Assembly: GCA_963808895.1 (NCBI GenBank)
Contig: CAWEHL010000004.1
Location: forward strand, 559,972-623,971
Length of the DNA stretch: 64,000 bases
Source: an uncultured Chloroflexia bacterium
Lineage (GTDB): Bacteria; Chloroflexota; Limnocylindria; Limnocylindrales; CSP1-4
Direction of reading: 5' to 3'
Positions within the stretch are counted from its first letter, which is position 1. The number at the start of each line of letters is the position of its first letter. The notes beneath the pieces are model-generated. The model was given only the letters and a program-made list of their open reading frames with translations, had not been told where the DNA came from and searched no databases. The position numbers and the translations under genes are program-made. Positions 1 to 64,000 of the stretch are shown here, in pieces.

Positions 1-192
1 ACCGTCGGCGCGTCGGGGACGATGAGTTGCAACCTCGGCACGATCGCGAGCGGCGGGAGCAGCACGATCAACTTCAAGGTCACGGTGCTCGCGAAGAAGG
101 GGACCATCACCAACTCCGTGACGGTCTCGACGACGACGGTCGACACGAACTCGGCCAACAACGCGGCTTCGATAACAACGCGCGTGAAGTAG
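1..192 (+). CDS. C-terminal end of a DUF11 (conserved repeat domain) surface protein, 5'-partial
   Basis: frame 1 reads ...SCNLGTIASGGSSTINFKVTVLAKKGTITNSVTVSTTTVDTNSANNAASITTRVK then TAG at 190-192; typical DUF11/TIGR01451 repeat ending; the track ORF 27..551 is in another frame and compositionally junk. Confidence 0.55.
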   Translation, partial: TVGASGTMSCNLGTIASGGSSTINFKVTVLAKKGTITNSVTVSTTTVDTNSANNAASITTRVK

Positions 193-205
193 GCCGTACG
201 CACGA

Positions 206-229
206 GGGGCCAGCAGTGACTGGCCCCTT
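206..229 (+). terminator. stem-loop ggggccag-cagtga-ctggcccc followed by ttg tgg; likely intrinsic terminator of the DUF11 gene
   Basis: perfect 8-bp inverted repeat 14 nt after the stop codon. Confidence 0.45.
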
Positions 230-246
230 GTGGCTGCGTCCTACGT

Positions 247-336
247 TTTCGAAAGCACGGCACGCGCGGACGGCTGGTCCAAAGCCAAGGACCGTAGCTG
301 GTACGAGCGCGAGGCGTGGCGGTTCGACCGCCGCTG
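247..336 (+). pseudogene. remnant of ATP-dependent DNA ligase 3' end (ligase-tail copy 1)
   Basis: reads YVFESTARADGWSKAKDRSWYEREAWRFDRR*; nucleotide core tggtacgagcgcgaggcgtggcggttcgaccgccgc nearly identical to the end of the ligase gene at 15047-15109; no start codon. Confidence 0.5.
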
Positions 337-755
337 ACCCGTCGGCAGTCGCGGAGAAGCTACGCGCTGGAGATGGCCCTGACGGCGGCGCTCATAGCGG
401 GACTCTATGTCTGGATGACCAACGGAGGTCCGGAGTGGTTCGGCTCCTACTTCAGGGCAAATGGTCAGTACACCGAGACCTAGCGGAGACACGCCTAACG
501 AAGGGCATGGCGAATGAAGTGACCGGCCGACCGAAGCCGTCGCGGCCGTAGCCCACCTCCTCGTCCGAACGCGTCACGCTCCGCGCCCAGCCACTCAAGC
601 GACCGTCCCCCGCATGGCCTGGTGGTCATCGACGGCCGCGATTCAAGATGGAACGAGTCGATTGCCGTCCGACTCATGATGGGTAAGGACGGCCAGTCGG
701 CCGCAACAAGTCCGGTGTCCGATGCAGCGAGACCTCGTCCTTCGCGCTAGGAACG

Positions 756-1280
756 GTGACCACGACGGCCTTCACGGCCCTCGCCTCGGAAGCGTTCGCG
801 CGGCTGCACCGGACCGCACGGCTGATCCTCCGAAGCGACGATCGGGCGGCTGACGCAGTCCAGGACTCGCTCCTGGCCGCCTGGCTGCACATCCGCGCCG
901 TGCGCGACCCGGAGCGGTTCGACGCCTGGCTCAATCGGCTCCTGGTCAACGCCTGCTATCGGGAGGCGCGGCGGGTCAAGCGGCGCGGGGTCGTGGAGAT
1001 CCAGATGACGCTGCCCGACGCACGGGCACCCGGTGACGCGCAGGAGCTGACCGCCGTACGGGACCAGCTGGAGCGAGGCTTTCGTCGGCTGTCCGCCGAG
1101 CAGCGTGCCGTGCTCGTGGTCCACCACTACCTCGGGCTGCCGGATGCCGAGGCGGCCGCTGTCCTCGATATCGCGGTCGGCACCTTCAAGTCCCGGCTCC
1201 ATCGCGCCTCGACCGCTCTCCGGGCCGCCCTCGACGCCGACGACCGCCGACCGACCATCGCCGAGGAGTCCATCGCATGA
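756..1280 (+). CDS. ECF (sigma-70 family, group IV) RNA polymerase sigma factor
   Basis: region 2 (DSLLAAWLHIRAVRDPERFDAWLNRLLVNACYREARR) and region 4 (LSAEQRAVLVVHHYLGLPDAEAAAVLDIAVGTFKSRLHRA); GTG start; stop overlaps next start (ATGA). Confidence 0.9.
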   Translation: MTTTAFTALASEAFARLHRTARLILRSDDRAADAVQDSLLAAWLHIRAVRDPERFDAWLNRLLVNACYREARRVKRRGVVEIQMTLPDARAPGDAQELTAVRDQLERGFRRLSAEQRAVLVVHHYLGLPDAEAAAVLDIAVGTFKSRLHRASTALRAALDADDRRPTIAEESIA

Positions 1281-2551
1281 CCGCCCGCGACGACTTCGAT
1301 CGAACGCTCGCCGACTGGCTCGATGCTGAGGCGGTCTCGCCCGTCCCGCTCGGTGGACTCGACCAGGCGCTCGACGCCACGCGCCGCCGTTCGCCCCGTC
1401 CCGCGTGGTTGGCCCGCATCGGCAGTCACTGGATCGGCGGTACGGGGTCGAGCACAGGCCGCGCTGGCGCTGCGCATAGGTCCGAGCGGGTCGAGGGCGC
1501 TCATCTTGCTGGCCCTGTCGCCGCTATCCTGGGCGGCGCGCTCGCCGGAACGGTTTTGGTCGGCGGCGTCCTCGGTCCACGACCCAGCCCGTCGTTGGTC
1601 CCACATCGAGCCGTGGTCCCGCCACCGTCGTTGGTCCCACCTCGAGCATTGGTCCCATCACCGTCGCCGATCTCAACCCACCGCGTCGCTCGAAACGGCG
1701 CGATCGCGGTGACGAGGGAAGGTGCGATCGCCCTGATCGACCCGGTCACTGGCAAGACGGTGAAGACGATCCCGGTCGGCTCGGCAGAGGTGGGGGACCT
1801 CACATGGGCTCCCGATGGGCGGAGACTGGCGTTCACGGCGACCGGCGGGGTCTGGGTGATGGACGTGTCAGACGGGACGTCGGAGCAGATCCTGAGCTGC
1901 GGCGAGGGAGCCGATGGGTGCACGATCGCATGGTCGCCCGTGGGCTCGCGCATCGCGGTCGCCCACGGTGACACGCTCGAGCTGGTCGATCCCGACGGCA
2001 GCAACCGGGCGACGCTCTGGAGGCAGATCCACCCTGTCGGCAGAGCTGGGCTGTCGCAGCCGACCTGGTCACCCGACGGAAGCCGGATCGCCGTCAATGG
2101 GTGGATCGGCCAGGGAAGGGGTCTCTATACCATCGATCGGGACGGGTCCAATCTGACCCCCCTCCTCGGCCCGCTTCCGGGAATCGGAACGTACGACCCT
2201 GCCTGGTCGCCCGAAGGATCGACGATCGCGTACTTCGGGTCGACCGATATCCGGGTCTGCAGAGAGAATCGAGTTACCTCGACGACCACCTGTGATGACC
2301 AATGGCAGCTCCATGTCATGTCCCTCCGTCTGGACGGCTCGGAGCCACGCGAGCTGCACAAGGCGGGGATCTGTTATTGCATCGGGGGCGCCCCGAGCCT
2401 CACCTGGTCGCCGGACGGGACCAGCCTCGCGTTCGTCGGATTCGGAAGTGACACCTTTCCAGGCGGCCTCACCGTGATGAACGCTGATGGAACCGAGCTG
2501 CGCCAGGTGACGGAGGACGGCGGCGGTCCGGCCTGGCAGCCGGTTCCGTGA
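1277..2551 (+). CDS. putative anti-sigma factor: short cytoplasmic N-domain, one TM helix, Pro-rich linker, extracytoplasmic TolB-like beta-propeller
   Basis: translationally coupled to the ECF gene; TM LAGPVAAILGGALAGTVLVGGVL; repeated WSPDG/WAPDG propeller blades (APDGRRLAF, WSPVGSRIAV, WSPDGSRIAV, WSPEGSTIAY, WSPDGTSLAF). Confidence 0.8.
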   Translation: MTARDDFDRTLADWLDAEAVSPVPLGGLDQALDATRRRSPRPAWLARIGSHWIGGTGSSTGRAGAAHRSERVEGAHLAGPVAAILGGALAGTVLVGGVLGPRPSPSLVPHRAVVPPPSLVPPRALVPSPSPISTHRVARNGAIAVTREGAIALIDPVTGKTVKTIPVGSAEVGDLTWAPDGRRLAFTATGGVWVMDVSDGTSEQILSCGEGADGCTIAWSPVGSRIAVAHGDTLELVDPDGSNRATLWRQIHPVGRAGLSQPTWSPDGSRIAVNGWIGQGRGLYTIDRDGSNLTPLLGPLPGIGTYDPAWSPEGSTIAYFGSTDIRVCRENRVTSTTTCDDQWQLHVMSLRLDGSEPRELHKAGICYCIGGAPSLTWSPDGTSLAFVGFGSDTFPGGLTVMNADGTELRQVTEDGGGPAWQPVP

Positions 2552-2589
2552 GCTAGCTCCAGTTCGCTCTGCGCTTTCCCTCGGTCGCG

Positions 2590-2809
2590 CCACTCCGTGA
2601 CGTCAACCTCCCGGTCGGCACGGCACTGGCCGGCGCGTGGACCGACTGCGACATGTACATCGGTTCGGAGTTCCGGATCGACGTCTCGTCGGAGGCGGGT
2701 AACCGCTTCGACCAGAACGTGACCGGCTTCCGGGCAGAGGAGGAGTTCGGGTTCAACGCGACGCCGTATGTCGCGACCGGCAAGTTCGTGAAGATCCTCG
2801 GGCTGTAGT
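2590..2809 (+). pseudogene. 3' gene fragment, family X copy A (...RFDQNVTGFRAEEEFGFNATPYVATGKFVKILGL*), no start codon
   Basis: open frame begins right after a TAG; last ~100 nt about 92% identical to 20448-20546 (53 nt identical); parent gene not recognised. Confidence 0.4.
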
Positions 2810-2823
2810 CCCGAACATGACTA

Positions 2824-2852
2824 GGCCCCGGTCGGGTTATCCCGCCGGGGCC
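2824..2852 (+). terminator. GC-rich stem-loop ggccccgg...ccggggcc followed by ttctcc
   Basis: inverted repeat immediately after the family X fragment stop. Confidence 0.4.
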
Positions 2853-3024
2853 TTCTCCGTGCCCGCTTTAAGGTAGCGGCGGACGCAAACTGAAACGATT
2901 AACAGCCCTTGTGCGAGCGGACCAACGGGCCCACTATCGAAGTCAGGCAGCGTCACGCGCGCTCCAAGACAGCATCTTCTGCCGGCACCCCTGACGTCTG
3001 ATCCTCCCTGCGAGGAGTCGAACG

Positions 3025-3243
3025 ATGTCGGAACAGCCGATGATGATGTCCGCGGGACAGATCGCCACCACCAAGGCACCGACTGCGACATCGGTGTGGA
3101 CCCCTCGCGCTGGTCACTACGGCGCTGTCGCCGTCGCGAACGCAGAGCGAGCACACCGGGCCATGATCGAGAAGCGACTCGATCAGGTGACGGCTAGGCC
3201 CCGCCGCCAAAGCGCACCACGCCATCGCGTTTGGATGAGCTAG
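3025..3243 (+). CDS. small hypothetical protein (72 aa)
   Basis: ATG preceded by gaggag SD in a lower-GC promoter-like stretch; abuts the next gene; no recognisable domain. Confidence 0.3.
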   Translation: MSEQPMMMSAGQIATTKAPTATSVWTPRAGHYGAVAVANAERAHRAMIEKRLDQVTARPRRQSAPRHRVWMS

Positions 3244-3247
3244 AGCG

Positions 3248-3577
3248 GTGCACATGTCCTCGCGCATCCTGCTGGTCCTTGTCGCCGGTGCCGCGATCGG
3301 CGGCGGGTGGTGGATCCTGTTCGCGATCAACGAGGTCCCCATCGCGGTGATCTACAGCGCCCTCTGGACCATCGGAGTGCTCGTCGCCGCACGCACCCTG
3401 CTGGCACTCGGGTTGGGGTACAACCGGCTAACAGCCAGAGAACCAGCGCCCGGCGTCAGTCCGGCACCGGACACTGCGGCGCACCTCGGCGATCTCCGTG
3501 ATCGAGGGGTGATCTCCAATGAGAGCTACGCCAGCGAGCTGGCGAGCTCGGCGCATTCGGACCCCCTAAAGGGGTGA
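3248..3577 (+). CDS. small membrane protein with C-terminal SHOCT-like domain
   Basis: two hydrophobic helices then HLGDLRDRGVISNESYASELAS (SHOCT-like). Confidence 0.55.
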   Translation: MHMSSRILLVLVAGAAIGGGWWILFAINEVPIAVIYSALWTIGVLVAARTLLALGLGYNRLTAREPAPGVSPAPDTAAHLGDLRDRGVISNESYASELASSAHSDPLKG

Positions 3578-3587
3578 ACCTGGTCGA

Positions 3588-3750
3588 GCCCTCGGTGTTG
3601 GCTCGTCGAACGCATGGAGGATGGTCGACTCGGGGGAACGTCCTCAAGGACCTGATCTCGACCTATCGCGACTGGACCCGCGTAGGCTGGTCCAAGGTGA
3701 AGGACCGGAGCTGGTACGAGCGCGAGGCCTGGCGTTTCGATCGGAGGTAA
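3588..3750 (+). pseudogene. remnant of ATP-dependent DNA ligase 3' end (ligase-tail copy 2)
   Basis: reads LNLVEPSVLARR...VLKDLISTYRDWTRVGWSKVKDRSWYEREAWRFDRR*; colinear with LSALVDPSVSLVEQMTDGRLEGIVLKDRTSTYRDGSRAGWTKVKDRSWYEREAWRFDRR of the ligase gene; internal frameshift; no start. Confidence 0.5.
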
Positions 3751-3753
3751 AGG

Positions 3754-4635
3754 GTGGGGTCGCGGATAGTCGCGTTGACGGCGATGGCGACAGCGGCTCT
3801 CGCTGTCTGTGCCTGCACAGGACAGCTGAGCTCGAGCGTCGCGCCGTCGCTCCCGTCTCCCTCGCCATCGCCTAGCACGGCTTCGACGCCGACCGCGAGC
3901 ACCGCGTCGGTCGTCGCCGATCCGATGGCCAGTCCTAGCGTCCAGGGCAACTTCAAGGTCGCCGCCGATGGGCGCTCACTGGCGATGGACTGCTACGGGA
4001 ACGGCAATTCGACCGTAATCCTCGAGTCGGGCGGCGGCGCGATCGACGAGTTCACCAATGAGCCGCTGACGCGGCTGCTCGCCGCGGAGACCCGGGTATG
4101 CCTGTATAACCGGGCAGGTCGCCCGCCAAGCGATCCTGCCCCGAACAAGCCGCGGGAGGCCGAAGACGCGGCCGCCGATCTCAATGCGCTCATGAAGGCG
4201 GCCGGCGTCCCCGGACCGTATGTCCTGTTCGGTCGATCCTTCGGAGGCATGCTGGTCACCTTCTACGGCTCGAAGTACCCGTCCGATGTGGCCGGTGTCG
4301 TCGTCTTCGACAGTCCGGCTCCTAGCGCCACCATGTCCGCCGCGGAGTTCCCCGAAGGCACTTGGGACTATCCCGAGAACCTCGAGCACCTGAACGTCCG
4401 AACGGGCTTCGAGAACCGGTTCGGCAAGAAGCCCGTGCACATCGACGCACCGCTGACACTGATCAGCACGACGTCAGGCGAGTCGCGTCCCGAGGACCAC
4501 TACTGGCTCCAGGTGAGTCCGACATCGAAACAGGTCGTCCTGCAGGGAGGGATGGAGGTCATCGGCACGCATGCTGACCGGATCGCTTCCGAGATCCTCG
4601 CATTTGTACGCGCCCCTGCGGCATCGGGTTCATAA
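3754..4635 (+). CDS. secreted alpha/beta-hydrolase-fold lipoprotein
   Basis: signal peptide with lipobox LAVCAC; Ser/Pro-rich linker; GRSFGG nucleophile elbow (GxSxG). Confidence 0.8.
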   Translation: MGSRIVALTAMATAALAVCACTGQLSSSVAPSLPSPSPSPSTASTPTASTASVVADPMASPSVQGNFKVAADGRSLAMDCYGNGNSTVILESGGGAIDEFTNEPLTRLLAAETRVCLYNRAGRPPSDPAPNKPREAEDAAADLNALMKAAGVPGPYVLFGRSFGGMLVTFYGSKYPSDVAGVVVFDSPAPSATMSAAEFPEGTWDYPENLEHLNVRTGFENRFGKKPVHIDAPLTLISTTSGESRPEDHYWLQVSPTSKQVVLQGGMEVIGTHADRIASEILAFVRAPAASGS

Positions 4636-4888
4636 CTAGCCCGAAACCACGTCGAAGGGCCTTAGCTTCCACGCCCAGCCACTCCGTGACCGCCGCCCTC
4701 GTCGCCTCTAGCGCCGAGCGTCGGTCGTTCGCGTCTATCGACAGCCACGGGTAGCCGAGGACGTACCAGCGACCGTCCTGGGCCTGCATAGCGCGGTACA
4801 CCGGCCTCTCACCGCGCCCGATCGTGCGGATGGCAACCTGGACGCAGGACGAACTGACGCGGATCGGGGATGCGGAGGAGATCGACAT
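4559..4888 (-). CDS. small conserved hypothetical protein, paralog family S copy 1
   Basis: AIRTIGRGERPVYRAMQAQDGRWYVLGYPWLSIDANDRRSALEATRAAV; a ~130-nt stretch is >90% identical to 18360-18500; C-terminus differs from copy 2 by a 1-nt indel, and an alternative frame ends at 4636 abutting the hydrolase stop. Confidence 0.45.
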   Translation of the reverse strand: MSISSASPIRVSSSCVQVAIRTIGRGERPVYRAMQAQDGRWYVLGYPWLSIDANDRRSALEATRAAVTEWLGVEAKALRRGFGLVMNPMPQGRVQMRGSRKRSGQHACR

Positions 4889-5090
4889 CGCCGCTCGTCG
4901 GCCCGACGGCAGCCTCCGCCAATTCGTGACGATCTGGGTCGTTCGCTACATCGTGTGGTCGCCTACCGGCCTGCTGGGATTCGATCGTCCTGGTGGCTTT
5001 GCGTTGGTCGATCCCGACCGACTTACGCTGGCGCCGGTCGGACTGCACATCGGTCGCTTTCCCAGCTGGGTGGCCCTCGGCGAGGGCTAG
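4824..5090 (+). pseudogene. fragment of a PPOX-class / DUF2255-like (pyridoxamine 5'-phosphate oxidase fold) protein
   Basis: N-terminus TWTQDELTRIGDAEEIDIAARRPDGSLRQFVTIWVVR fits the family, then degenerates with no continuation in any frame; overlaps the 5' end of the opposite-strand small gene. Confidence 0.3.
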
Positions 5091-5319
5091 GAAATGCGAC
5101 GACGCTCGCGGGTCGTCCGGACGCGGTCAAAGGAGCCTGCAGAGGCCCGGTGCGACGCAGGCCACCGGAGAAGGCGCCGGGCCAGACAGAATGGCCCGTC
5201 CTGCGGCGGATGCAGACGTGACGGCCCGGGTCGGCACGTCGTATCGTGGCGCGGGCAGTTACGGCTCGCTCGTCGTGCGATCGGTGACGATGCGTTCGGC
5301 CGTCACAGGAGCGTGCGCT

Positions 5320-5811
5320 ATGGCTCGGCTCCCGTCGCTCGGTCCGCGGGGAGAGGGCTGGGTCCTGCTGCAGGTCGTGCTGATCGTGCTGGTCGTGGCA
5401 GCAGCGTGGTCGCTTGGGCCAGACTGGTCCGGCCCGGTCCGAGTCGCGGGCTATGCGGCCGGGATCTTGTCGCTTGCCTCAGGTCTGTTCCTAATCTTCC
5501 GTGGAGCGACCGACCTTGGGACAGCCCTGACGCCGGTACCGCGTCCACGCGAAGGTGGTGAACTCGTGGAGACCGGCGTGTACGGCGTCGTCCGCCACCC
5601 GATCTACAGCGGCCTCATCCTTGCTGCCTTGGGCGGTGGCCTCATGCAGGCATCGCTGGCCGCTCTCGGGCTGACGCTGTGCCTCGTGCTCGTCCTTTGG
5701 TTGAAGTCGACGGTCGAGGAGCGGTGGCTCGAGCTGCGTTATCCGGGCTATGACGCGTACCGCGCGCGGACGGGCCGGTTCATCCCGCGAGTAGGCGGGT
5801 CTCGCAGCTGA
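5320..5811 (+). CDS. isoprenylcysteine carboxyl methyltransferase (ICMT/PEMT) family membrane methyltransferase
   Basis: TM helices; LVETGVYGVVRHPIYSGLIL and EERWLELRYPGYDAYRARTGRFIP motifs; start at ATG 5320 within track ORF 4993..5811. Confidence 0.8.
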   Translation: MARLPSLGPRGEGWVLLQVVLIVLVVAAAWSLGPDWSGPVRVAGYAAGILSLASGLFLIFRGATDLGTALTPVPRPREGGELVETGVYGVVRHPIYSGLILAALGGGLMQASLAALGLTLCLVLVLWLKSTVEERWLELRYPGYDAYRARTGRFIPRVGGSRS

Positions 5812-6063
5812 GGCATCTCGGCGAGGTACCCGCTCGCCGTCATGCCCACACGAAGCGGTAGGCGTTCGAGCAGTGGACACTGCGCGCGAGGAGTTCCGAG
5901 ACGGCCATCCCGGCTGGGGCGAGCTGGCTCGTGCAGGAGATCTCCTTGGGCAAATACATCCGGCAGGTGACCTTGCCGCGAGCGCGCCATTCGAGCCGGC
6001 GCCCCCGGGTGCGGCTCCCTCCGAGGTACGATGCCTCCACCGATGTGGGGAAGGAGTTCCTCC

Positions 6064-6519
6064 ATGTTCGTGGTCGAGGAGAGCATCGTCATCGACCGAG
6101 CCGCGAACGATGTCTTCGCGCAGGTCAGCGACCAGTCGAACGCGCCGCGGTGGCAGCGTGGGCTCGCGGAGGTCCGCCGGACGACGGCCGGTCCCATCGG
6201 GGTCGGAACCAGGCACAGCGTCGTGCGGAGGTTCATGGGCCGCAGGCTGGAACTGACCAACGAGTACACGCAATACGAGCCGGGCAGGTTGGTCGAGTTC
6301 GCGTTCGAGGGATCGATGCCCGGGGTAGCGTCCTATGTTGTCCAACCGGCGGACGGCGAGCTGACGAACCTGGTCGCCCGGATCGAAGTGCGACCGTCGG
6401 GCCTGGCCAGGCTCGCCGAGCCGCTGATGGCGGCGACCATGCGACGAGACGTCGTGGCCAACCTTGCCAGTCTCAAGACATTGCTCGAAGCCGAGCCGCG
6501 GCGAGGGGCGCCGAGCTAG
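6064..6519 (+). CDS. SRPBCC family protein (polyketide cyclase/dehydrase-like)
   Basis: MFVVEESIVIDRAANDVFAQVSDQSNAPRWQRGL... typical Polyketide_cyc2 N-terminus; ATG 6064 after a GGAG-like SD. Confidence 0.85.
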   Translation: MFVVEESIVIDRAANDVFAQVSDQSNAPRWQRGLAEVRRTTAGPIGVGTRHSVVRRFMGRRLELTNEYTQYEPGRLVEFAFEGSMPGVASYVVQPADGELTNLVARIEVRPSGLARLAEPLMAATMRRDVVANLASLKTLLEAEPRRGAPS

Positions 6520-6534
6520 GCATAAGGACGGGTC

Positions 6535-6612
6535 GGCTGTCGCGACCCCGGCTCCGGTCCCGGACCCTCGATCCCGGCATCCTCCTGGCGGCCCAGTCGG
6601 TTCGGGCCGACC
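6535..6612. repeat. dispersed ~100-nt repeat family D, copy 1
   Basis: ccccggctccggtcccggaccctcgatcc ... gggccgaccggggct; related to 17040-17110, 18745-18832, 22445-22555 and partly 11520-11610. Confidence 0.5.
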
Positions 6613-6639
6613 GGGGCTAGGCGCAGCGAGCATGGTCAC

Positions 6640-6946
6640 CCCTGGAGCGTTTGTCGCCTTCTGGGTTGACGCCGCCGCAGTCTCCAGGATGGACCCAGCC
6701 TGGGTGATCTTCTTGACGTCCAATTTCGGGAAACCGGCGATCACCAGTCGGGCCGCTCGGTCAAAGCCCTCGATCGACTTCTTGTAGTGCGTAAACATCG
6801 AGCGATTGCAGGCGGTGGGCCGGGTGGTACTGAGCCAGGTCTTCTCGCCTTTGGTCCCAATCCCGAAGGTCGTACGCCAGCCCGGACATGGAAGATGGGT
6901 AACTCGCGCGCGTTTTCGTGCGAATTCCCGCGAAACTGACTGACAC
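6640..6946 (-). pseudogene. lower-GC gene fragment in two frames, possibly a degraded foreign or mobile-element gene
   Basis: ~50% GC stretch (gtagtgcgtaaacatcgagcgattgcagg, gcgcgttttcgtgcgaattcccgcgaaactgactgacacg); protein-like peptide ...AYDLRDWDQRREDLAQYHPAHRLQSLDV / FTHYKKSIEGFDRAARLVIAGFPKLDVKKITQAGSILE; family not recognised. Confidence 0.25.
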
Positions 6947-6981
6947 GTCCCCGGATGTGTCGCTGCCTTGTCGCGGTGTGT

Positions 6982-8023
6982 CTAGGCTGCGGCGGGCTCC
7001 AGTGCCAGCACATTAAAGGCGCGAACCCAGTCGCCCTTACCGGCGAGACGCAGGCTGCCGAGGTCCTGCACCACGACCACATCCCGCACGGCCTCATGCG
7101 TGGCCTCATCAATGAGGATCTGGCCGGGTCCGGCGGCGGCCTGCAAACGCGCGGCGATGTTCACGGAGTCCCCGACGACCGCGTAATGCATGCGGCGCTC
7201 CGAGCCGACGTTGCCGGCGATGACCTCGCCGGTGGTGATTCCGATCCCTGCCTGCAAACGCACCTCCGGCATGGTCGGGATCTCGAGGCGCATCACCGCT
7301 GTCTGCACATCGAGTGCCGCACGCACAGCCCGCTCGGCGTCATCGGAGTGCATCACTGGGGCGCCGAAGAAGGCGAAGACGCCGTCGCCGAGGAGATCCG
7401 CTACGGTGCCCCCATGGCTTTCGACGGCATCGCTGACGGCAGTCAGGTAACGGTTCAGGAGCGCCGAGCGTTTCCTCTGGCTCATGCTCAGCGGCCAACG
7501 TCGTGTAACCCCTGATGTCCGCGAACAGCGTCGCGACACGGCGCCGATCACCGCCCAGCGCGACGGCGAATGGATCACGGAGCGCCTCGGCCGCGACGCT
7601 CTCGCTTACGTAGCGCCCGAGCAGCTCTCCGAGCCGGTCCTGAAGCGCCTTCGTCCGGAGGAGTGAGCGCAATCGGGCCGACAGCTCAATCTCGTCGAAG
7701 GGTTTCGATAGGAAGTCGTTGGCTCCAGCCTCCAGCCCGCGCGCCTTGTCTTCGCTCAGGTCGAGTGCGGTGAGCAGCAGGATCGGCAAGCCCGCGTATT
7801 CCGGCTGGCGCCGGAGCCGCTCGCAGACCTCGATGCCGTCGAGCCCCGGCATCATCACGTCCAGGCACACAAGATCGGGTTGCTGCTCCGCGACTGCTTT
7901 GATCGCCGAATGCCCATCGCGCGCCTCGGCCACGTCGTAGCCCTGCCGCGTCAGGAGTTTGCGCAGAAGCGCGAGGTTGGCGGGCTCGTCGTCAACGGCG
8001 AGGATGAGAGGTCGGTCGCGCCT
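6982..8023 (-). pseudogene. response-regulator receiver domain fused to class III adenylate/guanylate cyclase domain, with an apparent frameshift near 7497
   Basis: REC: MRRDRPLILAVDDEPANLALLRKLLTRQGYDV...DFLSKPFD; cyclase: TLFADIRGYTTLAAEHEPE then frame change to ALLNRYLTAVSDAVESHGGTVADLLGDGVFAFFGAP...VVGDSVNIAARL; start ATG overlaps upstream stop (ATGA). Confidence 0.7.
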
Positions 8024-8781
8024 CATGCCAGGAAGCCCGCAACGCTGTCCGCGAATGTCGCGAAGTCGATCGGTTTGCTCAGGTAGCCGTCGAACCCGTT
8101 GGCCAGCGCGCGCTCGCGATCGCCGACCATCGCGTGCGCGGTAAACGCGACGACGCACAACTTGGCGGTGCTTGGACTGGCGCGGAGCTCGTTGATCGCA
8201 TGCCACCCGTCCATGTCGGGAAGCCCGAGATCCATCAGCACGAGGTCGGGAGCTGCTTCCCGAGCGAGCGCGATCCCGGTCGCCGCGGTCTCGGCGCTCA
8301 GCACCTCGTGCCCGGCGGCGCGGAGCAGCTTCGTAGCCAACGCCCGATTCGGCGGGTGTGTCCTCCACCACCAGGATCGTCGCCATCAGTGCCGGACCAG
8401 CGGCCTGCGCGTCGCTGTCCGTCAACGCACGAAGCAGGCTGTCCTTCGCGACCGGCTTGGCGACGTGAGCATCCGCGAGATCTGGCGTGTCGGCCGCATC
8501 GACGACAGCTGACGCACGATCACGGGTATCCCCATTGTCACTGGATCGGTCTTGAGAGCGTGCAGGATCTCGCGGCCGCCATGTCCAGGCACGAGCATTC
8601 CGAGCAGGATCACGTCCGGTGACACGCGTCTCGCGTCGCTCAGTGCCCGGCTCCGGTCGGTCGAGCCGACGACGCGATACCCCTCGCCGGCGAGCATCTT
8701 CTCTAGTAGCGGCGCTACCGAGGGATCATCGTCGATGCTGAGCAGCAAGCGTCTCGCCATCGCCAGCTCCACCCCGCTCAA
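8023..8781 (-). pseudogene. tandem receiver (REC) domain protein(s), two apparent frameshifts
   Basis: REC A: MARRLLLSIDDDPSVAPLLEKMLAGEGYRVV...GIPVIV, C-terminal part in another frame (DAADTPDLADAHVAKPVAKDSLLRAL); REC B: MATILVVEDTPAE then frame change to ATKLLRAAGHEV...MDLGLPDMDGW...GFDGYLSKPIDF. Confidence 0.65.
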
Positions 8782-10379
8782 CCGTCGTCGCCGTGGCCGG
8801 CGCCGTGCGAGCAGTCGACCGGCAGCCTTAGGAAGAACACGCTTCCATGTCCGGGTTCGCTCTCAAGCGTGATGTCGCCTCCCATCGCCCGCGCGAGACG
8901 ACGGCTGATCGCGAGACCCAGACCAGTACCGCCCTCGCCTCCCTCGGCCTGACGGAACTCCTCGAAGATGGCCTCATGCTGATCTGCCTCGATGCCGCGT
9001 CCGGTGTCGCGCACCGATACCATGAAACTCGAGTCTGCCGCGCCGCTGGTCTCCACTTGCACCTCGCCGTCGCTGGTGAACTTGAGTGCGTTCCCGAATA
9101 GGTTGACGAGGATCTGGCGGACCCGCTGTCGGTCGAGCACGACCTCCGTCGGGTGCGCCGGCGTCAAGCCACGCGAAGCTGATCCCTTTCTGTGCGGCCA
9201 ACGACCGGTGTTGCGCCACGACTGATTCGACGAGTTCCCGCGGGTCGAAAGGTTGCGGGTCGAGAGTGAGCTTGCCGGCTTCGATCTTCGACAGGTCGAG
9301 GATCTCGTTGATCAGTCCGAGCAGGTCCCGCCCGCCCTTCTGGACCCAGCCCAGCGACTCGGTCTGCTCCGGGTTTAGGGGGCCATCCACGCCCGCGAGG
9401 AGTGCGTCGGTGAAGCCGAGGATCGCGTTCATCGGCGTTCGCAGCTCGTGGCTTACGCTCGCCAGGAAGCGCGACTTCGCCTCACTCGCGCGCTTGAGGG
9501 AAGCGTTCGTCAGCTCTAGTTGGTGGCCCAACGCACGCTGATCCTCGAATATGCTGCGCCAGACGCTCGCTCGTCTCGTTCAGGTCGCGCGCGAGGCTTC
9601 CGAATTCGTCCCGGTTCGGCACCTCCACGCGTTGCGTGAAGTCTCCCCTAGTGACCGCCGCAAGTGCTCGTTGCATCTTTCGCACCGGGAGGATGATCGG
9701 CCACGAGAAGACGAATCCGAGGATCAGTGCCACGACCACGCTGGAGGCCGAGAACGCGACGACGGCGGAAGTCGAGCAGGATTCGGTCGGACTCGAACGC
9801 GCCCCGCGCCTGGACCATCTGCTGCTCGGCCTCGGTGATCAGGTTCCGCATCGCGGCCTCGAGCACATGCGAGGCTGGGTGCTCCTCCTCCAGATGAAGG
9901 CGCGTGGCAGCGCGGATGTCACCGGCCTCGTACAGCGCCAATGTCCTGGCGCTGGAGGCCGAGAACCCGTCGTTCGTGGCTCTCACCTCGCGGAAGAAGT
10001 TCGCCTCGGCCGGGTCAGCCCGCTCCATCTGGTCGAGGAGGTCGATGAATGTGTTCTTCGCTTCGGCAATCTGCGTGTTGTATTTGTCCTCGTGCGTCAG
10101 GAGCGCCATGGCCCGGAAGTGGCTTTGCGCCGTGACGGCGTAGAGCATCTGCTGCGCTCGGCTGGTCTTCTCTTGGAGGTGGTTGAGCTCGCCGACGCGT
10201 TCGTTCATCCGCCCGATCACGAGGAGACTGAGGATCGCCATTCCCACGAGAAGCAGGGCGCCGGCGAGGAATCCGAAGAGCAGCTTTCGATGGACTCCCG
10301 CACTCGTGCCGGCGACTGCGTCGACCACGGGTCGGAGCCAGCCCGTGAAGCGGGGCAATCCGGGCTCGACAGGCATCAT
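8778..10379 (-). pseudogene. sensor histidine kinase (TM sensor, HAMP, HisKA, HATPase_c) in at least four frame segments
   Basis: sensor with TM (LLFGFLAGALLLVGMAILSLLVIG); HAMP (WPIILPVRKMQRALAAVTRGDFTQRVEVPNRDEFGSLARDLNETSERL); HisKA (RFLASVSHELRTPMNAILGF); HATPase (QILVNLFGNALKFT...GTGLGLAISRRLA); each block in a different frame; stop overlaps REC start. Confidence 0.7.
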
Positions 10380-10662
10380 TGGCTAGGAGTCTGCGCCGGA
10401 CGCCTAGACCCTCGCAAGGACCGCGGCCCGCTTCGTCGCCTGAGAACGACGTCAGCTCGCGACGCCACCGCCGCCCTCAGGGCAGACCGGCGGTCGTCAG
10501 CCCTATCCCCAAATCGCACGCACGCGTCGGCCGGCACGCCGGAGATGCCACGTCGGACTCGACCCAATATGCCTCCGCGACTCAAAGTCCCATCCTCCAG
10601 TGGCTCGAACGGATGCATAACGGCTGCCGCCGCTGTTCGTTGTGACAAGGGCATCGCCCGAC

Positions 10663-10702
10663 GAACCCCGCTCGATGAGTCACCTCCGACCGAGCGGGGT
10701 TC
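10663..10702. other. perfect 12-bp inverted repeat (gaaccccgctcg / cgagcggggttc) with 16-nt loop, in a 550-nt lower-GC non-coding stretch
   Basis: read directly from the sequence; lies upstream of the kinase operon on the minus strand. Confidence 0.5.
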
Positions 10703-11015
10703 TCTGTGTCCCGCACCAGACGCCATAACGGTCCGAGCGCAACTTCCTTGTCACTGTCAGGGGCCTCCGGAGTGGCTCGATCTTCTCCCGGCGGTACGAA
10801 ACTCTCCGCGGGGTCCCCGCGAAACATGCACTCGTTTGTGCGATCGAGTCCCTGATACTCAATCGGAGTCGCTCATCAGGAGGACGACTACGGTGATCTA
10901 TTAAGGCCACCGCGCTCATGGCCGAGCTGGATGGCATGCTCGTCGAAAAACGGAGCCTCACCCCGGAAGAGCGTGCGTCCCTGCCGGAGAGCGTTCGGCG
11001 GTTCTTCGATGAGCC

Positions 11016-11270
11016 CTAGACGAGATAAATCGCAACTAGGCCGTCACTGCGGCAGTTTCCTCGTGTTGTGCTGCTCCACGATCCAGGCCGCGGCGCGGTA
11101 CCAATACTCCGGGTCCTCGGTATGGATGCCGGCAGCGCGCGGTGTGTTTCCCAGGCATCGAGCCACGCGTCGGCCGACTCTGGCGGCATGGCGTGGTTCA
11201 TGAGCCATCCGCGGATGGTCAGTCGCCGACCTTCGTAGCCCCGGCCATGCTCATCGCGTCGGTACTTCAC
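11016..11270 (-). CDS. small hypothetical protein, tandem paralog family T copy A
   Basis: ...RRLTIRGWLMNHAMPPESADAWLDAWETHRAL; paralogous motifs in the next two copies. Confidence 0.35.
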   Translation of the reverse strand: MKYRRDEHGRGYEGRRLTIRGWLMNHAMPPESADAWLDAWETHRALPASIPRTRSIGTAPRPGSWSSTTRGNCRSDGLVAIYLV

Positions 11271-11297
11271 GCTCCCGTTCGCCTGGACCTCCGCTGT

Positions 11298-11507
11298 TCA
11301 TCGATCCACGCGATACCTGCGCCCCAGTTGTCGGGCGACGCACGGTCGACCCGCGAACCTCGGCCTCGACCTCCCAGGCATCGCACCACGCCTCGGCGCG
11401 CTCCAGCGATATCCCGTGTCCGTTAGCCCATTGCGCATCGGGACGCGACGCGCCATGAAGATGCGGTTAGGGTCAGCGCGCCTCGACATGTGGTAAGTGT
11501 CGCCCAA
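11298..11507 (-). pseudogene. family T copy B, frameshifted
   Basis: MSRRADPNRIFMARRVPMRNGLTDTG then +1 frame ISLERAEAWCDAWEVEAEVRGSTV; aligns with copy A (RR-L/V-T/P-I/M-R...E-S/R-A-D/E-AW-L/C-DAWE). Confidence 0.3.
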
Positions 11508-11923
11508 CGGCCGTCAGCTAGTCTGTCGCGGCCCCGGCTGGACCGCTGGCTCGCTATCCCGCTAATCCCCCAGCGGGTCAACCTGTCGCGGCCGACCGGG
11601 GCCCTCCGATGTAGCGGGCACGTAATCCGTAGGTCGGCCTACGCCATTTCTCGGTCGACCGCGTCAGCCCTAGATTCTCGACGTGCGCGGGCGCTCGAAA
11701 TCCGGTGTTGTCGATCTCGACCCAGGGCTCCGGATCATCTGCATCCCGTCGACTGACGCTGAGATCTGCGGCGTCGTCGAGCGCCTGTACAAGTCAATCT
11801 CGTGGGTGACCCCCGACAGGCTCGAGGCCGCGCTACGTGACATCTACCCCAACGCCGTCGTTCGGCGTCGCGAACGATCCGGCGACCCGATGCCGACGTG
11901 GTACGTGTTCCGCGAGCGAGGCG

Positions 11924-12244
11924 CTAGCGGGCTGGACTGACGGCTAGGTCGGTAGCTTCCTCGTCTTCCGCTGGTCCTTGATCCAGTGCGCGGCACCCTT
12001 CCAGTAGTCGGGATGAGCCGTTCAAATCCCTGTCGATCGGCCTGTTCTCGCACGCGTCGACCCACGCCTCGGCCGTCGCCCGGCCATCCCATCTGGCACG
12101 AGACGACTTTCGAGTCGCCGTCGCGAGTCGCCTTGCTGGTGACATTCCCGAACGCTTTGCCAAATTCGCGCCGTTTACCATGACCAGGGACCTCGATGAG
12201 CATGAGCAAACCTTGCGCGCCGCCTGGACCGAAGCATTCGCCAT
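11924..12244 (-). pseudogene. family T copy C, divergent and frameshifted
   Basis: ...ARWDGRATAEAWVDACENRPIDRDL in one frame and ...VVSCQMGWPGDGRG in another. Confidence 0.25.
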
Positions 12245-12932
12245 CGCGAGGGACCTCGGGGCGGGCTACGTCGGGACCGACATGCTGTTGATGGGCTTGA
12301 CCCGCACCGAGGGTGCGGCCGCGGAGGTACTTGCCGCGGCCGGCGCGACAGAGGCCGCTGTCGCGGCGATCGTCACACCGACGAATCGTGACGGAGCGAT
12401 GCCGGCAGACGGAGGCGAATGCCGGCGCATCCGCGCCTGAGTCCCGCGGCGCAAGAAGCACCGGGTCGCGCGGAAGAGGATGGGCATCGCTCTCGGCGTC
12501 GCCGACGGATCGATCCGCCTACTACTCGCCCTCACCTACGACCGCGACGGTATTCACAGCTCGCTCCTACGCCGCGTAGGCATCGACCGTGGGGTCCTCG
12601 TGCAGGCGCTCGCTGATAGCGGCGTACGGGTCCCCCCTAGACCACCCCCGCCCGACCGGACCCCGCACTCCGTATGGGTGACCCTCCCGGACCATCAGGC
12701 GCGCGTCGTGGCGGCCGAACTGGCGCGCCGCTCGACCGAGGACATGGACTATTGGTTCGACTCGTGGGGCGGCGCCAGCTGGGGATACGGCGGCGTCGAG
12801 GACCGGCCCGGTGAGGCACGGATCTACGGCGAGGAGCGGATCGACCTGCCCACTCTGGTGCCGGAAATCCTTGCCGCAAGTGGCTACCCGCCGCCGCCAG
12901 ACGATTCCTCGGAGACCCACCGAGAGGTCTAG
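12180..12932 (+). pseudogene. Clp N-terminal (Clp_N) double-repeat domain protein interrupted by an in-frame TGA at 12438-12440
   Basis: repeat 1 LLMGLTRTEGAAAEVLAAAGATEAAV; stop; repeat 2 LLLALTYDRDGIHSSLLRRVGIDRGVLVQALADSG in the same frame. Confidence 0.45.
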
Positions 12933-13002
12933 GCCCGATGATCGCCCGGTTTCAAGCCCTGCAGTCCATCCACTCTCGTTGGCGACGACGCCATGGGCGC
13001 CC

Positions 13003-13550
13003 CTACACACGTGCGAGCGCCGGAGGTCTCTTCGCGCCCTCGATCAAGAGCCATACAAAGGGGATCAATAGACTGAACACGCCGAGATTCGGAATCGTGA
13101 TTGCAAGGAAGGCGCCAGCCGCGCTGATCAGGTGGTACGCGTAAGGATCGGAATAAGTGCCCAGCCGATAAGCCGCGTCCTGCCCTCGGTGCCCAGGAGC
13201 AAGAGACCGATGAACCAGACGTCGATCCCGAGTACGAGTAGATGTTCCGGCCAATTCCCGAGCAAACCGAACGCGATGTCGTGCAGCGTGGCGTTCTCGG
13301 GAAAGATACTGCTGAGCGCCTGAAGCAGGAAGACCACGGCAAAAAGTCCTGCCGACACGGCCCCTATCACGTCGATCCAACGGGGCAGTCCGAAGTCAAA
13401 GACCGCCCTCACGAACAGCAGCATGCCGACGCCAAGGACGAGATGGACAACGATGTCGGGCGCGCGCTCCCCGAATGCTTGGGACGCCACCGCCAGTGGC
13501 AACGACAGCAGCATGGTGATGGCGGACGAAACCGCCCAGATGGATCTCAT
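13003..13550 (-). CDS. hypothetical integral membrane protein, apparent frameshift near 13170
   Basis: strongly hydrophobic throughout; frame A ends ...LLLGTEGRTRLIGWALIPILTRTT*, frame B continues ...YSDPYAYHLISAAGAFLAITIPNLGVFSLLIPFVWLLIEGAKRP. Confidence 0.4.
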
Positions 13551-13996
13551 GTCATACCTCGATGGCGCCGATCCCCGAAACTTGCGGCAGACCTTACCTT
13601 CGCGGCCGAAGCACCGAAAATGAGCGCAACACCCTATTGGGATGTCCGGCCGGGGCCTAGGTTCGCCGTCAGGAACCTTCGGGCCACGCGGAGGTTGGAC
13701 CGTCGACCGGGAGTCGGCGGCGACTTCGCCGTCGCGACTGGGATCTCACTCCTTGCGTCGAGCATGCGGCCCGCGGTTTGTGTCCGCCCTACCAGCGGGC
13801 GGGCTCGCGATCTGGTGGACTCACTGGCTGTTCCATTTCGTCGAGCGCCAATCGCTCCCACTCCGACCGCAGCTCCTGCTCAATCAATCGGAGCCGGAGC
13901 CATTCGGCGGTCCAGGGCAGGGCGTCATCAAAGGCGCGCTTGGCGTCGTACCACGCGGCGTACGCCTCGGATGGCGCGGCGTCGGCATCGTTGTTG

Positions 13997-14194
13997 CTAT
14001 CCCCTCGACCGGCGCGGGTCGGGCCGACCGATCCGGACTCGGCCGCCCCGGCCCTTTACCACGAGCTCGCCGCCACCGTTCGCCAGTTGCCGTCGAGCTG
14101 CTTGCTCGGCTTCCTGTTGCGTCCTGAACGTTTGCTGCTCGCCCGTCACCTGCCAACCGCCGCCGCTCTTTGGTCCGACCGTCACTCTCGCCAT
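13997..14194 (-). CDS. DUF2188 family small protein
   Basis: MARVTVGPKSGGGWQVTGEQQTFRTQQEAEQAARRQLANGGGELVVKGRGGRVRIGRPDP matches the DUF2188 pattern (GGW.V....F.T..EA...A..LA....ELV.HG.dG.IR); aggaag SD. Confidence 0.6.
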   Translation of the reverse strand: MARVTVGPKSGGGWQVTGEQQTFRTQQEAEQAARRQLANGGGELVVKGRGGRVRIGRPDPRRSRG

Positions 14195-14203
14195 GGTCGC
14201 TTC

Positions 14204-14425
14204 CTATTCGCTTTCGTCGGACGACTCCGGGTCGATGCTTTCCGACTCGTCGATTGCGCCGCGTTGTGCTGGGGGGCGATCACCCTTCAGCCGCCGATCG
14301 CGCTCTACGTCGCCTTGCGCCTCGTCAGCCTCGCGCCATCGTGGAGAGTCCCAATCCACGTCGGACGGGTCCGACGTGCCTCGGTCGTCTGGGCCGTCAG
14401 CCGAACTCCGGCGACCTTCGTCCAT
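14204..14425 (-). CDS. small highly acidic hypothetical protein
   Basis: 73-aa D/E/S-rich ORF 9 nt upstream of DUF2188, divergent from the ligase gene; could be chance. Confidence 0.25.
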   Translation of the reverse strand: MDEGRRSSADGPDDRGTSDPSDVDWDSPRWREADEAQGDVERDRRLKGDRPPAQRGAIDESESIDPESSDESE

Positions 14426-15109
14426 GGCATGTCGCCTCCGAGTAGATGTCTACGCGCCGATATCATGGGCGGATGTCCCGGCGGTCGTCCCACAACTCGT
14501 CGCCAACGACGGAACAAGGGCATTGCGACAGGCGATCGCCGATCCGGATCGCTTCGCCTGCGAGCCGAACGTTCGATGGCGTCCGCGGCCTCGTCATCTA
14601 CCAGCCGGAACACGTTCTCGAGATGCGCAACCGGCGCGGCGAGAAGCGCGATTGGTTGCGCGGAGACCCGTTCGAGAGAGGTCTCCGACGCCTAGCCGAG
14701 CGACTCCCGAACCTCTGGGAAGGGACCGTCCTCGACGGAGAGCTGACCGCCGGACGGTTCGAAGGAACCATGTCGGCGCTGCTCGGGTCCAAACGGTTCC
14801 GACCATCGCTGCGGTTCGTCGTGTTCGACGTGCCGATGTTGCTCGGCGCGGACCTCCGCGGGCCTGCCCTGGCAGGACCGGCGTGAACGGCTCGAACTCC
14901 TCGCCCGTGCCTTCGACGTGCCGTTGGAACTCAGCGCGCTTGTTGATCCGTCCGTGTCGCTCGTCGAGCAGATGACGGATGGTCGGCTCGAGGGCATCGT
15001 TCTCAAGGACCGGACGTCGACCTACCGCGACGGATCGCGGGCAGGGTGGACCAAGGTCAAGGACCGATCGTGGTACGAGCGCGAGGCGTGGCGCTTCGAC
15101 CGCCGCTAA
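14424..15109 (+). pseudogene. minimal ATP-dependent DNA ligase (nucleotidyltransferase domain only, ~215 aa) disrupted by two +1 frameshifts
   Basis: frame 0 MACRLRVDVYAPISWADVPAVVPQLVANDGTRALRQAIADPDRFACEP; one extra c near 14588 shifts into motif I (EP-K-FDGVRGLVIYQ), then VLDGELTAG (motif IV); second extra c near 14865 shifts into LPWQDRRERLELL...EGIVLKDRTSTYRDGSRAGWTKVKDRSWYEREAWRFDRR* (motif V); no OB domain. Confidence 0.7.
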
Positions 15110-15222
15110 CAAGGGGTGGGAGTACCCTGTACGGGCGTCCCGTCCGAGTGCCTCCCGCACGCGACGATTAGCGGGTGCCCCGAGGCCACTCCCCATTGCC
15201 CAATGATGGCAAGACGAACGGT

Positions 15223-15465
15223 GTCGTGCCGGAGCTGACGACGACGTCGGCGGCCCTGACCGAATGGCGGGAAGCCGAACGTTCGGTCGCCGTCGCGCGC
15301 CGCGGACGGGTCGCGGCACAGGCGGCGATGGACGCCGCTGTGCTGGCCACCCAGGCCGCGCAGCGGACTGCGGCGGCGGCCAAGGCGGCCCTCGAGTCCG
15401 CGACATTCGCGCAGGCATCAGCCACGGAGACCGCGACAGCGGCGCGCGTCGTGGTGCGCGGTTGA
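15223..15465 (+). CDS. small Ala-rich coiled-coil protein
   Basis: [79 protein letters not shown]; stop TGA overlaps the next start (TTGA); start codon uncertain. Confidence 0.35.
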
Positions 15466-15776
15466 GTGATCATCCCGCGTTGCCGGCCCTCGAGCCAGAC
15501 GAGGAAATCCGTGTCCGGGTAAGCGCTGGCGACAGCGTCGTCATCCTGACGGACAAGCGGCTCGCGATCGCGTCTCAGGACAATCTCGCACTCGATGTGC
15601 CGCTCGAAAATCTGCTCCGGATCGAGTTTGATATCGAGCGCGGCCGTGGAGCGACACTCGTCATCTTTCCGATGCAGCCGGAGGATATGCCGCAGGTCGT
15701 CATGGTCCCTGCTTCCGCTTACGAGGCCGTCGCCCAGGCACTCGTAGTGATCGGGCGGAGACTCTCGCTCGCGTAG
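15462..15776 (+). CDS. small hypothetical protein with PH-domain-like pattern
   Basis: [60 protein letters not shown]; coupled to upstream gene. Confidence 0.4.
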
Positions 15777-16139
15777 GCCGTCGCGTCCCCGGGCTTTCCG
15801 CGGTCAACCCGCCGCGCTGCAAATCCCTGGAAGCGGCAGGTAAGCGCAGACAGGTACGCTGCCACGACCCCCGCTCCGCGTCCCGGTCCTTCGATCTCGG
15901 GCCACCGGCCAGTCGGTCGGCGCCGACCAACGCTAGCGCGCGGGATCAGGGCTCGGGGATAGGGACCTCCCACGGCTGTCACCGAAGGTCGCATCCCACC
16001 GCGACTTGTGCGGCTCGGGTAGCCGAGGTCGACGGACCCGATGGCCCACATTCTGTCCGCGCTGCGGCAACGGTCTTGCGGCCGTGATGGCGCCCAGATG
16101 GGTGTGGCACCAAGGCTGACCACGACGCGGGGTTGCGGG

Positions 16140-16484
16140 TTACTCCGTCCGATCGTTTGGGCTGTCCACGACCTCGCGAGCCCATTGGTACGCGGCGGCC
16201 GTCGCAGGAAATCCGGCCGTTGGGATCGCGATCGTGATAGCGTGCAGGAGGTCGGGCGCATCGATTCCCTCGCTCAGTCCTCGTCGGACATGGGAGCGTA
16301 CGCCCCCCTCCGACGACAACCCGACCGCCAGCCCGAGTTTCACAAGACGCTGTTCGCGATCGCTCAAAGGGCCGGCGCGCCGGCACACATCGCCGAGCGC
16401 GTCGTACGCCCTAGCGAGCTCAGGGTTTTCCGCACGAAGGTCTCGGTACACCCGTGGTAGGTAGCCGCGTCGCTTCTCGGTCAT
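16140..16484 (-). CDS. carboxymuconolactone decarboxylase (CMD/AhpD-like) family protein
   Basis: LPRVYRDLRAENPELARAYDALGDVCRRAGPLSDREQRLVKLGLAV...HVRRGLSEG; full-length 114 aa. Confidence 0.85.
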   Translation of the reverse strand: MTEKRRGYLPRVYRDLRAENPELARAYDALGDVCRRAGPLSDREQRLVKLGLAVGLSSEGGVRSHVRRGLSEGIDAPDLLHAITIAIPTAGFPATAAAYQWAREVVDSPNDRTE

Positions 16485-16918
16485 GGTCCGCTCCTCTCGC
16501 CTCTTCGTCCGGACCTATGATCATGCCTCGTCGCGCCAACCATTCGGCTCAGGCCCTACGGAGCGCCCCAACGCTCGGCCTGCGGGCGACACGGGCTCGG
16601 AGTCCCGTTGAGAGCGTGACTGCGCACGAGCTGAGTCCACGTCCTCGACGATTGACTCGTACGCCGCCCCAAGGTCCCGTCGATCGTTCGCACCCTGAGC
16701 CACTCGTCCGTCCCAGGCATGGCAAGCGCGGGCTTGGCTGCGTGCTGCGCCTCATACGCCTCAAATCGGTGCGGCCCCGGTCGCCATCAGGACTCCATCG
16801 CTATCCGTTCCATGCGCGATGTGTCGATCTCCGACTTCGACCTGATCGCGGATTCGCCTCCGCGGTCGCGTGGCGACCCTGGACGGCGCTAGCGGTCGGG
16901 GATCGGCCCGGGACGTGA

Positions 16919-17029
16919 GTACGCGCTTCGGTCGGCGTACCCATCGGTAAGGTCCAGAGCGAGCTCAGCGGCGTGCGGGCGCCGACCTGGTACGCCTACC
17001 GTGACGGCCACTTTCCGTGGCCTTCGTGA
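16919..17029 (+). pseudogene. possible remnant of an AlpA/excisionase-type HTH protein (no start codon)
   Basis: open frame VGVPIGKVQSELSGVRAPTWYAYRDGHFPWPS* resembles the recognition helix and C-terminus of AlpA/Xis-family HTH proteins (...LGVSRSTVYRWI.EG.FP.P); only ~35 aa; speculative. Confidence 0.2.
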
Positions 17030-17039
17030 CGCTAAGCTG

Positions 17040-17110
17040 ACTCGGCCCCGGCCCCGGTCCCGGACCTCGATACGTCTCCTCCCCCGAGCCGTCAGTCAGT
17101 CCGGGCCGAC
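17040..17110. repeat. dispersed repeat family D, copy 3
   Basis: ctcggccccggccccggtcccggacctcgata...gtccgggccgaccgg. Confidence 0.45.
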
Positions 17111-17328
17111 CGGGTTCTGCTCGGGGGCTGATCCCCAGCGGTGACGTCCAGCAGCGCGCCGAGAAGGAGGATGATCTCGTCCTGATTGTTCACGATCCGC
17201 TCGAGCGTTTCGCTGGTCGCATGGAGTAGGTCGCGGATCTCAGTCAGACCTCGTGGGTGCCAGCCCCGGCGATCACTGTGGTGCCCGACGTATCCGCGGT
17301 CAGCTGGCACGTTCTCGTCAGTAGCCAT
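17092..17328 (-). CDS. small hypothetical protein
   Basis: helical-looking LTEIRDLLHATSETLERIVNNQDEIILLLGALLDVTAG; follows the upstream small gene by 26 nt. Confidence 0.3.
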   Translation of the reverse strand: MATDENVPADRGYVGHHSDRRGWHPRGLTEIRDLLHATSETLERIVNNQDEIILLLGALLDVTAGDQPPSRTRSARTD

Positions 17329-17353
17329 CGTTTGCCGCTCCCGTGGTCCGGGG

Positions 17354-17576
17354 CTATCGCCTGACGTTCGAACGGACGGGCTGTCCCTTCGGATCGGTCA
17401 GCTTGTAACCCGCCTCGTCCAGCTCGCCATCCGCGAACAACGCAAGGTGCTCCAGGTACCGTTTGCCGGTCTCGCTCGTCACCCCACAGGCGCAGACGAT
17501 GCGGGTTCCGACCACGGCCTTGGGTGGATGGTTGTCGATCGCCATCAAGATAATCTCGCCGACCGTATGTGCCATT
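17354..17576 (-). CDS. small putative winged-helix DNA-binding protein
   Basis: MAHTVGEIILMAIDNHPPKAVVGTRIVCACGVTSETGKRYLEHLALFADGELDEAGYKLTDPKG resembles wHTH regulators (RYLE.L...G.L....Y.LT..G); start taken at the internal ATG of ORF 17354..17656. Confidence 0.4.
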
Positions 17577-17671
17577 GGGTCCCACCTCTGAGCAGGGTCT
17601 AGGGTATCGCCCGAGGCCCGCGCTGCGCGGCGATCCAGTCCCAGCGCGCCCGCCATGCGGAGCCCGTCCTG

Positions 17672-17750
17672 CGCGGGTCGGCTGGTTGAAGGTCAAGGAC
17701 CGCAGCTGGTACGAGCGCGAGGCGTGGCGGTTCGATCGCCGCTCGCTACC
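17672..17750 (+). pseudogene. remnant of ATP-dependent DNA ligase 3' end (ligase-tail copy 3), direct repeat of 15040-15109
   Basis: ...RVGWLKVKDRSWYEREAWRFDRR then read-through; about 55 of 62 nt identical to the end of the ligase gene 2.6 kb upstream, same orientation. Confidence 0.5.
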
Positions 17751-18312
17751 CGTTCGGAGCCAGACCTAGGTCGTCCCGAACGATCGCGGCCTTGTCGGCG
17801 ACAGCGTCGGACGCGCGGTTCGCTGACGCCTGCAAGGAGATAGCGTCGGCCAGCGTCTTGGCTCGGGCCACTGACTTAGCGGGTCGCTGGTACACGATGT
17901 CGGCCTTGATCAGAGCTCGGATGTCGGCTTGGACCTCTGGCGGCCAAGCCACCTTCTTGAGTCCGTCGATGAACTTGTCGTCCGCCTTCGCGATGATCGC
18001 CCAATACGCCCTATACCCGCGAAGTGACGTACTGCCGCCATACAACTAGTCTGCACGGCGGCCCGCGGCGTTGACAGCCTTCGCGAGCTGGTAGTACGCC
18101 GATGCCGCTTGTTTGATGGTCAGGAACGAGGGTGTGGGCGACGCCGCGGCGCTTGCTGACGGCGCGGGCTGTGACGCGGGCGGACCAGGACTCGCAGGCA
18201 CTGGTGTCACTACGATCACGATCGGAGTCGGAGTCGGAGTCGGAGGCGGTGCGGCTTGAGCTGCCCCGCACCCCGCGACAATGAGCACGGTCGCAACGAG
18301 CAAGAGCCTCAT
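17746..18312 (-). pseudogene. lipoprotein (signal peptide, Pro/Thr-rich linker, globular domain) split by an in-frame TAG at 18046-18048
   Basis: MRLLLVATVLIVAGCG lipobox; PPPTPTPTP linker; ...AYYQLAKAVNAAGRRAD * LYGGSTSLRGYRAYWAIIAKADDKFIDGLKK... continues in the same frame. Confidence 0.45.
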
Positions 18313-18327
18313 CCGCGGTCCCTCCGC

Positions 18328-18561
18328 TCAGCCCTCTACGTCGAAAGTGTCGGGGACGACGTCAAGCCACGCTGCGAGCGCGGCCCGCGGCGCCTCTAGC
18401 GCCGAGCGACGCTCCCGGGCGTCTATCGACAGCCACGGGTAGCCGAGGACGTACCAGCGGCCGTCCTCGGCCTGCATAGCGCGGTACACGGGCCGTTCAC
18501 CACGGGCGATCGTCCGGATGGCGGCCTGACGCGCCACTCGCTGTCTATCGGCCTCGGACAT
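18328..18561 (-). CDS. small conserved hypothetical protein, paralog family S copy 2 (77 aa)
   Basis: MSEADRQRVARQAAIRTIARGERPVYRAMQAEDGRWYVLGYPWLSIDARERRSALEAPRAALAAWLDVVPDTFDVEG; >90% nt identity to copy 1 over ~130 nt. Confidence 0.5.
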   Translation of the reverse strand: MSEADRQRVARQAAIRTIARGERPVYRAMQAEDGRWYVLGYPWLSIDARERRSALEAPRAALAAWLDVVPDTFDVEG

Positions 18562-18744
18562 CGCCGCGTCTCGTCACCCGCCGATTGTGAACGAATGTTC
18601 TAGCCAGGTGTTGCCCTAACGCACCACGCCTGGACTCGTTGTCAGAGGTGCGGGGTCCCCGTCCCGCAAAGACGCCCCGGTGTGCGGTGCCCGTGGGGGG
18701 AACGCATACCGGGGCTTTCGTGTGGACGCCGCGACGACGCCGCA

Positions 18745-18832
18745 GCCGTAGCCCGTCGCCCCCGGCTCCGGTCCGCAGACTCGCGATCCTCGGGTCCCCC
18801 CGCGAGCCAGCCTGGCGCGGCGACCGGGGCTC
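18745..18832. repeat. dispersed repeat family D, copy 4
   Basis: gccgtagcccgtcgcccccggctccggtccgcagactcgcgatcctcgggtcccccc...gccagcctggcgcggcgaccggggctcagacgttg; ~85% identical to 22445-22555. Confidence 0.55.
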
Positions 18833-18857
18833 AGACGTTGATCCCGAAGAGCGTTCG

Positions 18858-19412
18858 TCAGTCTCGCCCGAACGTCCAGCGCGTAGGCTTGTGGTGGCGG
18901 TCGTCCTCGAACATTCCCTGCATCCCCGGGAGGCCGAAGACCGTGGTCGGCTCGAGCCGGTAGATCGCGTAGGGCGCCGGTCCCGCGGTCGGGCCATGGG
19001 GGCCGTACACGTCGCTGCCGCGTGCCTCGAGCGGCCAGCCCTCTCCACCGAACTCCTGGGCCAGCCGTTCGACGGTCGACTCGTCGGTGATCCGCCTCGC
19101 GCGACCCTCAACGATGAGGTCCATTGACGGGAGGGCCAGGTTCCCCGTCCCGATCACGCAACGCTCGTCAGCGGCCAGGTTCCGCCCCTTGCGCGTGCTC
19201 TGTCCCGCCAGAAAGTGGAATGCGCCGTCCATCCAGAAGGCGATGATCGGCATGAGGTGCGGCGCCCCGTCCGGCCGAACCGTCGCAAGCCAGTGGTTCT
19301 GTCCCGGCGCCGGATGCTCCAGCCGGTCCAGCGCGACGTCCCACGGCGTCGTCTCCGTCTGGCCGTCGACCATGGGCCTCTCGGATTTGGGGGCGCGAGA
19401 CTCGGCGGTCAT
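18858..19412 (-). CDS. pyridoxamine 5'-phosphate oxidase (PPOX-class) family protein
   Basis: WLATVRPDGAPHLMPIIAFWMDGAFHFLAGQSTRKGRNLAADERCVIG. Confidence 0.75.
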   Translation of the reverse strand: MTAESRAPKSERPMVDGQTETTPWDVALDRLEHPAPGQNHWLATVRPDGAPHLMPIIAFWMDGAFHFLAGQSTRKGRNLAADERCVIGTGNLALPSMDLIVEGRARRITDESTVERLAQEFGGEGWPLEARGSDVYGPHGPTAGPAPYAIYRLEPTTVFGLPGMQGMFEDDRHHKPTRWTFGRD

Positions 19413-19707
19413 CGGGTCGGTCCTCCTCTTCGGTGGCAGTCAGGTTGCTGGTGCCCTCGCTCTCGTCCATGCTCGAACGGGCATTGGGCCGCGACCCTTC
19501 GCGCATATTTGCGCGCGACCTTCACACGTGCGCTGCTAATGGGAGACGAGCGGCATGTTCCGGTCCGGCCAGGGATGTTCCTCGTGGCATTGTCGCTTGG
19601 TTCGTGCTCAACGCCCCCGACTAGACGCCGTCGGACTTACAGGAGACGGCAGCGCGATACGCTCGTCTGACGATCGCGGCGGAGGAGTGATCGACAGGAG
19701 CCAGACA

Positions 19708-20394
19708 GTGGCACGAGTGGTCTCGATCTGTGCGTGGCTGGCGGCGATCTTGCCCCTGGTCGCGTTGGTCGCCTTCGCGGCGGCCTACGACTTCGATGTC
19801 GGTCGACTCGCGGACCTGCCGTCGGTGGTCGGCACCGATCGCGGTTTCGTCATCCGGATCGCGGGCCTGCTCGACATGACCGCGTACCTGGTGACCATTC
19901 CCGTCGTGCTGTATCTCCATCGACGGTTCGAAGGCGCCGGGTCGGACGTCCTCGGGCTGGCGACCTTCTGTGGTCTGGCGTATGCCGTGCTCGGCAGTCT
20001 CGGCGGAGCGACGTTCGCGACGGTCGCCCCGCCACTCATCGACGACGGGTCCGAGGCCGCCCGTGTCACGTTCGCGGCCACCACGACGTTCGTGACCGTC
20101 ACCATCTGGTCCACGCTCGAGTCGATCTTCCTCGGCGTCTGGCTGCTGGGCATCAATCGACTTCTACGCCCACAGCTCGTCGGCCTGGGGACGCTCGGGA
20201 TCGTGGCGGGTATCGGGGCGCTGCTCTCCGCGGTCCGGAGCGGCCTGACGGGACAATCGGTTGCAGACCTGGCTGGACCGGTCGATCTCGTGGTGGTCGG
20301 ATTGCTCGGACTCTACGTGCCCTGGTTCGCTTGGCTTGGCGTCGAGCTCTTCCGAGGACGCAGCAGTGTCCACTCACGGATTGTCCATTCCTAG
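19708..20394 (+). CDS. hypothetical polytopic membrane protein (DUF4386-like)
   Basis: six or more hydrophobic helices; GTG start after gacaggag SD; identity of family tentative. Confidence 0.5.
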   Translation: MARVVSICAWLAAILPLVALVAFAAAYDFDVGRLADLPSVVGTDRGFVIRIAGLLDMTAYLVTIPVVLYLHRRFEGAGSDVLGLATFCGLAYAVLGSLGGATFATVAPPLIDDGSEAARVTFAATTTFVTVTIWSTLESIFLGVWLLGINRLLRPQLVGLGTLGIVAGIGALLSAVRSGLTGQSVADLAGPVDLVVVGLLGLYVPWFAWLGVELFRGRSSVHSRIVHS

Positions 20395-20403
20395 CGCGGG
20401 CCA

Positions 20404-20552
20404 AGGACCGGACCCCGACCTACCGCGACCCAGGCTCGAGGTTCGACCAGAACGTTACGGACTTCCGTGCGGAGGAGGAGTTCGGCTTCAACGCGACGCC
20501 GTATGTCGCGACCGGCAAGTTCGTGAAGATCCTCGGGCTCGAGCACGCCTGA
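20404..20552 (+). pseudogene. composite remnant: ligase motif-V piece (AKDRTPTYRDPGS) joined to family X 3' end (RFDQNVTDFRAEEEFGFNATPYVATGKFVKILGLEHA*)
   Basis: aaggaccggaccccgacctaccgcgac matches ligase aaggaccggacgtcgacctaccgcgac; downstream 100 nt ~92% identical to 2706-2809. Confidence 0.45.
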
Positions 20553-20563
20553 GGAGGCCTGGA

Positions 20564-22088
20564 TCAATCCAACCGCGAGCCAGGAGGCTTCGATTGCCGC
20601 TCGTCATAAACGGACGCCCCAGGGGGCAGCCCGGAGCATCCGCCGGAGCTCGTGCGGCGCCGCCTCGCTAGGAGCTGGACCGCGTCTTCGTGCTGCGCCC
20701 TGCTGTCGTAGCCAGTCGTGGGCGGCAGTGTCGTCGTCGAAGTCGCCGCTCCTTCCTGCTCGCGCGTCTTGGCTTCCATCTCACGCTCACGCTCTCGTTC
20801 GGCCCGCTCTGCCTCGCGAGCCTGACGGTCCTGCTCCGCCTGGGCCTTCTTGGCCTCCGCTTCCTCCTGGCGCTGGCGTTCGGTCTCATCGACCTTGGAG
20901 CGGAGATCCTCGAGCACCGGTGCGCTGATGCCCGGTCCCGATGCGGCCTCGAGGGCGGCCTCGCCGCGCTTCTCGGCTCGCATCTCGTCGCGTTCGAAGG
21001 CGACCTCGCCCTTGAAGACGGATGCAAGCAGGCTATCGAGCGCGCCCGCGTCGTGGGCCCGCTGGACCGCCGCATGGGTGATCAGATCACCGAGGTCGAG
21101 GATGACGCGATCCTCGAGGTCCAGCATCACCTTCGTGACGGGCCGGCCGACAGCATCCTCGATCTCGTCCAGCCGGCGCTTGGTCTGCTCGTGGTCGACG
21201 CGCTGACCAGCCGCGTCGGTCATCTCGCCGACCTTGCGCGTGAACTTATCCCACAGGCTCGCGGCATTGTCGCCGGCCGCGCCGAGCGCATCCTTGGCGT
21301 TGGCTGCGGCCAGGCTTGCCTCGCCCACGCCGACTGCCGTCGTCAGGTCCGCCAACTTGTCGGCTGCTCGGGCACGTTCGATGTCGTCGTTCGTGACCCG
21401 CCGTCCGGCCGGGACCACGACCGCGCCGTCGTCATCCTCGACGTCGCGGCCGGTGCGCTTACCGAGGAGGGCATCCTCGGGCCTGGCACCTTCCGTTGCG
21501 GACTTCGCGCCGGCGGCGGCCTCACCCGCCGCGGTCTTGGCCTTGTCGCCGACATCGGCGAGGGCACCGCTGATACCGCCCCGCTGCTGCTCGAGCAACG
21601 CGGCGGTCTCGGGATGGACGTAGGCGACATCCTTGCCGACCCGCACGAGCTCCTCGATGGGAACGTATCGCGTCCCGTGCGCCGCATCGGTGAACATCCC
21701 GCCGGATAACTCCAAGCCGAGGATTCGACCTGTCGCATCATCGAAGTAGACGTCGTTGATCTTGCCCTGGTCGTCGCCGGTCTCGGTGAACACCCGTGTC
21801 CCGAGCAGCGACTGGTCGCGCGCGACGATCGACTCGATCTCGGGAGCCTCCTTCGCGGCTATCACACTCTCGCGCCGCGCGACGACCACCGCGTCGCGGC
21901 CGAAGCTGACGACTTCCGCGAAGGGCACGACGAGCGAACTCGCGAGGAACCCTCCCTCGTCCGCAAGCAGTCCGACGACGGTGTCGTTGCCGCTCCCCAG
22001 GATGACGTCCCTGCACCTCGTGCACACGCTCCCCGTCCGCCAAGCTCAGGAGAGGCTTGCCGACCACGCTCTTGCCCTTGCGCATCAC
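20564..22088 (-). CDS. PRC-barrel domain protein with long charged/coiled-coil C-terminal region; apparent +1 frameshift near 22015
   Basis: MRKGKSVVGKPLLSLADGERVHEVQ then an extra g (caggGacgtc) shifts into DVILGSGNDTVVGLLADEGGFLASSLVVPFAEVVSFGRDAVVV; second PRC barrel GKINDVYFDDATGRILGLELSG. Confidence 0.65.
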
Positions 22089-22444
22089 AAGCCTCCTAAA
22101 GGATCGGCGTGAAGAAGTAGAGGAAGGCCACGACCGCGAGGATGACTAGCACCACCAGCACGAGTGCGGTCAAGCGTCCACGGCTCGACGTCCCTTGGAG
22201 CCTCATGCCGACGAGCCCTCCGACGCGATCTCGCCACCTACCGGGGGCGATCGCGATACGAGAATGTGATCCGTCCACCCTGCCCTTCGATCGTGCCGAC
22301 TCCGTTGGTGTTGAGCAAGGGCGTTCACCTTTGCTGGTGGGGGGCTGGCCCGCCGGTCTCAGACGTTGCCGGACCACGCCTTCGTCCGGTCCCATGAAGA
22401 CTGGTGTGCGGCGCTCTTGGGCGACGTACGCGTCACGCAACGAG

Positions 22445-22555
22445 CGAGCCGTAGCCTGTCACCACCCCGGCTCCGGTCCGCAGACTCGCGATCCCCAGGT
22501 CCCCCCTTGGGCCAGCCTGTCGCGGCCGACCGGCGCTCATAGCGCCAACGTCAAT
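22445..22555. repeat. dispersed repeat family D, copy 5
   Basis: gagccgtagcctgtcaccaccccggctccggtccgcagactcgcgatccccaggtcccccc...gccagcctgtcgcggccgaccggcgctcatag. Confidence 0.55.
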
Positions 22556-22598
22556 GCCAGTCGGCTGGGTAATCGGACCGGGCTAGACTCGGTTGTTA

Positions 22599-22834
22599 TG
22601 ACAGCAGGCAATCAAGGGTCGGGTCGCCTCCGGGCTAGGTGCGACGTATGCGACGAGGAGTTCATCCTCGGGGACGACGTGATTGCGACCGTCGCGCGCG
22701 ACCGGGACTATCGGATACGAGCGATCGAGGTGTTCCTCTATCACGCGGACCACTGGAAACCCGAGAAGCACCGGGGCGAGGTCAAGATCATTCAAGGCGG
22801 TTTCACCGAGCCCGGTCCCGCAGAAGAAGACTAG
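22599..22834 (+). CDS. small hypothetical protein (78 aa)
   Basis: MTAGNQGSGRLRARCDVCDEEFILGDDVIATVARDRDYRIRAIEVFLYHADHWKPEKHRGEVKIIQGG; lower-GC upstream region; followed by a lower-GC spacer. Confidence 0.35.
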
Positions 22835-22920
22835 AGCGTATTCCGGACAGCCGATAACAGGCTAGCGGACGGTGGGGATGCCGCGAATGTATAAGCGGCT
22901 AGTACGGCGGTAGGGCGCTC

Positions 22921-22963
22921 GCTCATGTCAAGCAAGTGCTCTAACCAGCTGAGCTAGCCGCCC
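22921..22963 (-). pseudogene. degenerate 5' half of a tRNA-Val(GAC)-like gene (pseudo-tRNA; acceptor stem, D-arm, anticodon loop only)
   Basis: minus strand reads GGGCGGC-TA-GCTCAGCTGGTTAGAGC-A-CTTGC-TTGACAT-GAGCG; canonical acceptor and D-arm; anticodon loop TTGACAT (GAC); anticodon stem mispaired; no T-arm follows; lower-GC flank. Confidence 0.45.
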
Positions 22964-23162
22964 GAGTCGCCGGTCTCCCGGCCGTCGTGACTGCCCGATC
23001 GGTGGCTCACGGGTGTTCCACGTCCGTGCCGGTCGGATAGCCCCAGCGGTCGAGTCGCCAGCGGCCCGGAGATGCTACCAGAGGGTGCGTGCGAGCGACA
23101 ACGACGCGAGGACCCCTCGGCGTCCGCTCGCGCAAGCGCGTCGCGTTCGGCCTTTGGCCGAT

Positions 23163-23345
23163 TCAGTAGCCGTACTTGCTGCCGCTCGGCGCCGCATCGG
23201 ACGCCGCCGGTGCCGCCTCGGATGCCGCCGGTGCGGCGCTCGCGCCAGTGCTCGTACCACCGCCGGACCCGGCACTCGGCGACGTGCACGCAGCGAGCGC
23301 CGCCGCGAGGACCAGAAGCAACGCGATCATCGATCGTCGGACCAC
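23163..23345 (-). CDS. small secreted lipoprotein (~55 aa)
   Basis: gaaggagg SD; MIALLLVLAAALAACTSPS lipobox; Ala/Ser/Gly-rich mature part. Confidence 0.5.
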   Translation of the reverse strand: MVRRSMIALLLVLAAALAACTSPSAGSGGGTSTGASAAPAASEAAPAASDAAPSGSKYGY

Positions 23346-23394
23346 ACGAACCTCCTTCTCACTCCCTGCATTCCCATTCGGCGTCGCCGGGCGG

Positions 23395-24231
23395 GTGGTT
23401 TCCCGTGATGATGCGCTCGTGGAGGACTACGAGCTCATCGATGCCGGCGACGGCCGTCGGCTGGAACGGTTCGGCCGGTATGTCCTCGACCGACCATACG
23501 CGGGCGCCGACAGTCCTCGGCGCACGCGGGAACGGTGGGATGACGCGGATCTGCGGTTCGAGCGGGACGCCGGCTGGAGCGGTCCGGCAGCGGAGGCGGC
23601 GAGCGAGGGATGGACGGTCGACATCGGCGATCTCCGGTTCGAGCTCCGACCGACGGCCGCCGGACAGGTCGGGCTGTTCCCCGAGCACGCCGTGCTGCTG
23701 CCATGGCTCCGCGAACGCGTGGCCACGACCGGTGCCGCGCCCGCCGTGCTCAACCTCTTCGCCTATACCGGCTTGATCAGCCTCGCCCTGGCGAAGGCCG
23801 GGGCGTCGGTCGTGCACGTCGACGCGGCGAAACCCTCGGTCGACTGGGCCCGCCGCAACGCTGCGCTGGATGCGCTCGACGATCGCCCGATCCGCTGGCT
23901 CGTCGATGACGCGCGTGCCTTCGTCGCGCGCGAGCGCCGTCGCGAGCGCCGCTACGACGGCGTCGTCCTGGACCCACCGACGTATGGGCACGGCGCGTCG
24001 GGCAAGACGTGGAGGCTGGAGCGCGACCTCCCTCCCCTGCTTGACGACATCCAGCGCATCCTGGCCCAGGGCGGCTTTCTGCTCCTGACCGCGCACAGCG
24101 AAGCGCTGGATCCGTTCACGCTGGGCGGCTTCCTCGGCCGCGACGTCGAGATCGGCGAGCTCGTCATCAGCGCGACGTCCGGCGCACTGCTTCACCTTGG
24201 GGCCTTCGCCCGGATCGCGGCCGCATCATGA
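23395..24231 (+). CDS. class I SAM-dependent methyltransferase (RlmI/RlmK-like RNA methyltransferase catalytic half)
   Basis: VLNLFAYTGLISLALAKAGASVVHVDAAKPSVDWARRNAA...YDGVVLDPPTYG; GTG start at 23395. Confidence 0.65.
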   Translation: MVSRDDALVEDYELIDAGDGRRLERFGRYVLDRPYAGADSPRRTRERWDDADLRFERDAGWSGPAAEAASEGWTVDIGDLRFELRPTAAGQVGLFPEHAVLLPWLRERVATTGAAPAVLNLFAYTGLISLALAKAGASVVHVDAAKPSVDWARRNAALDALDDRPIRWLVDDARAFVARERRRERRYDGVVLDPPTYGHGASGKTWRLERDLPPLLDDIQRILAQGGFLLLTAHSEALDPFTLGGFLGRDVEIGELVISATSGALLHLGAFARIAAAS

Positions 24232-25058
24232 CGCCGATGCCAAGTCCGGAGATCGCCAGCCCGTCGAACCCGCGCATCAAGGCGGCCGCTCGCCTCCGGG
24301 ATCGACGTCGGCGCGCTGAGACGGGCCTCACCCTGGTCGACGGAGCACGCGAGCTCCGTCGCGCACTGGACGCCGGCGCCGACGTCGTCGAGGCGTTCGT
24401 CTGCGAACCGCGGCTCGCCGGCGAGGATGCGCGCGCCGTACTCGATGCTCTGGCGGCGCACGCGATCCAGACGACGTCCGCGAGCGAGGCCGCGTTCGGG
24501 AAGATCGCGTTCGGTGACCGTGCCGAAGGTCTGGTCGCGGTCGTCCGGATCCCGTCGATGCGACTCGATGACCTCGCGATGCCCAACGAGCCGTTGATCG
24601 TCGTCGTCGAAGGCGTCGAGAAGCCCGGGAACCTCGGGGCCGTGCTGCGCAGTGCCGACGGAGCCGGGGTCGACGCGCTGATCGCCGCCTCGCCGAAGAC
24701 CGACCTCATGAACCCGAATGCGATCCGTGCGAGCGCCGGCACCATCTTCAGCGTCCCGCTCGCATCGGCCCCGACGGAGGAGGTCCTCGACTGGCTACGG
24801 CGACGCTCGATCCGCATCGTCGCCGCGCTCGTCGACGCGGAGCCGCTCTACACCGACGCCGACCTGACGGGCCCGCTGGCCATCGCGTTCGGGAGCGAGG
24901 CCGCCGGCCTGACCGACGCGTGGCGAACGCCCGAGATCCGTGGCCTGCGTCTGCCGATGCTCGGGATCGCCGACAGCCTCAATGTGTCGGTCTCCGCGGC
25001 GGTGGTGCTGTACGAGGCGAGACGGCAACGCGACCGTCAGCTCCGCACGGCAGACTGA
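24228..25058 (+). CDS. TrmH/SpoU family RNA 2'-O-methyltransferase
   Basis: VEGVEKPGNLGAVLRSADGAGVDALI, AGTIFSVPLA, IADSLNVSVSAAVVLYEARRQR; start overlaps upstream stop. Confidence 0.85.
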   Translation: MTPMPSPEIASPSNPRIKAAARLRDRRRRAETGLTLVDGARELRRALDAGADVVEAFVCEPRLAGEDARAVLDALAAHAIQTTSASEAAFGKIAFGDRAEGLVAVVRIPSMRLDDLAMPNEPLIVVVEGVEKPGNLGAVLRSADGAGVDALIAASPKTDLMNPNAIRASAGTIFSVPLASAPTEEVLDWLRRRSIRIVAALVDAEPLYTDADLTGPLAIAFGSEAAGLTDAWRTPEIRGLRLPMLGIADSLNVSVSAAVVLYEARRQRDRQLRTAD

Positions 25059-25062
25059 CGCG

Positions 25063-26460
25063 ATGGACTCGACCTTCGACCTGATCGTGATCGGTGCCGG
25101 ACCCGGCGGCGAAGCCGCCACGCACAAGGCCCGGTCGCTCGGTGCCGCGGTCGCCGTCGTCGACCGCAAGTGGTTCGGCGGGAGCTGTCCGCACATCGGC
25201 TGTCTGCCGTCGAAGGCGCTGCTTCATTCGGCCGCGGAGCACCACGCCAACCCGGCGCATTACGAGTGGCCGCGGGCGTCGAAGCACCGCGACTTCATGA
25301 TCAACCGGCCCGCCGACGCGGCGGAGCCCGACGATTCGAGCCACGTCCGCTCCCTCGAGAAGTCCGGCGCCGTGGCCTACCGGGGTGATGCCCGGATCAT
25401 CGGCAAGGGTCGCGTAGCTGTGACGCACGATGGCGCCCGGCACGAGCTCTCGGGAGCGAACGTCATCGTCGCCGTCGGATCGGTATCGCGGCCGATCCGC
25501 ATCCCGGGCATCGAGGGGATCGATGTCTGGACCAACGAGCAGGCGACGCTGGCCCGGGAGCCGCCGCGCAGCCTGCTGATCCTCGGCGGCGGCCCGACCG
25601 GCTGCGAGCTAGCACAGGTCTACGCGCGGTTCGGGGTGCCGGTGACGATCGTCCAGTCGGGCCCGCGCCTCGCCCCGACGGATCATCCGCGCAACTCCGA
25701 GGTCGTTCGCGCGACGCTCGAGAAGGATGGCGTCGCGGTGCGCACCGGCGTCCGCGCCGTCGGAGCGCGGGCGGGTGGCGGTGAGGACGGCGCGCACTGC
25801 ATCGACCTGGACGACGGCTCGACGGCGACCGGTCACGTGATCCTCGCCGCGATCGGCCGTGAGATCCCGCTCGACGACCTGGGCCTCGAGCATTACGGCC
25901 TCGACACGAGCGGCCGGACACCGCCCTACCCGCGCGACGGGCGGCTGCGCATCGCGGATGGACTGTATGCCGTGGGTGATGCCGCGGGTCCGGAGCTGCA
26001 TACGCACCAGGGCCATTACCAGGGCGAGCTCGCCGCACGGATGATCAACGGCGAGTCCGTGACGCCCGACTATCGAGCGCTGCCGCGCGCCACCTACACC
26101 GACCCCGAGGCGGCGTTCGTCGGCGTGTCGCTCGATGGCGCCAAGGAGGCCGGCATCGACGCGTTCGAGAAGGTCGCCGAGTTCTCGAAGAGCAGCCGCG
26201 GCTACGCGATCGAGGCCGACCTCGGCCACATCACGATCGTCGTCGACCGGGCGACACGACAGCTCGTCGGAGCTGCCGTCGCTTGCGTAGACGCGTCCGC
26301 GGCGATCCACGAATGCGTCCTTGCGATCCAGGCGCGGGTGCCGATGGACGTGCTCACGAACACGATCCACGCGTTCCCATCGACGTCGCGCATCTTCAAC
26401 GGGTTGTTCGCCGAAGCGTTGGCCGAGCTGGACGGGACGAGCGCGATCCCCGCAGGCTAG
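25063..26460 (+). CDS. FAD-dependent pyridine nucleotide-disulfide oxidoreductase (dihydrolipoyl dehydrogenase / mycothione reductase-like flavoprotein disulfide reductase)
   Basis: FDLIVIGAGPGGEAAT (FAD), GGSCPHIGCLPSK redox-active disulfide, second Rossmann LLILGGGPTGCELA, C-terminal dimerisation domain. Confidence 0.85.
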   Translation: MDSTFDLIVIGAGPGGEAATHKARSLGAAVAVVDRKWFGGSCPHIGCLPSKALLHSAAEHHANPAHYEWPRASKHRDFMINRPADAAEPDDSSHVRSLEKSGAVAYRGDARIIGKGRVAVTHDGARHELSGANVIVAVGSVSRPIRIPGIEGIDVWTNEQATLAREPPRSLLILGGGPTGCELAQVYARFGVPVTIVQSGPRLAPTDHPRNSEVVRATLEKDGVAVRTGVRAVGARAGGGEDGAHCIDLDDGSTATGHVILAAIGREIPLDDLGLEHYGLDTSGRTPPYPRDGRLRIADGLYAVGDAAGPELHTHQGHYQGELAARMINGESVTPDYRALPRATYTDPEAAFVGVSLDGAKEAGIDAFEKVAEFSKSSRGYAIEADLGHITIVVDRATRQLVGAAVACVDASAAIHECVLAIQARVPMDVLTNTIHAFPSTSRIFNGLFAEALAELDGTSAIPAG

Positions 26461-28098
26461 ATCTCGAACACGACCTTCCCGTCGAGCAGCACCATATGCG
26501 GACGGGTCGTGGACAGCGGGCCACCGGCCGTGACCGGTTCGTCGATGGACGCGGCCGTGATCACGACGACGTCTGCGCGCTGGCCGACGACCAACCGGCC
26601 GCGGTCGGTCTCCTTCGCCGATACGGCGGGGTCGATGCAGTTCGCCCGAAGCGCTCGGTCCAACGACAGGGACTGCTCTGGCGCGTACGTCGGCGTCCCC
26701 GCCGGCCAGCGCGCGTCGTCCCGTTGGACGGCGAGCGCGAGGCCGGGCCACGGGTCATAGGGCTCGACCGGAGCGTCGGTGCCGAACGGCATCACGGCAC
26801 CGCTATCGGCGATCGACTTCCACGTGTACCCCTCGACTTCCGCCCGGTCGCCCCACAGCTTCCGGGCAGTGATGGCGTCGGATCCGAGGTGGACGGGTTG
26901 GACGCTGGCGGCGATCCCGGCTGCGGCGAAGCGCGGCCGATCGTCCGGATGCAGCATCTGGACGTGCTCGATGCGCGGCATCAGCGGCGAGGTCGCCGCG
27001 AGTGGCTCGAGGACCGTCAACGCGGCCCGGATCGCGGCATCGCCGATCGCGTGGATCGTCGTGGCGATCCCGCCGGCGGCCGCCCGTTCGGCGCGCTCTC
27101 GCAGCCCGTCCGGATCGGTCATCCACACGCCGCGCCGCTGCGCGGGCGGCAGCGGGCGGTCGGCTTCTGGCTCGATGTCCTCGAGCAGTGCCGCGGTCCG
27201 GGAACCGAGCGAGCCATCGGCGAAGCACTTCTGCCAGCCGACCGTCGCGCGACCATCGGGGTTCGACCCGAGTCGCGCGCCGCTGCGATGCCCGGCCTGG
27301 ATCGCTGCGGCGACCGCGTCGTCGCGCATGCAGGCGTGGACGCGCACCGGTAGGCGACCAGCGTCGGACAGGCGGGCATAGGCCGGGAACGAGTACTGGA
27401 GGTCGGGGTCGGGAGCGACGCCGCCTGGGTCATGGCACGCGACGACGCCGAGCCGCAGCAGATCCTGGCTCACCTCGATGAGCGCCCGGTCGAGCTCGTC
27501 GGCGGTGGGCGCCGGGACGTGGATCGTGACGAGCCGGGTGGCGCCCTCATACAGCACGCCCTCGGCGGATCCGTCGGCGGCGCGCCTGATGACGCCCCCG
27601 CTCGGGTCGCCAGCCGGAAGACTCGCCTCGCGCAGTGCCGCGTGGCTTGCCCACAACGCGTGGTGGTCGTGCGCCCAGATCGCCGCGCGGCGACCGGGCG
27701 CCACCGCCTCGAGTGCATCCGCCGTCGGCCAGCCACCCCATCGATCGGAGTCCCAGCCGTGGCCTTCGAGCCAGGCACCGTCCGGCAGCCGCTCATGCGC
27801 CACGCGGAGTCGCGCCAGGCCCTCATCGAGGGTCGGCGGCGTCATCGAGGTCGACGTGCCGCGAGGCCATCGCCGCCTGCGTCAGATGCAGATGGGCATC
27901 GGTCAGGCCCGGGATCGCGACCTGATCAGGCTCGAGCCGGATCCGCTCGGTGAACGGATCGGCGCGCGTCTCCAGATAGACCTCGGAACCGGCGAATGCG
28001 ATCCGCCCGTCGCGGATGCCGATCGCCTCGACCCAGCCGAAGCCCTCATCGCCCGCGAGCGTGGCGATACGGCCCGTGATGAGGGTGTCCAGCGGCAT
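26457..28098 (-). CDS. metal-dependent amidohydrolase (Amidohydro_3-like); apparent +1 frameshift near 27840
   Basis: N-part MPLDTLITGRIATL...IPGLTDAHLHL (HxH metal site) ends after HVDLDDAADPR*; C-part starts TPPTLDEGLARL... in the next frame and continues 460 aa to the stop at 26457. Confidence 0.75.
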
Positions 28099-28104
28099 GG
28101 TCGG

Positions 28105-29092
28105 TCAGCCTACCGGCTCAGCCATGAGCCGCGCGAGGCCGTCATGGTCGAGGCCCGCCGCCAGCCCGAGCGAGAGTGCGACCCGCGCCTTGATCGCGCA
28201 GAGGGTTCCCGCCGGGATCGCTCCGGCGCGCACCCACGTCGCCGCCGCCGCCGGGGAACGCGTAGGCCGTGGTCACGGCGCCGGCCGGACATCGGGATGC
28301 CAGGACCACGGCGATCCCGTTCGTCATGGCACGTTCCGCGGCGGCGAGCATCAGCGGCGAGGTGTTCCCCGCTCCCGTTGCTGCGACGACGACGCCACGC
28401 GCGCCTGCCGCGACCGCCGCATCGATCAGCGCGCCATCGGTACCGATGCCAGCCTCGACGAGCTCGACGCGGGCCCCGTCTGACGGCGCGGGCCGGAGGC
28501 GGCGCCGCGGCCCGCGTACCCCGGCCTGGACGTCGCTCGCCTCACCGATCGTGCCGAGCGAGCCACGGTTCGGCGAGCGGAACGTGTCGAACGCCGTCGT
28601 GTGCATCTTGGTGACGTCGTCGGCAGCCTCGATCGTCCCGGCGAGCGCGACGACGACGCCGGCATCGCGAAGTGTCGGGGAGGCGGCGGCGGCCACGGCC
28701 CGACGCAGGTTCGCGGGCCCGTCGTAGCCGTCCTCGTGCGACGCTCGCATCGCACCCGTCACGACGACCGGCTTCGACGACTCGAGGACGAGATCCCACG
28801 CGAACGACGTCTCCTCGATCGTATCGGTCCCCTGGACGACCACGACCCCGTCGATGGCGTCGTCGTCGAGGGCGGCCTGGATAACGCCAGCGAGCGTCAT
28901 CAGGTCGCGGAACGTGAAATGGCTCGCCGGGGTCAGCCCGCGGTCGATGGGAACGACGTCGGCGAGCGCGTCCAGACCGGGCGTGCGTGCCAGGATCGCG
29001 GCACCGTCGAGGGACGGCACGTTGCCACCGGCCACGGGATCGAATCCCATGCTGATCGTCCCGCCGGTGAAGACGACGGCGACACGTGGCAT
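28105..29092 (-). CDS. L-asparaginase (type I/II family); apparent +1 frameshift in a ggcggcggcggc run near 28235
   Basis: MPRVAVVFTGGTISM, VVVQGTDTIEETS; after AFPGGG the native C-terminus ATWVRAGAIPAGTLCAIKARVALSLGLAAGLDHDGLARLMAEPVG* is in the +1 frame. Confidence 0.8.
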
Positions 29093-29095
29093 CGG

Positions 29096-30616
29096 TCAGT
29101 CGCGGTCGGCGGGGTCGGCGGGCCCCGGCGGCGCCCAGGGCGGCGGCGGAGGAGGTGGCGCGGTGGCCGGCCGCTGTGGGTCCGCGCGCCACGACGGCCG
29201 GTCGGCGCCGAGCGCGGCCGCGATCGGGTCTTCGGCGTGCGGGTCCGCGGTCACGCCGGCAAGACCCGGCGTCGTGCCCCGTTTGAGCACGCTCGCGACG
29301 CCCGCCACGATGACCGCGATGGCCACGACGAGCATCACGGCCGCCGTGCCGATGAGATCGGAGATGGGCCCGACGATGATGATCGGCAGGAAGCTCGACA
29401 CGGAGACGAGCATGTTCAGGACCCCGAAGACGCGCCCGCGAGCGTCCTCCGGCAGATCCTCCTGGAGCTGCGTCTGGGCCGGGATGGCCACGGCACCGTA
29501 GGCGATGCCGGCGATGAACGCGATGAACACGACGATCGCGAGCAGCGACGTGATCGCCGACAGGTCGAGCAGGTCGCCCGCCGCGTCGACGCGCTGCAGG
29601 AACTGGCTGATCGGCCCGGCGATCGATAGCAAGGCAAGGGCCACGCCGAGCACGATCAGGCCACCCTCGATCACGCGGCGTCGTGGCAGGAACTTGCCGT
29701 ACGCGTTGAGCAGCAGGATGCCCATCACGATGCCGGCGCCGAGCGGCAGGACGATGACGGCGATGTCCTTCGGCCGCAGGCCGAGCGCCGACTGGGCGAA
29801 GTCCGGCCCGAGCACGCCGAGGACGCCGACGAGCGACGCCGTGATGCCGAGGTACAGCAGCGACCAGGCGATCGATCGGTTCTCCCGGATGATCGCGAAC
29901 CCTTCGCGCAGCTGCGCGGCGGTCGAGTGCATCGCGGCCTGGGTCTCGCCGACCGCGGTGGCGCCACGGCTCGCCCTCGACGGCGGTGGCGATGGCGGCA
30001 GCGTGAAGCAGAAGACCGCCGCCAGGAAGTACAGCCCCGAGACCACCAGGATCACGGCCTGTGGCCCGGCGATGTTGATCACCAGCGGCCCGAGAAGCGC
30101 GAAGCCGAGCGCGAAGGCTGCGTTGAGCGTGAGCGTGAAGACGCCGTTCGCCGACAGCAGCTGCCGGCGCGGCACGACCTGCGGGATCATGGCCGCCTCG
30201 GCCGGCGCGAAGAAGACCGTCACCGTCGAGATGAACAGGTTGAGGAGTATCAACAGCAGCAGGTAGTCGCCGACGAGCACGAGCCCGATGCTCGCGATAC
30301 CACGCAAGACGTTCGTTGCGATGAGCACGAGCCGGCGATCGACCCGGTCGACGTAGACGCCCGCGACCGCCGAGAACAGCACGGCCGGCACAAGGAACGA
30401 CAGGATCAGCAGGCTGACCGCGGTGTTCGGGTTGTTCTCGGAGATGACGACGGTCAGCCCGAACAGCACCATGTTGCCGCCGATCTGCGTCGCGGCCTGT
30501 GACAGCCAGAGGCGCAGGAACGGCGGGTTGCGGAAGACGGAAAGCGCGCCTTCGCCGGATCCCTCAGCGTCGCTCTCGAGCGCCTCGGCCTCCAGCGGTA
30601 CCCCGGTTTCCGTCAC
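29096..30616 (-). CDS. MFS transporter
   Basis: 12-14 TM helices; FRNPPFLRLWLSQAATQIGGNMVLFGLTVV, VDRVDRR motifs; Pro-rich C-tail. Confidence 0.85.
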   Translation of the reverse strand: MTETGVPLEAEALESDAEGSGEGALSVFRNPPFLRLWLSQAATQIGGNMVLFGLTVVISENNPNTAVSLLILSFLVPAVLFSAVAGVYVDRVDRRLVLIATNVLRGIASIGLVLVGDYLLLLILLNLFISTVTVFFAPAEAAMIPQVVPRRQLLSANGVFTLTLNAAFALGFALLGPLVINIAGPQAVILVVSGLYFLAAVFCFTLPPSPPPSRASRGATAVGETQAAMHSTAAQLREGFAIIRENRSIAWSLLYLGITASLVGVLGVLGPDFAQSALGLRPKDIAVIVLPLGAGIVMGILLLNAYGKFLPRRRVIEGGLIVLGVALALLSIAGPISQFLQRVDAAGDLLDLSAITSLLAIVVFIAFIAGIAYGAVAIPAQTQLQEDLPEDARGRVFGVLNMLVSVSSFLPIIIVGPISDLIGTAAVMLVVAIAVIVAGVASVLKRGTTPGLAGVTADPHAEDPIAAALGADRPSWRADPQRPATAPPPPPPPWAPPGPADPADRD

Positions 30617-30918
30617 GTGGCTGGGTCGCCGCGGATCCCTGCGCTCGGGGGCGGGTCGGTCGCGAGTGCGGCGGTGATCGAGGGATCACCGCGTTCCACG
30701 AACCCGGCGAGCCGGCGTTCGAGCGTCGCGCGCTCGATCAGCACATGTCTTCCACACGTCTGGCAGCGCAGCCCGATGTCTGCCCCGAGACGGTCGACGA
30801 GCCAGGTGTCGCCGCCGCAGGGATGCGTCTTCCGGAGACGCACGACATCGCCGAGCAGCAGATCGAGGACAGGACGGTCCGGCACGGCGGGGAGGGTATC
30901 AGAGGCGTGGATGCCCAT
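30613..30918 (-). CDS. DUF951 family small protein (Cys-cluster)
   Basis: VVRLRKTHPCGGDTWLVDRLGADIGLRCQTCGRHVLIERATLERRL. Confidence 0.6.
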   Translation of the reverse strand: MGIHASDTLPAVPDRPVLDLLLGDVVRLRKTHPCGGDTWLVDRLGADIGLRCQTCGRHVLIERATLERRLAGFVERGDPSITAALATDPPPSAGIRGDPAT

Positions 30919-31573
30919 GGCTCGGGACGAGTTGCCGGTCCGTTGCGGGGACGCCGATGCGGTCGAGCGGCGTCACCTCGACGCTTACCTCGGGTTGGGT
31001 CGCCGACAACTGGGCGATGATCCCACCCGGTCGGGTCAGCGAGCCGGTCAGCTTGTCGGGTGCGCCGATGGCGTCCAGCGTGAACGTGTCGCCGAGCTGC
31101 TGTGCGCCCAAGGTCACCGCGCCGGCGGCACCGAGCGCCACGACCCCGGGCACGAGTCGGACGTCATCGATCGACATCGCCTCGGCACCGGCATTGCGCA
31201 GCTCGTTGACGAGATCCTCGATCCCCGAGCCGTCGATCGGGCCTCGGACCATGACCGCGACGCCGGGCCCCATCGCCGGATCGATCCCCGCGTAGAGGCG
31301 GACACGGCGAAGGTCGGCGCGCAGCTCATCGACCGAGACGTCGCCGCGGGCGGTGTTCTGGGAAAGCACGCCGAGCTCCTGCTCGAGCGTGGCCACCTCG
31401 GTCCGGAGCTGGTCGTTGCGGTCGTCCAGGTTCGCCACGAGCACCGTCAGGTCCTGCGACGAGAGGCCTGCGAACGCCGCGCCGCTCGCCTGCGTGCGCA
31501 GCTGGACGACGACGAGCACGCCGAGCAGGAAGGTCACCGCGGCGATCGTGAGTTGGTTCCGACGTCGTCGCAT
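30899..31573 (-). CDS. DUF881 domain membrane-anchored protein
   Basis: N-terminal TM, coiled-coil, then ...LYAGIDPAMGPGVAVMVRG...; paralog of next gene. Confidence 0.7.
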   Translation of the reverse strand: MRRRRNQLTIAAVTFLLGVLVVVQLRTQASGAAFAGLSSQDLTVLVANLDDRNDQLRTEVATLEQELGVLSQNTARGDVSVDELRADLRRVRLYAGIDPAMGPGVAVMVRGPIDGSGIEDLVNELRNAGAEAMSIDDVRLVPGVVALGAAGAVTLGAQQLGDTFTLDAIGAPDKLTGSLTRPGGIIAQLSATQPEVSVEVTPLDRIGVPATDRQLVPSHGHPRL

Positions 31574-31575
31574 CG

Positions 31576-32337
31576 TTACGGCGAGGCCCCGGGCGACGGC
31601 TCGGGACGCGCGTAGCGGAGCGTGACGGTGCCAGCGAACGCCGGGATGTCGACGGCCTCGGGCTCCGCGATCGAGACCTGGATGCCGAAGCCCTGCGCTC
31701 GCGTCCGGATGAGATCGACGAAGCCGGGCGACGCGCTGAGCCGTGCGTACAGGTCGTCCGGGCCGATGGCGGAGACCTGATACGGGCCGGCGAGATACGC
31801 GGCGTTCACGAGGATCGACGGACCGACATCGATGACAGCGCTGGTCGGCGTCATCCGCTCTCCGTTGATCGCGACTGCTTCCGCGCCGGCCGCCCAGAGC
31901 TCCTCGACGACCGACCGCAGGTCGCGCGCGCCGACGAGGTAGTCAGCCTGGTCTGCGCCTGGCGCGACCGGCTCCTGCGAGTCCTGGAGCTGGAGCACGA
32001 TCCCCGTCCCGGTGAGCGGGATCAGACCAGCGGCGATACGCGCCTGCTGGAGCTGATCGTTCAGCTGACGGACCTGCTCGGCCGATCCCTCGCTCGTCTG
32101 CTCGTTCGCCTGGATCTGTCCTCGCAGCTCGAGGATCCGTGCCTTCAGCTGGTCCTGCCGCTGCTGGAGCTGGGTCGCGGTCTCGATCAGCGGCGCGCGT
32201 TCCTGCGTCGTGTAGCGCACCCGCGGGCCCTGCGCCGCCAGCTGTGCCGCGATCAGGAAGCCGAGGCCGAGCAGTGCCGCCCCGAGGGTGATCTGCCAGC
32301 TCGGGATCGACCGCAGGCGGGCGGCCATCGAGGTCAT
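31576..32337 (-). CDS. DUF881 domain membrane-anchored protein (paralog)
   Basis: TM, Gln-rich coiled-coil (QLQQRQDQLKARILELRGQIQANEQ), LIPLTGTGIVLQLQD. Confidence 0.7.
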   Translation of the reverse strand: MTSMAARLRSIPSWQITLGAALLGLGFLIAAQLAAQGPRVRYTTQERAPLIETATQLQQRQDQLKARILELRGQIQANEQTSEGSAEQVRQLNDQLQQARIAAGLIPLTGTGIVLQLQDSQEPVAPGADQADYLVGARDLRSVVEELWAAGAEAVAINGERMTPTSAVIDVGPSILVNAAYLAGPYQVSAIGPDDLYARLSASPGFVDLIRTRAQGFGIQVSIAEPEAVDIPAFAGTVTLRYARPEPSPGASP

Positions 32338-33716
32338 CGTGCGGGTCGCCGCGACCGTGCCCAGACCAGCAGACCGATGCCGCCCGCGATCAAGACGGCG
32401 GCGGCGACCAGGCCCGGCGAGGTGGTCCTATCCCGTACCGGCTCATCGAGCGCGACGGACGGTGTCGCGGCCGGCCCGGGTGTCGCGGCCAGCCCGGGTG
32501 TCACGGCCGAGCCGGGTGTCGCCCCGACGACCGCGGGCGGCACCGAGGCCGTCCCTTCCCAGCCCGACGGCACCGGGCCTGGCGCGGCCGGCTTGGGTCC
32601 GAACCTGGTCGGCTGCTTCGCTCCGAGGTCGGCGAGCCACGCGGCGCCGAACGCCGCGGTATCCATGCCGATCGCGCCCTTGAACGCCTCGTCGTCGGTC
32701 TTGCCGTCCGCGTACGACCGAACGAGTGACACCAGGGCGTCCTGACTGTGCTTGCGCACGAGGAAGTCGATCGCGCTGACGCTCTCCGCATACGCGAGAC
32801 CGAACCCCGATCCTGTCGGGAACTGCGCGGTCAACCCGTCGAGTGGGATCAGGTCACCGGATGAGGCGGCGTTCTCGACATCGGACCGGTCGCTGGGGCC
32901 GTACCCGACGCTCAGGTACACGGCCAGCCCCTCGTTGAGCCAGCGCGGCGGGAAGTGATACGGATTGTCGACCGCGGTGTCGAAGACGAGATGGATCAGC
33001 TCGTGCGGGACGACGTTCTCGACCCATGGGTCGTTGATCGCGGAAGGCGCGATGTCGGCGAACAACGTCCGGATCTCGGCATTCGCTTGACCACCGACGT
33101 TCTCGCGTGTCCCGGGTCCGAGCGCGTCGTAGAACGGGCCCTGGTCCGCGTAGATGAAGAAGTCGATGGGCTTGGTCTCGGTCACGCCGAGCAGCTTCGA
33201 TGTCTCGGCGACCTCGCGTTCCCCGATCTTGAGGGCACGCTCGCCGAACGCGCGATCGCCCTTGTACCAATGGACGCGCACCGTGTCGCCGCTCAGGGTC
33301 TGCCAGTCGAACCGCTCATCGACCACGACCGTCCGTGCTTCCGGGCCGATCCGCGTCGTCCCGTCGGCCGTGATCCGCCATCGGACCGAGACCGGGGTGT
33401 TCGGCACGATATGAGCGTCCGGACCGCCGAGCGTGTGCTGGAGCGTCGTCTGGCCGCCTGCGAACGGGATCGTCACCTCGCTCACGAGCGGAGCCGGACT
33501 ATCCGCCATCGTCACGAGGACCTCGATCCGGCTGATGGCTCCCTCGAGGGTCACGGGTTGCGACGCGATGACCCCGCTGTCGAACGAGCCGCTGATCGAT
33601 GGCCGTCCGAACTCGATCGTCGCGGCGCGCGCCGGCGTCGCGGCGAGGCCGGAGGCCCCGAGTGCGAGCGCGAGGACCGCCACGAGGCGCAGCGACCGTG
33701 CCGCCTGACACCTCAT
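32334..33716 (-). CDS. secreted zincin-like metalloprotease (peptidase MA-like, HExxH) with C-terminal membrane anchor
   Basis: signal peptide; VPHELIHLVF HExxH motif; Pro/Ala/Thr linker; C-terminal TM LVAAAVLIAGGIGLLVW. Confidence 0.6.
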   Translation of the reverse strand: MRCQAARSLRLVAVLALALGASGLAATPARAATIEFGRPSISGSFDSGVIASQPVTLEGAISRIEVLVTMADSPAPLVSEVTIPFAGGQTTLQHTLGGPDAHIVPNTPVSVRWRITADGTTRIGPEARTVVVDERFDWQTLSGDTVRVHWYKGDRAFGERALKIGEREVAETSKLLGVTETKPIDFFIYADQGPFYDALGPGTRENVGGQANAEIRTLFADIAPSAINDPWVENVVPHELIHLVFDTAVDNPYHFPPRWLNEGLAVYLSVGYGPSDRSDVENAASSGDLIPLDGLTAQFPTGSGFGLAYAESVSAIDFLVRKHSQDALVSLVRSYADGKTDDEAFKGAIGMDTAAFGAAWLADLGAKQPTRFGPKPAAPGPVPSGWEGTASVPPAVVGATPGSAVTPGLAATPGPAATPSVALDEPVRDRTTSPGLVAAAVLIAGGIGLLVWARSRRPAR

Positions 33717-35272
33717 GGCTTCTCCCAGGCGAGACCGGCGAGCCGCATCGATCCAAGGCCGTTCTGCCCCGCCCCGATGAGCCCGTCGCGAGCGAGGGCC
33801 CAGCCCGTCCCATACGTGATCGGGATGACCGGGACGTCACGCTGGACGACCGCCTCCGCCCGGTCGAACGCTGCGCGCGAGGCCGCCTCATCGGCCGTCG
33901 AACCGGCTTGGGTGATGGCGGCGTCGAACGCATCGGATCGCCAGTGGCCGTAGTTGTTGACCGAGCCCGAGCCGAGAAGGACCCCGAGGAAGTCGTTGCG
34001 CCCCGGGTAGTCGGCGACCCATGACAGGAACCACATCTGCGGCGGATCGGTGTCGAGCCGCGGAAAATACGCATCGAAATCCATCGTCTCCTGATCGACC
34101 GTGATCCCGAGCTCCCGCTCCAGCTCCGCGACCACCGCCTCGTCATACGGGCTACCCCCCGTCACGAGCGTGATCCTCGGGAAGCCGTTGCCACTCGGAT
34201 ACCCGGCTTGCGCCAGGAGCGCGCGAGCCGCCGAAGGATCGTGACGCGGCAGCATGTCGGCCCCTGACCGGTCCGGGATCCCGGGCGGCACCATCGACGT
34301 CGCGACCGCTGCCGGATCGTCGACGGCGAGCTCGGCGATCCGCCGCCAGTCGACGGCCGCGCCGAACGCCTGGCGCACGCGAACGTCGTCGAACGGCGGC
34401 TTGGTCGTATCGAAGCCGTAGTAGTCCGTGGACATCGCCGGCACCGCGAGCAGCCGCGGGCCGAGAGTGCGGTCGTAGGCGATCCAGCGCGCGTCGGCGC
34501 TGTCGATCGAGACGTAGTCGAGATCGCCGGCCTGGAAGCGATCGACCGGGCTCGCGCCCTGGAGCGTGGTCGTGACGGTGATGGTGCCGATCGCCGGTGG
34601 ACCAGCCCAGTAACGCGGGTTCGCCTGCAGCGTCATGTCGGTCGCACCCTCATCGACGAGGCGGTATCCACCGCTGGCGACGAAGTCGCGGCTCGCGGTC
34701 AGCGCGTCCGCTGCGTCGATCGACGCCGGGACGACCGCGAACGTCGGGCTGGCGACGATGGCCGGAAAGTCGGCCGCCGCCCGCTCCATATCGACCGTCA
34801 CTTCGCGTGTCGAGTCGTCCGCGTGGATGCCGACGTCCCCGGCCTTGGCCTCGCCGTCGGCATAAGCCAGGGCACCGCGGACATCGGCGAACAAGGTCAT
34901 GAGCGGCGAGGGGGTGTCGGGATCGATCACGCGGAACCAGCTCCGGGCGACATCCGAGGCACGGAGCGGCGAACCGTCGCTGAACACGAGGTCGGACCGA
35001 AGGCGGAAGACGACCCGGCGCCCGTCGTCCTGGACCCGCCACGCGTCGGCGAGGGCCGGTCGCAGCTGGAGGTCCGCGTCGAACGTCGTGAGCGTTTCGA
35101 ACAGCTGCGCGATGACCGCCGAGCTCTCGGCGTCGCCCGTGCGAGCCGGATCGAGTTCCGAGGGCGCACCGAGCGAGATCCGGGCGGACGCGTCGGACGG
35201 GCCGCCGATCGAGGGCCCCCCGCACGCGCCGACCAGCAGAGCCATGACAAGTACGGACACCCGGCGGCGCAT
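33713..35272 (-). CDS. ABC transporter substrate-binding lipoprotein, family 5 (oligopeptide/nickel type)
   Basis: lipobox LLVGACGG; SBP_bac_5 architecture, 519 aa. Confidence 0.85.
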   Translation of the reverse strand: MRRRVSVLVMALLVGACGGPSIGGPSDASARISLGAPSELDPARTGDAESSAVIAQLFETLTTFDADLQLRPALADAWRVQDDGRRVVFRLRSDLVFSDGSPLRASDVARSWFRVIDPDTPSPLMTLFADVRGALAYADGEAKAGDVGIHADDSTREVTVDMERAAADFPAIVASPTFAVVPASIDAADALTASRDFVASGGYRLVDEGATDMTLQANPRYWAGPPAIGTITVTTTLQGASPVDRFQAGDLDYVSIDSADARWIAYDRTLGPRLLAVPAMSTDYYGFDTTKPPFDDVRVRQAFGAAVDWRRIAELAVDDPAAVATSMVPPGIPDRSGADMLPRHDPSAARALLAQAGYPSGNGFPRITLVTGGSPYDEAVVAELERELGITVDQETMDFDAYFPRLDTDPPQMWFLSWVADYPGRNDFLGVLLGSGSVNNYGHWRSDAFDAAITQAGSTADEAASRAAFDRAEAVVQRDVPVIPITYGTGWALARDGLIGAGQNGLGSMRLAGLAWEKP

Positions 35273-35521
35273 CGGGCGGAGTATAGGGGTGGTCCCCGTC
35301 GAGGCCCTGGAACGGGTCGGCTTGCCGGTCGGAGCGGCGCTCGGAGGCCCCGAGCGGCGAACCCATGATGAGACCCCGCAGGTCTACACCGCCGGGGGAA
35401 CGATGTCTGAACCGCGGGGCCTCTGACTGCATAACGAGGAATGGCGGCGCTTTGTTAGGGCCGGACAAGGGCCGGATCACGGTCGGATCGGACCAGGGTG
35501 GTGCGCCTCTACGATGTCACC

Positions 35522-37057
35522 ATGACGCTCCGGATCCGGAACACCCTGACGCGATCCGTCGAGCCGGTCGAACCGCTCGAAGCGGGCCGCATCCGGATGT
35601 ACACGTGTGGCCCGACCGTCTACCAATTCGCCCACGTCGGCAATCTCCGCTCGAACCTGCTCGCCGACCTGATCCGACGCGTCCTCCTCTACCACGGCCT
35701 CGAGGTCTTCCACGTCAAGAACATCACCGACGTCGGTCACCTCCGCGAGGATCAGTTCGATCGGGGCGAGGACCGGATGCTGGTGCAGGCGGGTCTCGAG
35801 AACAAGACGTCGGCCGAGATCGCCGATGCCTATGAAGCGGCGTTCCACGCCGACGAGGCACTCGTCAACATCCTTCCCGCCCATGTCTTCCCGCGCGCGA
35901 CCGAGCACATCGCCGAGATGGTCGCGTTGGCGGAGGAGCTCGAGGACCGGGGCCATGCCTACACGAGCTTGGCCGGCAACGTGTACTACGCGGTCGGGTC
36001 GTTCTCGGGATACGGCCAGCTCTCGGGGAACTCCCTGGAGGACCTGCGTGCGGGCCATCGCGGCGAGGTCGAGGCCGACAAGCGCGATCCGGCCGATTTC
36101 GCGCTATGGAAGGCCGCCGGTCCGCGGCGCTCGCTGAAATGGCCCACGGCGCGCTGGGGCGACGGGTTCCCGGGCTGGCACCTCGAGTGCTCCGCGATGG
36201 CACGCCGCTACCTCGGCGACCGGTTCGACCTCCATACGGGCGGCATCGACAACATCTTTCCCCACCACGAGGACGAGATCGCCCAGTCGGCGCCGGTCGT
36301 CGGTGGGCCGCCGGCCAGGATCTGGGTCCACGGGGAGCATCTGCTGATGGCCGGTCGGAAGATGGCCAAGTCGGCCGGCAACTTCCAACGGGTGACCGAG
36401 CTGATCGATGAGGGAATCGACCCGCTCGCGTTCCGGTATCTCGTCCTCACCTCACGCTATGCCCACAAGCTGAATTACTCGGACGCCTCGATCGGGGCCT
36501 CTGCGGCAGGCCTGGCCTCGCTGCGGAACGGGCTGACGAAGCTCGGGCCGCCACCGTCGACCGGCCCGTGGGTGGCGCCGCAGGTGCTCACAGCCGGCGC
36601 GGCACCGGATCGTCCACAGGGCGAGGCGGCGGGCGCGAGCGGCTTCGGTGGCGGTCGATACGCGCTCGCGGATCGGGCCCACGCGCCAACGGCACCGCTA
36701 TCGGAGCCCGGCCGCGCTCTCCACGACCGGTTCATCGAGGCGCTCGACGACGACCTCGACCTGCCGGCGGCACTCGTGTGCGTTCGCGAGATCCTGCGCG
36801 CCGACCTTCCGGCCGATGAACGGCGCTGGCTCGTGCTCGATGCCGACGCGGTGCTCGGGCTCGATCTTCATCGGGTCTGGGAAGAGGCAACGGATGCGGG
36901 AGACATCCCGGCGGACATCGCCGCGCTGCTTCGCGACCGGGACGAGGCTCGAGCAGCTCGCGATTACGCGCGCGCCGACGCACTGCGCGACAGGATCGGC
37001 GACGCCGGTTTCGACGTCATCGACGGGCCCGAGGGGTCGACCGCGCGTCGCCGCTAG
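35522..37057 (+). CDS. cysS: cysteine--tRNA ligase
   Basis: MTLRIRNTLTR..., CGPTVY, HVGNLRSNL (HIGH-like), WHLECSAM, KMAKSAGN (KMSKS), C-terminal ARAARDYARADALRDRIGDAGFDVIDG; MshC paralog cannot be fully excluded. Confidence 0.8.
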   Translation: MTLRIRNTLTRSVEPVEPLEAGRIRMYTCGPTVYQFAHVGNLRSNLLADLIRRVLLYHGLEVFHVKNITDVGHLREDQFDRGEDRMLVQAGLENKTSAEIADAYEAAFHADEALVNILPAHVFPRATEHIAEMVALAEELEDRGHAYTSLAGNVYYAVGSFSGYGQLSGNSLEDLRAGHRGEVEADKRDPADFALWKAAGPRRSLKWPTARWGDGFPGWHLECSAMARRYLGDRFDLHTGGIDNIFPHHEDEIAQSAPVVGGPPARIWVHGEHLLMAGRKMAKSAGNFQRVTELIDEGIDPLAFRYLVLTSRYAHKLNYSDASIGASAAGLASLRNGLTKLGPPPSTGPWVAPQVLTAGAAPDRPQGEAAGASGFGGGRYALADRAHAPTAPLSEPGRALHDRFIEALDDDLDLPAALVCVREILRADLPADERRWLVLDADAVLGLDLHRVWEEATDAGDIPADIAALLRDRDEARAARDYARADALRDRIGDAGFDVIDGPEGSTARRR

Positions 37058-37089
37058 CCGGCTCGGCGGGCGGCGCAAGGCCGCTTGGC

Positions 37090-38052
37090 TCAGCGGACCT
37101 TCTGCTCGCTCACCAGGAGGTCGCGTCGCGACCCGAACCGGTCGATGATCCGGTAGAAGTTCCGCTTGGACTGCCGGGTCCGCTCCTCCTCCGGGAGGCT
37201 TTCCCAGCCGCGGTGCTCGTGGCGGACCGCCGGGATGTCGGCGACGCGGACCGCGCGCCGCGGCCCGTTCCCCTCCCCGGCATCCCGCAGCACGAGGCTC
37301 CACCAGATGTCGAGGTTCCGATAGAACCGGAACCGTTCGTCGAGCGGCCCGCGATCAGCGGCGTCGTCCCGACGGAACGCGAGCAGGTAGCCCTCGATGG
37401 CGTCGACGTCGCCTGGCGGCGCATCCTCGAACGTCCGCAGGTCGGTCGACGTGATGCCCCATCCACCGGCGACGGCTACGGCGGGGTCATCCAGGGCGCC
37501 GACGAGCGGCGTGATCACGTCGCCGGTCGGTTCGATGCTCGTGTCCATGAGCACGACCACGGGCGCGGATGCGCGCCGGAGCCCGATATTGGTGGCCGCG
37601 CCCTGGCCCAGCCGTTCGCTCGTCCAGACGATGTCGACCCCGCCGTCGGCCAGAGCGTCGAGTGCAGACGTCGCCTCGTCCGACGGTCCGTCCCCGACCA
37701 CGACGATCGACGTGCCCTCGGGCGAGGTCGCGCGGAGCGACCCGACGGCACGCTCGACATCGGTCGGCCAGTCGGTCGCGATCAGCACGACGGTGGCCAG
37801 ACCGACCGGCGGTTCGTCGAAACGGGACGGGACGTTCCGAGAGGCGCCGTAGCGAACGCGTTCGCCCTCGTCGCGATCGGCCGGCGCGGCTGGCGAGAGG
37901 GCGAAGTCGGTCCCTCGGTCGACGATCGTCCAGCCGGCAGCCTCGATCTCACCACGAAGCCGGTCGGCCGTGGCCCAGTCGCGCTCGGCGCGCGCCTTGG
38001 ACCGGTCGTGCGCGGCGGAGAGGACCTCGTCGGGAATCCGCTGCCGGTTCAC
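37090..38052 (-). CDS. family 2 glycosyltransferase with N-terminal domain resembling the CysRS C-terminal domain
   Basis: N-terminus ARAERDWATADRLRGEIEAAGWTIVDRGTDFAL parallels cysS C-terminus ARAARDYARADALRDRIGDAGFDVIDGPEGSTA; GT2 core VVLIATDW...SIVVVGDGPSDE...DTS; convergent with cysS. Confidence 0.7.
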   Translation of the reverse strand: MNRQRIPDEVLSAAHDRSKARAERDWATADRLRGEIEAAGWTIVDRGTDFALSPAAPADRDEGERVRYGASRNVPSRFDEPPVGLATVVLIATDWPTDVERAVGSLRATSPEGTSIVVVGDGPSDEATSALDALADGGVDIVWTSERLGQGAATNIGLRRASAPVVVLMDTSIEPTGDVITPLVGALDDPAVAVAGGWGITSTDLRTFEDAPPGDVDAIEGYLLAFRRDDAADRGPLDERFRFYRNLDIWWSLVLRDAGEGNGPRRAVRVADIPAVRHEHRGWESLPEEERTRQSKRNFYRIIDRFGSRRDLLVSEQKVR

Positions 38053-38083
38053 CTCGATCCCGTCGCTCGGCGACCGCTGCCGA

Positions 38084-38788
38084 TCAGCTGCGCCGCGCCA
38101 GGGTGATGTAGTAGAGCAGCGTCAGGATCGCGGTCACGGCCGCGGCAACGTACGTCAGCGCCGCCGCGGTCAGCATCGATCGGGCGCCGTCGTGTTCCTT
38201 CTGCGACGTGATGATGCCGGTCTCCTGGAGCATGGCGAGCGCCTTCCGGCTCGCCTGGATCTCGACCGGCAGCGTCGCCACCGAGAACAGCACGGCTATC
38301 CCGAACAGGAGGATGCCGACGGTGAACAGGCCCGTCGCGTTGAGGATCAGCCCACCGATGATGAACAGGTATGCGATCTGTGGACCGACCATCGCCGCGG
38401 GGACGAGCAGCGACCGGATCTGCATCCAGGCACTTCCCTCGGCCAGCTGGGCGGCGTGGCCGACCTCGTGCGCGGCGACGGCCATGGACGCGATGGAGGG
38501 TCGGCTCGCCACCGCCTGCGACAGCGACAACGACCGGTCGCGCGGATCGAAGTGGTCCGACAGGTCGCCCTGGACGACCTTGATCGCCGTGATCGCCTGC
38601 TGGCCGGGCACGTTCCCGAACCGGGCACGCTCACGAAGGACCTCGGCGACCTGGGCGCCATTGAGGACCGCCGCGTTCGGGACACGGTTCCAGCGGGCGT
38701 ATGTCGAGCGGATGTACAGCTGCGCGCCGCCCGAGATCACGAGCGTCGCGACGATGACGATGAGATAGAGGGGGTCGAAGAAGAACAC
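38084..38788 (-). CDS. membrane zinc metallopeptidase (neutral zinc metallopeptidase family)
   Basis: TM helices and HEVGHAAQ HExxH. Confidence 0.85.
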   Translation of the reverse strand: MFFFDPLYLIVIVATLVISGGAQLYIRSTYARWNRVPNAAVLNGAQVAEVLRERARFGNVPGQQAITAIKVVQGDLSDHFDPRDRSLSLSQAVASRPSIASMAVAAHEVGHAAQLAEGSAWMQIRSLLVPAAMVGPQIAYLFIIGGLILNATGLFTVGILLFGIAVLFSVATLPVEIQASRKALAMLQETGIITSQKEHDGARSMLTAAALTYVAAAVTAILTLLYYITLARRS

Positions 38789-38907
38789 GTTCGGGTGCTC
38801 CGCTATGCGATGCGAGGCGCCACCTGCCGTGACGCTGTCGACATCCTACGGCCTCGTCCCTGAGAGCCTCATGAAGTCGACATGAAGAAGCGCGAACGAT
38901 CCGCCCC

Positions 38908-39126
38908 TCACTTCGGTGGCTGCTCCCCGGCGGCCACCTTCGCGACGATCCAGCGGATGCCGTCCTCCCAGCTCTGGGCGCTCGGCTCGAGGCCTCGTCG
39001 GGCGGCTTCCGATTCCCACGCATCGCACCACCGGCCGACGGCGTAGGCCGGCACTTGGAGGGTCAACAGGCGCGCCTTCGTGAGGATGCGAAGGGCCGTC
39101 TCGACGCGTGGCCGGTCGCCAGACAT
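38908..39126 (-). CDS. hypothetical protein
   Basis: MSGDRPRVETALRILTKARLLTLQVPAYAVGRWCDAWESEAARRGLEPSAQSWEDGIRWIV; no domain recognised. Confidence 0.3.
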   Translation of the reverse strand: MSGDRPRVETALRILTKARLLTLQVPAYAVGRWCDAWESEAARRGLEPSAQSWEDGIRWIVAKVAAGEQPPK

Positions 39127-39162
39127 GCGCGGGATGGTACGTCGAGCGGTTACGCTCGGGCC

Positions 39163-39627
39163 GTGAACACCCTCGATGTCCTCATGTACGGCCAACGCAC
39201 CGTCCGCTCGACCATCGACCGCTATGGACCCGACGATTGGGGCCGCATCGCCCTGGGCGTCTGGACGGCCAAGGATCTGCTCGGTCACCTCGGAGCCTTC
39301 GAGGTCCGCTTCGCCGACGTCCTGGCCGGGTTCGTCGGGGAGCCGGCTGAGAGCGATCTCCAGTCAGCAGATTCGCGCACGTTCAACGACGATCAGGCGG
39401 CGATCCGCAAGGACTGGTCGATCGACCGGGTCCGCGGCGAGTTCCTCGACGCGCACGAGCGCGTCATGCGCCACGCCGCCGCGGTCGCGCCCGAGACGTG
39501 GCGTGAGGTCGGCACGATCCCGTGGTACGGGCCCGAGTACAGCCTTGACGACCTCGTCGTCTACCAGATGTACGGCCACAAGCGCGAGCACGATCCGCAG
39601 CTGGGCGCCGTGCTGGAGGCGCGCTAG
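39163..39627 (+). CDS. DinB_2 / mycothiol maleylpyruvate isomerase N-terminal domain family protein
   Basis: TAKDLLGHLGAFEVRFADVL... pattern; GTG start at 39163. Confidence 0.65.
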   Translation: MNTLDVLMYGQRTVRSTIDRYGPDDWGRIALGVWTAKDLLGHLGAFEVRFADVLAGFVGEPAESDLQSADSRTFNDDQAAIRKDWSIDRVRGEFLDAHERVMRHAAAVAPETWREVGTIPWYGPEYSLDDLVVYQMYGHKREHDPQLGAVLEAR

Positions 39628-40094
39628 GTCGAGGCTCGCGACTCGGCCCCGGCGGCCGCGTCCTGCGGTCGGTCGCGTTCGACCGTCGATAGCGCGTCGA
39701 GGATCGCGGCGATGACCTCGGTCGTCGATGCCGCCGGCAGGTCGAGCCGGACCGTCGCCGACTGCGCCATCATCGGGTTATAGGTCCCGGCCTTCCCGGC
39801 CATGTTCCGAAAGTCGGTCCGGACCAGCACGATCGGCTTCCGGCAGCCATAGGCATAGCCGACTTCCCAGCAGGTCCCGGAATCGGGATCGGGGCCGTCC
39901 ATGATCGCCACGAGCCCGTCCGCCCAGTCGATGCCACCGACGTCGGTGGCGAAGATGCCAGCCGCGTCCTTGCCCGGCTCCTGCTCCTGCGGCAGGAAGA
40001 TCTCGTGGCCGGCGGCGCGCAAGGCTGCGACGACGTCCACGTTCCACGTCCGCTCCGGGGTCGTGAACAAGGGACCGGCGAAATAGAGCTTCAT
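39624..40094 (-). CDS. nucleoside 2-deoxyribosyltransferase family protein
   Basis: MKLYFAGPLFTTPERTWN...GHEIFLPQ; ...GTCWEVGYAYG. Confidence 0.8.
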   Translation of the reverse strand: MKLYFAGPLFTTPERTWNVDVVAALRAAGHEIFLPQEQEPGKDAAGIFATDVGGIDWADGLVAIMDGPDPDSGTCWEVGYAYGCRKPIVLVRTDFRNMAGKAGTYNPMMAQSATVRLDLPAASTTEVIAAILDALSTVERDRPQDAAAGAESRAST

Positions 40095-40112
40095 GGGGCG
40101 AGTATCGCGGAG

Positions 40113-40823
40113 TCAGCCCGCCCCGAGGTGGTCGCGAAGGAAGGCGACCGACCGATCGAACGCGAGATCGGCAGCATCGACCCGATATTCGGGGCGCGAC
40201 GGCTCGGCGAACCAGTGGCCCGTGCCGGGGTAGCGGTAGGTGACGATCTCGCGACCGGCGCGTTCATAGGCATCTTCGAGGGCGCGGATGTCGTCCTCGG
40301 AGGTGAACGGATCCGCTTCGGCGAAATGGCCGATCAGCGGCGCGTCCGCCTCACCGACGAAGTCGCCCACCCAACTGCCGTAGTAGGCGACCGTGGCCTG
40401 GACACGATTCCGCAGCGACGGCGCCCAGATCGCATACGACGCACCGAACGACCACCCGAGGACGGCGATCGGCGCGCCGGGGAGCTCGCCCGCCAGCCGG
40501 TCGATCGCCGCCCATGCGACGTCGCCGGCGATCCCCTCGTCCCCCTCCTGTGAGAGGCGCTCCGCGTCATCGGGGCTGGTCGCGACCTGACCCCGGAACA
40601 TGTCGGGCGCGATCACGGCGAAGCCGGCGTCGACGAGCCGATCCGAGTACGCGACGACGTCATCGTTGAGGCCCCACCAAGCGTGGAGCACGACGACCCC
40701 GATCCGGGCGTCGTCGGGAACGCGAAGGTAGGCGCGCACCGTGTCCGCGCCAACGGTCAGCTGTTCGAAGTCAGTCACCTGCTGGACGTCCTCCCAAGGG
40801 TGTACCCGATTCTGACAGCCCAC
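40113..40823 (-). CDS. dienelactone hydrolase family protein
   Basis: VVVLHAWWGLNDDV, GFAVIAPDMFRG, LGWSFGA. Confidence 0.85.
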   Translation of the reverse strand: MGCQNRVHPWEDVQQVTDFEQLTVGADTVRAYLRVPDDARIGVVVLHAWWGLNDDVVAYSDRLVDAGFAVIAPDMFRGQVATSPDDAERLSQEGDEGIAGDVAWAAIDRLAGELPGAPIAVLGWSFGASYAIWAPSLRNRVQATVAYYGSWVGDFVGEADAPLIGHFAEADPFTSEDDIRALEDAYERAGREIVTYRYPGTGHWFAEPSRPEYRVDAADLAFDRSVAFLRDHLGAG

Positions 40824-40867
40824 CCGCGAGAACGTGGCCGCAGTACTCCGCGTCTATCGGTAATCTG

Positions 40868-43264
40868 GTGCTTCCCATGACGACCGCCGCACGAACCGAC
40901 ACGCCCGCGTCCGAGCACATCGCCGACAGCCACGACCTCATCCGCGTCCAGGGCGCCCGCGAGAACAATCTCAAGGACATCAGCGTCGAGCTGCCGAAGC
41001 GTCGATTGACCGTGTTCACCGGCGTTTCCGGATCCGGCAAGAGCTCGCTGGTGTTCGACACGATCGCCGCCGAGTCGCAGCGGATGATCAACGAGACCTA
41101 CAGCACGTTCGTGCAGAACTTCATGCCCACGCTCGCCCGCCCGGACGTCGATGTCCTCGAGGGGCTGACCACGGCGATCATCGTCGACCAGGAACGGATG
41201 GGCGCGAACGTGCGCTCGACCGTCGGGACGGCGACCGATGCCAACGCGATGCTGCGCATCCTGTTCAGCCGGCTGGGCCAGCCGCACGTCGGTTCGCCGC
41301 AGGCCTTCTCGTTCAACATCCCGTCGGTCAAGGGCGCCGGGGCGGTCGTCATCCAGCGCGGCGCCGGCAAGCCGGTCAAGGAGAGCCGCAGCTTCGAATT
41401 GACGGGCGGCATGTGCCCTCGCTGCGAGGGCATCGGGAGCGTCACCGATATCGACCTGACCGAGCTGTACGACGCGACCAAGTCGCTGTCGGAGGGTGCG
41501 ATCAAGGTCCCCGGCTACACCCCCGACGGATGGGCGACGCGAATCTTCGTGGCCGCCGGGCTCGACCCGAACAAGAAGATCGCCGACTACACGGATGCCG
41601 AGCTCGATCGGTTCCTCCGGCAGGAGGCCACCAAGGTCAAGGTCGAGGGCATCAACCTCACCTACGAAGGTCTCGTCCCGAAGGTCCAGAAGACCATGCT
41701 GTCCAAGGACCGCGAAGCGATGCAGCCACACATCCGTGCCTTTGCGGATCGGGCGGTGACGTTCATGCCCTGCCCGGACTGCGGCGGCACCCGGCTCAAC
41801 GATGGCGCTCGCTCGTCGCGGATCGGCGACATCAACATCGCCGACGCCTGCGCGATGCAGATCAGCGACCTCGCCGAGTGGGTCCGGAGGCTCGATGAAC
41901 CGTCGGTCGGCCCGCTGCTGGCCAACCTGCGCGATCTGCTCGACTCGTTCGTCGAGATCGGGCTCGGCTACCTGTCGCTCGACCGGTCGGCCGGCACGCT
42001 CTCCGGCGGCGAGGCCCAGCGCACGAAGATGATCCGCCACCTCGGGTCGTCGCTGACCGACGTGACGTACGTCTTCGACGAGCCCACGATCGGCCTGCAC
42101 CCGCACGACATCCAGCGGATGAACGACCTGCTCCGTCAGCTGCGGGACAAGGGCAACACCGTGCTCGTGGTCGAGCACAAGCCCGAAACCATCGAGATCG
42201 CCGATCACGTCGTGGACCTCGGCCCGGGCGCCGGCACGGGAGGCGGCGAAGTCGTGTTCGAGGGCACGGTCGACGAGCTGCGGTCCAGCGGCACCCTCAC
42301 GGGTCGGCACCTGGACGATCGCGCGTCGCTGAAGTCATCCGTCCGCACGGCGACCGACCGGCTCGAGATCCGCGGTGCCAGCACGAACAATCTCCAAAAC
42401 GTCGACGTCGACATCCCGCTCGGCATGCTCGTGGTGGTCACGGGCGTGGCAGGCTCCGGCAAGAGCTCGTTGATCCACGGGTCCGTGGCGGGTCGTGAGG
42501 GCGTCGTCTCGATCGATCAGGGGGCGATCCACGGCTCGCGCCGCAGCAACCCGGCGACGTACACCGGGCTCCTCGAGCCCATCCGCAAGGCGTTCGCGAA
42601 GGCGAACGGCGTCAAGCCCGCGCTCTTCAGCGCCAACTCCGAGGGTGCCTGCCCGAATTGCAACGGTGCGGGCGTCATCTACACGGAGCTCGGGATCATG
42701 GCCACCGTCGAGACCGTCTGCGAGGTCTGCGGCGGCAAGCGGTTCCAGGCCGACGTGCTCGACTACCACCTCGGCGGACGCGACATCAGCGAAGTGCTGG
42801 CGATGTCGGTGACCGAGGCGGAGGCATTCTTCGGCTCGGGCGACGCGAAGACGCCCGCCGCGCACGCGATCCTCGATCGACTCGCCGATGTCGGGCTCGG
42901 CTACCTGACGATCGGTCAGCCGCTCACGACGCTTTCCGGCGGCGAGCGCCAGCGTCTCAAGCTGGCGACCCACATGGCGGAGACCGGTGGCATCTACATC
43001 CTCGACGAGCCGACGTCGGGCCTCCACCTGGCCGACGTCGAGCAGCTCCTGCGCCTGCTCGATCGACTGGTCGAATCAGGGAAGTCGGTCATCGTGATCG
43101 AGCACCATCAGGCCGTGATGGCACACGCAGACTGGATAATCGACCTTGGCCCCGGCGCGGGCCACGATGGCGGGAAGGTCGTGTTCGAGGGGACGCCGGC
43201 AGACATCGTCGCTGCGCGGTCCACGCTCACTGGGCAGCACCTCGCCGATTACATCCGGGCCTGA
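40868..43264 (+). CDS. UvrA-like ABC ATPase, class II (798 aa; lacks the UvrB-binding and insertion domains of canonical UvrA)
   Basis: two ABC ATPase modules with zinc-finger C-pairs (CPRCEGIG, CPDCGGTR, CPNCNGAG, CEVCGGKRF), signature LSGGEAQR/LSGGERQR; intact. Confidence 0.9.
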   Translation: MLPMTTAARTDTPASEHIADSHDLIRVQGARENNLKDISVELPKRRLTVFTGVSGSGKSSLVFDTIAAESQRMINETYSTFVQNFMPTLARPDVDVLEGLTTAIIVDQERMGANVRSTVGTATDANAMLRILFSRLGQPHVGSPQAFSFNIPSVKGAGAVVIQRGAGKPVKESRSFELTGGMCPRCEGIGSVTDIDLTELYDATKSLSEGAIKVPGYTPDGWATRIFVAAGLDPNKKIADYTDAELDRFLRQEATKVKVEGINLTYEGLVPKVQKTMLSKDREAMQPHIRAFADRAVTFMPCPDCGGTRLNDGARSSRIGDINIADACAMQISDLAEWVRRLDEPSVGPLLANLRDLLDSFVEIGLGYLSLDRSAGTLSGGEAQRTKMIRHLGSSLTDVTYVFDEPTIGLHPHDIQRMNDLLRQLRDKGNTVLVVEHKPETIEIADHVVDLGPGAGTGGGEVVFEGTVDELRSSGTLTGRHLDDRASLKSSVRTATDRLEIRGASTNNLQNVDVDIPLGMLVVVTGVAGSGKSSLIHGSVAGREGVVSIDQGAIHGSRRSNPATYTGLLEPIRKAFAKANGVKPALFSANSEGACPNCNGAGVIYTELGIMATVETVCEVCGGKRFQADVLDYHLGGRDISEVLAMSVTEAEAFFGSGDAKTPAAHAILDRLADVGLGYLTIGQPLTTLSGGERQRLKLATHMAETGGIYILDEPTSGLHLADVEQLLRLLDRLVESGKSVIVIEHHQAVMAHADWIIDLGPGAGHDGGKVVFEGTPADIVAARSTLTGQHLADYIRA

Positions 43265-43312
43265 GCGCGACCCTTGTCAGTCGGGCGACGCTACGGCGCC
43301 TGGCGGTCCGTG

Positions 43313-44107
43313 TCAGGGAGCGGGAGGGCCGATCAAGCGCTGGACGTCGAGGAGCGCCTGCTGGCTGACGTTCAGCAACCCCTCCTGCGGGCGGTCGAGG
43401 TCGACCACCAGGATCGTGACGACGCCGATGACGACGATCAACACGGTCGCGGTGAGCACGCTGCGGCGCCCCTTCAGGCCAGCGCTGTAGCCGACCATCG
43501 CCAGCGACAACGCCGAGCCCCCAAGCAGGAGGAACGTGATCGTCTCCGGTACGCGGGTATAGACGCCTGCGACGATCCGCTGCTCACTCACCGTAACGAT
43601 CCGCGTGAGCGAATCGCCGAGGGACGACATCAGGTCGGGGAAGTAGCCGGTCTGCGCGACGCGAACTTCGATGGTCCACATCTGCTGCGCCAGAGCGGCA
43701 GACTTCACGATGTTCGCCGGCACCTGGGTCGGGTCCTCGACGATCCGAAGCGGTAGATACGCTCGGAGCAGCGCCATGAGCTGCTCGGCGTCCGCCTTCG
43801 GGAGGTAGTCGGCTCGCTGGTATGCCGTGGCGATCGCGTTCGCCTCCTCCACGACCAGTGCGCGCCGCGCGTCATGTCGATCCACCGCGAGGCCCATGGT
43901 GATCGCAAGGATGAACGCGATCAGCCCGAGCAGCGACCCGACCAGCAGGTCAGTAGGCCCCTCTTGCTCGCCCGGCTCGCGCGCCTGCCACCACACGCCC
44001 ACGCGGAAACCGATCTCGAAACATACCAACGAGACGACGATGAACAAGATGAAGACGATGCCGATCGGGATCGGGTCGAGCAGACCCTGGTTCATCACCC
44101 CTCCCAC
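43313..44107 (-). CDS. DUF4239-like membrane protein
   Basis: N- and C-terminal TM helices; family assignment tentative. Confidence 0.55.
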   Translation of the reverse strand: MGGVMNQGLLDPIPIGIVFILFIVVSLVCFEIGFRVGVWWQAREPGEQEGPTDLLVGSLLGLIAFILAITMGLAVDRHDARRALVVEEANAIATAYQRADYLPKADAEQLMALLRAYLPLRIVEDPTQVPANIVKSAALAQQMWTIEVRVAQTGYFPDLMSSLGDSLTRIVTVSEQRIVAGVYTRVPETITFLLLGGSALSLAMVGYSAGLKGRRSVLTATVLIVVIGVVTILVVDLDRPQEGLLNVSQQALLDVQRLIGPPAP

Positions 44108-44329
44108 CGAGATGCGTCGCCCCGCAGCGGCTGATGACGGGCCAGCCTTGGCGGCATCCTATCGAGGGAGTGTCACCGGGACCATAAGGCCGGTTGCTTG
44201 AGCGCGATGCCGGGGTAGGTTGGGAAGGTCGGGTTCGGCGGCGTGGCGTCGCGAGCCCGGGGACGGGCATCCGGGGGAGGATTTCGGGCTCGTCCTGCAC
44301 CACTGCCGATCGGCAGGGAGGTTTCCCGC

Positions 44330-45211
44330 ATGAGACGAACCCGTCTCGGCGTCGCGCTGGGCTTCATCGCAGCCATCGTGTTCGCCGGCAGCACCCAGGC
44401 CTTCACCGGAGCTTCCAACGGCAGCTTCGAGACCGGTGCCTACGCGGACAACGGCAGCGGTTTCGAGCAGCTCGACGCTCCGGATACGAGCATCGATGGC
44501 TGGAGCGTCGACTCCGGCAGCGTCGACTGGGTCGGCACCTACTGGACGGCTCCGGACGGTGCCATGAGCGTCGACTTGAGCGGGGCGGACGCCGGTTCGC
44601 TCAGCCAGACGTTCGACACCACGATCGGTAATACGTACACCGTGGCCTTCCTTCTCTCCGGGAACCCGGCAGGGCCTCCCTCGCTGAAGACGCTCGAGGT
44701 CAGTGCGACCGGCGGCACGACGGGCTTGTACAGCCATGACACCACTGGCAGCGATCTCACGACGATGGTGTGGACCCCGGAGACCTACTCGTTCCTCGCG
44801 ACGAGCGCGAGCACGACGATCACGTTCCAGAGCACCACTGCGGGCCCGTACGGTCCTGCCCTCGACAACGTCGTCGTGAGCGAGACCGTCCCGACCCAGG
44901 ACGAGTGCAAGAACGGTGGCTGGCAGTCGATGATCGACAACGCCGGCAACGGCTTCAAGAACCAGGGTGACTGCGTCAGCTACTTCGCGACGAAGGGCAA
45001 GAACCTCGGTGCCGTGCCGGCGGTCGCGCCGACGGAGGCCGCCGATACCGCTGACGCCGCGACCACATCGGTGAAGCACGCGAGCAAGCATGTCGAGAAG
45101 TCGACCGCCAAGGCCGAGCGACACGCGGCAACGTCAAAGGCAGACAGCAATGGCAAGAAGTCCGGGGCCAAGAGCCACGCTCACGCGTCCGGATCGAAGA
45201 AGCACAAGTAG
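44330..45211 (+). CDS. secreted choice-of-anchor C (DUF642-like) domain protein with Lys/Ala/Ser-rich C-tail
   Basis: gggagg SD; signal peptide; NGSFE...IDGWSVDSGSVDWVG...SVDLSG...YTVAFLLSGNP...YGPALDNVVVSE. Confidence 0.75.
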   Translation: MRRTRLGVALGFIAAIVFAGSTQAFTGASNGSFETGAYADNGSGFEQLDAPDTSIDGWSVDSGSVDWVGTYWTAPDGAMSVDLSGADAGSLSQTFDTTIGNTYTVAFLLSGNPAGPPSLKTLEVSATGGTTGLYSHDTTGSDLTTMVWTPETYSFLATSASTTITFQSTTAGPYGPALDNVVVSETVPTQDECKNGGWQSMIDNAGNGFKNQGDCVSYFATKGKNLGAVPAVAPTEAADTADAATTSVKHASKHVEKSTAKAERHAATSKADSNGKKSGAKSHAHASGSKKHK

Positions 45212-45278
45212 CGCCTGACGGCCTGAACACACGTCGACCCTCTCGGCCCGACCGAGGGGGTCGACTCGTTTTCCGGGG

Positions 45279-45884
45279 TCAGCCCGCGTTCCCGTAGGTC
45301 GGCCGGCCGGCCGCTCTGTACGTTTGGAGCATCACGCCCGACGCGGTCGACCGAGAGTCGACCAGCTCCAGCGCGTGTGCTTGACCGCGTTCGGGGAACA
45401 GCCGCAGGCCATCGCCGACGATGACCGGATAGATCCGCAGGTTCAGCTCGTCGACGAGGTCGCGCTCAAGCAGCCAGCGGAGCAACTCGCCGCTGCCGTG
45501 GACCTGGAGCTCGCGTCCGGGCTGGGCCTTGAGCTCGCGGACCGCCGCCTCGAGGTCACCGGAGATGACGCGGGTGTTCTGCCACGTTGGATCCTTCAGC
45601 GTCGTCGAGGGCACGTACTTGGGCAGCACGTTGATCCCATGTGAGACGGGGTCGCCCGCGTCGTGGAGCGGCCAGTACGGTTCCCAGATCTCCCAGGTCT
45701 TGCGCCCGAGCAGGAACGCGTCGGCGCGCTCGAACCATCCCGTCAGGAACTGCCAGCCCTCGTCGTCGCCATAGGCCGCCGTCCATCCGCCGCGGTCGAA
45801 CCCGTCGCGTCGATCCTCGTCGGGGCCGCCCGGGCCCTGATAGACGCCGTCGAGGGTGAGCATCATCGATGCGGTGAGCTTCAT
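45279..45884 (-). CDS. dihydrofolate reductase family protein (RibD C-terminal domain type)
   Basis: MKLTASMMLTLDGVYQGPGGP...GRKTWEIW...ELQVHGSGELLRWLLERDLVDELNLRIYPVIVGDG. Confidence 0.85.
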   Translation of the reverse strand: MKLTASMMLTLDGVYQGPGGPDEDRRDGFDRGGWTAAYGDDEGWQFLTGWFERADAFLLGRKTWEIWEPYWPLHDAGDPVSHGINVLPKYVPSTTLKDPTWQNTRVISGDLEAAVRELKAQPGRELQVHGSGELLRWLLERDLVDELNLRIYPVIVGDGLRLFPERGQAHALELVDSRSTASGVMLQTYRAAGRPTYGNAG

Positions 45885-45981
45885 GGGTATCGCTCCTGGC
45901 GGCTTCCTTCGACGCTAGGCTACCTTCGAAGCCCGGATCAACGGTGGGCGTGCAACGGAGGCGGTTGCGCGGTTTCCCGAC

Positions 45982-47340
45982 ATGGCGCACCTTGATACCG
46001 TGACCCCGCAGCCACTCCCACCACCGAGCGAGCCATCGCAGGAACCGGCGGTGGAGCCGCCGGCCTTGCCTCCGCCTCCAGCGCCGCCCCTCCAGACGTT
46101 TGGAGGCTGGCTTTTCGAACCGTTCGAGGCGCGCGAGGTCCGCAAGGCACGCGAGCGGGCTGATCGTGCCGCCCGACGAGCGGACCGGGCCGCGCGGCGC
46201 GTCCAAGACGCCCAGGAGCGGGTCGCTCGGAGGTCGGGCGCCCGTCAACTCGTAGACGTCGCTGGTGACGCCGCCACGGCCGCGCTGACCGCGGTCTCCG
46301 CCGCGGCCGACGAGGCCCAGGCCAGGCTCGCCGAGAAGGCAAGGATGCGCGAACTCGAGTATGCCGTCGTCACGGCTCGAGCCGGCGGGCCCGTCGATGT
46401 CACGCCACCGACGCGCGACGAGGCGCTGAAGCTCGCCGACCGCGTGGACCCCGGCTCGTCGGGGGCATCGCTCGTCCGTGGCCTGGGATCCGTGCTGGCG
46501 GGGGTCACAGCACTCACGATGATCCTCGTCGGCGGATTCGGCTGGCTGGGCGTCGCGGTGCCGCTATCCATCCTGATCGCGGGTGGCGCACTCGCGGGCC
46601 GGATCCAGACGGCGGAACGGAGCGGAAAGGCGGCAGTCATCCAGCTCGAGCTCGCGCGCGCCAGCATGGGCGCCACAGCACGTGGACCGCGCACGAACGC
46701 GCAGGTAGCCGAGGCTATGGGACCCGCATCGGCGATGGGGACAAGAGGAGCGACGGCGCCACCCACAGCCGCACGGCCGACGCTGATCGAGAACGACGAT
46801 CCGCGGACCCGCAACGAGATCCTCGCGGTGCTCGACCGTCTCATCGCGAACGTGCTGGGGTCGTTGTCGGAAACCGACATCGCCACCCTGCGGCGCATCC
46901 GTGACAGCGCGGCGCTCGCCCTACCCGCGACCGACGCGCCAGTCGACCTCACCGATCACGAGATGTGGCTACTGCGCCAGATCTGCATCGACTACGTGCC
47001 GGGCGCGCTGGACCACTATCTGGCGCTCCCGTCGGACTTGGCCTCTGCGCCGGTGCTCGATGGTCGATCGGCTCGGCAGGTGTTCGACGAGCAGCTGGCG
47101 CTGATCGAGCGCCGACTGGACGGGATGGCCACCCGCACCTATCGGCTCGAGGCCGGCGGGCTACTCAACCACGCGCGGTTCGTCGCCGACAGCCTTCGCC
47201 CAGACCCATTCCAGGCACAGCTCGCGGAACTTGCGACAAGCGAGGCCGCGGCAGGCACGCCGACACAGGCGCCCGTTGACGCCGTCGAGCGATCGGTGGC
47301 CGAAGAGAAGGTGAGCATCCCAGAGCGAGAGCACGCCTGA
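45982..47340 (+). CDS. hypothetical membrane protein with Pro-rich N-terminus (452 aa)
   Basis: long intact ORF; two TM helices (LGSVLAGVTALTMILVGGFGWLGVAVPLSILIAGGALAG); no domain recognised. Confidence 0.5.
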   Translation: MAHLDTVTPQPLPPPSEPSQEPAVEPPALPPPPAPPLQTFGGWLFEPFEAREVRKARERADRAARRADRAARRVQDAQERVARRSGARQLVDVAGDAATAALTAVSAAADEAQARLAEKARMRELEYAVVTARAGGPVDVTPPTRDEALKLADRVDPGSSGASLVRGLGSVLAGVTALTMILVGGFGWLGVAVPLSILIAGGALAGRIQTAERSGKAAVIQLELARASMGATARGPRTNAQVAEAMGPASAMGTRGATAPPTAARPTLIENDDPRTRNEILAVLDRLIANVLGSLSETDIATLRRIRDSAALALPATDAPVDLTDHEMWLLRQICIDYVPGALDHYLALPSDLASAPVLDGRSARQVFDEQLALIERRLDGMATRTYRLEAGGLLNHARFVADSLRPDPFQAQLAELATSEAAAGTPTQAPVDAVERSVAEEKVSIPEREHA

Positions 47341-47385
47341 CTATCGGCGCGTTTTTCGACCGAGCGGAGGCGCTCGGCTGATCCG

Positions 47386-47877
47386 TCAGAGCCAGCGACG
47401 CACCCGCCGCGTGTAGTCGTCGTACGAAGCGCCGAAGCGTTCCTGCAGGAACCGTTCCTCGGGAAGGATCGCGCCCCAGAACATGAGCAGGACGGCGACC
47501 GGGAACAGGACTAGTCCCCAGAACGTGGGGATGAGCAAGGCCAGTCCGAGATACAGCGCCAGCAGGCCGACGTACAACGGGTTGCGAGAGACGCGGTAGG
47601 GCCCGTCCTCGATGAGCGCCTCCGTCGGCTGCCCCGGTAGCAGGCCGGTCCGATATCGGCCGAACATCCACAACGACCAGCCGTTCCAGACGACGAAGAA
47701 GAGCACAAGCGCCCAGCCGACCGGGATCCGCCACTCGCCAAGGTCGACCGGATCATCCCACGCCGTGGTGGCCAGCCACCCGACGAGCAACGGCACTCCC
47801 ATCGCTACCGGGGGCCAGAGACGGAACCCGACGGTGTCCCCGGGCTCGACCTCCTGGCGTGGATCATCGTGGGCCAT
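47386..47877 (-). CDS. isoprenylcysteine carboxyl methyltransferase (ICMT/PEMT) family protein (paralog of 5320-5811)
   Basis: EDGPYRVSRNPLYVGLLALYLGLAL...EERFLQERFGASYDDYTRRVRRWL. Confidence 0.8.
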   Translation of the reverse strand: MAHDDPRQEVEPGDTVGFRLWPPVAMGVPLLVGWLATTAWDDPVDLGEWRIPVGWALVLFFVVWNGWSLWMFGRYRTGLLPGQPTEALIEDGPYRVSRNPLYVGLLALYLGLALLIPTFWGLVLFPVAVLLMFWGAILPEERFLQERFGASYDDYTRRVRRWL

Positions 47878-47891
47878 CGAGGTTTCAGCGG

Positions 47892-48215
47892 CTAGGTGCG
47901 CAGCACCTTCTCCATTGCCCGGCCCTTCGCCAGCTCGTCCACGAGCTTGTCGAGGTACCGGATCTGCTGCATGAGCGGGTCCTCGATCGCCTCCACGCGC
48001 ACCCCGCAGATCACGCCCGTGATGTGACCAGCGTTCGGATTCAGCTGCGCCCCTGCGAAGAAGTCCGCAAAGGTGGTCCCCGCCGCCAGGTGCCGGCCCA
48101 GCTCGGACTCATCGTATCCGGTCAGCCAGCACACCACCGTATCGAGCTCGGCTTTCGTGCGGCCCTTCTTCTGGACCTTCGCAAGGTAGAGCGGGTAGAC
48201 CGAGGCCACGGTCAT
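47892..48215 (-). CDS. DUF2200 family protein
   Basis: MTVASVYPLYLAKVQKKGRTKAELDTVVCWLTGYD...NAGHITGVICGVRVEAIEDPLMQQIRYLDKLVDELAKG. Confidence 0.7.
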   Translation of the reverse strand: MTVASVYPLYLAKVQKKGRTKAELDTVVCWLTGYDESELGRHLAAGTTFADFFAGAQLNPNAGHITGVICGVRVEAIEDPLMQQIRYLDKLVDELAKGRAMEKVLRT

Positions 48216-48259
48216 CGTGAAGATCCGATGCCGTGGTGCAGTGCCAGCACTCGCGCGCA

Positions 48260-48622
48260 TCACTGCGTCACCGCGAACCAGCGTCCCTCGGGGTCCGCGA
48301 ACGCGAAGCTCGGTGTGCCCGAGTGCTCGCCGACGTCACTCGTCCTCACCCCGCGTCCCACGAGGTCGTCGTGCGCGGTCTCAAGGTCGTCGACGCGAAA
48401 CGCGATCGACGGCGTCGCGAGGTCGAGGTTGTCGGGGTTGTCCTTCATCAGCTCGAGTGGCACGAGCTCGAACGCGAATGTCTGATCTGCGAAGCCCACC
48501 TGCGCGATCGTGAAACCGCCCGCGGCAGAGCGCTGCTTCTCGACCATGCCTATCTGATCGATCCAAAACCTTCGGCACGCTTCGACATCGTTCACGTACA
48601 AGACGACATATCCGACCTTCAA
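48260..48622 (-). CDS. VOC (glyoxalase/bleomycin-resistance) family protein
   Basis: MKVGYVVLYVNDVEACRRFWIDQIGM...AFELVPLE...AFRVDDLETAHDDLVGRGV. Confidence 0.85.
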   Translation of the reverse strand: MKVGYVVLYVNDVEACRRFWIDQIGMVEKQRSAAGGFTIAQVGFADQTFAFELVPLELMKDNPDNLDLATPSIAFRVDDLETAHDDLVGRGVRTSDVGEHSGTPSFAFADPEGRWFAVTQ

Positions 48623-48803
48623 GGCCCAAGCCTCCCAAGCGACTCGAGGACGCGACGACCCCTGGTCACCGACCCTCAGGGGGGCATCGCGGCTCGTCCT
48701 CGCGTTAGCGGCAACATCCCTGATGCATGCCGGGAACGGATGGATGACCCGTGCCCGTCAGTATCTGTGAGCGCGGCACACGCCGCGCTGATGGAAGGGC
48801 ACC

Positions 48804-49364
48804 GTGGATCAGCAAGCACTCGTCGAACGCGCGAGCCAGGGCGATCATGAGGCCTTCGGTTTGCTCGTCGGCGCGCGCCTCGCGCGACTGGACACGGCCG
48901 CCCGCTTGATCCTCCGGGACGCGGAGCTCGCGCGCGACGCGGTCCAGGAGGCGACGCTCCGGGCTTGGCGAAACCTGCGCGGGTTGCGCGACCCGAGCAG
49001 GTTCGATGCCTGGTTGCATCGACTCACCGTCAATGCCTGTCTCGATATCGCCCGGCAGCGTCGCAGCCGGGTCATCGAGATCGAGCTCACGCCCCTCCAT
49101 GACGCGCCGGTGCAGGACGCTTCGTCCCAGGTCACCGACGCGATGTACATCGAACGCATGCTCGCCGTGCTCGACCCCTCGCAACGAGCGGTGGTCGTGC
49201 TGCATTACTACCTTGACCTTTCCCTGCCCGAGACGGCAGGCGCCCTGGGCATCCCGATCGGGACCGCGAAGTCTCGTCTGAACCGGGCGCTCGAGGCGAT
49301 GCGGATCAAGGTCGCCGATGACGAATTGAGTATCTCGTCGGCCCCGAGGGAGCGTTTCGCATGA
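48804..49364 (+). CDS. ECF RNA polymerase sigma factor (paralog of 756-1280)
   Basis: LVERASQGDHEAFGLLV, AVQEATLRAWRNLRGLRDPSRFDAWLHRLTVNACLD, region 4 VVLHYYLDLSLPETAGALGIPIGTAKSRLNRA. Confidence 0.9.
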   Translation: MDQQALVERASQGDHEAFGLLVGARLARLDTAARLILRDAELARDAVQEATLRAWRNLRGLRDPSRFDAWLHRLTVNACLDIARQRRSRVIEIELTPLHDAPVQDASSQVTDAMYIERMLAVLDPSQRAVVVLHYYLDLSLPETAGALGIPIGTAKSRLNRALEAMRIKVADDELSISSAPRERFA

Positions 49365-50647
49365 ACCGCTCGGATCCGCAGCTCCGCTCCATAACGGCCG
49401 ATCGGCTTGGCGCCGCCCTCCATGAGGTCGGTGGCATGGCGCGGCCCGACTATCTCGATGACATCGTCACGCGGGCGCAACACACGCGACAGCGGCCCCC
49501 GTGGACGTTCCTCGAAAGGTGGCTTCCCATGTCCGTCGCGGTTCGACGCGAGGGGATCCCGCGCGTCGCCGTCCTGTTCGCACTACTCGTTCTTCTCCTG
49601 GTGGCCGCATTCGCGACGACCGTCGTGCTGACCGGAGCGCCGACGCGTCTACCCACTCCGTTCGTCGTCACGAACGGCGAGATCGCGTTCGTCGCCGGGA
49701 ACGACATCGTGGAGGTCCAGCCAGACGGCTCGGGCCGGCGCGTGCTCGTCCCTGGATCCCCGCAGCAGAGCGGCGTCTCGTTCTCTCCGGATGGGCGTCG
49801 CATGGTGTACTGGCGACAGAACGGGGCACTCCAGGACCTGGTCGTGGCCGACGCAGACGGGTCCCGGCCCACCACGATCTCGACGGGCGCGATCGAGCCG
49901 ACTGGGTCCGCGATCGTCTGGTCTCCCGATGGGACCCGGGTCGCGTACTCGAGCCGGACCGTACCGTCGACTACGCCAACCTCGTGCCCCGGTTTCGGGA
50001 CGCAGAACGGCGATTTCTGCTCGTCCAGGATCTTCGTCGCGCCGGTCGACGGGTCCGGCGCCCATCAGGTCGGCGATGCGACGCTCGATGCTCGGAGCCC
50101 GGCGTGGTCGCCGGATGGTTCGACGATCGCATTCGGCGGCGGGAACGCCATGCCTGGGCAGAGCCTGCGGCTCTACCTGATGAACGCCGATGGCAGCAAC
50201 GTTCGACAGGTCAGCGCCGTCCGTGGCACGGACTGGGCCTTCATGCGGACCGACTGGTCGCACGACGGATCCAAGATCGCCACCCAGGCGAGTGCCGCCA
50301 ACAACCTCAACCAGTGGGATATCTGGGTCATCGATCCGAAGACCGGGTCGGCGACGGACGTCGCCACGCAGCCCGGCGCCGACGACGTCTTCCCGATGTG
50401 GGCGTCGGACCGGGACGCGCTGGCATGGGCCGGGAACGGCCTCTACCTCCAGGAGCCTGGTGGGCAGCCGGTTGATGTCCAGCCGAGCGGCACCCTTCCG
50501 TACTGGTCACCTGATGGCAAGCTCATCGCGTCGATCACGAACGACGACAAGCTCGAGGTCAGCGACGTCCACGGCATCGTCGTGTTCACAGCCGACGGGG
50601 CGACCGACAACAAGTTGAGCTGGCAGACCATCCGGTCCGGCAGCTGA
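49361..50647 (+). CDS. putative anti-sigma factor with TM helix and extracytoplasmic TolB-like beta-propeller (paralog of 1277-2551)
   Basis: ATGA coupling; TM VAVLFALLVLLLVAAFATTVVL; blades FSPDGRRMVY, WSPDGTRVAY, WSPDGSTIAF, WSHDGSKIAT, WSPDGKLIAS. Confidence 0.8.
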   Translation: MNRSDPQLRSITADRLGAALHEVGGMARPDYLDDIVTRAQHTRQRPPWTFLERWLPMSVAVRREGIPRVAVLFALLVLLLVAAFATTVVLTGAPTRLPTPFVVTNGEIAFVAGNDIVEVQPDGSGRRVLVPGSPQQSGVSFSPDGRRMVYWRQNGALQDLVVADADGSRPTTISTGAIEPTGSAIVWSPDGTRVAYSSRTVPSTTPTSCPGFGTQNGDFCSSRIFVAPVDGSGAHQVGDATLDARSPAWSPDGSTIAFGGGNAMPGQSLRLYLMNADGSNVRQVSAVRGTDWAFMRTDWSHDGSKIATQASAANNLNQWDIWVIDPKTGSATDVATQPGADDVFPMWASDRDALAWAGNGLYLQEPGGQPVDVQPSGTLPYWSPDGKLIASITNDDKLEVSDVHGIVVFTADGATDNKLSWQTIRSGS

Positions 50648-50709
50648 TCGTTGGTGGGCTCCCGACCGCCATAGCCGGGGGCCCACCTTCTTCCCGCCTC
50701 AGGCCTCGG

Positions 50710-51399
50710 TCAGGCGTCCCCTGACTCAAGGTTCGGGCGTATCCCGGGACGCACCATCCCCGACTCATAGGCGAGCACGACGAGCTGCGCCCGATCGCGG
50801 AGGTCGAGCTTCAACAGCAGATGCGATACGTGCGTCTTCACCGTCGGCTCGGCGAGCACCAAGCGCTCGGAGACTTCGCGGTTGGACAGGCCCTGGGCCA
50901 CGAGCTGCAGCACCTCGCGCTCGCGCTCCGTGAGCTGGCTCACGAGCTGATCGCGACGAGCATCGGCTGACGGTGAGGCCTGCACGAAGCGCTCGAGGAG
51001 GCGACGGGTCACGGAAGGGGCGATCAGCGCCTCCCCTGACGCCACCACACGGATCGCGGTCACGAAGTCGGCGGGCGTCACGTCCTTCAGCAGGAACCCG
51101 CTCGCTCCGGCGCGCAGGGCCTCGACGACGTGCTCGTCCGTGTCGAAGGTCGTCAGGACAAGGACACGCGGCGCCGAGTCCGACCCTGTGAGTCGGCGGG
51201 TCGCCTCGACGCCGTCCATCACCGGCATCCGGATGTCCATCACGACGACATCCGGCCGGAGCCGGGCGACAGAGTCGACCGCCTCTCGGCCGTTGGCTGC
51301 CTCCCCGACCACCTCGATCCCCTCCTCGACCGCGAGGATCATCCGGAAGCCCGTCCGGACCAGCTGCTGGTCATCGACGAGCATGACGCGGATCGTCAT
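50710..51399 (-). CDS. two-component response regulator, NarL/FixJ (LuxR) family
   Basis: REC IRVMLVDDQQLVRTG...DVVVMDIRMPVMDG; LuxR HTH LTEREREVLQLVAQGLSNREVSERLVLAEPTVKTHVSHLLLKL. Confidence 0.9.
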   Translation of the reverse strand: MTIRVMLVDDQQLVRTGFRMILAVEEGIEVVGEAANGREAVDSVARLRPDVVVMDIRMPVMDGVEATRRLTGSDSAPRVLVLTTFDTDEHVVEALRAGASGFLLKDVTPADFVTAIRVVASGEALIAPSVTRRLLERFVQASPSADARRDQLVSQLTEREREVLQLVAQGLSNREVSERLVLAEPTVKTHVSHLLLKLDLRDRAQLVVLAYESGMVRPGIRPNLESGDA

Positions 51400-52619
51400 G
51401 CCGCAGACGCCGCGCCATCGATCGGGAGTCGCGCCTTCACGAGGAAGCCGGCCGCCGTCGGGTGGGCGAGGAAGGTCCCGCGGAGCATCGCCGCCCGCTC
51501 GCGCATCCCGATCAGGCCGCGGCCCTCGTGCGGCGGCTCGACCGCGGTCGGAGACCCCGGCCCACGCTCGTCCTCGACGGCGATCTCGAGCGCGTCGGCC
51601 AGGTAGCGCACCTGAACGCGGGCCCGGCCCCCACGGGCGTGCTTCAGCGAATTCGTGAGCGCTTCCTGGACGATCCGGTATGCGGAGACCTCGAGCCCAG
51701 GGTCCAGCGGTCGCGCCTCGCCCTCGACGATGAGCTCGACCGCGAGGCCCGCCGACCGAAGTTGCTCGAGTAGCTCCTCGAGGCGCTCGAGCCCCGGCGC
51801 GGGCTCGGAGGCATCTACCTCGCCGAGGATCCCGATCATGCGGCGCATGTCCGTCAGGGCGAGGCGCCCGGTCGCCCCGATCGCGTCGAGCGCCATACGT
51901 GCCTCATCGGGACGCGTATCGATGACCCGAGACGCCCCACCGGCCTGCACCACCATCACGGTCACGTGATGGGTCACGACGTCGTGGAGCTCACGGGCGA
52001 TCCGCGCGCGCTCGCTCCGGACAGCGCGCTCCGTGCGCTCGTCGCGCTCACGCTCGAGCCGCAGCGCGCGCTCCTCGAGCGCACCCGCGTACAGGCGACG
52101 GATCCGTGCCGCGTCGCCAAGGAGCCACGCCACAACGAAGATCAGCTCCGTCTGGACGAGCGACACGAGGACGGCCGCGATCCCTGCCCGAGCGACGAAG
52201 GCGATCGCCAGGATGCCACCCGCAAGCGCGGTCGCGGCCACCGACCGCCGTCGCTCGACACGCTCGCCGACGGTGTAGACGGCCACCAGGATGCCGAGCC
52301 CAGCCTGCAGCGCCTCGCCCTCGGGAAGGAGCGTGATCTGGACGACGGTCGCACCCACGATCACCGCCAGGACCGCGAGCGGGAACCGGCGGCGGACGAT
52401 CAGCGGCAGGCTCTCGAGCAGCAGCAGCGCCAGGCCGACCGCGCTCGGTTGGCTAGCGGCAGGCCCACCGAAGTTGGCGAGGAGAGAAAGGGCCGCAAGG
52501 AAGAGGGCGATGGCGGAGTCGACGACGAGCGGGCGGGCGGACAGGGCCTCGCGCACGTGCTGGAGCGTCGTCCGCCCGGCGGGCGGGGCTGCGGCGGTCC
52601 GGGCTGCGTGGGGTTCCAT
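51396..52619 (-). CDS. sensor histidine kinase (HisKA_3 / HATPase_c), partner of the LuxR regulator
   Basis: TM sensor; ERARIARELHDVVTHHVTVMVVQAG (H-box); ...VEDERGPGSP...GRGLIGMRERAAMLRG; start set at internal ATG 52619 (track ORF extends to 52790). Confidence 0.8.
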   Translation of the reverse strand: MEPHAARTAAAPPAGRTTLQHVREALSARPLVVDSAIALFLAALSLLANFGGPAASQPSAVGLALLLLESLPLIVRRRFPLAVLAVIVGATVVQITLLPEGEALQAGLGILVAVYTVGERVERRRSVAATALAGGILAIAFVARAGIAAVLVSLVQTELIFVVAWLLGDAARIRRLYAGALEERALRLERERDERTERAVRSERARIARELHDVVTHHVTVMVVQAGGASRVIDTRPDEARMALDAIGATGRLALTDMRRMIGILGEVDASEPAPGLERLEELLEQLRSAGLAVELIVEGEARPLDPGLEVSAYRIVQEALTNSLKHARGGRARVQVRYLADALEIAVEDERGPGSPTAVEPPHEGRGLIGMRERAAMLRGTFLAHPTAAGFLVKARLPIDGAASAA

Positions 52620-52841
52620 GGTCGTGCGCGAACCGTACCGGCCGTGCGCGCGCCGCGCATCCATCTCGAGGATGGTCCCGACCGATACCGCGGTATCGGT
52701 CCCGGCCTGGTAAGCGCGCCGACTCGCTCGGGCAGTTCGAGACGCGCGATGGACGACGCAGGAAGGCTCCCGGCCGGAGGGTATGGCCATCGCGACTCAC
52801 CCGAGTCGCAGCCCTAACGGAACCAGAAAGGTCCCAACACC

Positions 52842-53723
52842 ATGAGCTCGTTCGCCAAGCGCCATCCGATCACCACATTCCTCGCGATCCTGTACAGCGC
52901 CACTGCGGCGATCTTCGTGATCCCGCTGCTGTCGAGCGCCGGCATCGGCGTCATCGACCTCGAATTGCCCGGCATCGGGCCCTTCATCGTGCTATCGGCG
53001 CTGTCGCTCGTCGGTAGCGCCTTCGTCGCCACCGCCCTGGCCGATGGCCGGCCCGGCGTCCGGGAGCTGCGCCGGCGCGTGTTCCACTTCCGCGTCAACC
53101 CGATCTGGTACGTCGTCGCTCTCGTCGCGCTGCCCGGCGCGGCGCTCGCCACCGCCTTCGTCATGAGCGGTGTCGCCCCTCTCGTAGCCCTCGCGTCGAA
53201 CCCGGCGATCATCATCGAGGTGGCCCTCGGCGCCGTCGTCGCCTTCGCCCTCGTCAACTGGTGGGAAGAGGCCGCTTGGACCGGTTTCGCCCTCGAGCGC
53301 CTGCAGGGAGCCCTTGGCCCCATCCGCGCCAGCATCGTCACGACCTGGATGCAGGCGACCCTTCACCTGCCGCTCGTGTTCATCGCCGGTGGTGTGACCG
53401 TCGGCCGTGTGGCTCCCGAGGCCATCCCCTTCTACCTCGTCGCGCTGTACATCCTGCCGATCCCGGTCCGGATGACCCTCACCTGGCTGTACAACAGGAG
53501 CGGTCATAGCGTGCCGATCGTCGGCCTGTATCACGCGGGCCTCGGCGTGGCCTCCGGGGTCGCCTTCCTCCCAGTCCTCGCGCCGAGCGTCGATCCGGTG
53601 TGGGTGTACGCGGGTTTCGCCGTCCTCGCTGCGGTCGTGCTGGTCGCGACCCGCGGCCGACTGGGCTTCCCGGCCGAGCCGCGGCCGCTCACAGGCGGGA
53701 AGGAGGTGGCGGTCGCGGCCTGA
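52842..53723 (+). CDS. CPBP (CAAX protease-like) family intramembrane protein
   Basis: 8 TM helices; NWWEEAAWTGF (EExxxRG-like), later His-containing motifs; assignment moderate. Confidence 0.55.
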   Translation: MSSFAKRHPITTFLAILYSATAAIFVIPLLSSAGIGVIDLELPGIGPFIVLSALSLVGSAFVATALADGRPGVRELRRRVFHFRVNPIWYVVALVALPGAALATAFVMSGVAPLVALASNPAIIIEVALGAVVAFALVNWWEEAAWTGFALERLQGALGPIRASIVTTWMQATLHLPLVFIAGGVTVGRVAPEAIPFYLVALYILPIPVRMTLTWLYNRSGHSVPIVGLYHAGLGVASGVAFLPVLAPSVDPVWVYAGFAVLAAVVLVATRGRLGFPAEPRPLTGGKEVAVAA

Positions 53724-53904
53724 CGACCATCGTCCACTCCTAGCCGGGCGGTCATCGACCGCCCGGCTCTTCTTTGCGTCCGGCTCGCCGGAGTTTGCGG
53801 TATCCCGATCTCGGTCTCGATGCGGACGGCGCAGACTCCAGGGTCACCGACACACTCGAAGGCACGGATCCGCGTCAGGTCCGCGGGGAAGGAGGAACCA
53901 GCCC

Positions 53905-54528
53905 ATGAGATTGACGGCCACCGCACAGGTCTCCGTCGATGGGGTGATGCAGGGACCCGGCGTGAACCCGATCGAGGTCGATGTGGGCGGCTTCGAGCGT
54001 CGGGGGTGGGCGCACTTCGACGACGAGGCCGGGGCGGTGATGGACGGCATCTTCCAGCGCGCCGGCGCGTTCCTGTTCGGCAGAAGAACCTACGAGCACT
54101 TCGCCGAGACCTGGGGAACGTGGGACGATCCGGGCGACAGCCCGATCTGGACGGCGTTGAACGCGCTGCCAAAACACGTCGTCTCCGCGTCGCTAACAGG
54201 GCCGCGCTGGGCGGGCACGACCGTGATCGCCGACGACGTCGCGGCTGAGGTCCGCGACCTTAAGGCGAAGGAGGGAGGCGAATTACAGGTACACGGCAGC
54301 GGCGTCCTGTTCCGCTGGCTCCTCGACAACGACCTCGTCGACGAGATGACCCTGTTCATGTTTCCTGTGCTCGTCGGTCAGGGCACGCGGCTATTCGCGA
54401 CCAGTGGCCCGGACGCGATGCTCGAGCTGGTCTCATCGCGGGCCACGTCCAGTGGGATCACGATCCAGGTGTACCGGCCCAGCGGCCGGCCGCAGTATCC
54501 CAGCGCCGAGCCCACGCAGAGCTCCTGA
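53905..54528 (+). CDS. dihydrofolate reductase family protein (paralog of 45279-45884)
   Basis: MRLTATAQVSVDGVMQGPG...GRRTYEHF...ELQVHGSGVLFRWLLDNDLVDEMTLFMFPVLVGQG. Confidence 0.85.
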   Translation: MRLTATAQVSVDGVMQGPGVNPIEVDVGGFERRGWAHFDDEAGAVMDGIFQRAGAFLFGRRTYEHFAETWGTWDDPGDSPIWTALNALPKHVVSASLTGPRWAGTTVIADDVAAEVRDLKAKEGGELQVHGSGVLFRWLLDNDLVDEMTLFMFPVLVGQGTRLFATSGPDAMLELVSSRATSSGITIQVYRPSGRPQYPSAEPTQSS

Positions 54529-54692
54529 CTGGCGACCGGATCTTCAGATGACGCACGTGGCGTCGTCTCCCGGCCCGTGCAGTCGCCCTCCCACGGTTCG
54601 ACCGTCTGGGCGAGGGCCTATCGGAGAGGCCGCGAACAAAGAAGGCCCGCTCGAGCGGGCCTTCTCCGTTGAACGTGCCGCTTGACCGATGG

Positions 54693-56075
54693 TCAATGGC
54701 CGACCGGTAGGAAGTAGTGCGCGTTCGCGTACCGGGCGACGTTGTTGCCCAGCACCTGGGCCGCAACATCCGAGCTCCGATAGTGGAGGCCAGCCCATAT
54801 GCGTGCCTCGATGAGCTCGGCGAGTGGCTGTGAGAACGTGTCGAACGTGCGGACCATGGACGGGGGCGGCGTTGGGAACTGCGTCGAGAAGCTGGTGATC
54901 GAGAACCTGCCTGGCGTATCGCCGAAGAACAGCCGCAGTGCCGAGACTTCGGAGGCATCGAGGCAGTTGTGCCCTGAGACCCATTCGGGATACGGCGCGC
55001 TGATGAGCGGCGCCCACGTCGCATCGGCCGCCGTGTCCGCGTTGCCATCCTCCGACGCTCGTGCGATCGCGTTCCACGGCCGCCAGAAGTCGAAGTAGTA
55101 CTTGTCGTTCCAGCAGTTGATCGCCGCGTCCGCCCCACCCATATTCAGCAACGCGAGGAGTCTCGCGCTGTCGGCGGCGTTGACATCGTTCCGCGCGATG
55201 AGCTGCCGGGCGACGTCGTTCCAGCTGGTGCCCGGGGCACTCTGCCACCATCTGGCGATGAAGGTCTGATCGTCGGTCCGCGTCGAGCCGGTAGCCCGGC
55301 CCAGGGCCTTGACCTCGTTGAATTGAGTCGCGTAATCCGCACTGTCGAGTGCGGGCGGTGGTGCACTACGGAACTGCGACGAGCTCTTGAGCAAGAAGGG
55401 CTTCACGCCGCCGACCCAGGGGGTCGGATCGAGGATCGGCTGCCCCATCGGATTGAGCACCGGCGACCAGTGGCCGGGGCGGGAGTCCGGCATCCACTGG
55501 GACGGTCCGAACCGTCCGTCGTGCGCCCGCGCGCGGAGCATGGCCTTGGCCGCCGCGTGTCCGATCGCGATGCCCTGACGCTTGTACGTGCCACCGTGAA
55601 TCGCCCCGAGCGATGCCGCGTACTCGTTGGAGAGCGATGTCAGGAGTCCGTCCCGACCCGGGAAGGGAGCTCGCTCGGGTGCCGACGAGACGAGTGCCGA
55701 GAGCACGTCGTACGCCGCTGTTGCCGCGGCCGCGTCGGCCGACGCCTTCGCGCTCGCACGCTTCTTGAGGAGATACGGCTGATGTTGCTTCGGGCCGATC
55801 GCATTGACGGCGTCGTACACCGCGCCCTGCACCATGCCCAGATTGATCTGCATCGCGGGTGCCGCACCGCCGTTCGGTGGCGGGAACGCCATCAGCGTGG
55901 TCACCGCCACCTGATTCCAGTGAGACACCTCACTACCGTCGGTCGCCGGGGCTCCGGCTGATGCGCTGAGGGCGCCAGACCCGCCCAGGAGCGCCAGTAC
56001 CGCCAACGGGATCAAGGCGACAGATCGCCACCGCACAGTCGTTCTGGTCTTCTCGACTCCGCTTCGCTGCGTCAT
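54693..56075 (-). CDS. secreted vanadium-dependent haloperoxidase / PAP2-superfamily protein
   Basis: signal peptide; ...YPEWVSGHNCLDASEVSALRLFFG...WAGLHYRSSD (PAP2/haloperoxidase active-site motifs). Confidence 0.75.
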   Translation of the reverse strand: MTQRSGVEKTRTTVRWRSVALIPLAVLALLGGSGALSASAGAPATDGSEVSHWNQVAVTTLMAFPPPNGGAAPAMQINLGMVQGAVYDAVNAIGPKQHQPYLLKKRASAKASADAAAATAAYDVLSALVSSAPERAPFPGRDGLLTSLSNEYAASLGAIHGGTYKRQGIAIGHAAAKAMLRARAHDGRFGPSQWMPDSRPGHWSPVLNPMGQPILDPTPWVGGVKPFLLKSSSQFRSAPPPALDSADYATQFNEVKALGRATGSTRTDDQTFIARWWQSAPGTSWNDVARQLIARNDVNAADSARLLALLNMGGADAAINCWNDKYYFDFWRPWNAIARASEDGNADTAADATWAPLISAPYPEWVSGHNCLDASEVSALRLFFGDTPGRFSITSFSTQFPTPPPSMVRTFDTFSQPLAELIEARIWAGLHYRSSDVAAQVLGNNVARYANAHYFLPVGH

Positions 56076-56382
56076 CGCGTGCCTCCACTAACTGCCGAGC
56101 CAGCCGTGCCTAGGTATTCCTAACAGCCGTGTGTCATGGCAGCGTCGGGCGCGGGACAAGACCGTCGGCGGTAGGGCGCCAGGTGAGGCCCCCATCGAAC
56201 GTCCGGCTGCGGGCAAATTCGGTGCGCGGTGATCGGCCGCTTCGATCGAAGCGACATCGGAAGCCGGCGATAGCGGAAGCGCCCGGACGCCCGCTGACTC
56301 ACCCGAAAGCCCGACGCCGGGTATCTACCGTGTGAGGCCGGATCCAGACGGATCGGGCCCGCGGGTACTAGCGGAGGCTGGG

Positions 56383-56913
56383 ATGACGGTCCAGGCACTG
56401 CGTCGGGGACGACCCGAGGTGCTGGCCGACCTGCTCGACCGGTACGGCCGGGAGATGCAGGCCGTGGCCTACCTCGTCGTTCGCGACCGGGCCGCGGCCG
56501 AGGACATCGTCGCCGACAGCCTGCTGGCGGCGCTCGACCATGGTCGCAGTCTCCGTGACGACGATGCCCTGCGACCGTGGCTGCTCCGGATCGCCACCAA
56601 CAAGGCGCTTCGATATCGCCAGCGGGCCGCGCGCATCGTCGAACTCGAGGTCGTCGATGGCGCCGCCGCCGAGCACATCGGACCGACCGCCGACGACTCG
56701 TTGGCGCTCTGGCAAGCCGTCCGCGACCTGCCGCCTCGGATGCGTGCCGCGATCGGCCTGCGCTATTACCTCGACCTGCCGGTCGAGACGGTGGCCGAGG
56801 TGCTCGATGTCAGCCCGAACACCATCAAGACCCAGCTGAAGTCGGCGCTCGCGCACCTGCGGACAGCACTTGCCGACGAACCGATGCCCGTCGCGGAGGT
56901 GCGACATGCGTGA
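56383..56913 (+). CDS. ECF RNA polymerase sigma factor (third in window)
   Basis: ggaggctgg SD then ATG 56383; region 2 AVAYLVVRDRAAAEDIVADSLLAAL...PWLLRIATNKALRYRQR; region 4 AAIGLRYYLDLPVETVAEVLDVSPNTIKTQLKSA. Confidence 0.85.
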   Translation: MTVQALRRGRPEVLADLLDRYGREMQAVAYLVVRDRAAAEDIVADSLLAALDHGRSLRDDDALRPWLLRIATNKALRYRQRAARIVELEVVDGAAAEHIGPTADDSLALWQAVRDLPPRMRAAIGLRYYLDLPVETVAEVLDVSPNTIKTQLKSALAHLRTALADEPMPVAEVRHA

Positions 56914-58774
56914 GCTCGACGACGCCGCCCTCGAAGGTCGCCTCCGCGAGGTCCTGAAAGAGCGTCTGGGAGCGCTGCGGCTGGACCTTACCGTCGAAGC
57001 TCTTGATCAGCGCAGGGAGGCCAAGGGGGCTGCCCGACGATCAGGCCGGGGTCGAGGCATCACACTTTTTGCGGCCGCGGCCCTGTTGCTCGTCGGCGGG
57101 GCGTTGGCAGCGGGCTCCGGACTCCTGCGGCTGCCCTCGGTCGTCCCGCCCGTGCCGGACCCATCGGTCGTTGCAGTCGCTACGGCATCGCCAGATGCGA
57201 CGTCGCCCAGCCCGAGCGTCTCCGCTGAACCATCGGCCACACCGATCCCTCCCGCGGGTCCGGGAGGGGCGTGGATCGCCACCGGGACGATGGGCACGCC
57301 TCGCTCTGGAAGCGAAGCACTGCGGCTCCTCGATGGCCGGGTGCTCGTAGTGGGTGGCAGCGGGGCCGAATCCGACCGGCCCACCGCGGAGTTGTACGAC
57401 CCGGCCAGCGGGACATGGTCAACCACCGGAAGCATGCTCAAGGGCATGGCCGGCTTCCCGCTCACGCTGCTGCGGGACGGCCGGGTGATCGTCGGGGATA
57501 CGGACGACATCTCGGCAGATGTCGTGATCATCGGCGCCGAGGTGTACGACCCCGCGACCGGAGTTTGGTCGTCGGCGGGGAAGGTGTGCACCTATGAGGG
57601 GTATGAGTTCAGCCGGACCGCCACGCTCCTCCGCGACGGCCAGGTCCTCTTGGTATCCCAGTGCGGCGCACAGCTGTACGAACCGGACAGCGGAACCTGG
57701 TCCGGGGCAGGGAAGATGATCACACCGCGCCACGGCCACACGGCCACGTTGCTGCCCGACGGCAAGGTGCTCGTGGCAGGCGGGTCGGACGGAGGCGCTC
57801 GCGCCGGTCGCGGAGGCGCGCTGGGCTCGGCCGAGCTGTACGATCCCGACACGGGGTCCTGGACCGCCGTCGGAAAGCCGATCGACACTCGTCGGAAATG
57901 CGGATCCGGCGACACTACCGGCGACAATACGGGCGGCTGCGAGAGTGGGTATGCCTGGGCCACCCTGCTACCGGACGGAACCCTGCTCTTGGTGCCGCGC
58001 GGCGGTTCCGAGTTCAACGCCGAAACCTTCGACCCAGCGACCAGAACCTGGACGGAACTCGCTGGGCCAACCGAGTGCGGCACCCCAAGGGCATTGTTGT
58101 CGGATGGTACCGTGCTGATAACAGACCTCCTGGATCCCTGTACCGATCTCTATGGGTCCTGTACGGCTGCGGCGCTGTATGACCCGCGCACCGGGTCGTC
58201 GACGACCGCTTCGAGCATGCCCCGGTGCCGCAGCTCGTTCACGCTCCTGCTCGATGGCACGATCCTCGTGGCAGGTGGCCGCGACTGTAACGACGACGGC
58301 GTGTGTGGCGCGACGCGCGCCGCGGAGCTGTACATCCCTGCCGGCGTGTCGCCGCCACCGTTGCCAGCCTTCCCGAGCCCGACTCCGCCGGTCTTCCCGA
58401 GCCCGACCCCTGTCCCGAGCCCGACCGCGAGACCGACGCTTTTCCCGCCCGCGGCGGGTCCCGTCCCACCAAACCCGCGGAGCTGGATCGTCACGGTCGA
58501 CAACAACAGCTCAAAGCCGGCGGCGCTGTTCGTGGCCGAGGAGGACGGGCATGGGGGGTTGCGGCTCGTCGGGTCCGCGACGCCCAACGTGGTCCCAGGC
58601 GGCGCCACCGTCAACGTGACCTTCCGCTTCCCTGCCAAAGGGGGTCCCGACGGATGGATCTACGTGAACGCGCGACCGGGCGAGGGAGGATCGTTGGTCC
58701 ACGCGGCCGACATCGGCATCCCAGGCAAGATCGTGATCACAGCGGACGGCCAAGCGGGCTGGTTGAGTCCCTAG
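56906..58774 (+). CDS. putative anti-sigma factor with TM helix, Kelch-repeat beta-propeller, Pro-rich linker and C-terminal beta-sandwich domain
   Basis: ATG 56906 overlaps sigma stop by 8 nt; TM ITLFAAAALLLVGGALAAG; repeated ELYDPASGTWS / EVYDPATGVWS / QLYEPDSGTWS / ELYDPDTGSWT / ETFDPATRTWT / ALYDPRTGS Kelch blades. Confidence 0.75.
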   Translation: MRELDDAALEGRLREVLKERLGALRLDLTVEALDQRREAKGAARRSGRGRGITLFAAAALLLVGGALAAGSGLLRLPSVVPPVPDPSVVAVATASPDATSPSPSVSAEPSATPIPPAGPGGAWIATGTMGTPRSGSEALRLLDGRVLVVGGSGAESDRPTAELYDPASGTWSTTGSMLKGMAGFPLTLLRDGRVIVGDTDDISADVVIIGAEVYDPATGVWSSAGKVCTYEGYEFSRTATLLRDGQVLLVSQCGAQLYEPDSGTWSGAGKMITPRHGHTATLLPDGKVLVAGGSDGGARAGRGGALGSAELYDPDTGSWTAVGKPIDTRRKCGSGDTTGDNTGGCESGYAWATLLPDGTLLLVPRGGSEFNAETFDPATRTWTELAGPTECGTPRALLSDGTVLITDLLDPCTDLYGSCTAAALYDPRTGSSTTASSMPRCRSSFTLLLDGTILVAGGRDCNDDGVCGATRAAELYIPAGVSPPPLPAFPSPTPPVFPSPTPVPSPTARPTLFPPAAGPVPPNPRSWIVTVDNNSSKPAALFVAEEDGHGGLRLVGSATPNVVPGGATVNVTFRFPAKGGPDGWIYVNARPGEGGSLVHAADIGIPGKIVITADGQAGWLSP

Positions 58775-58830
58775 GCGTCGGCAAGGGTCTTCGTCCGTGG
58801 GCGGAAGAGGAGGGGCTGCGTGCGATGTGG

Positions 58831-58903
58831 CGCCCCCGGACGGATTCGAACCGCCGACGCAGGCCTTAGGACGGCCTCGCTCTATCCACTGAGCTACGGG
58901 GGC
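58831..58903 (-). tRNA. tRNA-Arg (anticodon CCT)
   Basis: GCCCCCG-TA-GCTCAGTGGATAGAGCG-AGGCC-GTCCTAA-GGCCT-...GGTTCGAATCC...CGGGGGC-G; 73 nt cloverleaf with 7-bp acceptor stem. Confidence 0.85.
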
Positions 58904-59060
58904 GAGGCCGACATCGTACCCCGGGCCCCGTACGGCTTGGGAACCAGGGCCTGTCTCCCGGCGTCAACGGGCCCAAGCCGTCGTGCCTCCCTGCGACGGC
59001 TTGCTTCTTGCCCACCGCTGACCGGCCGCCAACCGACTCCGACCTACAATCACCGACGCC

Positions 59061-59360
59061 ATGGCCGACGCTCCTCTCCCCCATCTCATCCTGTACAGCC
59101 GAGCGGGCTGCCATCTGTGCGATGAGGCGCGTGACCTACTGCACGCACTCCTCGAGGACCGAGCGAGACAGGGCCTCGCGACGCCCAGGCTGACCGAGAT
59201 CGATATCGAGTCCGACCCCGACCTCGAACGGCGCTTCTTCGCGACGATCCCCGTCGTCGAGCTTGGCGACCGACGGCTCGAGCTCGCGACGAGCGCCGCC
59301 AAGCTCCGCCGATTGCTGAGCGACGTCCTCGATGGGAGCGCGGCAACGACCCCCGCATGA
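59061..59360 (+). CDS. glutaredoxin-like thioredoxin-fold protein (CxxC)
   Basis: LILYSRAGCHLCDEARDLL...ATIPVVELGDRRLE. Confidence 0.7.
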   Translation: MADAPLPHLILYSRAGCHLCDEARDLLHALLEDRARQGLATPRLTEIDIESDPDLERRFFATIPVVELGDRRLELATSAAKLRRLLSDVLDGSAATTPA

Positions 59361-60181
59361 CGTCCGGTACCGATCTCACGATCCTCGTCGCGCTCGCCGC
59401 GGGCCTGATCAGCTTTCTCTCCCCATGCGTGCTGCCGCTCGTGCCGGCGTACCTGGGACAGTTGAGTGCGATCGCCGTCGCGGGTGGCGGGCTGCCCCGG
59501 CCGGGCCGATGGCTCGCCGTGCGTCATGCGATCGCATTCGTCGTCGGGTTCACGGCGGTCTTCGCGCTGCTCGGGCTGACAGCGACCTACCTTGCCCAGG
59601 GCCTGGTCGATATCCTGCCGGTCCTCCGCGTCGTCGGCGGGGCGACCCTCATCGTCCTGGGGCTGAGCCTGGCCGGGATCCTGCACATCTCCGCCCTCGA
59701 ACGGACGTGGCGTCCGCTCGATGCCGGCGCTGCCGGAAGCCTCGCGACGACGACGGGCTCGATCGCCCTGTCCAGCGGCGGGCCGGATGCGCGCCCCACG
59801 ATGGGCGATCGACTGGGGGGCGCGCTCGTCGGCTCGAACGGCGGGCTCCTCGCGTCCTTCGGGCTCGGTTCGATCTTCGCGATCGGCTGGACGCCGTGCA
59901 TCGGGATCATCCTCGGCGGGATCCTGACGATGGCCGCGACGAGCGGCACCGTCGCCCAGGGCACGCTGCTGCTGATCGCGTACTGCATCGGGCTCGGCGT
60001 TCCGTTCTTGATCATCGCGCTCGCCTACGACCGGGCGCCGACGCTCATCCGGCCGCTCCTGCGCCACGGCCGCACCGTCTCGTTGATCGGTGGGCTGCTC
60101 GTGTCGGCGATCGGTGTCGCGATGGTGTTGGACCTGCTGCGTCTGGCACCGCGCTACTTCCAGTTCCTGACCGCGATCTGA
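59357..60181 (+). CDS. ccdA: cytochrome c-type biogenesis protein CcdA (DsbD-like thiol-disulfide transporter)
   Basis: LISFLSPCVLPLVPAYL and GWTPCIGIILGGIL motifs; 6 TM helices. Confidence 0.85.
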   Translation: MTSGTDLTILVALAAGLISFLSPCVLPLVPAYLGQLSAIAVAGGGLPRPGRWLAVRHAIAFVVGFTAVFALLGLTATYLAQGLVDILPVLRVVGGATLIVLGLSLAGILHISALERTWRPLDAGAAGSLATTTGSIALSSGGPDARPTMGDRLGGALVGSNGGLLASFGLGSIFAIGWTPCIGIILGGILTMAATSGTVAQGTLLLIAYCIGLGVPFLIIALAYDRAPTLIRPLLRHGRTVSLIGGLLVSAIGVAMVLDLLRLAPRYFQFLTAI

Positions 60182-60182
60182 C

Positions 60183-60903
60183 GTGACGTCGGAGAGCCAG
60201 CGGCCGGCCTTCACCCATCGACCCGCCCGTCACGGGCTGATCGGGCCGTTCAGCGGGCGCCAGCTGCTGGCCGGGGCGATCGCCGTTCTGGTCATCGCGA
60301 TCATCGGCGTCGTCGTCACCACGCCACTCGGCAATACCGCGAACCGGCCTGACCTCATCGACCCGCTCGCGACGCCGTTCCTCATCGGCGAAGCGCCGGC
60401 CGAGGGGTTGCAGGCGGGTCAGCAGGCACCCGAGCTGTCCATGGACCTCGGCGACGGCAGCACATATCAGCTCAAGGATCTCGACGGGAATCCGGTTCGA
60501 CTCGCCGACCTCCGAGGCAAGGTCGTGTGGCTGAACTTCTTCGCGTCTTGGTGCCCCCCATGTCAGCAGGAGACCCCGATCCTGCGCTCGCTCGCGGACA
60601 CGTACCGCGATCGCGGGCTCGAGGTGGTCGGCGATCAGCGTCCAGGAGACCACGGCAGCCGACGTCAAGGCATACGCCGATCGCTACCGCTTGCGCTACA
60701 CGATCGGCTTCGACGGTTCGGGAAACGTGCTGCGCGAATACCGCGTGTTCGCGCTGCCGACCCAGTTCTTCATCGACACGAACGGCACCATCCAGCAGGT
60801 CGTGAGCGGCCCGGTCGACGAGCAGGGAGCACGAGCGTTGATCGAGTCGATGCTGCCGGGCAGCCCCGCGCCATCGGGATCGCCGTCGCCGGTCGCGTCC
60901 TAG
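60183..60903 (+). CDS. TlpA/ResA-like thiol-disulfide oxidoreductase; apparent +1 frameshift (extra g) near 60631
   Basis: TM anchor; RGKVVWLNFFASWCPPCQQETPIL...DRGLEVVG then the native sequence ISVQETTAADVKAYADRYRLRYTIGFDGSGNVLREYRVFALPTQFFIDTNGTIQQVVSGP...* continues in the +1 frame to TAG 60903. Confidence 0.75.
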
Positions 60904-61766
60904 ATCGGGACGAAGCGGAAGCGGTCTCGGTCGCGCTCGATCCTGCCGATCGGGTGCTTGCGTTCGTGCGAGAGGACGACGTACCAGCCCTCGTCAGCGG
61001 CCTCGGCGAACAGCTCGGCCTTCTTCGCGACCGAGTCGAGCGGGAAGTCGTCGAACGCCGTGACCCAGCGCGGGTTCGCCGCCCACGGGCGCATGAACAG
61101 GTCCCCGAAGAAGACGAGCGTCTTGGCGTCGTCGCCGCTCCCGCTCGCGACGACCGCCTGATGCCCGGACGAGTGTCCGCCGGTCGGCACGACCTTGACG
61201 CCCGGGAGCAGCTCCTTCTCCCCATCCGCCTCGCCCTGTTTGCCCCAGGCCTTGACCAACTCGAGCTCGGGCTGGACATACGAGGCGACGAGCCGCGGGT
61301 TGTCGCCGAGCGCCACATCCCACTCGGCCTGCTGGGCGACGATCGCCGCGTGCGGGAAGGCCTTCTCACCATCTGCCCGCAGCAGCCCGCCGGCATGATC
61401 GAAGTGGAGGTGGCTGAGCGCGACGAACGAGACGGTCTCGGGAAGGAACCCCGCGGTCTCGAGTGCGGGCAGGATCGCCGGGCCCTCGTAGACGCGCATC
61501 GCGCGGGTCTTGTCGTCGACCCGCTCGCCGATGCCGGTCTCGACGAGGACGCGTCCTGACGGGTTCTCGATCAGCAGGCAGTTCAGCGCTTGCAGGATCC
61601 GGTTGTCGGCGTCGATCTCGTCGGTGACGAGGTCGTTCCAGAGCAGCCGCGGCACCGGCCCGAAGAGCGCCCCAGCGTCAGACCGAAAGGTCCCGGCCTG
61701 GACCAACGCGACACGCGTGCCGCCACCGAGGTCCGCCAGCCAGTCGACGGCGTCGTTGATCGCCAT
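60900..61766 (-). CDS. MBL-fold metallo-hydrolase
   Basis: ALSHLHFDHAGG (HxHxDH), GGHSSGHQAV. Confidence 0.85.
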   Translation of the reverse strand: MAINDAVDWLADLGGGTRVALVQAGTFRSDAGALFGPVPRLLWNDLVTDEIDADNRILQALNCLLIENPSGRVLVETGIGERVDDKTRAMRVYEGPAILPALETAGFLPETVSFVALSHLHFDHAGGLLRADGEKAFPHAAIVAQQAEWDVALGDNPRLVASYVQPELELVKAWGKQGEADGEKELLPGVKVVPTGGHSSGHQAVVASGSGDDAKTLVFFGDLFMRPWAANPRWVTAFDDFPLDSVAKKAELFAEAADEGWYVVLSHERKHPIGRIERDRDRFRFVPI

Positions 61767-61770
61767 CCCG

Positions 61771-62358
61771 CTACGGCTTCTTGTCGTTCGTACCGTCGAA
61801 GTCGCGGTGGAACGCGGAGGCGGTCGGTTCCTTCTGTCCCTGGTATCGGGATCGCAGTTCCGGCGAGCCGTACGGCCGCTCGACGGCGGATGACATCTTG
61901 AAGAAGGAGATCTGCCCGATGCGCATGCCGTAGTAGAGCGCGATGGGCAGGTTCGCGACGTTAGACAACTCGAGCGTTAGGTTGCCTTTCCATCCCGGAT
62001 CCACGTACCCCGCGGTGGAGTGGATGAGCAGCCCGAGGCGCCCCAACGACGACTTGCCCTCCAGGCGAGCGACCAGGTCGTCCGGCAGCTCGACCCATTC
62101 GAGCGTCTGGCCGAGCACGAATTCGCCGGGATGGAGGATGAACGGCTCGTCGTCGCCGACCGTCAGCAGTTCGGTCAGGTCGGGCTGTGGCGCCCGGACA
62201 TCGATATACGGGTAGCGGTTGTTCCGGAAGACACGGAACGACCGATCGAGATGCAGATCGACGGACGACGGCTGGAGGTCCTGCGCGTCGTACGGCTGGA
62301 TGGTGACGCGGCCATCATCGAGCGCCGCGCGGATGTCGCGGTCGGAGAGGACGCTCAC
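61771..62358 (-). CDS. dcd: dCTP deaminase
   Basis: [23 protein letters not shown]..., ...[29 protein letters not shown]. Confidence 0.9.
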
Positions 62359-62831
62359 GCGACGGGCTGCCCTTCCCCTTTCTCGGCGTAGAGGTTGTCG
62401 ACTTCGCGCTTGAGGTCCTCGAGATCCTCGAAGCTCTGGTAGACGCTCGCGAATCGGATGTAGGCGATCTGATCGAGCGCCCGCAGCGCCTGCATCGAGA
62501 GGGCCCCGACGCGCGATGACGGCACTTCGGTCATGCCTTCGGCACGCAGCTCGGCCTCGATCCGGTCGCCGGCGATCTCGGCCGCGTTCTCGGGCACGGG
62601 CCGCCGCGTCAGCGCCTTGCGCAGCCCCATGACGAGCTTGTCGCGGTCGAACTCCTGGCGCGTCCCGTCGCGCTTGACCACGACGAGGCGGGCCGCCTCG
62701 ATCCGCTCATAGGTCGTGAAGCGTGTGGAACATGCCGTGCATTCGCGTCGACGCCGAATGGTCGCCGAGTCATCGAGATCACGCGAGTCGACGACGCGGG
62801 TGTCCCGGTCGCCGCATTGGGGGCAACGCAT
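62355..62831 (-). CDS. nrdR: transcriptional repressor NrdR
   Basis: [17 protein letters not shown]...[15 protein letters not shown] zinc ribbon plus ATP-cone. Confidence 0.9.
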
Positions 62832-62852
62832 CGCTCTCCTGTCGTCTCGACA

Positions 62853-62901
62853 CCACTAGGACTTGTGGTGTGGCGGGAGCATACCACTACATGGTGTGGT
62901 C
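62853..62901. promoter_or_regulatory. two NrdR-box-like palindromes (CCACTAGGACTTGTGG and CCACTACATGGTGTGG), centres ~31 bp apart, just upstream of nrdR
   Basis: CCAC-N8-GTGG palindromes at 62853-62870 and 62884-62901; NrdR boxes are described as tandem 16-bp palindromes with about this spacing. Confidence 0.5.
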
Positions 62902-62954
62902 CGGAGCCGTCCGTCAGAGACGGAAACCGGCAGAGGCCGACCGGCGGCAAGCGG

Positions 62955-63527
62955 TCACGGACGGGACGTCGGCGCGGGCGCCGACCCCTTCGGCGCGGCC
63001 TCGACCGGCGGGACCTCGAGCTCCTCGGCTGCCGCGGCGTGGCGGACGATCGCCTCGCGGGCGTGCACGAGGTTGAGATACCCGCGTTTGACGGACGTCT
63101 GCGCCTCGAGCTCGCGACCTCGGCGGCGCGCCTGGGCGAGGATCGTCGCGCCGTGACCCACCATTTCGAGCGCGCGGCCTGCCCGTTCGAGATCCTCGAC
63201 GATCGCGTCCCGGATCGGCTCGCCGGCCTTGGGTCCCTTGATCGTGCGCGCCTCGTCGGCGTAGCGCTCGACGGCGTCGGTCGCGGCGGCGATCGTGGGC
63301 GGGAGCGCTTCGGCGCTGAGCTGACCGCGTCGCATGGCATCGATGCGGCCCACAGCACCTTCGAGCGATTGATCGATGCGCGTCGTCAGCTCGCGCACGG
63401 CCGAGCGGAAATGTTCGACTTCGCGTGTCCGCGCGACGATCCGGCCGGCCCGGCGCAGGACGACAAGGACACCGAATGCCAGCGCGGCGAACGCCGCGAC
63501 TGGCAGGAGGACCGTGAGCTCACCCAT
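62955..63527 (-). CDS. hypothetical membrane-anchored protein
   Basis: N-terminal TM LTVLLPVAAFAALAFGVLVVL then helical Arg/Ala/Glu-rich domain. Confidence 0.5.
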   Translation of the reverse strand: MGELTVLLPVAAFAALAFGVLVVLRRAGRIVARTREVEHFRSAVRELTTRIDQSLEGAVGRIDAMRRGQLSAEALPPTIAAATDAVERYADEARTIKGPKAGEPIRDAIVEDLERAGRALEMVGHGATILAQARRRGRELEAQTSVKRGYLNLVHAREAIVRHAAAAEELEVPPVEAAPKGSAPAPTSRP

Positions 63528-63546
63528 GCTCAGAGGTCCTCAACCG

Positions 63547-64000
63547 TCAGCCGGCGCGCGCCCGCAGCTGGGCGAGCAACGCATTCCCGACCTCGACCAG
63601 GTCACCGATCACGATCATGTCGGCGAAATCGGCGATCGGGGCGTCGGGGTCCCGATTCACCGCGATGATCGTGGATGCGGTCTGCATCCCGACCTTGTGC
63701 TGGATCGCGCCGCTGATGCCCATCGCGAGGTACAGCTGGGGCTTCACGATCTTGCCCGTCTGCCCGATCTGCTGGCTGTACGGGATCCAGCCGGAATCGA
63801 CGGCCGCGCGGGTCGCCCCGACCGCACCACCGAGCGCGTCTGCGAGATCGCGGATGAGTCCGAAACCGTCCGGCCCGCCGACCCCTCGCCCGCCGGCCAC
63901 GATGATCCGGGCGTCGTCGATCTGGGCGGCTTTCGTCTCGGCGTCGAGCCGATCGACGATGGGTACGGCGGGCTGCTGCAGCTCGCCCGTCACGGTCGTG
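63547..64000 (-). CDS. etfA: electron transfer flavoprotein alpha subunit, C-terminal part (gene continues beyond window)
   Basis: ...IIVAGGRGVG...WIPYSQQIGQTGKIVKPQLYLAMGISGAIQHKVGMQTASTIIAVNRDPDAPIADFADMIVIGDL. Confidence 0.85.
   Translation of the reverse strand, partial: TTVTGELQQPAVPIVDRLDAETKAAQIDDARIIVAGGRGVGGPDGFGLIRDLADALGGAVGATRAAVDSGWIPYSQQIGQTGKIVKPQLYLAMGISGAIQHKVGMQTASTIIAVNRDPDAPIADFADMIVIGDLVEVGNALLAQLRARAG

What the first reader, a model, noticed from the sequence alone, without database searches (positions are those of the whole stretch)
22840..22970. Pseudo-tRNA-Val 5' half with lower-GC flank, a likely island boundary
On the minus strand, 22963 down to 22921 reproduces a canonical tRNA acceptor stem, D-arm and a TTGACAT anticodon loop (Val-GAC). 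The anticodon stem is mispaired and no T-arm or 3' acceptor follows. The 80 nt to the left are markedly lower in GC (ttatacattcgcggcatcc...). Everything to the left of this point is the scar-rich mosaic region, and everything to the right is mostly intact core genes. Partial tRNA copies usually mark an attachment site of an integrative element. A 5' rather than 3' partial is unusual and worth a look.
Basis: seen in the sequence. Interest (0 to 1): 0.6.

Follow-up and report, generated by a model that had tools for sequence, protein, structure and literature searches.

The report
Phage attachment scar in tRNA-Val gene
The half tRNA is the leftover front part of this bacterium's tRNA-Val(GAC) gene, cut in its anticodon loop when a phage-like element inserted there, so it marks the true edge of a decayed prophage island; this is a real but already known, uncommon kind of insertion.

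Summary
Window 22963→22924 (minus strand) is identical to the first 40 nt of the tRNA-Val(GAC) gene that relatives (Chloroflexota, Limnocylindria) carry at this position, on this strand, upstream of the same methyltransferase gene. Homology with those relatives starts at 22924 and runs right for more than 11 kb. Nothing to the left is syntenic.

The ~95 nt left of the break (22829-22923) is a conserved element arm. It abuts the same tRNA position in at least 7 independent assemblies and carries the motif GTTATCGGCTG. In 1.5 Mb of comparison DNA that motif occurs only in such arms.

Related viral contigs show the mechanism. A tyrosine integrase lies beside an attP that contains a tRNA 5' half (L088, L091, L093). 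One complete integrated element (L175) reads host flank, 5' fragment (1-40), arm, element, integrase, intact tRNA-Val, native downstream flank, with the break after GACATG as here.

The window therefore shows the fragment end of a "5'-fragment" island, a class known from Islander (159 of 3919 islands). The island (at least 22.9 kb) holds decayed prophage pieces and no integrase. Its other end, where the restored tRNA is expected, lies outside the window and was not seen.

By-products: a structured leader RNA and repeated hairpins, neither with an Rfam match.

The parts
22924..22963 (-). Displaced native 5' fragment (nt 1-40) of tRNA-Val(GAC): acceptor 5' strand, D arm, 5' anticodon stem, anticodon loop TTGACAT and one further G.
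   Evidence: Identical to intact tRNA-Val(GAC) of relatives up to GACATG. Unique in the window, 0 in shuffles. No ARAGORN call. Rfam tRNA 19.7 bits against a gathering score of 29.
22829..22923 (-). Element-side arm (P'-type arm of the attachment site). It starts AGCGAGCGCCCTACCGCCGTACTAGCCGCTT and is lower in GC.
   Evidence: The same arm abuts tRNA nt 40 in L018, L005, L082/83/86, L084/85 and L087. Homology to the intact-tRNA relatives ends at its right edge.
22848..22858 (-). GTTATCGGCTG, a candidate arm-type integrase-binding motif, about 70 nt from the crossover.
   Evidence: One hit in the window, 0.03 expected. The 9 hits in 93 loci (about 1.5 Mb) all lie in arms 57-90 nt downstream of a tRNA 5' half, including the integrase-bearing L088 and L093. 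L175 has the variant CAGTTATCGCGGT at about +70.
22598..22834 (+). Small ORF (78 aa, no family) inserted between the arm and the hairpin. It is antisense to read-through from the orphaned tRNA promoter.
   Evidence: Homologues at 90-96% identity (P0001-P0004). Present in L081 and L087. No Pfam or NCBIfam match.
22452..22535 (-). Terminal copy of a roughly 75-90 nt GC-rich hairpin ('C'). Homology with the close relative L087, and with L081 and L018, ends just beyond it.
   Evidence: nhmmer E 3.8e-18. Break of homology after ...GACAGGCTA. Long hairpin in every copy, -35 to -60 kcal/mol.
22964..23066 (-). Native upstream leader of tRNA-Val(GAC). It is retained intact and conserved with relatives, and is a structured RNA.
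   Evidence: About 94% identical to L001-L003. 25-pair consensus structure: 90.8% of cells paired against 79% in shuffles, 0 of 500 shuffles as high; slid controls 31-47%. No Rfam hit.
23072..23080 (-). TGGTAGCAT, an extended -10-like box in front of the leader. Probably the native promoter, now orphaned.
   Evidence: The block GGTAGCAT/GGTATGAT is conserved in all 17 aligned relatives. The consensus scan found no full sigma-70 match, so this is inferred.
1..22923 (.). Island: decayed, mosaic prophage-derived and cargo DNA that runs off the left edge of the window. No integrase and no second tRNA-Val copy.
   Evidence: No synteny with relatives. Pfam on 31 ORFs finds sigma factor, kinase fragments, cyclase, hydrolase and similar, with no integrase or transposase. 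No homologue of the L088 integrase. GC about 66.7% against about 71% to the right.
20376..20540 (+). Remnant of the C-terminus of an HK97-type major capsid gene. A second remnant lies at 2599-2805 (+).
   Evidence: tblastn with the L088 capsid protein (Pfam Phage_capsid 8.7e-19): E 3e-11 for this copy and 4e-21 for the second. The two copies are 94% identical over 98 nt.
14446..15109 (+). Frameshifted ATP-dependent DNA ligase gene. Three further C-terminal stubs lie at 262-338, 3580-3743 and 17671-17743.
   Evidence: Pfam DNA_ligase_A_M 9.2e-6. NCBIfam NHEJ ligase 4.4e-9. Repeat family A.
18749..18830 (-). Further C hairpin. Others lie at 17033-17115, 11519-11601 and 6533-6617, with a weak one at 15846-15928. 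All have the same orientation.
   Evidence: nhmmer E 2e-12 to 2.5e-15. Weak copy.
23380..24231 (+). First core gene right of the boundary, a SAM-dependent methyltransferase. It was used as the synteny anchor.
   Evidence: Pfam Methyltrans_SAM 1.4e-12. 145 relatives found, 80 loci fetched.

Best explanation
The feature is the fragment-bearing junction of an integrative, phage-derived element that inserted into the chromosomal tRNA-Val(GAC) gene.

Insertion was by tyrosine-integrase site-specific recombination, with the crossover in or at the 3' edge of the anticodon loop. This element family carries the 5' half of the tRNA plus its own upstream promoter region in its attP, directly beside a divergently transcribed integrase gene.

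Integration therefore leaves the host's own promoter, leader and tRNA nt 1-40 stranded next to the element's P' arm. That is what the window shows at 22829-23080.

A working tRNA is rebuilt at the other end of the element from the element-borne 5' half and the host 3' half, with the integrase next to it.

In this genome the junction is old. It is shared with a relative that is about 90% identical. The DNA behind it (1-22.9 kb) is a decayed, repeatedly remodelled pile of prophage remnants and cargo genes.

Shown:
- the identity of the fragment;
- the exact breakpoint;
- the conserved arm and its motif;
- the attP and integrated architecture in related elements.

Inferred:
- that this particular island still ends, beyond the window, in a restored tRNA-Val(GAC) with an integrase;
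- that GTTATCGG repeats are integrase arm sites.
For: 1. Fragment and synteny.
- The window is identical to nt 1-40 of the intact tRNA of relatives and then diverges.
- The intact gene sits at the same place and strand in 34 of 40 relatives scanned.
- BLAST homology with L001, L002 and L003 starts at 22924 and runs 8-11 kb to the right at about 84% identity.

2. Recurrent junction. The same arm follows tRNA nt 40 in L018, L005, L082/83/86, L084/85 and L087. These lie next to different host flanks and come from independent assemblies.

3. Motif. GTTATCGGSTG occurs once in the window and only in such arms across 1.5 Mb of loci.

4. attP-like arrangements with a tRNA 5' half.
- L088 carries a tyrosine integrase (Pfam 1.2e-31). 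Divergent from it lies a tRNA(CAT) 5' half, then an arm with CAGTTATCGGCTGAG, then a C hairpin. The contig also encodes an HK97 capsid.
- L091 has a 48%-identical integrase and a Gln-like 5' half.
- L093 has a 46%-identical integrase, and both contig ends are a 44-nt repeat containing tRNA-Val(GAC) nt 1-40.

5. Complete integrated copy. L175 reads host flank, 5' fragment 1-40, arm, about 11 kb of element, integrase, P arm, intact tRNA-Val(GAC), then the native downstream flank GCGTCGAGCGGGAC. The break is after GACATG, as in the window.

6. Smaller integrated examples. L021 and L043 have a native-flank 5' remnant and, 1.8-2.9 kb away, an intact tRNA with a foreign upstream flank. In L043 the native downstream flank motif (GCGTCGAGCGGGAC) follows the intact tRNA.

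7. Island content. It includes capsid and ligase remnants of such phages.

8. Precedent. The class is known: 159 of 3919 Islander islands have a 5' tDNA fragment lying upstream of the tDNA (PMC4383910).
Against: - No integrase, no second tRNA-Val copy, no native downstream flank and no downstream-side genes of relatives are present anywhere in the window. The far end was never seen for this island or for any island with this exact arm (family 1).
- L005 has 9.5 kb and L087 10 kb of island with no intact tRNA.
- The free form (attP) of the family-1 element itself was not found. The arm has 0 hits in IMG/VR.
- The integrase link rests on related elements that share the motif, the hairpin and the breakpoint, but not the whole arm.
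- Arm-bearing genomes are interspersed with intact-tRNA genomes in a core tree. Repeated gain or repeated excision must therefore be assumed.
Confidence: 0.8

Rival explanations
1. Non-restoring insertion or dead relic. The element shared only a short core with the tRNA, as in tRNA-dependent lysogeny, or the far junction has since been lost. No tRNA is rebuilt at the island's other end, and tRNA-Val(GAC) function comes from another gene copy or an element-borne tRNA.
For: - The junction looks exactly like the attL of Fionnbharth-type phages, where the host 5' part meets a non-tRNA arm (PMC10865867).
- No intact tRNA-Val lies within 22.9 kb in the window, 10 kb in L087 or 9.5 kb in L005.
- In L005 the fragment is already decaying.
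Against: - Related elements carry the whole 40-nt 5' half, not a 10-bp core: the L093 repeat is 44 nt and the L175 repeat about 54 nt.
- L175, L021 and L043 do rebuild the tRNA.
- No tRNA of any Val isotype lies in the 22.9 kb of island seen.
- GUC/GUU decoding is expected to be needed in a 68% GC genome (own knowledge).
Confidence: 0.17
2. Chance truncation by an unrelated deletion or rearrangement, or an assembly chimera at a repeated tRNA sequence.
For: The window has no second att copy and no integrase. L018 and several metagenome contigs end near the junction, which is typical of repeats that break assemblies.
Against: - The identical breakpoint and the same arm recur in at least 7 independent assemblies, including a 105-kb and a 3.1-Mb contig.
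- The breakpoint coincides with a known integrase crossover sublocation and with that of L175 and L093.
Confidence: 0.02
3. The 72-nt stretch 22892-22963 is a functional T-arm-less tRNA-like RNA. The arm supplies an anticodon-stem partner (GCGAG) and an acceptor partner (GCCGCTT). It could, for example, keep RNase P processing of the upstream leader RNA or act as a decoy.
For: - cmscan aligns a full-length 72-nt match with a 7-bp acceptor stem, two of the pairs G-U.
- The stem partner is kept through A/G swaps in L084 and L005, and GCCGCTT is nearly invariant in family-1 arms.
- The leader upstream is a conserved structured RNA that stays intact.
Against: - The score is below the Rfam threshold, and there is no T arm.
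- The imperfect inverted repeat around the loop is what core-type integrase sites in an att site look like anyway (own knowledge).
- Most other arm families (L007, L093, L175) offer no acceptor complement; L028 contains GTCGCCC (by eye).
- No compensatory changes were seen in the acceptor pairing. L018 has a C-C mismatch.
Confidence: 0.04

Closest known systems
Genomic islands with a displaced 5' tDNA fragment (Islander database class; 159 of 3919 islands; Hudson, Lau and Williams 2015, PMC4383910)
   Same: - A tyrosine-integrase element inserts in a tRNA gene.
- The element carries the 5' portion, so the displaced host fragment is a 5' piece lying upstream of the rebuilt gene in the same orientation.
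- The crossover is centred on the anticodon loop.
- This configuration is seen directly in L175, L021 and L043.
   Different: - Here only the fragment end is in view.
- The host is an uncultured Chloroflexota (Limnocylindria) lineage.
- The island is integrase-less over at least 22.9 kb and heavily decayed.
- The elements also displace a conserved structured leader RNA and carry repeated GC-rich hairpins. I did not find these features described, but my literature check was limited to two full-text searches.
Classical anticodon-loop ('A' sublocation) tRNA-integrating phages and islands that carry the 3' half (Williams 2002 classification, cited from own knowledge and from the Islander footnote)
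   Same: Same crossover region. The 3' remnants in L032, L057 and L058 begin at TGCTTGACATG (L032, L058) or CTGACATG (L057) of the same tRNA. The site has the same symmetric stem-loop-stem architecture.
   Different: Polarity is reversed. In the classical type the intact gene stays next to its native promoter and the fragment is a 3' piece at the far end. Here the native promoter keeps only a dead 5' piece.
tRNA-dependent lysogeny of Fionnbharth-type actinobacteriophages (Guerrero-Bustamante and Hatfull 2024, PMC10865867)
   Same: The junction consists of the host tRNA 5' part fused to non-tRNA phage DNA. No functional tRNA forms at that junction. The integrase is of the tyrosine family.
   Different: Those phages share only an 8-10 bp core and must bring a complete tRNA of the same isotype. 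Related elements here share the whole 40-nt 5' half and rebuild the gene at the other junction. No Val tRNA is found in the island part seen.
Tandem accretion and decay at tDNA hot spots (Islander tandem arrays; K. pneumoniae Asn tDNA hot spots, PMC4891358, title and abstract only)
   Same: - The tRNA-Val(GAC) site has been used repeatedly, by at least 3 arm families, in both polarities, with two successive 5' remnants in L018 and L082.
- The island contains several copies of the same phage gene stubs.
   Different: In the window the internal att copies expected of a clean tandem array are missing. Only one 5' fragment remains.

Membership tests
att junction of a tRNA-targeting tyrosine-integrase element | A tDNA end-fragment identical to the cognate tRNA gene sits at the boundary. 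| tested here: met
   40 of 40 nt identical to the intact tRNA-Val(GAC) of relatives. Unique and non-random.
att junction of a tRNA-targeting tyrosine-integrase element | Synteny with uninterrupted relatives breaks exactly at the end of the fragment. | tested here: met
   BLAST alignments to L001-L003 start at 22924. Genes from the downstream side of the tRNA in L002-L004 are absent from the window.
att junction of a tRNA-targeting tyrosine-integrase element | The crossover lies at a recognised sublocation: anticodon loop, T loop or 3' end. | tested here: met
   The break comes after the anticodon loop plus 1 nt. The same point is used in L007, L028, L093 and L175. 3' remnants of the classical type start in the same loop region.
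att junction of a tRNA-targeting tyrosine-integrase element | A conserved element-side arm with repeated arm-type motifs. | tested here: met
   The arm is shared by 7 or more assemblies. The GTTATCGGSTG motif is exclusive to such arms. Binding by the integrase was not tested.
att junction of a tRNA-targeting tyrosine-integrase element | An integrase gene lies inside the island. | tested here: not met
   No Phage_integrase hit among 31 island ORFs. No tblastn hit for the L088 integrase. The island runs off the window. In the related L088, L093 and L175 the integrase sits at the opposite end.
att junction of a tRNA-targeting tyrosine-integrase element | A second att copy (the rebuilt tDNA) lies at the other end of the island. 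| tested here: inconclusive
   None in 1-22923. The far end is outside the window, and the source genome is not in the searchable collections.
Island with a 5' tDNA fragment (Islander class) | attP carries the 5' portion of the tDNA. | tested here: met
   Met in related elements only: L088 (CAT tRNA 5' half), L091 (Gln-like) and L093 (Val-GAC nt 1-40). The family-1 attP itself was not found.
Island with a 5' tDNA fragment (Islander class) | The 5' fragment lies upstream of, and co-oriented with, the intact tDNA. | not testable with these tools
   Not visible for the window. Seen in L175, L021 and L043.
tRNA-dependent lysogeny | The common core is only about 8-10 bp, so no tRNA is rebuilt. | tested here: inconclusive
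   Related elements share 44-54 nt, which argues against. The attP of this exact element is unknown.
tRNA-dependent lysogeny | The element encodes a tRNA of the disrupted isotype. | tested here: not met
   No tRNA lies in window 1-22923. The ARAGORN 'tRNA-Val(CAC)' in L093 is not supported by Rfam.
Functional tRNA gene | Complete cloverleaf with a T arm, scoring above model thresholds. | tested here: not met
   ARAGORN makes no call. Rfam scores 19.7 bits against a gathering score of 29, with no T arm.
Integron-like cassette array (considered for the repeated C hairpins) | An integron integrase beside the array; attC sites with RYYYAAC/GTTRRRY cores after single co-oriented ORFs. | tested here: not met
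   No integrase was found. The hairpins lack those cores (by eye). Spacing is 1.2-5 kb with genes on both strands. An 11-kb single element (L175) carries 5 such hairpins of its own.

The most novel reading that the evidence does not exclude
Targeting of the 5' side is not incidental.

This phage family swaps out the host's promoter and a conserved, structured leader RNA of about 105 nt that normally precedes tRNA-Val(GAC). This uncouples the tRNA from its native control.

The stranded unit of promoter, leader, pseudo-tRNA and arm stays expressed as a functional chimeric RNA. The arm's acceptor-like and stem-like complements, and the downstream hairpin, would then serve its processing or termination.

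The leader itself would be a new small RNA class of Limnocylindria.
Probability: 0.1. Interest if true: 0.7.

Novelty: new member of a known kind. Interest (0 to 1): 0.4.

Why it matters
It fixes the right-hand boundary of a genomic island to the nucleotide (22923/22924) in an uncultured soil and freshwater Chloroflexota lineage.

It identifies tRNA-Val(GAC) as a recurrent integration hot spot there, used in both polarities.

It ties the scar to a concrete family of small tyrosine integrases whose attP carries tRNA 5' halves. This minority mode is about 4% of mapped islands and is poorly described mechanistically.

For annotation, it explains why tRNA finders miss the fragment. It also explains why the integrase is not next to the visible tRNA piece: in this polarity it sits at the far end.

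The comparison set also yields testable att sites (core CTTGC-TTGACAT-G, arm motif GTTATCGG) for integrase prospecting.

Two uncharacterised RNA-like elements also turned up: a covarying leader upstream of tRNA-Val, and element-borne GC-rich hairpins.

Tried and rejected
- **Missing 3' half or a second 5' half in the window.** Regex and mismatch searches found nothing credible.
- **Native downstream flank motif, and downstream-side genes of L002-L004, in the window.** Absent.
- **Walking left of the window through the source genome.** Exact look-up of the TrmH-like protein and a homologue search with the leftmost partial protein both found nothing.
- **Integrase search in 80 related loci by catalytic-motif regex.** Uninformative. 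By-eye inspection of small inserts in L021, L043, L057, L058, L013, L019, L007 and L028 found only cargo genes and one IS3-type transposase.
- **Conserved arm 21-mer in IMG/VR.** No hits. The L093 integrase alone retrieved only itself.
- **RNAalifold on the first C-hairpin alignment.** It gave an unconvincing consensus because indels put the helices out of register. A column-based helix scan failed likewise. Support for the hairpin therefore rests on per-copy folds and compensatory variants read by eye, not on a statistic.
- **Integron-like cassette array for the hairpins.** Rejected (see membership test).
- **ARAGORN's tRNA-Val(CAC) in L093.** Rejected as unsupported by Rfam.
- **Homology of the arm to a decayed tRNA 3' half.** About 12 of 37 identities without gaps, by eye, which is near chance. 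Rejected.
- **Pfam, PHROGs and NCBIfam on the small island proteins.** No family. My initial impression that repeat family B is HicB-like is unsupported.
Full report
**1. What is at the coordinates**

On the minus strand, 22963→22924 reads GGGCGGCTAGCTCAGCTGGTTAGAGCACTTGCTTGACATG.
- ARAGORN finds only one tRNA in the window, tRNA-Arg(CCT) at 58828-58903.
- Rfam at gathering thresholds agrees.
- In a permissive Rfam scan the tRNA model aligns 22892-22963 at 19.7 bits, below its threshold of 29 (E 0.67). The acceptor and D arms fit well and there is no T arm.
- The first 28 nt are unique in the window with up to 3 mismatches allowed, and never occur in 100 shuffles.
- GC falls to 55-57.5% over 22780-22899, against 64-72% around it.
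- The left 22 kb average about 66.7% GC, and the 10 kb to the right about 71%.

**2. Which organism, and what relatives have here**

The gene just to the right (23380-24231) is a SAM-dependent methyltransferase. It is followed by a SpoU/TrmH-type methylase.

A scan of one genome per species with the methyltransferase returned 80 loci. Nearly all are Chloroflexota, labelled Candidatus Limnocylindrales/Limnocylindria or 'Chloroflexia' MAGs. The best is 82% identical at the protein level and none is identical.

In 34 of 40 loci scanned, ARAGORN finds an intact tRNA-Val(GAC) upstream of the methyltransferase on the opposite strand, as in the window.

An alignment shows that the window matches that tRNA exactly through ...TTGACATG (nt 1-40). 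It then diverges. Relatives continue CAAGAGGTCACTGGTTCGAGTCCAGTGTCGCCCACCA, and the window continues AGCGAGCGCCCTACCGCC....

BLAST homology with the three closest intact-tRNA genomes (L001-L003) begins at 22924 and runs 8-11 kb to the right at about 84% identity. Nothing to the left aligns.

The fragment is therefore the orthologue of a real tRNA gene, cut after its anticodon loop. It is also a synteny boundary.

**3. The break is a recurrent, site-specific junction**

The same sequence follows tRNA nt 40 in two other genomes of the scan, L018 and L005.

A metagenome scan for its most conserved 21-mer returned six contigs.
- Five contigs, representing two sequence types, show tRNA-Val nt 1-40 plus this arm beside other upstream flanks.
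- The sixth (L081) has the arm joined to a truncated SSB-like gene. The join is at a sequence, CTTGCgTGtCgT, that resembles the anticodon stem-loop CTTGCtTGaCaT. It may be a secondary site.

A homologue of the small ORF next to the arm led to L087, a 105-kb contig. It is 90.5% identical to window 22467-32709 and has the same junction. Its DNA is entirely different left of 22467.

Across all 80 loci, 5'-only fragments lie next to the native upstream flank in L005, L021, L028 and L043, and in the window. 5'-only fragments with other upstream flanks occur in L007 and L018; L018 has two. At least three different arm families all break after GACATG.

L021 and L043 also have an intact tRNA 1.8-2.9 kb further on. 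It has a foreign, promoter-like upstream flank, and in L043 it is followed by the native downstream flank motif.

L032, L057 and L058 show the classical opposite case. There the tRNA is intact, and a 3' remnant begins at TGCTTGACATG (L032, L058) or CTGACATG (L057).

A neighbour-joining tree of about 4.5 kb of core DNA intersperses arm-bearing genomes (window with L087; L018; L005) with intact-tRNA genomes (L001, L002/3, L004). The site has therefore been gained or vacated several times.

**4. What the element is**

The arm contains GTTATCGGCTG (22848-22858).
- The motif occurs once in the window, against 0.03 expected.
- In 93 loci (about 1.5 Mb) it occurs 9 times. Every hit lies 57-90 nt downstream of a tRNA 5' half and in the same orientation.

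A roughly 75-90 nt GC-rich hairpin ('C', 22452-22535) follows the arm. A pattern from it hit one IMG/VR contig, L088. L088 reads, in order:
- a tyrosine integrase (Pfam Phage_integrase 1.2e-31 plus an N-terminal SAM-like domain);
- about 130 nt with two direct repeats, CAGTTAYASACTSAG;
- on the divergent strand, the 5' half of a CAT-anticodon tRNA, ending right after its anticodon loop;
- an arm with CAGTTATCGGCTGAG;
- a C-type hairpin.

The same contig encodes an HK97-type capsid protein and an HNH endonuclease.

Relatives of this integrase in IMG/VR repeat the pattern.
- L091 has a Gln-like tRNA 5' half divergent from the integrase.
- L090 and L111 have intact tRNA-Ala and tRNA-Arg in that position.

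L093 (13.8 kb, integrase 46% identical) begins and ends with the same 44 nt, which contain tRNA-Val(GAC) nt 1-40. Its arm carries GTTATGTCC...CAGTTATCGGGTG. Its integrase-side flank is homologous to the 'foreign' upstream flanks seen in L084/85 and L018.

L175 (11.65 kb) is a complete integrated copy. It reads, in order:
- host flank;
- tRNA-Val(GAC) nt 1-40;
- arm, with CAGTTATCGCGGT at about +70 and a C-like hairpin at about +95;
- about 11 kb of element;
- integrase;
- P arm;
- intact tRNA-Val(GAC);
- the native downstream flank GCGTCGAGCGGGAC, which aligns at 75-88% to chromosomal loci.

The breakpoint, after GACATG, is the same as in the window.

**5. Mechanism**

Shown for relatives, inferred for this island. 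The element's attP carries the tRNA 5' half with its own upstream region, next to a divergent integrase gene. Recombination occurs in the anticodon-loop region.
- It leaves the host promoter, leader and nt 1-40 joined to the P' arm. This is the junction in the window.
- It rebuilds the gene at the far end from the element 5' half and the host 3' half, with the integrase beside it.

This explains why no integrase lies near the visible fragment.

CTTGC pairs with the arm's GCGAG across a 9-nt spacer. This fits the imperfect inverted repeat expected of core-type integrase sites (own knowledge). L088 and L091 show the same 9-nt-spaced pseudo-stem.

Several arms carry a hairpin shortly after the junction. 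In L007 it is a clear terminator-like stem with a T run. In the window no terminator was detected. A role in stopping read-through from the orphaned promoter is speculation.

**6. The island behind the junction**

Window 1-22923 has short, fragmentary ORFs. Pfam finds the following, with no integrase or transposase:
- an ECF sigma factor;
- histidine-kinase fragments;
- a response regulator;
- an adenylate cyclase fragment;
- a hydrolase;
- SRPBCC, PNPOx, Clp_N and PRC-barrel domains;
- a ligase fragment.

Direct repeat families turn out to be stubs of phage genes:
- two capsid C-termini (2599-2805, 20376-20540);
- four ATP-dependent ligase C-termini, one attached to a frameshifted gene at 14446-15109;
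- two copies of a small unknown gene (4671-4845, 18359-18532).

This is what several decayed, related prophages would leave. The internal att copies expected of a clean tandem array are missing.

The far end is not in the window. There is no second tRNA-Val piece, no native downstream flank, and none of the downstream-side genes of L002-L004. The source genome is not in the searchable protein collection.

**7. Comparison with what is known**

Islander reports 3760 islands with a 3' tDNA fragment and 159 with a 5' fragment. It expects a 5' fragment to lie upstream of the tDNA. It also counts 2083 islands with anticodon-centred sites (PMC4383910). The present case belongs to that minority class.

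It resembles the attL of tRNA-dependent-lysogeny phages (PMC10865867). Related elements here, however, share 44-54 nt rather than about 10 bp, and they rebuild the tRNA. No Val tRNA lies in the island part seen.

I therefore file it as a new member of a known kind.
- Confidence that this is a site-specific att junction of such an element: about 0.85.
- Confidence that a rebuilt tRNA-Val still sits at the unseen far end: about 0.6.

**8. By-products**

(a) A leader RNA. The ~105 nt between a conserved TGGTAGCAT/GGTATGAT box and the tRNA start (window 22964-23066) form a conserved structure.
- It has 25 pairs, and 90.8% of cells are paired, against 79% in shuffles (0 of 500 as high).
- The covariation score is 0.35 against 0.16, and slid controls give 31-47% paired.
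- Twelve pairs show compensatory changes.
- It has no Rfam match.
- It remains intact in genomes where the tRNA is truncated.

(b) C-type hairpins. They occur five or six times in the island, all in one orientation. They occur only in loci with this element family: none is found in about 78 other loci.
- Each copy folds into a long hairpin.
- Variants show compensatory changes in all three helices when read by eye. I could not obtain a clean statistic.
- L175 has five copies of its own version, so the hairpins are intrinsic to the elements.
- Homology between window, L087, L081 and L018 ends right after the first hairpin. This suggests the hairpins bound exchangeable modules.

Noticed in passing
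window 22964-23080 (-), and the same position in L001-L003, L006, L009, L010, L016, L020, L023, L028, L031, L043, L047, L062, L072, L074, L021: A conserved, structured leader of about 105 nt lies between a TGGTAGCAT/GGTATGAT box and the tRNA-Val(GAC) start. Its 5' end (GCCGCTGGC) pairs with the sequence just before the tRNA (ACCGGCGAC), and an internal helix covaries strongly. 90.8% of cells are paired and 0 of 500 shuffles score as high. It has no Rfam match. It stays conserved where the tRNA is truncated. It may be an undescribed small RNA released by RNase P.
   Followed up: partly
window 22452-22535, 18749-18830, 17033-17115, 11519-11601, 6533-6617 (weak: 15846-15928), all minus strand; also L018, L081, L083/86, L084, L087, L088, and a variant in L175: A repeated 75-90 nt GC-rich hairpin with outer stem GCCCCGG/CCGGGGC and apical loop GGGGGGA. 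It is confined to loci carrying this element family. Compensatory variants are visible by eye. One copy always sits just inside the att arm. Homology between related islands ends right after it. Its function is unknown; it could be a terminator, a regulatory RNA or a boundary for module exchange.
   Followed up: partly
L081 330-400: The same element arm is fused to a truncated SSB-like N-terminal coding fragment instead of a tRNA. The join is at CTTGCgTGtCgT, which resembles the anticodon stem-loop of tRNA-Val. This may be a secondary attachment site.
   Followed up: no
L032 9210-9243, L057 7161-7194, L058 3445-3478: Classical 3' remnants of the same tRNA-Val(GAC) lie 0.5-4 kb downstream of the intact gene, starting in the anticodon-loop region. 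The same site is therefore used in both polarities in this clade. The inserts carry GGDEF/EAL and beta-helix cargo genes and no integrase.
   Followed up: partly
window 262-338, 3580-3743, 14939-15110, 17671-17743; 2707-2804 and 20442-20539; 4671-4845 and 18359-18532: Direct repeat families in the island are stubs of the same genes: ATP-dependent ligase C-terminus (4 copies), HK97 capsid C-terminus (2 copies) and a small unknown ORF (2 copies). This suggests several decayed copies of related prophages.
   Followed up: partly
L018 3348-3387 and 576-615; L082 1141-1179 and 1742-1781: Two successive tRNA-Val 5' remnants lie in tandem upstream of the methyltransferase gene. The inner one is decayed or shortened. 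This is as expected from serial integration into the rebuilt tRNA.
   Followed up: partly
window 45396-45768 vs 54396-54018 (inverted, 68%) and 41930-42116 vs 42865-43043 (direct, 68%): Weakly similar repeat pairs in the core part of the window, probably paralogous coding segments.
   Followed up: no
L087 11981-13269: In this close relative the SpoU methylase and the pyridine-nucleotide oxidoreductase are called as short fragments (115 and 120 aa). This looks like frameshift errors of the assembly rather than biology.
   Followed up: no
L093 172-1212 (-): The 13.8-kb tRNA-Val-targeting element carries two small ORFs directly inside its att arm. By eye they look like a toxin-antitoxin pair (MerR/DUF433-like and PIN/DUF5615-like), but this was not checked against Pfam. 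It also carries what looks like a primase-helicase and a prohead protease (by eye).
   Followed up: no
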